A stretch of 64,000 nt of DNA, from positions 37,386,001 to 37,450,000 of the forward strand of contig NC_135823.1 in assembly GCF_964213995.1 (NCBI RefSeq), written 5' to 3'. The notes under the pieces were generated by a model. The model was not told the origin of the DNA, searched no databases, and worked only from the letters and a program-made list of their open reading frames with translations. This DNA is from Mustelus asterias (taxonomy: Eukaryota). Positions within the stretch are counted from its first letter, which is position 1. Each line of letters begins with the position of its first letter. Below, one piece after another: positions 1 to 64,000 of the stretch. A program made the position numbers and the translations under genes.

Positions 1-300
1 GAACAGTGGCATCTTAACCACTTTTATGTGGTTTTTACTGAACTTTTTACTGAAATAGGCCAGCCACATTTTTAATATCTGATATCTCCCTAGAACAATA
101 ACACTGTACAACAGTTCAGTACGTCAACCCAAAGATTATGGAAAATATATATATATATAGTACACAAACAAAAGTCATTTTCTTCACATTGTAGTGCTTG
201 TGTCCTACAAACAGATTTTGCTGTTTTTCACAATCGATGGAGGTAAATAAGTTTCAAATAAATAAGTGACTTTTCTTGCATTGATCTTGGTGCAGTGACA

Positions 301-529
301 TTATTCGACAGTTCTAGCTCCCACACATTTGTAGATATACACAGTCTGGTCATTCTTTCTGGCCAGGAGGCAGGAGTTGGCCTCTGCCCATTGGAAAAGT
401 GACCAGTGCACATTGGGGCCATGCTGTAGCATGGTTGAGACGTGGCCAGACGATACATCCCAAAGGACCAGGGTTCCAGGGGTTACAACTGCTGCAATTG
501 ATTGATCCTTAACACCTCCAACAATGTAC
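301..529 (-). CDS. PALB2: PALB2 exon 14 (last coding, 229 nt incl. TAA)
   Basis: [25 protein letters not shown]...[27 protein letters not shown]...; CAG acceptor. Confidence 0.93.
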
Positions 530-3500
530 CTGTTCCAGAAATAGATTCATTAAAAAAAAAGTGAGAAAATAGATCAGAGAGAAAAAGAACTGACTGTAAA
601 ATGGAAGCCCAGGTTAATGCCCGATATTTGACACAGAACTTGATTTTCACTGTACTTCCATTTTAGATCCACATCGCCTGATGTGGATATCCTCTCTATG
701 TAACACTACTCCATGGCATTGATAGAGTTAGCAGACATAGTTATTTAACTGCACCAAACAGAAATCTTACACACAAACCTGTTCAGAAATCACTGGATGA
801 ATGTGTGTTTCGGATGAAGAGACCGCAATTAACCAAGTTAAAATTTTAAAATTTGCTAATTTAACAAAGGATTGAATCAGAGACCTTCTAGCATTGAGGC
901 ACTTTTCTAAAGGATATTGATGCATATTTAATACAGAATGCACCTTACCTTCCATTGCATTCCAGGGGAAGTGTATAGGACATGACAGGTCTACTTTTAC
1001 TATTCATCGGATTAACACCAACCATTCTTAACACACAAACTCTCCTTCCAACAGATTCATCACAAGTGCTGACATACCGGTGACTGAGGAGAAGGAACAA
1101 TATGCCCTAAAATACAAAAACGAAAATTTTTACACAAAATATTTACTTCCAATGGTTTTGCTTTGCAAAAAATTTTTACTGCTACTTTGGGAGCTGCATT
1201 CATCTATTAGATCCATTGTTTTACAGTAAGTCACTTGTTATTTTACAAAGAGATTTAATCACTGCTCTGCAGATTGCATGCTGTAATTCTGTCCATTTTT
1301 CAGTAAATTCACAAACCAACGGCCTTGATCAGAAATGCAACTGCAAAAATTAAAGACAACTACAAATACTAAAAATATACAACAGGACTGTTACCGTCTG
1401 TACAGCAGGGAAAACAGATTTCAAGTATCAATGTTTGATCATAGCTCGTGTTTGACAAAGGACTGGCGTGCAAAACATTTCTTTTTAAAATCTCCTCACT
1501 TAAGCACTAGACCCCATTGTGTATTTCCAACATTTTCAGTTCTTATTGCAAATTGTTTATAATCAAGTGGCTGGAAAGTCAATTGGTCCAGACCTTGTAC
1601 TGTTCTAATTTATTGGCATTGCAAAGATTGGAGATAAATAAATGTTGTTCGTCCAGGGTTGTGAAGACTGTCCACAGCTTTAAACTTTTAATGGCAAATT
1701 TCTATTATGGAGAATTGTTTTGTCGTATTATTCTCAAATAATCGGGATTTTAGATAAAACTCCTGTGCTTCTTGCTCTCAGTACCAGTACTCCATGAATT
1801 AAATGAAAAGTTACTCCTATATTTATACAAGTGGCACCCAACTCTTATCAGACTGGCTTTTACTGTTTCCAGCATTCGACATTGTGACCTCTGAAGTTCA
1901 TGCAAGTTACAGGCAAATAATGCCTGTTTTGTGCCATGGATTTTCTCTAACTGGGAACCAGCTAAACTAACCAGTTAAGACCCTTACAACCAAACCTACA
2001 CTTCCTTCCATCAGTCTGAACTGGATTCAAAGCATGTCTCCAAGGTGAAAAGTCAATGCAGGGACACAAGGTTCTCTCCCTCACATTGCAGACCCTGTCA
2101 GAAAAACTTATGCTACACGCAGCATTTCATTTTTCCCTGGCCTCCACTATCATTAAATCCAGATCGCAATACAAGTCCTACTCTGACAGTCTGCCAATCT
2201 GCTCCCCTCTCCTGGAAGTAGCAATGTCGCAAACTAGCAGCCTATGAGATATCACCACTTTTTGCAGTTATAAAGATAAAATCGTTGCTCCTTACAGACT
2301 CTGAATAGGCCTTCTGGCAGACTGTACCAGGGTAGTTTTCACTTAAATGGATCTTCTTCAGGAGATGCCCAGTCTTTAAGTTCCTAAGAGATAAACACAC
2401 AAAAATCAATCTGAACTGAGTTTCTCTCTAAACTAATCCACGCTGAATAATATGTAGCAACCATCAAAACAATGAGGCAGTGCATACAGAAAATGTGAGA
2501 TGTTGAGCAGAAGAGAGACTGTGGTGAGACTGGGCTTAAAACACTGCCAGTATCCACAGATCTCTAAAGGTTGCCACTCAAGTGGATAGAGCTGTGAAGA
2601 AGGCCTGTAGTGTGTTAGCTTTTATTAACAGGGGGTTGGAGTTTAAGAGCCGTGGGGTTATGCTGCAACTGTACAGGACCTTGGTGAGAGCACATTTGGA
2701 ATATTGTGTGCAGTTCTGGTCACCTCACTATAGGAAGGATGTGGAAGCGCTGGAAGGAGTGCAGAGGAGATTTACCAGGATGCTGCCTGGTTTGGAGGGT
2801 AGGTCATATGAGGAAAGGTTGAGGGAGCTAGGGCTATTCTCTCTGGAGCGGAGGAGGCTGAGGGGAGACTTAATAGAGGTGTATAAAATGATGAAGGGGA
2901 TAGATAGAGTGAACGTTCAAAGACTATTTCCTCGGGTGGATGGAGCTATTACAAGGGGGCATAACTATAGGGTTCGTGGTGGGAGATACAGGACGGATAT
3001 CAGAGGTAGGTTCTTTACGCAGAGAGTGGTTGGGGTGTGGAATGGACTGCCTGCAGTGATAGTGGAGTCAGACACTTTAGAAACATTTAAGCGGTTATTG
3101 GACAGGCACATGGAGCACACCAGGATGATAGGGAGTGGGATAGCTTGATCTTGGTTTCAGATAAAGCTCGGCACAACATCGTGGGCCGAAGGGCCTGTTC
3201 TGTGCTGTACTGTTCTATGTTCTATGTTCTAGTAGTTTAAAACATATTTTGAATAGAAATTTACCACTTCAATCAGAAATGCCCCAAACTGCTTCACTTA
3301 CTTTTCATTCCTTTGAAGTATATTGATTGCTATGATAGCAGATGTGGCAACCATTCTTTCCAATAAAGGTCCCATTAAAAGCAGTGAAATTACAGACCAT
3401 TTTTCAGTGGTGCTAGCTGAGGGAGGAATGTTGGCCTAGACATCTGGAACTCATTGATTGGTGAGCTGAACATGTTGTGGCAAAAAAGGTACCAGGCTCT

Positions 3501-6500
3501 AAAAGGACAGAACTGGCTATTACATTTTTCTGGATAGAAGGTGGTCGGGAAAGATAGGGAAGGTAAAAAAGGAGGCAAGGTGGCAGCAGTAATTAATATT
3601 AGTGTGAAACTTGAATATTGTTAAAAAGATGTTGGCAAAGCTTTCTATCTTACACTCATCAGGACAGATGCAAAAATATCACCACAACAATTTATACCAC
3701 AAGAGAAAAGGATGCTGATCAGCAACAAGTCTACTCTGATTGCATTACCACAGATAAAACAATAGGGAACTGAAGGCTTCCAAGAGGCACAAGATTTGAG
3801 CATATCCTTTTTGTTTGCAGGGAACAGATTACTTTGTATGAATGTATGTTACTAGTGAGCGTAAATGAGTCATGTTATGAACTCAACTGATCATCTTAAA
3901 TTAGTTAAGTATAACTATTAGCACACTCTGGATTGCTCAGCAAATGCTGCCCAATCACACATGACAGCAGACATTACATTTTGGGTTTTGAAAATGTGGG
4001 CTGGTTGAATACGGCAGGATACGGACCATGCGGAAAAGCTTTACAAGAATGGTTCCAGAGATGATAAACTTCAGTTACAACTCTACTCCAGTAAGAAGGA
4101 ATCATGCACTTACCAAATGACAATATTGCTCATTATAGTTGATCCAAGCAAAGCTTGTTCCTCCCCTTCAACATCGCAGAAAGCCAGTACCATCTCATTG
4201 GGTGGGACTAGCTGCATGCATTGCTCACTCCTAAGCAGAAGAATACAGGCAAGACTGTCACAAAACTGCAATTAGCTCATAAAACATTTCTTCTCCTCCC
4301 ATCACATCTTCCCCTTGCTCCAGACAGGCAACATTTCCCATTGAGGGCTGAAAGAGGACCTCTTCACGGACCTTTACCAATATCAGGTTAGGGAAATGAG
4401 AAACCACTACGCCGTAGAGTTCCAAATGTAATGAATCATAGGGAACCATAGTTTCCTGGAGCTTGCTTGATTGTACTACTTACGTATCCATTCTCAGACC
4501 TGGATCTGAAATGAGCATTACCTTTTGCGACATCATTAACACATTGGTCAGAAAGCAGCCCCACAAATAAGGACACAGGAAATGGGAGCAGGAATTGGCC
4601 ATATGATTCTGCTCCGCCTTTCAATACATTCATGGCTGATATTCTACCTCAACTCAGCTTTTCTGCACCATCACCATATTCTTTAATTCCCATTGTATCC
4701 AAGAATTAATCAATTTCTGTCTTTCGTATACCCAACCGACAACTGAATGTCCACAGCTCTCTGGGGTAGAAAATTCCAAAGATTCACAACCTTTTTTTGA
4801 GAAGAAATTTCTCTTTGCCTTAGTCCTAAACGGTGGCACAGTGGTTAGCACTGCTGCCTCACAACGCCAAGGACCGGGTTTGATTCCCAGCTTCGGTCAC
4901 TATCTGTGCTGAGTCTGCACGTCCTCCCTGTGACTGCGTGGGTTTCCACCGGGTGCTCCGGTTTCCTCCCACAGTCTTAAAGAAGAGTTGGTTAGGTGCA
5001 TTGGCCATGCTAAATTCTCCCCCAGTGTACCCGAACAGGCGCTGGAGTGTGGCAACTAGGGGGATTTTCACAGCAACTTTATTGCAGTGTTAATATAAGC
5101 CTACTTGTGACACTACTAAATAAAAAAAATAGCCAACCTCATTTTCTGAGAATACATTTACTAGTCGAATCTGGACTGCTTGAGCATTGGTTATAATCTG
5201 ATGTCAATCATTCTATTTAACCCAGGTCACATTTGCATTTTTTTCCCCCTTGCTCAAGGGGCCAATGAACAAATTTCAGAAATCTGTCCACAAGCCGTCG
5301 CTTGCCATTTCACCTCAGCAGCTTGCTCTTATGCCCACATGTCTGTTATCGGCCCGCTGCACTGCTCCAGTGATGCCCAACGCAAACTGGAGGAACGATG
5401 CCTCATCTTCTGATCAGGTGCCTTACATCCATCGATGTAACATGGAGTTCAACAACTTTAGACTGTGACCTTTCTCCTCTATCTCGATCCTCCTTTTTGT
5501 TTCCTTGGTACGTTCCAAGCTTTCACTGAGCATTGACCTTTGTTCTCCTAATAACACATTCTAACTTAACTTTATGGCACGATTAACCCTCCTTTAGTCC
5601 TTAATGCCCCCATTAACACTCCGACTTATTCCTGACCTATTCTGCTCAGCAGGCAGAAACCAAGAATATAAAGTTACCTAGCAACTGACTGTGTCACTCC
5701 TGTCCAGAGGCTGGTACCCCTCTGCATTGGCTGCTGATACAAGCCTATTTGCAGCCAGCGTATGTAGAAACCAGCCTATTATTGGATGAGCAGGCTCACA
5801 ATATTTTTTAAAATTCTGACCCTGAAGTCTTCAATGGTCGAGTTCATGACTCGGTCAGATTAAAATGCCTCAGGGGCTACATTCGACTCGCAGGCCAAAG
5901 GTTGGACAAGCATTATTTATGATGTGGTGGTGCTGGCGTTGGACTGGGGTGGGCACAGTAAGAAGTCTCACAACACCAGATTAAAGTCCAATGGGTTTAT
6001 TTGGCATCACGAGCTTTCAGAGCACTGCTCCTTCCTCACCTGATGAAGGATCAGCGTTCCAAAAGCTCATGATATCAAATAAACCTGTTTGACTTTAACC
6101 TGGTATTGTAAGCATTATTTAATCAATCTTCCTTATCTCTTTGTAGATTTACTGGTCTTTGTTTATTTTTGACCTGGTGATCTACAGAAAAACCTAAAGT
6201 CACCTTTGTTCCCAACAAGAATACATACTTCCAGCAAGCTGTCTGGGATCGTTATCCTCCACCAACAACTCAACTTTCTTCATCTCAGTGTTCCAACAGG
6301 TACAGTTACTTCTGCATTTTTTTGTATATCAATTTTGAACTCTTCAAAACCTTGTATTTTGCACTTATCATTTTGGTGTTCTAAACAAGCATCTGACACA
6401 CAACAGTTAACATGATCTGCCAAGCGAACCAAATCCAAAACATGGTTAACAAATACAAATCTGACCTTCCTTCTTTGGACAGGGTGCTCAGTTCAATGTG

Positions 6501-9500
6501 TTGATCCTGGAGTGTGCCGCTAGAGCAGACCAGCCTCCTTCCGGGCAGCCCAAGCACTGCATTTATATCTCCTGCCTGCAGCAGTGTGCGTTCCAAACAA
6601 CCTCTCTCTGTCGAGTGCAATACTCTTAAAAACAAACAGGAGCAGTAAAATAAAAACAATCAGCCATGTTTCAAGAAAGACAGGCATTGCCTGAGCAGTA
6701 ATTTCACTTGGATCCATTATTAGGATTGTAGTAGCACTCTGGGCAAAAAAAAATGTTTTTTTTTAAAAAACACATTGTTTGAAGTGAAGTGCGTCAGTGC
6801 TGAGAATGCAAGGGCTCACTAATGCACTTGGCTTCAGTATTAATATACCTATGTCGAGGTTAGGTACAAAGTCAAGCTCCCCTACATCAAACACTTCTAA
6901 TGGCAAATACAACACAGGTTTGATACCGAGAAAAGCTCTTTACAGTGCCTGAACACTGTTCTTTAACCAAAAGTGGAATAATTATGTTTTTGAGGAATTG
7001 GTTGCATATGCTTAAAAAATATATCAAATTAAACCCCATTTAAAATGTTGCCTAATTATTAATGCACTAACATTAATCACCCCTCATTATTATGTGCTCT
7101 TTGACTGTGAAAAAAGTCTTATCTCCCCTGATGAAGTCACACACAAAAGTCCAAACAAAGAGAGAACAAGGAGATGTCCTGCTTCTGCAGTTCTGGTCTG
7201 TAGCGCACAATTCTAAAGTGTGAAAAGTAGCCTAAGTGGGTTAATGACTGGCAGTGCTTCCTGTAATTACATGGCAGAGAAAATACTTGGGTTAATGCCC
7301 AGTTTAATTTGCAGCAAGAACACTGATATTTTGTGCCAATCTTCTTCCTTCAGAACTCAAATACAGTCTTAGAAAATAGTTTTCCCTAGTGTCACCACAC
7401 TACTCTATTTAAAGCTAAGGATCACTGCAGGCCTTTTGTCTATGCCAATACAAGTTGCGAAGAGGGGTATGTAAGTGGGCCAGAGAAGATTCCCCTACTG
7501 CCTTCCTCACCCACCGTGTCAGGTTTTGGCCTCTGTCCTGTGTTCACATCTCAGCCCGGCTGTGTGCAAGTTAATTTCCCATCATTGGCAATGTGGTGAT
7601 ATGGAAAGAACAATGAAGGGAGGGGAACGTGAATTCCAACAGTTTAATTATAAAATGTAACAATATACCGTAGAACTGATTATTTTTATGAAAATAGCCA
7701 GTCTATGAAACTGTAAATACCACAAAAAATACCCAGTTTCAGAAAAGTGTGTCAGGATACAAAATTACTGCACACTTTTATATTCAGTGTGAAACTTCCA
7801 ACTCTCTGCAAAATATTGTGCATGTGTAATCAGTCAGCTCTGCAGTATTTTCACAGTCTTATCAATGTGCTTTGTAGACTTACTTCACTTCCCTTATCTC
7901 CAGGCTTCCAAAAGCCACACACAGGATATTCACAGCATCTGGAATGGGGATGAGCTCGATTATCGGAACCTGCGAGAGCAGGAGAATAGACACCAAATCA
8001 ACATGAAAATCAGGTTAAAAGAAAAACTAATCTCAACAACCGTGAATAGTCTTTTCAGCACACTTCCTGCTCAGCACGGATTCCAAAACATTATGCTTTA
8101 TGCATTCCAGCTCTGTGCAGAAGTGAACAGCTACCAATTAGTTACTGAACATGATAATAGGAAACAATGCCCTCTTTTACTGAGACATTATCAACTGGTG
8201 ATGTGAAATCAGATTGCAGCAATGCAAGAGGTATATTTGATTTGAGTCTCCATGTACACACTGGTGAGTTCCTAATGCTTTGTCACATGAGGGAAGTCTC
8301 TAGCAGATGCCCCAGCAACCTCCCTTAAAACTGAGGGTGAAGTTTCAGTGAAAGTACAGATAGCAGATCTCCGGCCTGCTTTTGTTGTGCCCTCTAACAG
8401 ATGACTCCAGTGGCACTGGTTTCGACTAGGGACAGAATCACCTTCTCTCCCTGCCATATTCACCTGCTATCTGGTGAACATGAAACACAAACTAAATTGG
8501 GGGTTGAATATCAAACAAAAAAGGTTTGCTTTGAGCACACTAGTCAAAGTTAAAATATGTTCGAGGCACAGTAAAAGTCATATTTGTTAGTAAGCCAGTG
8601 ATATTTTAGGGAACCAAAGTAAATTTTCCTTTAAGTATTATTTCATTTTGTAACCCATATGTACAATGCATAACAACCCCTGTTGTAGGAAGGTGGAGTT
8701 AAGTTTCCTCCCCACCTCTGGGAAAGGAATTTGGATATGCAAGATAAAACCTAGAAGGCTCTTTGGGGGTGAGAGGAGGAGAACAGAGGGGCTGAGAAGT
8801 GCACTGGTGCAATGTTCCAATTTTTAACACCAACAGTTTATTATTAAACACACTTTCCAACATTTTCCAAACACTCCATTTATGTGGAAGCCCCTCATTA
8901 GCTGGTGCTGATTGTAGGTTTTGACAGACATCACATGACAGGCCGACAAGGCATTAAATTTATAATTTCCTGACAAGGCATCCACAATCCTTCTCAAGGT
9001 CAATTAGAAATGAGCAATAAAAATGCTGGCTAGCCAGCGACAGACACCCACATCCCATGAAAGAATAAAACAACATGTTGACAAGATTTAAAGCAGTTGA
9101 GTCAAACATGTTCTTTAATGCTGTTCAAAGAAAAACTATTCAGTACTAAATACCAGACAGTTAGATCAGAATTAAGGTAAGAACAGATATCAGTACCTTA
9201 TCAAAGGCCCATGTATGGATGTTAGTCCACTGGTTTAGCTGCAGTGGGGCCCACAAGAATACTGCTGTTTCACAAGCACAGGCAATACATGAAGCTTTGG
9301 CCTCATTCACTGTCCAGAATACTGTACACAAATCAGTAACACAGGAAGTGGATGGATTCTACAAATACAATGATAAAATAATTTAGCCTCCTTAAACATT
9401 AAGACAACAGTGAGTTGTTCCTATTACAGAGCGACTATTTCACAACAGCCCACATAGCTGCTACAATGGAGGGTCTTTTCCACATCTTGTGAATATTGTG

Positions 9501-12500
9501 AAATCATAAGGCTCCCTGCTGGGTTTGTGCATTCATAAAATCAGCTTCTATATCTATCCTGGAGTCTTGCTTAGAACCGTTAAAATTTAGCCCTTTGAAG
9601 AACCACAAGCTCACGTTTCCTGTTTAAAAGACTATTGTTCCCCCTGCTGTGTGATAGTTATTTCCTGGGACTTTGTTCACCCAAAGTTCCCAGCATCATT
9701 CCTAGGCGTAAGTACAGAACTCATCAATATTTGGAACCATTAAATCAGTTTTTAAAATCAGGTTGTATCATTGTACTTCGGTCACTTTACAGAGGAAACA
9801 TTATCTTTTAAATCCTGGCATTGTTCAGTAATTACTAACCTGTAAAGTAGAGATTAGCTGCAAGGTTTGTCCCTTCAGTTTTTGCTCAAACTGATGGGCA
9901 GAAGTCAAGACATCATCATTCTCCTACAAAAAAAAACACAAAATGTAGTTAAAAGACTTTGAAAACAATAAAAGACTATTACACACAACCTGTTCAAGAG
10001 TGTAGGATTGGTGGACCCTAGGAGCCTGTACAAAGTCAGTGCTCTCCCCGGTCATGGTTCAAAGGTAAATGAAAACTGCCAGGCTGCTACTTAAACACAC
10101 ACACATTCTTAGATAATGTTATCTCCAAGCCAAGGCAGACGGGACAACATTGAAGGGGGCAAGCAAACAGGCACCAAAGGTGGCAGATGTAACATAATTA
10201 AGAACATAAGAACATGAGAAATAGGGGCAGGAGTAGGCCATCTAGCGCCTCGAGCCTGCCCCGCCATTCAACAAGATCATGGCTGATCTGAAGTGGATCA
10301 GTTCCACTTACCCGCCTGATCCCTATAACCCCTAATTCCCTTACCGATCAGGAATCCATCTATCCGTGATTTAAACATATTCAACGAGGTAGCCTCCACC
10401 ACTTCAGTGGGCAGAGAATTCCAGAGATTCACCACCCTCTGAGAGAAGAAGTTCCTCCTTAACTCTGTCCTAAACTGACCCCCCTTTATTTTGAGGCTGT
10501 GCCCTCTAGTTCTAGCTTCCTTTCTAAGTGGAAAGAATCTCTCCACCTCTACCCTATCCAGCCCCTTCATTATCTTATAGGTCTTTATAAGATCCCCCCC
10601 TCAGCCTTCTAAATTCCAACGAGTACAAACCCAATCTGCTCAGTCTCTCCTCATAATCAACACCCCTCATCTCTGGTATCAACCTGGTGAACCTTCTCTG
10701 CACTCCCTCCAAGGCCAATATATCCTTCCGCAAATAAGGGGACCAATACTGCACACAGTATTCCAGCTGTGGCCTCACCAATGCCCTGTACAGATGCAGC
10801 AAGACTTCTCTGCTTTTATATTCTATCCCCCTTGCGATATAGGCCAACATCCCATTTGCCTTCTTGATCACCTGTTGCACCTGCAGACTGGTAGATATTG
10901 TTTAGGTAGATTATCTATAGTTACAGGGAAGAACTGCTGCTCTCTGCAGCAGGGACAAATCAGGGGTACGGAAAATCTGAGCTCTTTTCAATTCTGCACC
11001 TCTCACTCACACATGCTTTCACTAAAGAGAGGCAAGTTGCAGCAGGCTGGCTCAGTAGAGTGGCCATGATGTGGAGATGCCGGCATTGGACTGGGGTTAA
11101 GCACAGTAAGAAGTCTCACAACACCAGATTAAAGTCCAACAGGTTGATTTGGTAGCACAAGCTTTCGGAGTGTCGCTCCTTATTCAGGTGAGTCACCTAA
11201 AGGAGGAGCGACACTCAGAAAGCTTGTGCTCCCAAATAAACTCAGTAGAGTGGCACACTGAATAAGCTAGCGTCTTGTGGGTTAAATAGTCACTGATCTC
11301 TTACTTTGCACTTAGGCCTTAGCAACATACAAGGTGAGGGACTTGGTATGTCTTAACTTGCACGCAACAACCACACGTTTAAAAAAAAATCATACCTTTT
11401 CAATTACAATGCCCTCTTCAGCAAATTTCACAGCACAATCCTCATTCAACTCCTCTGACTGACAGAACTTTGTCTCACAATTGCTGTGGAACTGCTCCTG
11501 AGGTTGTTCATCCTTATCCATATGTTTCCTTGCAGACAGACTGTCTTCTCTATTTGCTGGCGGCACCACTCCTTCAGATGTCTGGAGCCTTTGCCCACAG
11601 CTCCTATCATTATTCTGAACATCTTCACACGCATGTGACAGCGTGCCAGTTTGGAATGAGCCCTGGTTTCGATGGCTGTTTTTGGAAAGGACTGAAGAAC
11701 TAGATACAGGAGTGAAGCCAAGTGAAGGGAACACAGGGCTACCTGCACCTTGTTCACGCTGGTGGACACTCCCTGCCTGTGGAGTACCGGAAGGGGTTGA
11801 CAGCAGAACACTGGAGGATAGTTTATAGCCAGATGTATTTTTTGGTCTTTTCTGACTAGAAGGACAAATTGTATCATCTGTAGTCGGTTCCTCTGGGGTT
11901 CTGCTCGTTTCCTTGCAGTCCAAACTCTCTAGGTGAAAAACATGTGCACATTAAGCACTGTCATCCTGACTTGGAAATATATCGCCATTCCTTCACTGTC
12001 ACTGGGTCAAAATACTGGAACATCCTCCCTAATAGCACTGTGGGTGTATCTACACCTCAGGGACTGCATCAGTTCAAGAACACAGTCCACCACCCCTTCT
12101 CAAGGGCAACTTGGGATGGAAAATAAATGCTGGCCTAGTCAACGATGCCCACATCTTATAAATGAATAAAACAAAAATAGGTTGATTAAAAGGTGTAGCT
12201 TTCACTATATTCAGCTTTAAAATGATTTACTGGGGTGTATTTTTTTAATATTAATTATGGGATGTGGATGCCACCGGCTAAAAGCCTTTTAACAACCCAA
12301 TGTTCTCGAGGCTGCAACCTCGAGATCAGCATTTATTGCCCATCCACAATTATTCTAAAGAAGGTGGTGGTGAGACACCTTCTCAACCTGCCACAATCCT
12401 TATGGCAAAGGTACTCTCAACAGTGCTGTTCAGGAGAGAGTTTGAGGACTTTGGCCCAGCGATGATGAAACGGATAACAGAAATATACATTTAGATGGGT

Positions 12501-15500
12501 AACAGCCGAAAAATGGGAGAACGTCACCAACATGCATGCACAGACACAACTCTTCTCTCATTTAGAACAGACATGTCAGCCTTTTTTCAGATGCTGACCA
12601 AGCTGCTATGGTACATTCCTTTTTTTCTATTATGAAGTCAAAGCAGCATATTATTCAACAAGTTACTAGAGCAGGAACAGGAGAAGGCCATTCAGCCATC
12701 AACGTTGTTCCACTATTCAATTAGGTTATAGTGTTTCTGCATCATAATTGCCACTCGCCCAAGTTCCCTATTGTTCTTGTTTTACAAAAATCTATTGATT
12801 CTAGTTTTGAAATTTTTAAATTTATCCCCAAGCTCTCAGCTTTTATTCGGGTGTTGAAATAGACCTCCTGATTTTCACTACCCTTTATGTGAAGAAGTGC
12901 TTGGTGATATCACCGCTGAATGGCCTGATTTCCCCTGTTCTGGATTTTCCCACCCAAGGAAACAGTCTATCTACCTCATCAAATCCTTCAATTACCTTAA
13001 AACATCTCAATAATATCACCTTTTAATCTTCTCTACTCACAGGGAATATAACCTGACCTCATACATAATTCAACCCTTTTAGATTCTGCACTGTACATTT
13101 TCCAAAATATACCAAATGCAGCACTGCAGACATTGTTTAACTGATGAAAACTAGCTTAAATACTATAACTAAATACTATAACTATACTATACTAGAATGA
13201 ACCTTATACTGAAATCATTAATTCTGCTTGTAATACACCCTGGGTAAAAGTGATAAAGGTAACTTGATGAGAAACTGTGATTTGGGCCTCCACTGACACC
13301 AGACAAAATGTAAACTTCAAATTGACTTTCTTTCAAGCACTGGAACTGTCCAAGTTCAACTTTCGTTTCCACAGGGGTCGCATCTCTAATAGTGACAAAG
13401 TCAGTGGAGAGCTGCAGCTCAGCCTGCTTATTACAGGCCAATCTGCATACAGTCTGCATATAATGTGCAAAACACTTGTACTGCGTGGGTATGGTTTATA
13501 CATAGCTTATGCAATTAAGCTCTGCGAACAGCATAAAAAGAAACTACGATGTACTGTTTGTCCAACCTCTTAAAATACATTAGTTTATAAAGGTAAATGT
13601 TGGGCAATTAAAAATAAAGCAAATGTACTTTGATTGGAATGTTAAGATCTTCTGCTTTTGGAATAACTGAGCCATCTTACTTTGTGGGTGGTGTTCCTCA
13701 AGGCTTTCTGTAGCTTGTTTAATGTCCTGTAAATGTGGACTTTCACAGTGCCCTGTATCCCAATCCTCCGTCTCTACCTGAGTCTCCACAGTACAGTCAA
13801 ACATATTGTGCTGGGAAGGAAGTGACTTCCTCAATGATTCTGCTTTTAACTTCTCTTTAAGTTGACCATATTCTTCATTGGGGAGTTCAAAATCATGGAC
13901 CTCCAGGCTGTGAAACAGCCTTTTGATAACAGGCCTTTTAACCCAGAGTAATGGTTCTGAGCATGTCAGCGTCCCATCATCAAGTCTAGTGGCGAGTTTC
14001 CTGGAGCTTGCACGTGTTCTACGATAACTGTTACCTATGGAAAATACACAAATCTTATTACATCAGCAATCTCAAATACACAGTAAGTCTTTGCTCAACG
14101 TCAACTCACTTAACATTGTTTCACTTTAACATTGTTCAAAAGGTAGACTTACTTGAGGGGGACAGATTCACCTCAACGTGGCTTGCCACAGACATCCTCT
14201 TCTATGGCCTGTCTACTCATGACTTTCTCCCCAGTGCTTCCACCCTGGCCCTCAATCCCTCTTCCTCCCAGCCTTATCTCTCCACCACCTTTCTGACTCC
14301 CGACCTTGTTTCCGTCCATACCCCACCTCCCCAGTTGCCTCCCCCTCCCTACCCCACCTCCACCAACCATCACTTCACTCCGGCACCTGTTCTTGTGAGA
14401 GTCCTTTGGGTCTGTTCTTCAGTGGTTCCCAACTCCTGAACTTGCATTAAGTCCTAGTCTCCATCTACTGGTAGAGGTTGGTCAGTTTAGGTAGCTGCTA
14501 ACTGCACCAACCAACCTGTACCACTAGATGGAGCCTGATCAACTCTAAATTTACTGTACCAAGGTGGGTATAGCACTGTAATGTTTAGAAGTAATTTAAT
14601 TTTGTATATATTTTTTTACATTTAATGATGTATTTTATTTTGCAAGTTATTTCAGCCAGGAATGCACAGTGCTGCACATGTATGGTACATAGTTTCAACT
14701 TGTTCATTTTTGTTCCCCAGGCGAGGAATGTCCAAAGGAACCTAACTCCGAGTTTTAACACTGATTCCAATATCTGATACACCTTTCACTTAACATGACA
14801 ATTTTCAGGAAAGCAACCACAACTTTAAGTGAGGGTGCACTGCCTATGGAGATTGACAGGCAGGGAAAGACCAGCTGGCCCACCAAGCCTGCCCTGGTAT
14901 CACAGTTTAACTATTTTGTGCCTTCCACAGTTATGGAAGAAGTTGGACAAATTATTGAATAGGCAAAGTAAACATACAGGTCAGAGGGAGGCACTAATGC
15001 CCTTTTTAAATTTAATTATACTTGCAGGGCTGCTCATGAAGCATATGCTCATCTACAGTACTGCATTGAGGTCAGCACTTGCACAGAGATCTATTACAGA
15101 ACAGTATCTGATCATCTAAATTTTCCTCCTAGAATTTGCAAAAACTGTAAACAAACTTTTCACAATTGTTACGGTTCTTTAAAAGTCAGCACTTCTGATT
15201 TTTATTAGAAGAAACAGGCTTATTGCTCACTGATTGAAGAGAATACCAAAGGAAAACAACACAAGTACGTACGAGTTAGGTGCAGGCCATTTGGCTCCAA
15301 TCCTGCTCTGCCATTCCAGAAGATCATGGCTGATCTGAGAGTGGCCTCAACATCACTTTCTTTCCTAACCCCCTACACCTACCTGTCTCACCCGTACACC
15401 ATTCCCACCCTACGTCATACTCACCTTAACGTCAAGTAATAAATAGGATCCTCATAATTTGGGGGCTAATTAAATGACAATAATAGGACATGCTAACTCA

Positions 15501-18500
15501 TTAAATTACACCGCGAATCTGCCCAACGATAAATCAGTGCAATCTCTCTGCTCATCAGCCTCATCCCTTACAACAATGATTACTGCACTTCATAAAGTAC
15601 ATCTATTGGCTGAGAAGCATTTTGAGACCTCCAGAGATCATGAAAGGTGTAATAAAAATGCAAGTTCTTTCTTTCCTTCCCCTAAACATAAACTAATGTG
15701 CTGTACCCATTCTATAACGTCAGCACGCAAAAGAATCAAATCAGGAGATCAGCAGTCAAATTTATTAAAATTCAACAGTGCACTCAGCGCTCACCTTTTG
15801 AGAGCTTCACCCTCCTTCTGGGCTGAGACACTTGAGACAAATTGTCCTCTCCGTACGGGTCAGTCCCCCCCAATGGAAACAGCTGCATTGCAGCATTGAA
15901 ACTCTTCTTCACTGAGATGCGAAGAAAGGGATCTTGCTGTGTCTCTGGGACCATTTCCTGACTGTCGGTGTCACTGTTTAATCCAGAGTGATGTTCTGGC
16001 ACACCTGATGCAGACACCCCTTGTTCCGTTAATGAACAATTCGAGTCTTCTTTGAAAGGCCTTATTAAGACATAATTGTTCTGGCTTTTGATGGAGTTCT
16101 GTAGTGGTTCCACAATGTGTTTAGGTTTAACCCGAGTCAGATCGGAACTCTTGACATTAAAGCTAGTAATGTTTGAAAAATCATGACCACTCAGCTTATT
16201 TACAGTATTTCCAGACAGTTCATTAGTGTTGGGCACTGGCTGACAGAAATTATTTTCATTTTCCTTGCTTTTTCTCTCATTCTGAATGTCAGAAGCCGCA
16301 ACACTTTGAACACCAGGAATTGTGCGATTATTTAACGTCCGATCTGCATCTTTAAACAACTTGGTATCAGTGAGTTTGGATTTTATAGATCTCCCTTGAT
16401 CTCTTTTTCTCCCTTTCACTTGGTTTGATTTGATACTCTGAGAATCAACACCAATATTCCAGGAATACTGTGAATCATGCTGCGAAGAAGCTGCATTTGG
16501 TGCGGCAAAATCATCCTCCTGACTGTTAAAAAGTAATAACGTGTCATTGATCTCTCCCTCAGCCTTGGAGAGGCCCTTTACAGGACCGCCCTGGTCAACT
16601 GTGGACTTCCTAGATCTCCCTCTGCCACCACTTCTGCACTTTCCCAAGTGGCTGTGAATCACTGCGTCCAGGTCCACCCGTCGCTGACAGCTGGTCATGC
16701 GCCGAGTTGTCCGCACATAATACTCAACAGGGAAGAGAAGACCCTCAACAAGGGTACAAGAGTTCAGTGGGCTGTCTCCTGGGGCTTCATGTTCAGCAGT
16801 ACTTGCCTGCAGCTGATCTGGTTCTAATGCTAATACCTCACTTGTCAGATTACTCTCGGAGGCTTCAATGAGATCCTCAGAGCAGTTTAGCTTTGCTTGC
16901 TGTGGCTGGGTAGCTTCAGTCATTGCCTCTGGGTCCCTTGAGCCAAAAGCTTCATTTTCACACACAGACACTGTTGCAGACTTGTCACCAGGACTGCAGC
17001 AAACTGTGTCATTCATAGTTTTGCCCAAGGGCGAGCTCAAATGATTACCTTCTACCTCTTGTGCTCCATTTTTTAATGGCATGGAGTCTTCTTTGCCTTG
17101 AGAACCATGGAATACTTTATGTTGTACATTCTCCTTTATATCTCTACCTAGTGACTCGGAGACATTGTTGTCTCTGGTAAAGATGGAAGATCTTGCATTC
17201 TGTTCATTAACAGCTGAATCCAGCTCTTCCATTTCTTTAACGCAGGATTCTTCATAACTCACCAGAGATGCATTCAGTTCACTGGCTGCTTCACACACCT
17301 TCCTTTTCAGTATTTCACTTGATCTTTTTTTCTTTAATTTCAGACGACTCAGAACTCGACAGTCTGTCTTTGTAACATGGTCTGTTTCCACAACTGGAGA
17401 AAAAGTGGGTTCTGCTGAAGGGTCTTCAACAGTTTCACACGTATCTGTCAAAGCCACATTTGGGCCACCAATGGAGTCTATGGTTTCCGGCTCAAGGTTA
17501 AAGGTCACTGTTGATATTTTCTCGTTGCTTTCTGGGACTCGGCTTCTCTGATACAAAGAGCTTGACGGATGCGTATCCAAAAGTGGTAAGGACTCATCTT
17601 TGAAAAAAAGAGATTCAAGAAACATACATTAGGTCCTGAATTTCTTTTCCTTGCGGGAGAGGAGAAGGGGAAGGAAGCAAAGACAGCTGCACAATCTGAA
17701 TATTAAGGTAAGCAGGGATAAAAGTTTTTTTAAAAATTGGTGCAACAACTCTAAGTTATCCAACAGGAAGAACAAACTCAAGACGTTGAATGGTTTCCTC
17801 CTATTCCTAATCAGCATGGAAGCACAGTGTGTGGGTGACAAGCTAAGGTACAGCACATCAGCAGACAACTCATATCAGTGCTGATCACAAAATTACACTG
17901 GTGACAATGGAGAAGCAAGTCAACTCCCAACTGTCATTTGCACAGAATGCAGGGGTAGCCCAGTGACATGTCACTTTAAAGTTTCCATCTGTTGTAGGGA
18001 AGTCTGTTACTGAGGTCAGTATGATCGAGAACAAGTCAACTGAAAGCCTAAACCATTCTAATGTTTAAAATTATTTGCTGAAAACTTACCAGTTGTCTGC
18101 TGGGTCGTGCTTTGCTCTTCCAGCAGCTGATTCTGGTGTGTGATGGTGTTTTTAACATGATTCCGTACATGCTCAGCTTTCTGTGCACGCTAGTGACAGA
18201 AAATAAGATTATCAGAATTGCCAACGTAAAGTCAGTAAGAGGGTAGCCTCAATTATAAATTCAAGTTCTTTAGTGGGGCTTGAACCAACTGCCTTCCAAC
18301 TCAGAAGCAAGTGTCATACCAACTGGCTTAAGCTGATATTTGAGCTCAGTTTGGTAAAATCAATACCGTAGGATTATTCAGGAGTTCAAATACAATTTGA
18401 CCAACTAAAATCACACAGAGTGCTACACCCATGACCTAATGTGTCATGCCATTTGTGATGTGGTAATGTTAATTAAATATCAGATTATCTCAGCGGATGG

Positions 18501-19562
18501 ATTTCTCCCAACAGTTTCCACCAATAGTCAAGATTGTCATCGGAAATGTCAAAATTATACAATAGGTATAATCCGGACCAATACTTTACCATTGGGACAT
18601 TACCTTTTTGATATGCTATCTTTTCAATGTGTCTTTAAACCAAGGCCCCATCTATCTGCTCAGGTGGACTTAAATGGTGCAATGGCATTATTGGATGAGG
18701 CACAGGAAAACACTTCTGTTCTGACCAACATCAAAACTAGACAATTGCTTAGTCATCGCACTTTCCTTGCAGTGCATTGATTGGCTGCCAACATAATCAC
18801 AGTGACTGAACTTCAAATGAAAGGTTAGTATTTGAGTAGTAGGACCAGTCAGAATAAAGAACATCCCAAAAAGAAACATCAACCTCTGTGCTTATTCCAA
18901 AGCTGATTACACTACCTTCCATTTTCATCTATTTTTATTTCAGGTTTCTATCATTATTCTTTTGATTCTTTAATGGCAGCACAGTAGCACAGTGGTCAGC
19001 ATTGCTGCCTCATAGCGCCAGGGACCCAGGTTCAATTCCAGCCTTGGGTGACGGTGTGCATGTGGAGTTTGCACGTTCTCCACATGTCTGTGTGGGTTTC
19101 CTCTGGGTGATCAGATTTCCATCCACAGTCCAAAGACATTCACCTTCTGCTGTCCTGGTAGTTGCCTGATACAACAGCAATGGGATCACTGACTAATCAT
19201 AGCCATCTATTTCTATCAATTAGTCTACAACAGACCAAGATATGAGGCAAGGAAATCATTATCGATGGAGAATTTTGGGAACCAAAGGCTCAAGTTCATC
19301 TGATTTGTCAGGTTACACTCACCAGCTCCCAAATAAATGTGACATGTTGTAACAAGGGGTCAGTACCTGTAATTTATAGACTGTCTTTACATATTCTTTC
19401 TTCAGCAAGGCCAATCTTTCTTTGAGCTGGAGATGAAATAAATAATTAACGAATTCAGTTAACATGTGTTTTTTGCTGCGAATGAGAAGTTGACGGTGTT
19501 GACTCTGCTTTTACCTGCTGCCTGGTTTCCCAACTCAGGGGTTTCCTCACACTGCTCTCCAT
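301..19562 (-). CDS. PALB2: Partner and localizer of BRCA2, complete spliced CDS (14 coding exons, 3981 nt, 1326 aa)
   Basis: complement(join(301..529,949..1106,2296..2383,4114..4230,6466..6624,7884..7969,9197..9358,9840..9923,11396..11928,13681..14034,15795..17597,18090..18189,19367..19426,19515..19562)). All introns GT-AG with matching phases. Coiled coil [23 protein letters not shown], ChAM motif [20 protein letters not shown]15-binding DFELP and C-terminal WD40 exons are present. Head-to-head with DCTN5 as in human. Confidence 0.95.
949..1106 (-). CDS. PALB2: PALB2 exon 13 (158 nt, WD40)
   Basis: GILFLLLSH...[19 protein letters not shown]; TAG acceptor, GTAAG donor. Confidence 0.93.
2296..2383 (-). 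CDS. PALB2: PALB2 exon 12 (88 nt, WD40)
   Basis: [29 protein letters not shown]; TAG acceptor, GTAAG donor. Confidence 0.95.
2551..3231 (+). mobile_element. CR1 (HER1-like) LINE, 5'-truncated 3' end
   Basis: ORF 2582..3148 with [19 protein letters not shown]...[18 protein letters not shown]...[14 protein letters not shown], followed by a (TTCTATG)n tail. Confidence 0.93.
3628..3960 (-). mobile_element. Degenerate Penelope-like element 3' end (same family as 60555-62245)
   Basis: Minus strand encodes [13 protein letters not shown] and ends in GTCCTGATGAGTGTAAGATAGAAAGCTT, matching 62198-62226. Confidence 0.65.
4114..4230 (-). CDS. PALB2: PALB2 exon 11 (117 nt, WD40)
   Basis: [33 protein letters not shown]; TAG acceptor, GTAAG donor. 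Confidence 0.95.
4575..4830 (-). mobile_element. CR1 3' fragment, interrupted by a SINE
   Basis: CR1 3' UTR and C-terminal motif (RNFFS...V.NLWNSLP); continues briefly after 5130. Confidence 0.75.
4831..5129 (+). mobile_element. tRNA-derived V-SINE/HE1-like SINE, A-rich tail type
   Basis: A box GGTGGCACAGTGGTTAGC, B-box-like segment, V core GTGGGTTTCC...GGGTGCTCCGGTTTCCTCCCACAGTC, tail ...CCTACTTGTGACACTACTAAATAAAAAAAA. Confidence 0.85.
5210..5470 (+). mobile_element. Degenerate Penelope-like (Neptune-type) endonuclease C-terminus
   Basis: VACHFTS...MSVIG...[11 protein letters not shown]...NMEFNNF. Confidence 0.65.
5920..6109. mobile_element. Penelope pLTR-derived fold-back miniature element
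   Basis: TGATGTGG...GTTGGACTGGGG head, inverted arms, 12-bp TSD AAGCATTATTTA (5908-5919 / 6110-6121). Confidence 0.85.
6466..6624 (-). CDS. PALB2: PALB2 exon 10 (159 nt, WD40)
   Basis: [31 protein letters not shown]; AAG acceptor, GTCAG donor. Confidence 0.92.
7884..7969 (-). CDS. PALB2: PALB2 exon 9 (86 nt, WD40)
   Basis: [28 protein letters not shown]; CAG acceptor, GTAAG donor. Confidence 0.95.
9197..9358 (-). CDS. PALB2: PALB2 exon 8 (162 nt, WD40)
   Basis: [15 protein letters not shown]...[12 protein letters not shown]...IHTWAFDK. Confidence 0.93.
9840..9923 (-). CDS. PALB2: PALB2 exon 7 (84 nt)
   Basis: [28 protein letters not shown]; TAG acceptor, GTTAGT donor. Confidence 0.85.
10199..10891 (-). 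mobile_element. CR1 LINE 3' end
   Basis: ORFs 10575..10880 and 10298..10570 (frameshifted RT C-terminus) plus a short-repeat tail. Confidence 0.92.
11065..11240. mobile_element. Penelope pLTR-derived fold-back miniature element
   Basis: Same head and inverted arms; 14-bp TSD CTCAGTAGAGTGGC (11051-11064 / 11241-11254). Confidence 0.85.
11396..11928 (-). CDS. PALB2: PALB2 exon 6 (533 nt)
   Basis: ORF 11390..11923 ([11 protein letters not shown]). TAG acceptor phase 1, GTATG donor phase 0. Confidence 0.88.
11960..12480. mobile_element. Two LINE 3'-end fragments (CR1/L2 group) tail-to-tail: 11960-12175 (+) and ~12245-12480 (-)
   Basis: [19 protein letters not shown]...LHQFK plus tail TAAATGCTGGCC...CCCACATC...AATGAATAAAA; reverse-complement copy downstream. 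Confidence 0.65.
12668..13130 (-). mobile_element. Degenerate CR1 3' fragment
   Basis: GCAGGA...AGGCCATTCAGCC tail and decayed RT C-terminal motifs. Confidence 0.6.
13681..14034 (-). CDS. PALB2: PALB2 exon 5 (354 nt, MRG15-binding FxLP motif)
   Basis: TAG acceptor, GTAAG donor; [21 protein letters not shown]. Confidence 0.9.
15795..17597 (-). CDS. PALB2: PALB2 exon 4 (1803 nt, contains ChAM)
   Basis: Core of the 613-aa ORF 15784..17625. [39 protein letters not shown]. Polypyrimidine plus AAG acceptor, GTGAG donor, phase 1/1. Confidence 0.93.
18090..18189 (-). CDS. PALB2: PALB2 exon 3 (100 nt)
   Basis: TAG acceptor, GTAAG donor; [19 protein letters not shown]... Confidence 0.93.
18975..19140 (+). 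mobile_element. V-SINE 5' half
   Basis: GGCAGCACAGTAGCACAGTGG...GGTTCAATTCC...GTGGAGTTTGCACGTTCTCC. Confidence 0.8.
19367..19426 (-). CDS. PALB2: PALB2 exon 2 (60 nt, coiled coil)
   Basis: CAG acceptor, GTACTG donor; [20 protein letters not shown]. Confidence 0.95.
19515..19562 (-). CDS. PALB2: PALB2 coding exon 1 (48 nt, [16 protein letters not shown])
   Basis: ATG at 19562-19560, donor GTAAA. Sixteen codons, resembling human MDEPPGKPLSCEEKEK. Confidence 0.88.
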
Positions 19563-20215
19563 TGTGAGTTGATGTTCCAGAGGGGGCAACTCTCACTCCG
19601 AGTGGTATTGAGGCAGTCACACCGACAGCCCCCTCTCCCAGCCACCCCCCTCTCACACACCCTCAGCCCCCTCACTCCCCCGGGTCTCCCTCTCCTTCAC
19701 ACCCTCAGCCCCCTCACTCCCCCGGGTCTCCCTCTCCCTCTCCCTCACACCCCCAGCCCCCTCACACCCCCGGGTCTCCCCTTCACACCGACAACCCTCC
19801 CACAGCCCCAGCTCTCACAACAAGCTCGGAGCACCGGGACAGACGGACTGCACGGCCCCCCCGCCAATTCTAACCAATCAGCTGACAAGTTTCCCGCCCC
19901 GCCCCCTCCTCCGCTCAGCCTATCGAAAGTCCGGTGACGTCACCTCTCGACGCGATTGGTCAGTCCCCGCGTCAATCATTAAAGGCTCCGCCTGCCCTGT
20001 CGCTGGAATATTAACTTTATGTCGGGCGGCAGCTTTCAGAGCGGGAGGGTGATGACGGTGACGGCGGCGGAAAAACTGCTTCAGTTTTACATTTTTAAAA
20101 AAATCTCCTGTTTTAATTCCCATTTTTCAGGTCGCGGCCGGTGGATCTGTCCCGGAAGCGCGCATTGTGTTTCCGGGTGAGAAGGGGAGCGGTCGCCCCG
20201 ACAACCGAATCCGGG
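19563..20215. promoter_or_regulatory. PALB2/DCTN5 bidirectional CpG-island promoter and 5' leaders
   Basis: 653 bp between divergent ATGs. CCAAT at 19864 and 19874, ATTGG 19955, E2F-type TTTCCCGC 19890-19897, GC box, CRE palindrome GGTGACGTCACC 19933-19944, GGCGGAAA ~20066, ETS CCGGAAG 20152-20158. Confidence 0.85.
19650..19790. repeat. ~42-48 bp C-rich tandem repeat, 3 copies
   Basis: CACACCCTCAGCCCCCTCACTCCCCCGGGTCTCCC repeated three times. Confidence 0.85.
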
Positions 20216-31577
<11,362 letters not shown>

Positions 31578-31824
31578 GATGGGCCTTTTCTCCAGAGCAC
31601 TACAAGTACAGGTACAGTGACCAGAAGGAATCTGCATTAATGAACCCTCTTAAACTTGCAAATTCCTGGGGTGCATAATGAGAGCAAGATCAGAGTTTAA
31701 TGTTTAAGCTGCCCTTGTTTCACTTCAACCCTATTGGGCCCATTGGCCTCCAGGGTAGATTTAGGATATGGCTGGTTTTATCTTCATATCCCAAGAATTG
31801 TTAGCAAGCAGGTGGCATGTTGGT

Positions 31825-32235
31825 ATGACTCAGTTAGTCAGTAACACAGATCCCACTGGCTCAGAAGGGTTCCAATACACTAGGACTTGAACAGATCATC
31901 ACGGCTAGTGCTGTGCTTCAGTGTTGAGGGCATGCTACGTTGTCAGAGATGCCATCTTCCAGATGAGACATTAAACCAAGATCCCAATCTTCATGTTCAA
32001 GGTCCCAGATCTCATGGCATGATATGTAAAAATGTAAGAAATGTCACCATGTCCTGACCAACATTTTTCCCTCAACGACAAACTCCAACAACACATTAAC
32101 TGGTCATTAATAAAGTATCTGTCTGGGATCTTATTATATGCAAAATTGTTATATAGTATTTCACATAACACTGCATAGTAATGCACTGTAAGGCATTTTG
32201 GGAAATTCATGATCAAGTGCTATATAAATGCATGC
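31825..32235 (+). mobile_element. Deu-domain SINE just downstream of the DCTN5 stop
   Basis: GAGATGCCATCTTCCAGATGAGACATTAAACC..., tail GTGCTATATAAATGCA. Confidence 0.68.
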
Positions 32236-32348
32236 CTCTGCTCAAGTGCCTAGTGAACTAGTCCTCTCACACCCATCCGCACACGCACCATTTCCAACCC
32301 ATCCCACTACACACTAATTTCCTGAATTTGAACAAGTATTTACTTTTA

Positions 32349-34480
32349 GAAACATAGAAAGAAACGTAAAAAAACTACAGCACAAAACAGGCCCTTCGGC
32401 CCCACAAGTTGTGCCGAACATATCCCTACCTTTTAGGCCTACCTATAACCCTCCATCCTATTAAGTCCCATGTACTCATCCAGGAGTCTCTTAAAAGACC
32501 CTATTGAGTTTGCCTCCACCACCACTGACGGCAGCCGATTCCACTCGCCCACCACCCTCTGTGTGGAAAAACTTCCCCCTAATGTTTCCCCTGTACCACC
32601 CCCTAGCACCTTAAACCTGTGTCCTCTCGTAGCAGACATTTCCACCCTGGGAAAAAGCCTCTGAGAGTCCACCCGATCTATGCCTCTCAACATCTTATAT
32701 ACCTCTATTAGGTCTCCTCTCATCCTACATCTCTCCAAGGAGAAAAGACCGAGCTCCCTCAGCCTATCCTCATAAGGCATGCCACTCAATCCAGGCAAAT
32801 CTTGTAAATCTCCTCTGCACCCTTTCAATCTTTTCCACATCCTTCCTGTAATGAGGCGACCAGAACTGAGCACAGTACTCCAAGTGGGGTCTGACGAGGG
32901 TCTTATATAGCTGCATCATAATCCCCGGACTCCTAAACTCAATCCCTCAATTGATAAAGGCCAGCACACCTTATGCCTTCTTAACCACCTCCTCCACCTG
33001 TGGGGCTGATTTTAGAGTCCTATGGACCCGGACCCCAAGTTCCTTCTGATCCTCTACAGTACTAAGAGTCTTTCCCTTTATATTGTACTCCTTCATCCCA
33101 TTTGACCTGCCAAAATGGACCACCACGCATTTATCTGGGTTGAAGTCCATCTGCCACTTCTCCGCCCAGTCTTGCATCTATCTATGTCCCTCTGTAACTT
33201 CTGACATCCCTCCAGACTATCCACAACCCCACCAACCTTCGTGTCGTCGGCAAACTTACCAACCCATCTCTCCACTTCCTCATCCAGGTCATTTATGAAA
33301 ATGACAAACAGCAAGGGTCCCAGAACAGATCCCTGGGGCACACCACTGGTGACCGACCTCCATTTAGAAAAAGACCCATCTATACCCACTCTCTGCCTCC
33401 TTTGGGCAAGCCAGTTCTGGATCCACAGGGCAGCAGCCCCTTGGATCCCATGCCCTCTCATTTTTTCTAGAAGCCTTGCATGGGGGACCTTCTCGAACGC
33501 CTTGCTAAAATCCATATAAACCACATCTACCGCCTTCCCTTCGTCAATGTGTTTAGTCACATTTTCAAAGAACTCCACCAGGCTCGTAAGGCACGATCTG
33601 CCTTGACAAAGCCATGCTGAGCATTCTTGAGCACACTAAACCTCTCTAAATGCTCATAAATCTTGTCCCTCAGGATCTTCTCCATCAGCTTACCAACCAC
33701 TGAGGTTAGACACACCGGTCGATAATTTCCTGGGCTATCCCTATTCCCCTTCTTGAAAATAGGAACCACATCCGCAATCCTCCGGCACCTCTCCCGTCTC
33801 CATCGACGACGCAAAGATCATCGCCAGAGGCTCTGCAATCTCTTCCCTCGCCTCCCACAGTAACCTGGGGTACATCCCATCCGGACCCGGCGACTTATCT
33901 ATCTTGATGCCATTCAAAGATTCCAGCACAACCTCTTTCTTAAAGTCCACATACTCAATCTTTTCAGTCCACTGCAAGCCCACAGTACATCCACCCATGT
34001 CCTTCTCCTCTGTGAAAACCGAGGCAAAATACTCATTAAGCACCTCTGCCATTTCTACTGGTTCCATACAGACTTTCCCGCCTTCACCTTTTATAGGCCC
34101 TATTCCTTCACGTCTCATCCTTTTACTCTTCACATATTTATAGAATGCCTTAGGGTTTTCCTTAATCCTACCTGCCAAGGCCTTCTTGTGACCCCCTTCT
34201 GGCTCTCCTAATTTCCTCCTTTAGTCTCTTCCTACAAGCCGTATACTCATCTAGATCCCTATCTTCGCCAAGCTCTCCGAACCTTTTGTATGCTTTCCTT
34301 TTCTTCTCGACTAGTTCCCGCACAGCTTTCGTGCACCATGGTTCTTTTAACCTACCAACTCCTCCCTGTCTGCTCGGAACGTTGTCCTGTAGAACTCTAG
34401 AGAGACATTCCTTGAAAAACTGCCACCTCTCTTCAGTACATTTCCCCGAGAATACCTCCTTCCAATTTACTCCTCTAATT
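32349..34480 (-). mobile_element. CR1 LINE ORF2 fragment (~2.1 kb, frameshifted)
   Basis: Chain of minus ORFs from 34168..34491 to 32439..32873, with [35 protein letters not shown]. Confidence 0.95.
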
Positions 34481-34530
34481 GTGCTTTTCAAGTTGTCTTT
34501 CTTTCAGTTTTCTGACACCCTTTTATTTCT

Positions 34531-35037
34531 TTTAGAATCCCTACAGTGCAGAAGGAGGCCATTCGGCCCATCGAGTCCGCACCGACCAGAATCCCACCCA
34601 GACCCTATTCCCACATATGTATCCTGCTAATCCCCCTGACGTTAGGGTCAATTTAGTATGGCCAATCAACCTAACCCGTACATCTTTGGACTGTGGGAGG
34701 AAACCGGAGCACCCGGAGGAAACCCACGCAGACACGGGGAGAACGTGCAGACTCCACACAAATAATGACCCGAGGCCAGAATGGAACCCGGGTCCCTGGC
34801 ACTGTGAGGCTTAACAACACCAGGTTAAAGTCCAACAGGTTTATTTGGTAGCAAAAGCCACACAAGCTTTCGGAGCTGCAAGCCCCTTCTTCAGGTGAGA
34901 GATTTCCCACTCACCTGAAGAAGGGGCTTGCAGCTCCGAAAGCTTGTGTGGCTTTTGCTACCAAATAAACCTGTTGGACTTTAACCTGGTGTTGTTAAAC
35001 TTCTTACTGTGAGGCAGCAGTGCTAACCACCGTGCAG
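34531..35037 (-). mobile_element. HE1-like V-SINE with CR1-type tail, interrupted at 34811-35005
   Basis: V core plus tail GGTGCGGACTCGATGGGCCGAATGGCCTCCTTCTGCACTGTAGGGATTCTA on the minus strand. Confidence 0.88.
34811..35005. mobile_element. Penelope pLTR-derived perfect fold-back element
   Basis: 89-bp perfect inverted arms (34811-34899 / 34910-34998), 10-nt loop, TSD ACTGTGAGGC (34801-34810 / 35006-35015). Confidence 0.92.
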
Positions 35038-35464
35038 CCATTTGTGCAGTTCTTGTCTAAAGGTTTGGTTTATGGTCCTTGCGTTTTAAACCTAGAAACT
35101 AGAAGCAGGAACAGGCCATTCGGCCATTCAAGCCTGCTCCATCATTCAATTTGATCATGGCTGATCATCAAATTTAATATCCTGATTTTCCCCCACTTCC
35201 TCCCATATCCCTTAATCCCTTTAGCCCCAAGAGCTATATCTAATTTCTTCTTGAAATCAGACAACATTTTGGCCTCAACTACTTCCTGTGGTAGCGAATT
35301 CCACACATTCACCATCCTCTGGGTGAAGAAATTTCTCCTCACCTCAGTTCTAAAAAATTTACCCCTTATCCTCAAACTATGACCCCTAGTTCTGGGCTCC
35401 CCCACCCCTGGGAACATTCTTTCTGAATCTACCCTGTCTAACCCTGTTAGAATTTTATAAGTTT

Positions 35465-36458
35465 TGTTGTACCTGTTAATTCTCAGATACTTTCAACCAG
35501 TTTACTTACTCCAAGCTTTTACCCTGGTGCCCTTATTTGCAAGATGGACAAAGCACAAACACAAGTAAAGGTTCAACAAGCTTATTAATAATAACACTAT
35601 TAACCCTTAAATTACCCACATAAAACAAGAGGATACCCCAGCAGATTCAAGTATACTACCCGTAAAGATGGTTTGGTTGAACTGCAGGTCCGATTCTCTG
35701 AGTCCCTCTGGTCCGTCGTCACGAAGGTGACTCTCGATGGCCGCTTCTTCCTTCCTTCCTTCCTTCTCTGGTCAGTCTTCCGAATGGTCACGGCCGTCTC
35801 CTTCGTCGGGTCTTCGCTGCAGTGTGACTCAAAGTGTGTCCCTTTGTCCCCCAGCCTGCTTGCCTTTCCAGAAACTTCTCTGGCTTCCGGCCAATGAGGT
35901 CCCAGGAGGGGGTTCCAGTACCCAGTAGGTTTCTTGATGTCTGCCTGACAGGACACCAGGGTCCGCCCCCCAGCTGTCCATCTCCATGTTGTTGAACTTG
36001 TTAGTCATGATGTGGAGATGCCGGTGTTGGACTGGGGTAAACACAGTAAGAAGTTTAACAACACCAGGTTAAAGTCCAACAGGTTTATTTGGTAGCAAAA
36101 GCCACCCAAATAAACCTGTTGGACTTTAACCTGGTGTTGTTAGACTTCTTACTGTGTTGAACTTGTTATCAGATAAGGTATCTACAGGAACTCTTGGTGA
36201 CAGAAAGTCTGGCTCGATCTGCGCTTCTAACAATAGGCCGATGCATTTCAATGAGGTGCCATGATCTCCTGCTAAGTCTCAAGTAGAGTGTAACGACCTT
36301 TGATGGGTGGTTGATGGGTCAGGCCCAGACACGTTTGTGTATTTGTACAATTGGCCTGCCTGAGGTTTGACTGTGTTTGATTTCAATGTGCCCAATTCTT
36401 CAATTTAGGATATCCAATTGTATCAGCCTTAAAACTAGGCCCTGTTTATATCACCACA
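35465..36458. mobile_element. Probable solo LTR (Gypsy/ERV-type)
   Basis: 994-bp insert starting TGT and ending ACA, flanked by 4-bp TSD GTTT (35461-35464 / 36459-36462), no recognisable coding domain. Confidence 0.7.
36004..36154. mobile_element. Penelope pLTR-derived fold-back miniature inside the LTR
   Basis: TGATGTGGAGATGCCGG head, inverted arms, 14-bp TSD TGTTGAACTTGTTA (35990-36003 / 36155-36168). Confidence 0.87.
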
Positions 36459-37912
36459 GTTTCTATGAGATCCCCCCTCACTCTTCTAAACTCCAGTGAA
36501 TATAATTCTAACCAACTTGGTCTCTCTTCATATGACAGACCTGCCATCCCAGGAATCAGCCTGGTAAACCCTCGCTGTATTCCCTCTGTAGCAAGGACAT
36601 CTTTCCTCAGTTAAGGACACCAGAACTGCACACAATACTCCAGGTGTGGCCTCACAAATGCCCTATACAATTGCAGCAAAACATCCCTATCTCAATACTC
36701 AAATCCTCTCACTATGAAGGCAGACATACCATTTGCCGCCTTTACTGCCTGCTGTACCTGTGTGCTTACTTTCAGCGACTGATGCACAAGGACACTAAGG
36801 TCTCACTGAGTATCCACCTCTCTCAATTTACATCCTTCAAGTAATAATCTGTCTTCCTATTATTGCTACCAAAGTGGATAACCTCAAGTTTATCCACATT
36901 ATACTGCATCTGCCATGCAGATGTCCACACACTCAGCCTGTCCAGATCACGCTGAAGCATCTCTGCATCCTCCTCACAGCTCTCCCTCCCACCCAATTTT
37001 GTAACATCTGCAAATTTGGGGATAATATATTCATTTCCCTCTTCCAAATCATTAATATATAATGTGAACAGTTGGGATGCTAGCACCGATCTCTGTGGAA
37101 CCCCACTGGATAACGATACAAAATCACTTTAATCTGGTGTCACATCCACAAATGTATGATCCTGCTAGTATATAAAACTAATTGACCAAATGATCAGCTA
37201 ACAGCCAAGTGCGTGTTTCCTCTCAGTGGATCTACTAAGGGTCTTGCACGATTGCACAATCCTAATTCTGCCCCCATGTGTTTGTTACTATCTGTATAAA
37301 CTGTCTGAACTCTTCAATTTGTTCCCAGCCTTGAATCAGCTTCTCCTGGGCATTCATCATTCTACATTTGACTTTGTTTTCTTGTTGCAGAGTCCAATTA
37401 ATTGGGTAACTGAAAGTGAACGACTGGACAAACAGAAGGCCTAGCTTCTGCCTGGGCACTCCCAAGTGATGGAATGGCTCTAATGTAGGGAAACTCAGGT
37501 GTTCTGAATGATATGTGTTCACCTTTGGTCTGGTCTGCTGCTGCTCTACACTGAGTGATTCACTGTGTGTCCGGGTAGTCTTCACTTCACCAATTTTAAA
37601 TCATAAACTGGCTTTGCACAAAGCCAGAAAATTAGAGACTGGGAACATACCATATTTATTCTAGAAATTATTTCTGTGGTGAAATGTTAAATCACTGAGT
37701 GTCCTACACATCTTAACCAGGTTTGACCCACTTATAAAATGGAAAAGAGCTTAGATTGTGACCAAGTATAAAGATTATATGTTTTCTCTCTTAAGAATTC
37801 ACTCACACTAGACTTAATGTTTGTGTTAAATGTCCTTTAGACTGACTGCCACCTGCTATTTGCACAGTTCATCACTGTTTAATCTGTTTAATTACCAATA
37901 TTACTTGGGACA

Positions 37913-38085
37913 AAGACAGAAAAATGCTGGAAACGCTTAGCAGGTCTGACAGAATCTGTGGAGAGAGTAGAGCCAACATTTTGAGTCTAGATGACCCTTC
38001 GTCAGCTGCTGTCAGACCTGCTGAGATTTTCCAGCATTTTTCTGAATTTGTTTCAGATTCCAGCATCTGCAGTATTTTGCATTTA
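37913..38085. mobile_element. Second Penelope-like pLTR family, fold-back remnant
   Basis: AAAATGCTGGAAA...AGCAGGTCTGACAG / CTGTCAGACCTGCT...TTTCCAGCATTTT inverted arms; minus-strand CTGACGAAGGGTCATCTAGACTCAAAA. Confidence 0.72.
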
Positions 38086-39653
38086 TCCTATGGGATCCTT
38101 GCTGATGCAGTGCAGCATACAGCTTGCTCAGGGGCAGAATTCATGGTTGGGGGGGGCTTCTGGTAGAAAAATGTGCAGCATTGTTTCAGCGCTTTGGCTG
38201 TTTCTTGGATGTTGATGAGAACTGGGGGGTGGGACAGGGGTGTTGATTGTGAGGGGCCAACCCTTCCATCAAACCAGTGGTGAGGCTTAGTTACCAAAAT
38301 GTATCCAGTTTATTTGAAAGATCTGTTTCATTAAAGACCAATTCTTCAACCCAGGCACGTTGTCTGATGAAATGGTGTGACTGAAAGAGAATTGGCTGCA
38401 CAGGGCACCAAGGGCAGAATTTTTTTTAAAAACTGACAGAGAAAAAAATTAGTTTTTGAAGCCACTTCCCCGAGCATGCCATGTGAGAAATTTAACCCAG
38501 GTGTGGATATGTGCATTTATGGTCGTGTGTAGTTATGTAGACTTTGAATGTCCTTAGTTAGAAGGAATCCAGATTTTGAGGCTTTCAGGCAAGCAAGTAG
38601 GGTCCAAATGGGTGTTGCTTTAGGGCACAGGAGCTCTCTGGTCATTTGGTTGCTTTTGGTTTCCCTGTGGCTAATGGGTTTTGGATAATTGGGCAGGTAC
38701 TTTCCTACCTCCTAAGGATACCTGTTTGACTCTCTTGAACTGTTCAGTCTGATGTGGAAGGCATCAGACAATCCCAAAACTGAGGATAGAGATCATCTCC
38801 TAACAAAAGTTGTACAATACTTTGGACAACGGGACTACATTGTACATTGATCTTGAAATTGTCCATCAAATCTCTTTTTCCTCTCTTCTCCCTCCCCCCT
38901 CCTCTTTTGGAATGGTTCTGCTTCCTGCCAGTACTTCTCATTGATAGTAAATGCGTTATCTGGGGTTAGGCACGTGGATAATAGGAGGTGAGAGCTTGCA
39001 ATGTAACACTTGGTGACTCATTGTATTGGTGCAGCAGTACCAGAAACACCCCAGATTTAATTGCCATCAGTATTGCTTGATGCTGTATATATTGTGCAGT
39101 CTCAGTGTCCACCAGCCCCAGCCATGATGCACATTCTCTGAGCACACTCAAATTTACTGCTGTTTCCAACTGTGTATGCAGTGTACCTTGCCCTTCAATG
39201 GACAACTGGATTCTGTTCATTATTTTCCTGTCAGTTCTGTTCAGCACTGCTTCCAAACAGGTTCCCTGTGCAATGCACTGTGCCTGCAATGCTCCAAAGG
39301 AAACTGGAGGACACTAGAACACTATGTGGATCTGCTGTGTCAGTCACATCTGTCAAAGAATTAAGAATGAGAAAGTTTTATATGCAAATAATCATGATTA
39401 TCCTGTTTTTGTGCATTCATAAAAATGTTCCTTGAAATAAAACTGATAAATTGCAGCCAAGAAGGAGTTTATAGATCACAGAGGGTAGGTGAGGGAAATA
39501 TGTATACAGCAGTATTTAATTTGCAGCAGACACTCAAGGTACACATGTCTGCAAGCTTTAGACTCACAACTTTGCAACACAGAAGGAGGCTATTCAGCCT
39601 TTTGTGCCTGTATCAGTTCTCTGAAAGAGAGATCCACTGTTCCCCATTGGATG

Positions 39654-39815
39654 AAGGCAAAATGCTGCTGATGTTGTAATCTGAAACAAAAACAGAAAGT
39701 GCTGGAAAATCTCAGCAGATTCAAGGGTCAACCTGACTCGAAACGTTGGCTCTATTCTTTCTCCACAGATGCTATCAGACCTGCTGAGATTTTCTAGCAT
39801 TTTCTCTTTTTGTTC
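39654..39815. mobile_element. Second Penelope-like pLTR family, fold-back remnant
   Basis: TGCTGGAAAATCTCAGCAG / CTGCTGAGATTTTCTAGCA arms; AAGGGTCAACCTGACTCGAAACGTTGGCT. Confidence 0.72.
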
Positions 39816-40581
39816 CACTTTATCCCAAAACCCTGCCATCTCACTGTTTTCTCTTCTAAATATTTATATGCTCGCTTCCCATTTAAACTATTAAAAAGTA
39901 TTTGGGTGTGACAGAGTTGATGCAGCAGAGGAGCAAGGTTTGAATAGCTTTTTCCCACTTCTGACTGTTCTTCTGCCCAACAGCTGCTCTGCCTACCCCT
40001 CAGGTGACTGCTGCCGACTGCCAGTGAGATCTTCAACTTGTGCCAGATGGTTGGCGGTTTTGCACTGAGGCCTCCTCAGTTCTGTTACAGATGAAGCAGT
40101 CGCTGGCTGCCCCCACCCCCCGCACCCAAATCTTACGTGATTTATATTGCACTTGTGGGCATCCCTGGCTAGGCCAGCATTTGTTGCCCATCCCTAGTTA
40201 CTGTAATAAAATATCCCAAGTTGCTTCATGGGGTAATAGGACATAATTTGACAAGAAGCCACGTAAGATATTTGGTCAAATTACTTACAAACTTTGTCAG
40301 ATTAATAAATTTTAAGGTACATGGTAAGCTTGAGGGAGGGATTTTAGGAGCTTGGACTTGAGCCCAGACAATTGAAGGCATGGCGGATGAAGAAATTGGG
40401 GAGCTGCAAGAAGCCATTGTTGGAGGAATGTAAAGTTCAGAGGATTGTAGGATTAGATAATGAGACTTATTGCAACTCTGGAACACCATACAATAAATTA
40501 TTTTACTTTTGAGTGCAATAAGATGAAAGTGTAGTTATTTACTGATGTTGACCATTGCACAGCTGTTTTCTTTAAATAGTG

Positions 40582-40639
40582 TAAGAGTTTTAACAACACC
40601 AGGTTAAAGTCCAACAGGTTTATTTGGGAGCAAATACCA
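40582..40639. mobile_element. 58-bp single-arm Penelope pLTR fragment
   Basis: TAACAACACCAGGTTAAAGTCCAACAGGTTTATTTGG with 14-bp TSD TTCTTTAAATAGTG (40568-40581 / 40640-40653). Confidence 0.85.
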
Positions 40640-40700
40640 TTCTTTAAATAGTGCCAGAGGAGAGTAAACATAGAAAACTGCCCCCCATCCCAACACAGAG

Positions 40701-40886
40701 CTCCCTTAGTACTGTCCCTCTGCCAGTGCTGCGCTCCCTTGGGACTGTCCCTCTGCCAGTGCTGCGCTCCCTTGGGACTGTCCCTCTGCCAGTGCTGCAC
40801 TCCCTTGGTACTGCCCCGCTGCCAGTGCTGCACTCCCTTGGTACTGCCCCGCTGCCAGTGCTGCACTCCCTTGGTACTGCCCCTCT
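40701..40886. repeat. 33-bp minisatellite, ~5.5 copies
   Basis: ACTGYCCCKCTGCCAGTGCTGCRCTCCCTTGGK; gives 11-aa periodicity in the overlapping ORFs. Confidence 0.92.
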
Positions 40887-41264
40887 AAAGCAGAGACGAG
40901 TCAATTGCTGATTTTTATTTCATTTGCTGATTGACCAAGATACTATTGACACAGATGTGAGGCTCTAAATCAAACAGCATTGTAATGAAGCAGGTACATC
41001 TCCTTGCCTGTTCACCCCATGGGCATAGCTGCGTGGATTATCTGTTTTGTGAAAAAATGCCCCATCAGGCTGGGTGGCACAATAGGACAGGTTAGAATAA
41101 TAACCTAACTAGTGTCTCTGAGATGTTCATGAACAAAGGAAAATGAAGTTTAGTTTGCACGGTCATAAACTGCTCCCCCTTCAGTATGCAGCAACTCTTC
41201 AACATAACCTGCCTCAGCCTTGGTACGCGTCAAAACATTGTGACCTCTTCCTTGGTAGTAGTCA

Positions 41265-42470
41265 TCAGCTGTCCCTCGATTCAAGGATTACATCTACCTC
41301 CAAGTGTGAGTTTCTGCCATGGATCTTCATTGACTCAACAGGCTGATTCTCGACCCCCAGATCTTTGGGCACATGGGGCAGGAGCTCCCATGAGATAGTG
41401 GGATCTGAGTGCAGGATTTACTTCCTTTTCTTCTTGGCTGCCACTCTACCTCATCATTAAGACTTCTAATTCAAAGTGTGATGCAGCTTGAGGAACAAGT
41501 TGTTCTCAGCTTGAATGATTGGTAGCAAGTTCCTCCCAATCAACAGTGTCAATATGTCAATGCCGTCATATACTTCAAGATTCAAGATGTCTTTGAGGCA
41601 TTTTTTTTGTGTGTGTGTGTGTGTCCACACACACACAACATTGGCCATTTGAGAGTTGGGAAAACAGGATCCAGCGCTTTGGAACAGTGTCCAATCCGTT
41701 AAAATTGATTTTGCAGGAGTTTTTCCTAAATGATTGTGGTTTCAAGAAAGCAAGCAGCATTTGTTCCATATTTCTCTCATTGAATCTAGAGGATGTGCCA
41801 GAAGCATTGCTGATGGAATTTCTCTAGCGTTTTTATGAGTTGTTGATAAACAGTCGAGATGACGAGGTCAGCCACTCTACTCAGACCTTTGTTGACTTGC
41901 AGAAGTCTTTGTTGCCAAAACACTCGCTGCTGTAATTTGTAGAAGGCTGGACTGATTCAAGTGTCATGGTGTTGGACCTCAGCAGCCACCTCTCTCAAAA
42001 GGCCACCATTGATGATGAGGTGTAGGAGGTATTCAACATATTCCAGAATCTCTCCAACATATATGGGAGGTGGAATATTTGACTGACCTAGTGTGGTTAA
42101 TGAGTTTTGCTTTGGCAACATCACGAGTTTGTCAGCAAAATTGGAGAGATCAAAAGTGGTTTGCAAACCTGGTGCAGAGTGTGGGCAATGATACCGCAGT
42201 TATCTGCAAACTGTATCTCTATGGTGGTCAGTTTAGCTTTGGCACAAAACTTTCCACCTAGACAGTATTTAATACTGACACCAAAAGGCAGCTGCGTCTC
42301 ACTGATCCAGTTTCTCGGAGTCATATTAAATCCTATATGCAGAACAGGATCATAAATGGAGCCTTTGGCATGGATATAAAGCATCATGTTCCCAACTGTT
42401 TAATTCAGAACCATCTCCACTGTCAATGCTTTAATTATTTTACAGAAACATTACAATGATTTTCTATTTT
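41265..42470 (-). mobile_element. Degenerate RTE-clade LINE (RT to 3' end)
   Basis: AKAKLTTIEIQFADNCGIIAH; ILEYVEY; 3' end shared with 27140-27685. Confidence 0.72.
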
Positions 42471-43344
42471 TGACTGTCCATCCCTGTAAGCATCCCTCTA
42501 CTTCCTGTCAACTACCTGAACTTCTCCCTCTCCCAAGAGGTTGCTTGCCACAAGGTCATGAAGGGTCTCAGCCAACTCAACATTGGGATTTCATCAGGCT
42601 GCCTTCTAACATTGCTCCATCTGCATAGGGCTACTGGGAATCATAATTCAGATAAAGCATACTCGGGCAAATTCACATAGGAAATAGGACTAGGAACAGA
42701 CCATTCAGGTCCCTCGAGTCTGCTCCGCCATTCAACTAGCTGATTTACCTCAATTTTCCCACATTATCCCCATAACCCTTGATATCTTTAATATCTAGAA
42801 ATCTATCAATCTCTTGTGAACATACTCAACGACTGAGCCTCTATAGCCCTCTGAGGTAGAGAATTCCAAAGACCTGAGTGAAGAAATTCCTCCTTATCCC
42901 AGCTTTAAATGCTTACATCTTTTTCTGAGAAATATATCGTTCCTTCATTATTGCTGGGTTGAAATCCCAGAATTCCCTCCTGTGGGAAACAGCACTGTGG
43001 GTGTACATACATGGACTGCAGCAGCACGAGAAGGCAGCTCACCACCACCTTATGAGTAATTAGAGGTGGACAATTAATGCTGGCCTAACCAGCAAAGTCC
43101 ACATCCCTTGAATAAATAAATAAATTAACTCTCATCTGAAAAACAGTGCAACACTTCCACAGTATTGACATGCCAGCCTGGATTATATACTCTTATAGTC
43201 TCTGGGCTATGCCTTTTGGCACTCTAGTGGCATCCCTACCTCTCAGCCAAATGCTCTGGCTAAGGAAGTTGCATTCATTCAAACAAAGTTGCTAATCAGC
43301 CTGTAAATCCTTCTATTAAGCCTGATGGCAGACAGTAAGAATCA

Positions 43345-43677
43345 GAGAATCATTGCAGTGCAGAAGGAGACCATTTGGCCCATCCAGTCTGCACCAACTC
43401 TCCGACAGAGCATCTTACTCAGGTCCTATCCATAACACCACATATGTAGCCTGCTAATCCCCCTTAGCTACACATCTTTGGACACTAAGGGGCAATTTAG
43501 CACAGTTAATCAACCCAACCAGCACATCTTTGGACTGTGGGAGAAAACCGGAACTTCCGGGAGGAAACCCATGCAGACATGAGGAGAACCTGTAGACTCC
43601 ATACAGACAGTCATCCAAGACCGGAATTGAACCCGGGTCCCTGGCGCTGTGAGGCAGCAGTGCCAGCCACTGTGCCA
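43345..43677 (-). mobile_element. HE1-like V-SINE with CR1-type tail
   Basis: Reverse complement of TGGCACAGTGGCTGGCACTGCTGCCTCACAGCGCCAGGGACCCGGGTTCAATTCC...GATGGGCCAAATGGTCTCCTTCTGCACTG. Confidence 0.85.
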
Positions 43678-43939
43678 GGGAATTACCCGCACAGCCACAA
43701 CTGCAAGAGACAAAGGCAAGAAATCAGTCCATTGGAAGTCCATGACTGCTAATGCCCTTTGGGCATAGGACCTGAAGGGAAGGGGGGGGAGCATGAACAC
43801 AATTTTCTGTCTCCAAGGCAAAGCTGGTCCCCACTGAGCCATAGCTACCAGAGACCTTGTACCCAGTGAGGAGGCAATGTGTTGTAGGGGGGGAGACAGG
43901 AACCTTGAGCAGAGTGACACTGACTCAGCAGCAGCTCAG

Positions 43940-44200
43940 CTCCCGCCCCTTTTCTCTCGGTTGCCCAGGAAGTAGCGGGCAGGGGGGTTGAGCAGCGCTG
44001 TGATTGGCTGGCCGGGCTGTCAATCAGGTCGGTTGCTAGGCAGCCGCATTTAAACCGTTCTGTCCCGGCATGCAGCCCAGGCTGGGTTCTATTTAAATGA
44101 AAGCAGCCAATAGGAAGCGGCGCTGGGCTGCCTAACCGCCGGCGCTGCTGATTTGAATCAGAGCCCGCGAGCAGTGGGCCGGGACAGACGCTGCAGCTTC
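43940..44200 (+). promoter_or_regulatory. PLK1 G2/M-type promoter (CCAAT boxes, MYB site, CDE/CHR)
   Basis: ATTGG 44003-44007, CCAAT 44107-44111, TAACCG 44133-44138, GC-rich CDE-like GCGCTG 44142-44147, 4-nt spacer, CHR TTTGAA 44152-44157. Lies in a CpG island. Confidence 0.8.
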
Positions 44201-44212
44201 TACCCCCCTGTA

Positions 44213-44345
44213 CCCAGCACAGAGCCGAGACAAGCCACAGCCCAGCCTATATCCAGCACAGAGCCCAGCCTAGCCTGTATCCAGCACAGAGCCGAGACAA
44301 GCCACAGCCCAGCCTGTATCCAGCAGCACAGAGCCAAACAGCACC
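44213..44345 (+). repeat. ~39-bp imperfect tandem repeat in the presumed PLK1 5' UTR
   Basis: CCAGCACAGAGCCGAGACAAGCCACAGCCCAGCCTRTAT, about 3.5 copies. Confidence 0.8.
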
Positions 44346-44445
44346 CCAGGCCTGTGCACCAACCCCGGGACTCCCCCCGGAAAGGACTCGCTCGGGGACT
44401 TTTGCTTGTCTCCCCTCCCCACCCTCTGCATTAAACCCGTTCAAA

Positions 44446-44805
44446 ATGACCACAGCGTCCGGTAAACCGTCAGCCAAGCTGGGAACGGTGGTGGCCCCGC
44501 CGGTGGCCAAGGAGATCCCCGAAATCCTGGTGAACCCCAAGACCATGAAGAGGTACCTGCGGGGCCGCTTCCTGGGCAAAGGGGGGTTCGCCAAGTGCTA
44601 CGAGATCTCCGACACGGACACCAACGAGGTGTACGCCGGCAAGATCGTGTCCAAGACGCTGCTGATGAAGCCGCACCAGCGGGAGAAGATGTCCATGGAG
44701 ATCTCCATCCACAAGAGCCTGAATCACAGCAACGTGGTGGGTTTCCACGGCTTCTTCGAGGACGACGACTTTGTCTACGTGGTGCTGGAGCTGTGCAGGC
44801 GGAGG
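44446..44805 (+). CDS. PLK1: PLK1 exon 1 (360 nt)
   Basis: MTTASGKP...LELCRRR|GTGAGT. Confidence 0.94.
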
Positions 44806-47800
44806 GTGAGTGTACCCCGGGAGGGGAGAGAGGAGCAACATTGGGGCTGCCTGTCCTGTCCCCGGGGGGGGGGGGTGGATGGAGGGAGGGGGTTGTATTT
44901 AATGGGCGGATTGACCGTTTCAAAAGGGTGCGGGGGACACAAAGAGGCCGCTGAATGGGGCGCCTCGCCGCGTCCCCACCGTGGAACCAACTGTAACCAT
45001 TTGGGAGAGGCAGCGGCACCAATCACAGGGGCCGCTGCCGGGGCCATTGGCAACAATGTATCCGGTGGCTTTGTCAATGTATCGACTCGGGGCGGTAGCG
45101 GGCTGGCGGCTTCTCCCCGCTCCCCTGACCCTTCACTGGGGGGGATCTCTCGCCTCCCCCGGGTGGATCCGGGCTCGGCGCCGCCTCGTTGGCCGCTCGC
45201 TTTAAAGGGAGTTGATATTTAAAAATCCGGCAGCTCAGCGGGTTGGCCGCCCAGACTCTCCGTCTCATAAAAAAAGGCGGAGCCACCCGGCCAGGAACTG
45301 AAACCTACGGCAGCCTCCGCCAGATGGACTATTCCCAGCTCACCACCCACCCCCCCCCCCCCCCAAATACTAATTTACCAAATGGCTCCATGTAAAAGCC
45401 AGTAAGAAGTCTCCCAACTTCTTACTGTGTTTACCCCAGTCCAACGCCGGCATCCCCACTCCATGTGAAGCCACAGTTTGTACTCCGGTAATGAACATTC
45501 ACCGGTTCCCCCGCTTGAGCTGGGACTAAGCCCGCATGATCGGGTCACTCTCCTTTCCCCAGTCTTTTTAACTGAACTCTCTCTCTCTCTCCTTTTTATG
45601 CTATAATAATAAAAAAGTAAAATGTCTCCTTCAGTCTCTGTTAGAATTGCACAAGAGGCGAAAGGCCGTCACTGAACCGGAGGCCCGGTATTACCTGAAG
45701 CAAATCATCTCGGGCGGCCAATATCTGCACGACAACCACGTTATCCATCGAGATCTCAAGCTCGGCAACCTCTTCCTCAACGATGACATGGAAGTGAAGA
45801 TAGGTAAAACTTTGCACCGTGTCCTGTCCCGGGTGTCAGTACTGCATGGCCAGTTCAACTGAGCCACTTATGGAACTAAGTATTGCTTTTCTCCTGCAAA
45901 CCGTGCACACATTTATTAAAAAATATTAAACTCGCTCGGAATATCTTTCTATCTATATATATATATATATATCAGACACAGGAAGTTGAGCAGAGTGCAG
46001 GGCTAATTTTCCTCTATTAGTGCGAGTTAATATTTGTGTAAAGTTTGAAGAGTGGGCTTGACTCGACCCTCGCTGGGTTTGGGGGCATTTTACACTCGAA
46101 TTTCCTCGGAGCTACATGACTGATTCTTCAATCGGATCCACCGTAAGGGACATGGGTGGTGGTAGGAAGTGCCATTTAAACGGATAGGGACAATTAAAGG
46201 GGACTGCCCAACTGGTGTGGTAGAGAACGTGAGTGCATCTCGATTTGCCTTGGCGGCGAGGGGGAACAGCTCACTGACTCTCGGTCCTGCCGGGTCACTC
46301 TGTTGGGTTTATAAACGGAAACAGTTGAGCAAGTCATCCACTGTGATGGGTGCTTGTAAATACACTGGAGAAAAGTAGACTGCATTGGGATACTTTGAAC
46401 TTGTATAATGTTTGAAATGATACTTGAAAGATGTACATCTGATGTGCTAAGTGCAATTTTACAAGATGTAAATTTTAAATTAAAGCACTATCTCTGACGT
46501 TCCGCTGATTTCAGCCCCTATGAGGACTCTTGCCCCCGCCCCCCCCCCCCCCCCAGCTGTTACCAGGTATGGTCAAGAGTGACTGAGTGCAGTCAGCTGG
46601 ACTTTGTGATCTAATGACAATACTGACATGCCTGTCTTACAGCACCATGTCAAAAATGACAATTTGGGGTGCCTTCCAGCATAGTGGCTAGTCTGGCCTT
46701 CATGTGTATGTGTCATTGGCCTTTTGTTGGGGGGAAAAAACTTGCATTTAATAGTGTTTTTCACAACCGCCAGACATCTGAAAACGCTTTCCAGCCAATT
46801 GAATACTTTTTTCAAGTTTAGTCCCCTGTAATGTGTGAAATGTGGTAGCCAAAATACAGCCAGGTCCCAAAAATATAGACGATAGGAGGAGGCCATTTGG
46901 CTCTTCGAGCCTGCTCCACCATTCATCACGATCATGGCTGATCGTCCAACTCAAGAGCCTAATCCTGTTTTCTCCCCATAACCTTTGAACCCATTCACCC
47001 CAAGTGCTATATCTAGCCACTTCTTGAATGCATTCAATGCACTCAAACATCCATGTGATGGTGATCAGATAGTCTGTTTGTGATGTTGATTGTGGATTAA
47101 ATATTGGCCCAGGACACCAGGGATAACTTCCCCTGTTCTGAAATGTTGAGCTGTCCAATCTCCATTTGGTAGTGGTCCCTCGCTCCTTTCCAAATCCCCC
47201 CTCAGATGAAGGATTCCCACGGGGAAACCAACTCAATAGAAACAAAAGGAGAGGCAAGTATCAGCTGGGTCATTGAACCTGTCCAACCTTAGCATGGTGC
47301 CACCATAGCCCTCTCAACCACCAAGTTAGCTCAAGGATACCCACCTGACTGCTTTCTAGCATTCTTGTCCTCAGTTATTAGGACTCTTCCACAAGAATGA
47401 GGAAAGGCAATGTAAAATAAAGATTACAATTCAAAGTGGTCTGGGGGATCTCTGTGCATAAATTTTTGAAGGTGGCGGGGCAGTGAATAAGAGATACAGG
47501 ATCCTGGGCGTTATAAATGGGGAGGAAATTGAGGAATGTTTATAAAACACTAGTTCAGCCTCAACTGTGGTATTTTGTCCAAATCTAGACACAATGTTTT
47601 AGGAAGGGAATAAAGGCATTTGGAGAGGACGCAGAAATGGTTTATGACAATGGTTCCAGAGATGGAAGACTTCAGTCATGTGGTTAAATTGGAAAAACTG
47701 GGGCTGTTCACCTTGGAGGAGAGAAGGTTAAAGGGGGGCCTGGACAGTGTAGACAATGGTGGTGGGGTTGCAAAAATGTTCCCCAATGATGGATGGGTGA

Positions 47801-50800
47801 GAACCAGAGGACATCAATTTGAAGTGAACAGCAAAAGATCCAAAGTTAGCAAATGACTAGGATCTGGACTGCATTGGTGGAGTCCAGTGTGGTGGAGGCA
47901 GATTCCTTTATGAACTTTAAAAGGAAATTTGGTTACCTATAGAGAAAATGTTTGCAAGGGGAAAAAATATTGGGGCAGGGACTAATTGAGTTGCTTTTGT
48001 AAAGAGCTGGCATGCATGTGACAAGCCAAATAGCCACCTCCTGTGCTGCAACCATTCTGATTGAGAATAAACACTGACCTATAGTGTGGATTGTTTTGAA
48101 GGTGACTTTGGCCTGGCCACAACAGTACAATATGAAGGAGAACGCAAGAAGACCTTGTGTGGGACGCCCAACTACATTGCCCCAGAAGTGATTGGCAAGA
48201 AAGGACATAGTTTTGAGGTTGATGTCTGGTCTCTAGGCTGTATTATGTGAGTATTTCATTCTCCACTCATATAAGGAGATTTGAATGGAGTTTTTATTGT
48301 ATCCTGCTCACATTGTACCACCATCCTCTTGCAGGTATACACTACTGGTGGGGAAACCTCCATTTGAAACTTCCTGTTTGAAAGAAACATACTTGAGGAT
48401 AAAAAAAAATGAATATAATATTCCCAAGGTGAGTGCTTAGCGTAGACCTTCTATTCTGGGCAAATTACTTCAGGGATATCTGGGACATTGATGAAAGTTC
48501 TAGCTGTTAAATTTTATTAGGTTGTATGAAACCCATCAATGGTTGGGAGTCTATCATCAGACCATTTTGCCGAGGATAAGTTTCATGCACTTATTATTGA
48601 TGTCTTGTCATTAACTGCTGGCAATTCGTTTTAAAAGGACTACACTGGCGCAGAGAAGGTGTAACTATCAGGAAATGCTAAGCATGCTGTGGTTCTTGTA
48701 GAAAAACGAAGGCTAGAAGGTGACCTGGTCGTGATCATTTAAGATTATGAAGGAGTATGGTTGAGATGTTTCCACTGATAGGGAATCTGAAACTAGGTGC
48801 CATAAATTGGAATGTCACTAATAAAACCAATAGGATTACTGCATGAAATGGTGAGATGCAAGCATAGATGTGTCTGAAGGGAAGTGGGAGACAGAAGTAT
48901 AATACTATGAGGAGGTTGGTGTGCATGGGTTGATTGGCCTGTTCTGTAAATTCTATGTAATATTTAACCTTCCTTTTAACCAATTACCACTCTAATCCTC
49001 AGCATGTAAATCCTGTGGCTGCTAGCCTCATACAGAAGATGCTCCGATCTGATCCAAGTGCGCGGCCCAACATCCATGAGCTGCTGAACGATGAGTTCTT
49101 CACGTCTGGCTACCTGCCTGTCCGGTTGCCCACGAGTTGCTTGACTATGGCTCCCAGATTTTCTCTAGCTCCTGGTGGGATTGATTCCAGTATGAGGCGG
49201 CCACTTACGGAACTCAACAAAGGTACCATACATTGGGCAGTGATCGGGTGGCCCTTGACTCCTAATATGTCCACTAGGTGCTTGTGCATATTGTGTAGCA
49301 TGAATTAGAAGTTTCTCAATCTGTACCAAAGAAGATCCATTTCTAAATGTAGTAATTGTGGGAGACTTTTCATTTGCACGTAATCTGGACATATCAAATG
49401 ATGGCTTGGAAAATGAATTTGTAGAATGCTTTTGTGACCGCTTTCTGGAACAAAATTTTAGGAACTGACTAGGGATAAAGTTTAAGTGCTGGAAATACTC
49501 AACTGGTCAGACTGGTGAAAGATCATTAACCTGAAATGTTAAAACTGTTTCTCTTGCAACAGAGGCTGCCAGACCTAAGTATTCCTAGCATTTTAGTTTG
49601 TTTGTTAGTATCACAAGTAGGCTTACATGAACACAGCAGTAAAGTTACTGTAAAAATCCCCTGGTCACCACACTCCAGAGCTTGTTCGGGTACACTGAGG
49701 GAGAATTTAGCATGGCCAATGCACCTAACCAGCACATCTTCCAGACTGGGTGGAAACTGAAGCACCCAGAGGAAACCCACACAGACGTGGGGCAAACGTA
49801 CAGACAGTGACCCAAGCCGGGAATCGAACCCGGGTCCCTGGTGCTGTGAGGCAGCAGTGCTGCTCTGCACCATGCTTCCAATATCCACAACATTTTGCTT
49901 TTTTGTATTGAGGATAAAGCTATTTTAGATCTAATTCTGTGTAATGAGGCATGGTTAGTTAATCTGGTGGCAAAAGCCCCAGGGATGGCAGGGGTTTTTG
50001 TTTTGGGGGTGGGCATGCAGGTGAGCAATGATCATAAATATAATTACATTTGAAATTGACATACTCCCAGGCCCAATCAAGAATTCAATTATTGTATCTA
50101 GGTCTGAGGAAGAGCTGATAAGGCAGCAAATAAACAGTAAGAAACCATTTGAAGAGTCAGTGTTTCATTTTTGAAAAAAAACACTGATCCGTGACTTTCT
50201 AGTGAAGTTAAGGATTGTATTGAATTAAGAGAAGGGGCTTATAATGTTGTAGAGAATTGTAGTAGATCTGTCAGTTGGGGTGTTCTTTTGGCAGCCAAAA
50301 AGTTGATTTTAAAAAGGGGAAAAATAAGAGTAAGCTAATGAGGATTATTAAAATAGATTGAAACTTCTGCAAATATATAAAATGAATAACTAACAAACAT
50401 CGATCCCTTGGAAGCTGGGACAGGAGAAATTATCAAGGGGTGAGGCAATGGCAGAGATGGTGAATATATCAGACTTTTCAGTAGACACAAATTACATGCC
50501 AAAAATGGAATGTAACTGAGGCAACTGAAATTAAAATCGGCAGATATTAGAGAATCTTAAGGGACTAACGGCCAACAAATCCCCAGTGGCCCTCATCCTC
50601 AGGTTCTGAAAAAGACCATAAGAAATAAGGGCAGGGATAGGCCATCCAGACCCTCAAGCCTGCTCTGCCGTTCAATAAGATCATTACGGATGTGATTGTG
50701 ACATCAGCTCCACTTTCCTGCTGCTCATCCCATAACCTTTGACTGCCGTTTATAGATCAAGGTAACTGCAGAGATAGTGGATCCAGTGGTTATGATTTCC

Positions 50801-53800
50801 CAAACGGTTGAAACACTAAATCGTTCCGACTAAGCTTACTTGATATATTGGTACAAAATTATAGCCAATACACATGATCCCAATTGTTCCACTGCTAGTG
50901 ACCACTCTTAATACTTCAGTGTTGCACAAGAGGTGTCCTTTACAGACACTAGTTTGAAAGGAAGAGACCTCTAATGAGACTGTTGAGAACCGTCTAAAAC
51001 TTTATTCTTTAGCTCTCCTAATGACACCATTGAAGGAATGTTAACTCCTGCTGCTGACCAGAAAAGTGTCAAGAACAATTCCACCAACTGTTAACATATA
51101 TAAATTAAACTTCAGTATGTAATTCTTTGGTCACATTCCTTGTAAGTGCAGCTCTGTATTTTGCTGAAATATAACTAAAGGAGATGATAATTCAGCAAAT
51201 TGCAAAACAAATGCAAATTCAGTGACAGAAAACAGAGCAGCACTTAGGTTCTTAGTTAAGTGAAAGATGTTTCTAACAGACTTGCATGTGCAGGAAGTGC
51301 TTCCCCTAATGTTGTGCAAATAACAGTGAATGAAGACTAGAGTAGCAGATGATTAGGGGAATTGTCCCTCATCTCAAGCTGCAGAACCATAAACTGACCA
51401 CATCAATGACAACATTGTGCTCTTAAAGAATGGGGTTTGAAATCTCTGCCAACCACTGGATCTTTTGAGTTACAGCTGAAGGGGAGGAAGTGCAAGTTTT
51501 TGTCTGAGGAAATCTGTTAGTAATTCACTTCCACTAATAGTTTATTGATTTGATCTTTGTAATGTTTATCCAATAGACGTTCCAGCTGGTGACAAACCAG
51601 GCAAGTCGGAAGATGGAGTAGCAAGGTAAGTATTCTCTTACTGCCACTAGAAATGGTGTTTCATGTAGATCAAAGGAAGCGTTTTGATTATATGAGGAGC
51701 TTTGCTGTTGCAATTTATTTTCAATTCTCTTTGAAATGGTCCCATGTATGGGAACTCTCCATGTGCCTGTCTATATCCATTGACTATGCCTGTTGAATTC
51801 TGTCTTTGGGGAGTCATGGAGCTCAATCCATATGGGCTTCCAGTCAAGTTTAAGTAGTTGGTCTATCTTTCTACCTTCCTTTTTCCCTCCTATAATCCAG
51901 GGATTGAATTTGGGAGGCTGTATGGGTCAACACTACATAATGCACATTAGTATAATTGAGATGTTTGAGTTCTTTGAACTTTTCTATAGACCTTTTTCTA
52001 TATTTTATCATTGTGTTGGAAATGCCAGTTGGTCCACTCCCACCCTGACCATTGTTCCTAACCACTCGTGTCATGGGTAGACTATTCAAATATTGGAAAG
52101 GAAGATGTCACATGGTGCTTCTTGGGACTATCAGTTGTAAAACTAATTCAATTTCCTAAACTGCTAATACATTGCTTTAATCTACCAAAATACACCTGAC
52201 TGAGCAAGCAAATGCTGCTATTTTGTACAGTGACTTCTCTTTGCGTGCTTTTGTGATTTGGATTCAATAGCACTCAGTGCATAACTGTGAGATCAAGCTC
52301 TCTGCTGGACAAGTTCATGAGTACGTGAGTCTTTTGTGACTAAACTAATTTCTCTTTTCTACAGAGAAGTAGGGGAATGCAATGATTTCTATCTCTCGGA
52401 CCTATTGCAGCAGCTAAACAGTGTAGTATCAGCAAGGCCAGCCGACAAAGCAGTCATCAGACAAGGTACAGAAACAGGCTTCTCATAGCTCCTGAAGTGT
52501 TTTTTTTATGGCATTTAGGCTGCCTTGACCTGGGCTGCTGGGGGAAAACTAGTGCCCCATGAATTGATGTCCCATTTAATGCCAGCAAAATGGAGTTGCA
52601 TCAACCTTACTTGTATACAATTAATGAAATTCCTGATAGCTAGCTTCGCAACTTCAACTACTCATTCAACCCATCACACATTTTCCCTTATTGATTTTCT
52701 TTTTGTGGGTGAGTAATTGCGCTGTGAAACATTCACTGAATTGGCACCTTGCGGAAAAGGTATAAAATAAACTGCTTAATAAATTTGGGGTAATTTTGCT
52801 TTCCCACCAGCTAGGTTTATCTGTTGTGCTTTCCTTTCTGTTTTTTACCCCCAACTCCATTGTCTTAAGCTTTTTTGTATTTGAACATGTATGAATGCAG
52901 TGTTTACTATTATTTCTTTCTCCTGACAGAGGAGGCTGAAGACCCGGCCTGTATACCGATTTTCTGGGTCAGCAAGTGGGTTGATTATTCTGATAAATAT
53001 GGTTTGGGTAAGTACCATTCTTGACTTGTCTACACTGGATTATTGAACACAAGTACTCTCATACCTTGGGCCCTCATCGTCTTTCTTGGTTACCAGCAGA
53101 GTGAACAAAGAACAATACAGCACAGGAACAGGCCCTTTGGCCCTCCAAGCCTGCGCTGCTCATGTGCCCACTAGACCATTCTTTTATACCCCTCCATTCC
53201 CAGTCTGTTCATGTGGTTATCTAGATAAATCTTAAACGATCCCAGCGTGTCTGCCTCAATCACCTTGCTTGGCGGTGCATTCCAGGCCCCCACCATCCTC
53301 TGTAAAATATGTCCCCCTGACATCTGTGTTGAACCTTGCCCCCCTCACCTTGAGCCCGTGACCCCTTGTGTTCGTCACCTCCGACCTGGGAGAAAGCTTC
53401 CCACTGTTCACTCTATCTATGCCCTTCATAATTTTATACACCTCTATTAGGTCGCCCCTCATCCTCCGTCTTTCTAGGGAGAACAACCCCAGTTTACCTA
53501 ATCTCTCCTCCTAGCTAAGACCCTCCATACCAGGCAACATCCTGGTAAACCTTCTCTGTTCTCTCTCCAAAGCCTCCATGTCCTTCTGATGAATCTGGAT
53601 TAGCTTTTCTGGGGTTACCTTGGCCCAACCTGACTAATCGGTTGAATAATTTATTTGGCACTGTTGTGGGAAATTGGGGAGGGGACTAACTTGTCTGAAT
53701 GCAACCTTAATGATACTGGGGCCTCATGGCCTTAAGAAATGCTGATTTTCTGCATATTAGGGGGAAAAGTTCCTCCAATGAGAGAAATGGTGTATTCTGC

Positions 53801-55819
53801 CTCAAACAGGCTATACTCATCCTATCCTCTATATTAATCAGAAGCAACTTGCTGAGTGGAGACATAACTCTCTAACACAATGTTGCAGGATTTTTCACAT
53901 TTCTCCATATTTCCACTGTTTGTTTGGTGTCTTGATATCTGGCCAGTAGAGTAGGTAACTTGTACAGGTTATGTTCCTTACCTTCCAGCAGTACATTGAC
54001 TCTGCAAATCACTCTCTAGGTTATCAGTTATGTGACAACAGCGTTGGTGTTCTCTTCAATGATTCCACTCGTTTAATCATGTACAATGATGGGGAGAGTC
54101 TTCAGTACATTGAACGTGACATGAGTGAGACTTACCTGAACTTTCGATCCTACCCTCCCAGTCTAAGTAAAAAGGTGAGTGCAGGAGTAGCATTGCCCAA
54201 GATTCAGTAGCTATACAACAGATAATTGGGCTGAAGGCCCTGGATATGTACTCTTGGTTATAAGTATTAGATAAATTGAGATTTGTTCAGTTTGGTGCAC
54301 AAATGCAGTCAGTCTCTCTTTTTAGGAGATGAATATTAATGTGACAGTGGGGAACAAATATTGACCCTAATGAGATCACTCCTGCCTCTGTCAGGAGGGA
54401 CCTATTCAAATTACAAGGCATGGAAACCAAATCTTCAGCTCTGAACAATAGGTTGACAGTCGCTGATGTAGGGGTGGCACGGTAGCACAGTGGTTAGCAC
54501 TGCTGCTTCACAGCTCCAGGGACCTGGGTTCGATTTCCGGCTCGGGTCACTGTCTGTGTGGAGTTTGCACATTCTCCTCGTGTCTGCGTGGGTTTCCTCC
54601 CACAGTCAAAGATGTGTGGGTTAGGTTGATTGGCCATGATAAAATTGCCCCTTAGTTTCCTGAGATGAGTAGGTTAGAGGATAAAATATGTAGGGATATG
54701 GGGGTAGGGCCTGGGTGGGATTGTGGTTGGTGCAGACTCGATGGGCCGAATGGCCTCTTTCTGCACTGTAGGGTTCTATGATTTGTGTGAACAGTCCATT
54801 ATATAGGTTGTGGGAGCCTGCTTTAAAAATCCTTTTGCAGCAAAGGACTAATCACCCAAACAATCAACTGATATAAAAATGATTACAGCTGCAGAAGGTG
54901 TATTCCTAGACCTATCAGCCTGCAAATCCTTCGGCAGTGTGATCTAATGGGTATGTTGACCTGATCTGGGGAAACAACAATTTGCTAATTAGCTTAAGAG
55001 ATGACTGATTTGATCTCATTCATAGTTCAGAGATGAGCAAAATTAGACTAGTTACTGATCCACTGCAGCCTGTTGGAATTGTGGAAAAGGATTGGGTTTG
55101 TCTGATTATTTTTTTTAAACAATTGAATGATTTGCCATCAGGATTCAGTCTTTAAAGAATTGGACAAAGGTGGATGGCTGGCTGTGGAACAGCAAATTGT
55201 GGGCCTTCAAAAGGAACAGTAACAGTTCACCCAAATTTGGGTGGAAACCTTCCACCTACAAAACAATTAGTAACCAAGCATAAAAATGATTCAACATGTA
55301 GAAGGAATGGGTTGTTAATGGAGTCCCTCTCCTTGCAGGCAACCCTGTTGAAATACTTCCGCAACTACATGAGTGAGCACTTGTTGAAGGCAGGGGCCAA
55401 CATCACTCCCCGAGAAGGTGATGAGTTGGCAAGGCTCCCATTTCTGCGGATCTGGTTCAGGACACGCAGTGCAATTGTCTTGCACCTCAGCAATGGAACC
55501 GTCCAAATCAACTTCTTCCAGGTGAGCATCTTTGTTCCAAATGGTGATTGTCATTTTTTATTTTGGTGGAGAAATGCAAGGAATTTATTTTTTTATTTCC
55601 CCACTCTTCCAGGATCACACTAAGATCATCCTGTGCCCACTGATGAATGCAGTGACCTACATTGATGAGAAGCGGGAGTTCCACACATTCAAACTAAGCA
55701 TGATTGAGGAGCATGGCTGCTGCAAGGAGTTGGCGAGCCGATTGCGTTATGCACGTACCATGGTGGAGAAGCTGCTCACCACAAAAGCTGTGGCAACGCA
55801 GATCAAACATGCTGCATGA
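44446..55819 (+). CDS. PLK1: Polo-like kinase 1, complete spliced CDS (11 exons, 1761 nt, 586 aa)
   Basis: join(44446..44805,45635..45803,48102..48246,48335..48428,49003..49222,51577..51625,52365..52465,52930..53007,54020..54174,55339..55521,55613..55819). [20 protein letters not shown]-loop [13 protein letters not shown]-box RRPLTELN, polo boxes [15 protein letters not shown] and QDHTK. Confidence 0.97.
45400..45458. mobile_element. Minimal (~60-bp) Penelope pLTR-derived fold-back insertion in PLK1 intron 1
   Basis: CAGTAAGAAGT-CTCCCA-ACTTCTTACTG plus TGTTTACCCCAGTCCAACGCCGGCATC; imperfect TSD CTCCATGT.AA(A)GCCA. Confidence 0.75.
45635..45803 (+). CDS. PLK1: PLK1 exon 2 (169 nt)
   Basis: [10 protein letters not shown]...[19 protein letters not shown]. 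Confidence 0.96.
46740..47140 (-). mobile_element. Deu-SINE interrupted by a CR1 tail (46875-47035)
   Basis: CTTGCATTTAATAG...CAGCCAATTGAATACTTT and ATATTGGCCCAGGACACC segments flank a CR1 3' UTR. Confidence 0.6.
47405..48062 (+). mobile_element. Degenerate CR1 3' fragment
   Basis: ORF 47620..47856 [16 protein letters not shown]...RTRGHQF. Confidence 0.75.
48102..48246 (+). CDS. PLK1: PLK1 exon 3 (145 nt)
   Basis: GDFGLAT...[17 protein letters not shown]...DVWSLGCI. Confidence 0.96.
48335..48428 (+). CDS. PLK1: PLK1 exon 4 (94 nt)
   Basis: [31 protein letters not shown]. Confidence 0.96.
49003..49222 (+). CDS. PLK1: PLK1 exon 5 (220 nt)
   Basis: [14 protein letters not shown]...RRPLTELNK. 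Confidence 0.96.
49590..49876 (-). mobile_element. V-SINE, A-rich tail type
   Basis: Reverse complement of the 4831 and 60612 copies. Adjacent 49483-49590 is a second-family Penelope pLTR remnant. Confidence 0.83.
51577..51625 (+). CDS. PLK1: PLK1 exon 6 (49-nt linker micro-exon)
   Basis: TAG|AC GTT CCA...GCA AG|GTAAGT. Required to bridge the phase-1 end of exon 5 to the phase-2 start of exon 7. Confidence 0.82.
52365..52465 (+). CDS. PLK1: PLK1 exon 7 (101 nt)
   Basis: [33 protein letters not shown]. Confidence 0.92.
52930..53007 (+). CDS. PLK1: PLK1 exon 8 (78 nt)
   Basis: [25 protein letters not shown]. Confidence 0.96.
53103..53588 (-). mobile_element. CR1 3' end
   Basis: ORF 53256..53486 [25 protein letters not shown]. 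Confidence 0.9.
54020..54174 (+). CDS. PLK1: PLK1 exon 9 (155 nt)
   Basis: [33 protein letters not shown]... Confidence 0.96.
54471..54783 (+). mobile_element. Full-length HE1-like V-SINE with CR1-type tail
   Basis: GGGGTGGCACGGTAGCACAGTGG...GGTTCGATTTCC...V core...GCAGACTCGATGGGCCGAATGGCCTC...GTTCTATGATT. Confidence 0.9.
55339..55521 (+). CDS. PLK1: PLK1 exon 10 (183 nt)
   Basis: [61 protein letters not shown]. Confidence 0.96.
55613..55819 (+). CDS. PLK1: PLK1 exon 11 (207 nt incl. TGA)
   Basis: [21 protein letters not shown]...[21 protein letters not shown]. Confidence 0.96.
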
Positions 55820-56484
55820 AGACTGGAGCTTCTGACTGGCTGACTGTGTCTGCCCCCATGCAACCAATTCTTTATTTTAGGGGACAAAGTTTGTGTAAAT
55901 AACCCTATTTTTTTTGTAAGACTCGATTTTTGTATTAAACACCTTTTTTGGAAATATCTAAGTGAACAATGTGTTTTGAATCGAGTTGGTGGGGGCAGAA
56001 ACATGACTCTCCATTATGTGTAGTGACTTGAGGCAGATGAGATCATGTAAATTAAGCTGTACATTATGCACCAAACTTTTTCACTCCCTTTTTCAGGTGT
56101 TCTAGTTTCACTTATATCCAAAATTTCAAAAAGCACTTTACAATCTTGAGTTTTGTCGTTTCTTGGGCAACAGTTGTCTCACTACTTTTCCTCCCCAAAC
56201 CCAGTTCTGAGATCTGGAACTCCACTGGTTGAAGAACAGGGTACTTCCTAGATAGTTGGTGCTCTTGAACAGTACAAAGCTGTAGTGACTGATACCAGTT
56301 TGGATGAGAGGCTGAAATGGAGACCTCAAGATATGAATGTCTTTTGCTTTACTTTGGCTCTATTTCTATTCAAAGCTTATCCCAAGAAAGTTGGACAAAC
56401 CTTTAGGAACAACTTTCTGTACAGCTGTTGACACAGGTCTCACAATGAGAACATTTTGTACTTAATTTTTTAATGTAACTATCA

Positions 56485-56490
56485 AATAAA
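56485..56490 (+). terminator. Probable PLK1 polyadenylation signal
   Basis: AATAAA about 670 nt after the stop codon, preceded by a U-rich tract and followed by GT-rich sequence. Confidence 0.65.
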
Positions 56491-59400
56491 AATCTGTTCT
56501 TGAATAATTTTGCAGTGTTTGATTGAGATGGAATATAAGAATGGGAACCACAAAATTTCAGAGCAAGTTTTTATCTCCGGCTAAATGTGTGGGGCTGTTT
56601 GTCTGTTGAAGGACCTCAACAAAATTTGTCCTGGTGGATGGGCCAGGCATCTGGATTGGTAGGGACATCAGATCTATTTTGTAAAAAAGGTGGCGAGAGT
56701 GAAAGCTGCCCACCCCCAACTGTAGCACCTGTGAGGGATGTGTAACTTGCTCTGAAGCATGTTGCCATTATCATTGTTCTTCCAGTTGTAGATATTGTTC
56801 AAAGTCTCACATGCTTGGTATTTAGGAATTTTATTTTACCCTTTACCTTCCAATACAAAAGATGTAAACTCTTCTATATACAATCAATTTAAGAAATGAG
56901 CCAAGCAACATGAAGGCAAGCTTAAATAAAATTGATTCACAAGTTTCTATTTACATAAAATCATGTGGCATAAATCATGTACTTTTCTACCCTATAAAAG
57001 GATTGGTTCATTCAGTTACCAGTGTTGCTTGAAATACTTAAACACTGGCATTAACCCATTATTTACTCATTTCAAAAAAAGCATTGTCTAAATGGAGTAA
57101 GGGAAGACTGTTGATTCACTGGCACATGCAGTATCAGAATTTGCTGCAGCTTTTCCCACAATTCTTTTCAGGGTGTTGTCATTCATTTGAGCAATAACTT
57201 TTCTGATTAATCTCACTACATGTCAAAATTCTGTTGGTGATGTGGGGGAATGAGGAAAATCTGGCTCTGCTTCCAGTCTTGGCTTTAGGTCTGCTGGCAA
57301 CCCAGTACACATTCTCCAGCTCTCTGCAACTTTATGGGTCTTTACAAAGGATTAATTGGATTTAATTGTATTTTACTTGCTTTAATACTGGTTCACACAG
57401 AACCATGTTACTGGCATAAAGCTTGTTTTAAAACAAGTAACATCCTTATGATAAATGCTATTTATAGTCTGTACCATATGCACTTAAGGGTGTCTCATGG
57501 GTGAATGATGTTACCATTCAGCCAACCTACTGAAAACCCATCACCTCAGGAAACCCTTACCCACATCTAAAACCATTTCTCCTGATTGCTATTGGCTTTC
57601 AGTTTCTTCATTCTTTTGGGGGATTTGAACAGAGGCTAGGCAGTCTGTGATCTTTGAGCTCAGATGCAAATATTTAGAGTCTAACAAAACAAAGCTATTT
57701 TCACATTAGCCTTACAGGGATTCTTACAATACTAGCTCCCAAAGCACAGAATCTGCCCAGCCAGTGATTTTCATTAACCAGCCAAATTCAACAACTGTGT
57801 CAAAAATATTTGTGCAAGTGCATTAAGATCTGAAGGTACAAAACTGGCAATAAATAGTGCAAGAACTGAGGGGAAAATAGTGCTGTAAGTACATTAGGAA
57901 TTGCAAGTACAAAGCCATTGAGAATCGATGACATGAATGATATCACAGAACAAATCTGCCAAGTTCCCCTTTGTCAGTATAAATAGTCTATAATCTGCAA
58001 AACAGCCAGCAAGCTCTCATGCTAGATTACAGATAAACCATTCTATTTTCTGGAAACATTCATACGTCAGCCTAAAAAAAATGCACTTCAGTTATAAATC
58101 TTTAGAGTTCTTATTGCATCTATTCCTACAATCCATTCATCTACAACAATCCATTTTTCACTCATCCCAAATCATTGGCAGTTTGTACCTAATTCCATTA
58201 GCAAAGAGATCAACACCCATAGGGCATAGATTTGGAGTAGTTGAATAATACAGCATAGGAACAGACCCTTCAGCTCAACAAGAAATGTTGGGTGAAAATA
58301 AATCTCAACAACCCCCCCCCCCCCCCCCAAGGTGTTGTGGGGGTCCAGAACACCTCTGCCTGAAAGACTGGTAGGGGCAGAAACCTTCATTGTATTTAAG
58401 AATCACTTGAGGTGTAATAACCTACAGGGTTACAGCAACAAGAGCTGGAAGGTGGAATGAGACCAGATAGCTCTTTCAGCTCAATGGATCCCTTCTGTGC
58501 CATAAATCCTATGTTTAATACCATCCAACATCAGACAAACCAGCAGGGCAAAATGTCATCCTACACCAGCACAGGTTACTGTTCTTGATGGGGGTTTTGC
58601 CTCTCCCCAGAGACTTGACTTTAAGTATCAGAGCGTTGTTCACAGTATGCTCACTCACAGTTGTGCAATGGTCATTTTAAATTAATGTCATGCCTCACTG
58701 GTGGACAATGCATGCAGCCTGCAGAGAGTTGGCCTGGATTTGTTCGGTTATGAACCCAAATAATGCTTGGCTGTCCCTGATGTACGACTCATGAAGGGAG
58801 TGAGTAGCTGAGCCTTGCAGAACTGGCAGGTATTAGGATGTATCCTGAGTTCGCTGATATCAGCTAGGGGTGGGGTGTTAGCAGTAGATCCAAAAATGGT
58901 TCCTGAACCTGGATACTTTTCACTGCCCTACCTCTTGCTGAAAGTATAACCCAACAAAAGGCATCAATGGTTCAGGAGAGAGGGGTAAAATGATGGTAAG
59001 GTTCACAGTCATAAGGTATTTACTGATGTGAAAAGTTGCATTTGTTGTTCAGATATAATTAAAATCCTTTTTTTTTAAGAAATAGGTTGTATTAATTACA
59101 CAATATGAAAATAGTCTGTAGAAAAGCTCTCCGAGCACTGGTATAGAATCATGGTGTGCCAATGCTTTCCTGTGACTGGTGATCACAAATATCAAATTAT
59201 TCATAAATCAACAATGCAATGTGATGATTTTCCCAGATTCAACTGTTCCAACAATATACAGACTGATGTTGGGATCTGCACCATCTTTCTTCTTGAGTTT
59301 TTGACAAAGCATAAAATTTTTATCAAGTAACTTGTGACCCATTATTACTTGTTACTGAAGAAGCCATTCTTACAGAGTGAAACTATAAACATATTTAATG

Positions 59401-60076
59401 AAACAACCTATTGATCTGGCATCATTACTGCTGGCCTCTAGTCTTCAGTACCAGTCAGTGGCTGTGTGTATGGCACAAACTTGTTGATTAGTCAATTCAG
59501 TCCTTTATAAACAGGAGGATCCTTTCATTTTTCACCTTTACAGTTTCTCCCAACAATATCTCCAGGATACAGTTGGCCCTCCTGAACCCCGGAGAGAAAG
59601 TCTTCCTCCCGCAGTAGTGGCATCATTGTTAAAAGGTGCAGCAATGTTGATGAGTCACTTCTTTCTCTTTTGTGTCTCAGCTCCTTACCTCTCTGCTGGA
59701 GGGTCCATTTGACAGGTAGTACACCATTGTGGCTGTGAATATTAGCAGAGTTGTCTCCCAGTCTGTGATCAATATCACAAATTCTATAGGAGTCCTGTCC
59801 AATCTTACCCATGAAATGTCAGCAAAACAGGTTTGTACTGATGTGGTGGTTTGGGAGGTTCCAAACACCAGTGAAGGGGTTATGTGAGCCAGCATTCTCC
59901 TGTTCGGAGGATGTAGTCTTGTTCTATCCTACATGAAGAACCCCAGCTCAAAGAGCACTTCCCTCAGGTCCACATAAGGATACCAGAAGCATATTGCCTG
60001 GAGCATTTCTTCCTAATTCTCTGGCTCTGAAAAGTCTTTATGTTGGCACAGTTGATGAGCAGGCAAATATGGTGAT

Positions 60077-63116
<3,040 letters not shown>

Positions 63117-63224
63117 CTAATACAACACAAAGCAATCTTTGAATGTGGCATTTCAGTACAGCAGTTTTCTAGTGTTATACTTCTACAACTTCCATATGTT
63201 TCAGGCTATGCCTAATCGGAACTT

Positions 63225-63444
63225 CTGATGTGGAGATGCCGGCGTTGGACTGGGGTAAACACAGTAAGAAGTTTAACAACACCAGGTTAAAGTCCAACAG
63301 GTTTATTTGGTAGCAAAAGCCACACAAGCTTTCGAAGCTCTAAGCCCCTTCTTCCCGAAGAAGGGGCTTAGAGCTTCGAAAGCTTGTGTGGCTTTTGCTA
63401 CCAAATAAACCTGTTGGACTTTAACCTGGTGTTGTTAAACTTCT
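63225..63444. mobile_element. Penelope pLTR-derived perfect fold-back element in an ERN2 intron
   Basis: ~90-bp perfect arms (63265-63354 / 63357-63446) with a 2-nt loop; 12-bp TSD TAATCGGAACTT (63213-63224 / 63445-63456). Confidence 0.92.
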
Positions 63445-64000
63445 TAATCGGAACTTGAACAGTCCTGGGCTCAAAATCTAAAAACAAAATCACTATCTGT
63501 CCAACTGGACCGAACGTAATCAGACCTCAACAAACCATAACATTGACTCTAACGAGTGTCTAATGAACAAAAGGTACAGCCCAGAGAGTAGCTGAGTCAT
63601 ATACAGATAAAAATCATCCCAGGTTCGATCCTTTGTTCATGCTGAGTTAGCATTAACCACCATATTAATAGATTATTAGCCCAGTAATGTAATCATTACA
63701 TTACCCTACCCAGGTCATGGATATGGTAGAGTAACATTTATGTTACTAGACTAGAAATCCAGAGGCCTGGACTAACGATCCTGAGACATTAGCTCAAATT
63801 GCACCCCCGCAGCTGTGGGGTATTAGTTAAATAATTCTGGAATAAATTCCTTTAAAAACCCATCTAGTTCAGAAAGATCCTTTATGGAAGGGTCTATAAG
63901 TGATGTCACCCATAGTAATACTTATAAAGCTTTGGTAAGCTGCTCAGTTGTACTAAAGAAGTTGGCTCACCAGCACTTTCTCAAGGGCATTAGAATGGCT

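What the first reader, a model, noticed from the sequence alone, without database searches (positions are those of the whole stretch)
34811..35005. Family of ORF-less fold-back miniature retroelements with long TSDs, derived from a Penelope pseudo-LTR
Seen: at least seven short insertions built from the same ~200-bp module, at 5920-6109, 11065-11240, 34811-35005, 36004-36154, 40582-40639, 45400-45458 and 63225-63444. Each has its own 10-15 bp target-site duplication, and all but 40582 fold back on themselves at a different turning point. The module is the terminus of the GIY-YIG-encoding element at 29631-30830. Established: Penelope-like elements often carry inverted pLTRs on truncated copies. 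Inference: these are very short products of Penelope-type insertion followed by template switch or snap-back. They look like MITEs but are retro-derived. At about one per 9 kb here, they could be a large source of hairpins across this genome.
Basis: partly seen in the sequence, partly recalled or inferred. Interest (0 to 1): 0.72.

Follow-up and report, generated by a model that had tools for sequence, protein, structure and literature searches.

The report
Shark Penelope hairpins mark ribozyme cut
These short mirror-image insertions are real but are stub-length copies of a very abundant Penelope-type jumping gene laid down in an already described shape; across the genome their turning points pile up exactly at the predicted cut of the element's self-cleaving RNA, which likely records both broken DNA ends copying the same short RNA piece.

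Summary
Confirmed: seven short insertions, six with exact 10-14 bp target duplications, six folding back. They are not a separate miniature family or MITEs, but the short end of a truncation series of a Penelope-like element with intact RT + GIY-YIG frames elsewhere. At least 26,870 short hairpins lie in the genome. Head-to-head arms, a one-sided tail and a minimal hammerhead are known PLE features. Beyond that: 109 of 110 bounded insertions pair one tailed with one tail-less arm (the focal copy is the exception); either arm can be longer (26 vs 27; 172 vs 118); both outer ends show priming-like microhomology. Turning points pile up at the predicted hammerhead cut (9 of 13; 26 of 50 in a second subfamily; hand tallies) and just upstream of the ribozyme. 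Likely mechanism: both nicked strands prime cDNAs at two fixed RNA sites, run off a shared RNA end and join. No RNA evidence. The scan noted such hairpins before on other DNA; one note supplied the cut-site lead.

The parts
34801..34810 (+). left copy of the 10-bp target-site duplication of the focal insertion
   Evidence: single in six paralogous SINE-like copies
34811..34899 (-). focal copy, inverted arm: element positions -47 to -135 (0 = A of the ORF start codon); no tail, which is exceptional
34900..35005 (+). focal copy, sense arm: positions -145 to -40 (tail-less end); the first 6 bases of the duplication also match the element's next bases
   Evidence: sequence compared
34910..34951 (+). 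minimal type I hammerhead motif (helix I, core starting at 34915, stem II, GAAA, palindromic helix III); predicted cut between 34945 and 34946
   Evidence: sequence; family covariation; consensus of PMC4209133; Rfam found nothing
34964..34969 (+). AATAAA, poly(A)-signal-like hexamer of the pLTR (function inferred)
   Evidence: sequence
35006..35015 (+). right copy of the target-site duplication
34533..35040 (-). host SINE-like repeat split by the focal insertion (SINE label from recall, not from a call)
5920..6109 (.). older fold-back copy: tailed arm 0 to about -118, tail-less arm about -124 to -50; 12-bp duplication
11065..11240 (.). fold-back copy: tailed arm +2 to -136; the second arm stops at the AATAAA (-76), short of the usual end; 14-bp duplication
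29626..30837 (-). longer truncated head-to-head insertion: tailed arm +5 to -1108 with the GIY-YIG end of the ORF (broken frame), tail-less arm from -207; arms differ at subfamily-type sites; no duplication found
36004..36154 (.). fold-back copy: tailed arm +4 to about -97/-101 (at or near the predicted cut), tail-less arm -84 to -36; 14-bp duplication
40582..40639 (-). single tail-less arm from -39 to within one base of the predicted hammerhead cut of its subfamily; 14-bp duplication
   Evidence: cut position read by eye
45400..45458 (.). tiny fold-back copy: 19-nt tail-less arm plus tailed arm -47 to -5; degenerate duplication
63225..63444 (.). young fold-back copy: tailed arm 0 to -128, tail-less arm -128 to -41, identical arms; 12-bp duplication

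Best explanation
These are short, 5'-truncated insertions of an abundant endonuclease-bearing Penelope-like retrotransposon, each likely made when both ends of a staggered cut prime reverse transcription at two fixed RNA sites about 36 nt apart and the two cDNAs, after likely running off a shared RNA end, are joined head to head. Shown: the element and its intact frames, 11-14 bp duplications, two outer-end classes (-4..+2 and -42..-33), the one-tail rule, either arm being longer, coupled inner ends, and two pile-ups of turning points. Inferred: the stagger gives the duplication; each 3' end pairs with 1-4 nt of RNA to prime; the shared stop is either the 5' end left by hammerhead self-cleavage or a point just upstream of the ribozyme (transcript start behind a TATA-like box, or a polymerase stall); the cDNA ends are joined by template jumping or microhomology-mediated end joining. 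The stubs are probably dead ends, each a separate event.
For: Autonomous frames of 912-913 codons between stops; 893-aa protein with RVT_1 (E 5e-10) and GIY-YIG (E 3e-5); full copy L032 has the same outer anatomy as the stubs. One tailed + one tail-less arm in 109 of 110 duplication-bounded pairs; duplication 11-14 bp in 88 of 110. Single arms with duplications come in both end types: in the random set 12 of 32 tailed and 4 of 16 tail-less, control 19 of 400. Microhomology of 2 nt or more at 25 of 54 tailed and 23 of 49 tail-less ends, against 16% by chance, p about 1e-7 each (6 and 11 further ends of the 60 insertions had unmatched bases). Longer arm tailed 26, tail-less 27 among 81 clean junctions; 4 vs 10 among the 14 youngest; 172 vs 118 for one recurrent junction genome-wide. 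Inner ends coupled: within 15 nt in 16 of 27 random-set cases, permuted mean 5.7. Cut site: farthest end within 1 nt in 7 of 20 cases near it, p 0.002; exactly at it in 9 of 13 unambiguous cases in a 10-position span (hand tally of the first 50 of 2,079 matches); after a written prediction, 26 of the first 50 of 1,455 matches in a subfamily whose cut lies 2 nt closer (hand tally). Upstream pile-up: 35 of 63 short junctions reach 2-17 nt before the core; genome-wide spacer counts 15,820 (0-90), 7,894 (91-120), 3,156 (121-150), 1,522 (151-180). PMC11167929: a purified PLE nicks and extends both strands and starts at two sites that bound the tail.
Against: No RNA 5' ends and no biochemistry for this element. 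The focal copy has no tail, and 5920 and 11065 end short of the usual tail-less site. Arms nearly always share a subfamily haplotype (63 of 68, 41 of 48, 25 of 30), which a fold-back also predicts; the few multi-site discordances could be gene conversion, and a triangle test flagged 9 of 81, most by a margin of one difference. 20 of the 26 cut-site hits are one junction favoured by a self-complementary 7-mer, so microhomology inflates that count. The cut coincides with the end of helix I, so a structural stall would track it too. The upstream cluster runs up to 11 nt beyond the start site predicted from the TATA-like box, which was present in 28 of 42 distinct upstream sequences. PMC11167929 reports no primer-template homology in vitro, no need for the ribozyme in vitro, and no RNA-seq reads ending at its cut. 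The cut-site test was prompted by an earlier AI note, and two tallies were by eye on the first 50 matches of one contig. The 172:118 split is not even (p 0.002).
Confidence: 0.68

Rival explanations
1. One cDNA primed at the tail site folds back and copies itself; endonuclease cleavage trims the copy at about -36; later loop inversion or centre breakage of the palindrome gives the cases with a longer tail-less arm.
For: Arms usually share a haplotype; 50 of 98 insertions have loops of 15 nt or less; PMC8557442 attributes the tail to EN-mediated resolution (passage); PMC3846280 reads junction palindromes as self-priming (Discussion); 172 vs 118 leans to the tailed arm.
Against: The tail-less arm is longer in 10 of the 14 youngest asymmetric cases, by up to 366 nt. 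Tail-less single arms with duplications show that site primes by itself. Both ends have the same microhomology profile. Zero-loop palindromes cannot form intramolecularly. Old arms have diverged by up to 15-20%, so arm-to-arm recombination is not frequent.
Confidence: 0.2
2. Two cDNAs are primed, but the pile-ups are reverse-transcriptase stalls on the folded hammerhead plus microhomology hot spots; the ribozyme does not cut the template.
For: Helix I ends at the cut; natural palindromes attract junctions; minimal hammerheads cleave poorly in vitro (PMC4209133); cleavage is dispensable in vitro (PMC11167929).
Against: The peak is one base wide (neighbours 0 or 1 case), with varied inserted bases and no self-complementary end there. 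It moves with the cut between subfamilies. The base before the cut is non-G in 114 of 116 distinct cores and helix I covaries.
Confidence: 0.3
3. A non-autonomous miniature family is amplified from a few master hairpins.
For: One junction recurs at least 290 times genome-wide.
Against: 81 of 81 sampled junctions differ. The recurrent junction occurs in both arm orientations and on several subfamily backgrounds. Lengths are continuous into the ORF.
Confidence: 0.05
4. A DNA-transposon MITE.
For: Long inverted repeats, no coding capacity.
Against: Ends are asymmetric and scattered, duplications are 8-25 bp with mode 12, and the arms are the terminus of an RT + GIY-YIG element.
Confidence: 0.01

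Closest known systems
Insertion units of EN+ Penelope-like elements with an inverted pLTR and one-sided tail (Pen2a_Av and relatives, PMC3846280; Fig. 2 legend of PMC8557442)
   Same: Head-to-head inverted pLTR, 30-40 nt tail on one end reaching the ORF start, 8-10 bp or longer duplications, junction palindromes, 5' truncation, foreign DNA between pLTRs
   Different: Here tens of thousands of gene-less stubs allow counting; the tail is on exactly one end in 109 of 110 cases and either arm may be longer. Those papers explain the shape by antisense self-priming or EN resolution, not by two primed cDNAs.
PAc (Poseidon of Anolis) in vitro system, PMC11167929
   Same: Two RT start sites that bound the tail, both strands nicked and extended, predicted dimer, hammerhead upstream of the start sites
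   Different: Start sites lie 111-118 nt inside the ORF there and at the start codon here; that paper found no primer homology and no reads ending at the ribozyme cut, and its main text does not discuss inverted insertions.
Minimal hammerheads of metazoan PLE pLTRs, PMC4209133
   Same: Extra base after the core, G-C first pair of stem II, palindromic helix III, short helix I; paired motifs 100-700 bp apart on opposite strands were noted in Schistosoma
   Different: That paper states there is no in vivo evidence of cleavage; sharks are not mentioned in the parts read.
L1 twin priming (recalled, not read)
   Same: Both nicked strands prime, giving an inversion between duplications
   Different: In L1 the second primer anneals at a variable internal site and arms do not overlap; here both start at fixed 3' sites and copy the same sequence, giving a hairpin.
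MITEs of DNA transposons (PMC8969392 passage)
   Same: Short, gene-less, inverted repeats, high copy number
   Different: No fixed termini, no constant short duplication, retroelement origin

Membership tests
EN+ Penelope-like element | Single ORF with RT and C-terminal GIY-YIG endonuclease | tested here: met
   893 aa; RVT_1 E 5e-10; GIY-YIG E 3e-5 above cut-off; DKG, GxAMG, YIDD motifs
EN+ Penelope-like element | pLTR from partial tandem copies; inverted 5'-truncated copy | tested here: met
   L031, L032 and others
EN+ Penelope-like element | 30-40 nt tail at one end | tested here: met
   two end classes about 36 nt apart; absent from the focal copy
EN+ Penelope-like element | Hammerhead motif in the pLTR | tested here: met
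   116 distinct cores fit the minimal consensus; helix I pair 1 is C-G in 66 and U-A in 28; Rfam has no hit
EN+ Penelope-like element | Hammerhead self-cleavage activity | not testable with these tools
   only the indirect genomic pile-up
Neptune (or Nematis) clade | [quoted passage not shown] | tested here: met
   residues 754-762 and 792-808; criterion from PMC8557442
Neptune (or Nematis) clade | RT phylogeny with named Neptune references | not tested
   no named references were fetched; homologues are unnamed proteins of sharks (83-94%), turtles (41-45%), ticks and lancelets
MITE (DNA transposon) | Fixed symmetric termini and constant short duplication | tested here: not met
Non-autonomous PLE family (self-propagating miniature) | Many copies share one internal structure | tested here: not met
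   81 of 81 junctions distinct; the one recurrent junction occurs in both orientations
Described Repbase/Dfam family | Match to a curated consensus | not testable with these tools
   neither library is available

The most novel reading that the evidence does not exclude
The shark genome holds a fossil record, tens of thousands of events deep, of the Penelope integration cycle: both target strands prime at two fixed RNA sites, and the minimal hammerhead cuts the template RNA in the germline, so that reverse transcriptase runs off exactly at the cut. That would be in vivo evidence for the activity of PLE hammerheads and one mechanism for tail, inverted pLTR and duplication together.
Probability: 0.45. 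Interest if true: 0.76.

Novelty: new member of a known kind. Interest (0 to 1): 0.56.

Why it matters
The shape is known, but how PLEs make it is open: PMC8557442 calls hammerhead function in these elements unclear and asks for a mechanism of the tandem and inverted structures, and PMC11167929 leaves the later steps unvalidated. Counting these stubs turns both questions into sharp tests, with a predicted RNA end at one base and a predicted two-strand product. The stubs also add roughly 50,000 short hairpins to the genome (extrapolated from 1.4 Mb) that annotation tools could take for MITEs.

Tried and rejected
DNA similarity search of the own genome returned nothing, as very common words are skipped; exact patterns were used instead. 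Rfam found no family in the window or in the pLTR at E 10; ARAGORN found no tRNA. Folding the ribozyme region alone did not give the hammerhead fold (z 0.24), as expected for a motif thought to need a dimer; the tail region gave z -1.3. Sequencing runs: no RNA holder listed, only assembled contigs, so no reads were laid. Mixed-subfamily arms as proof of two RNAs: too few and open to gene conversion. Part of the alignment had arms mis-oriented and was used only for three pairs. Rows dropped before the junction counts: of 110 bounded insertions, 12 chosen around long ORFs, 1 too long, 1 unmapped, 13 with more than 30 nt of unassigned middle, 1 degraded, and the tail-less focal copy, leaving 81. 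The targeted set (L191-L245) is biased to short young copies, so densities use only the fixed-coordinate set. No paper on this shark family or on twin priming of PLEs came up (open-licence library only). The reviews of Evgen'ev and Arkhipova 2005 and Arkhipova 2006 were not read, and the supplements of PMC11167929 (Figs S1, S2) were not opened; they may bear on the novelty of the two-cDNA reading. Look-ups of earlier scan notes by sequence and by a narrower word set were empty.

Full report
Observation. Six have exact duplications of 10-14 bp and one a degenerate one; six fold back. The focal copy is an 89-bp stem with a 10-nt loop inside a SINE-like repeat whose six paralogues in the window show the empty site. 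Coordinates below count from the A of the ORF start codon of locus L032 (0).

What the module is. A protein search of the own genome (3.68 Gb) gave 94,244 candidates, of which 150 were scored, several in frames of 912-913 codons. L032 encodes 893 residues with an RT domain, a CX4CxxC linker and a GIY-YIG domain. Its closest homologues are unnamed shark proteins at 83-94% identity, so the host is probably a shark (inferred). L032 is bounded by a 12-bp duplication, begins with an inverted tail-less arm and ends with a tail that stops at the start codon. The stubs have the same outer anatomy. The module is the last 145 nt or so of the pLTR: a TATA-like box just upstream (35-42 nt before the ribozyme core in 28 of 42 distinct sequences), a minimal hammerhead, AATAAA and the tail. 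The hammerhead matches the consensus of PMC4209133 (text parts 1-2 of 4 read): among 116 distinct cores the extra base is A in 115, the base before the cut is non-G in 114, and the first pair of helix I is C-G in 66 and U-A in 28. Rfam does not detect it.

Abundance. A 33-base core occurs 91,619 times exactly, the reversed control 0. Two facing 16-mers within 150 bases occur 26,870 times. In 140 fixed-coordinate samples of 10 kb the element covers 2.7% of bases and coverage falls steadily from the 3' end into the ORF. These samples hold 39 duplication-bounded pairs of 98-3,201 bp, 20 of them 300 bp or shorter, which extrapolates to about 50,000 short hairpins. The stubs are the short end of a truncation series.

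Outer ends. Of 110 bounded head-to-head insertions (39 random, 55 targeted, 12 around long frames, 4 in the window), 109 have one arm ending near the start codon and one ending near -37; the exception is the focal copy, which has no tail. Eleven further pairs had no duplication. Duplications are 11-14 bp in 88 of 110 (control 47 of 600). Single arms with duplications exist for both end types (random set 12 of 32 and 4 of 16; control 19 of 400), so each site can prime alone. Both ends show excess microhomology to the target (2 nt or more in 25 of 54 and 23 of 49; chance 16%). This fits the two start sites found in vitro in PMC11167929 (main text read, supplements not opened), although that paper saw no homology.

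Inner junctions. After the exclusions listed under Tried and rejected, 81 junctions were mapped; all differ. The tailed arm is longer in 26 and the tail-less arm in 27 (difference over 5 nt), and the two inner ends are coupled (within 15 nt in 16 of 27 random-set cases against 5.7 permuted). A cDNA that folds back can give a tail only from its first arm, so that arm should always be the longer; it is not, even among the youngest copies (4 vs 10 of 14). Of 53 asymmetric junctions 23 have 2 or more shared bases and 22 have inserted bases. Arms nearly always come from one subfamily, as expected if both cDNAs copy one RNA or sister RNAs; the few exceptions are not decisive.

Where the arms stop. 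An earlier AI note (e1-9162017) suggested the hammerhead cut, another (e1-9048232) the RNA start; I tested both. In 63 short junctions the farthest point lies 2-17 nt before the ribozyme core in 35, and within 1 nt of the cut in 7 of the 20 near it (p 0.002). Genome-wide spacer counts rise to 7,894 per 30 nt at 91-120 from a mean of about 5,200 below, then fall to 3,156 and 1,522. In the first 50 of 2,079 matches for the youngest subfamily, 13 could be placed without doubt in a 10-position span round the cut and 9 end exactly on it (hand tally); four more of uncertain subfamily were set aside. I then wrote down that a second subfamily should stop 2 nt closer: 26 of the first 50 of 1,455 matches end exactly there, 20 of them as one junction made through a self-complementary 7-mer (hand tally). 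That junction occurs with the tailed arm at the cut 172 times and with the tail-less arm at the cut 118 times, on several subfamily backgrounds. In the window, 40582 ends within a base of the cut, and the focal copy turns in the upstream cluster.

Mechanism. Most likely the enzyme makes a cut staggered by about 12 bp, each 3' end primes on the element RNA at one of two sites, both cDNAs stop at a shared point (often an RNA 5' end made by the ribozyme or, less certainly, the transcript start), and the two ends are joined. The anatomy and counts are shown; priming, run-off and joining are inferred. The main rivals are fold-back with later rearrangement (0.2) and stalls without cleavage (0.3, compatible with two cDNAs).

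Comparison and novelty. Inverted pLTRs, a one-sided tail and junction palindromes are described (PMC3846280, passages and Discussion read; PMC8557442 and PMC8969392, passages). The copies pass the tests for an EN+ PLE with a Neptune/Nematis-type linker and fail those for a MITE or a self-propagating miniature. I found no paper on this shark family or on two-cDNA priming of PLEs in ten searches of the open library, but could not see Repbase, Dfam or two key reviews. The scan has 122 similar notes in at least 14 genomes; I had written the two-cDNA reading before looking. Verdict: real, known kind, with useful indirect evidence on two open mechanistic points; interest 0.56.

Noticed in passing
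window 37906-38094 and 39643-39817: Two older fold-back repeats of a different family that also carry a hammerhead-like core with a different stem II; probably stubs of a second Penelope-like family. No duplication was sought.
   Followed up: partly
window 14456-14536: An 81-bp imperfect palindrome (79% arm identity) unrelated to the module.
   Followed up: no
window 44152-45219 (+): Open frame of 356 codons holding the start of a protein kinase domain (Pkinase E 2e-15); probably a first coding exon, with the 45400 stub about 180 bp downstream.
   Followed up: partly
window 15787-17628 (-): Open frame of 614 codons with no Pfam match at E 0.05; possibly a large host exon.
   Followed up: partly
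window 2540-3220, 22070-23850, 32370-33640, 53100-53590: Several related LINE-like fragments; 22597-23301 (-) matches RVT_1 at E 3e-23.
   Followed up: partly
L051:2927-3514, L123:9514-9910, L225:2062-2714, L242:2036-2687: Head-to-head insertions with 160-430 bp of unrelated DNA between the arms, inside one duplication: captured sequence or later insertions; similar captures are described in PMC3846280.
   Followed up: no
L192:1468-1721, L216:2009-2279, L219:357-518: Junctions with short reiterated copies of neighbouring sequence, as from repeated slippage during joining.
   Followed up: no
L199:1467-1641, L069:6727-6958: Arms that agree in the outer part but carry different subfamily haplotypes further in, suggesting a template switch or gene conversion within one arm.
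   Followed up: partly
L212 and L214: The same insertion with shared flanks in inverted orientation about 60 kb apart on contig C1: a segmental duplicate.
   Followed up: partly
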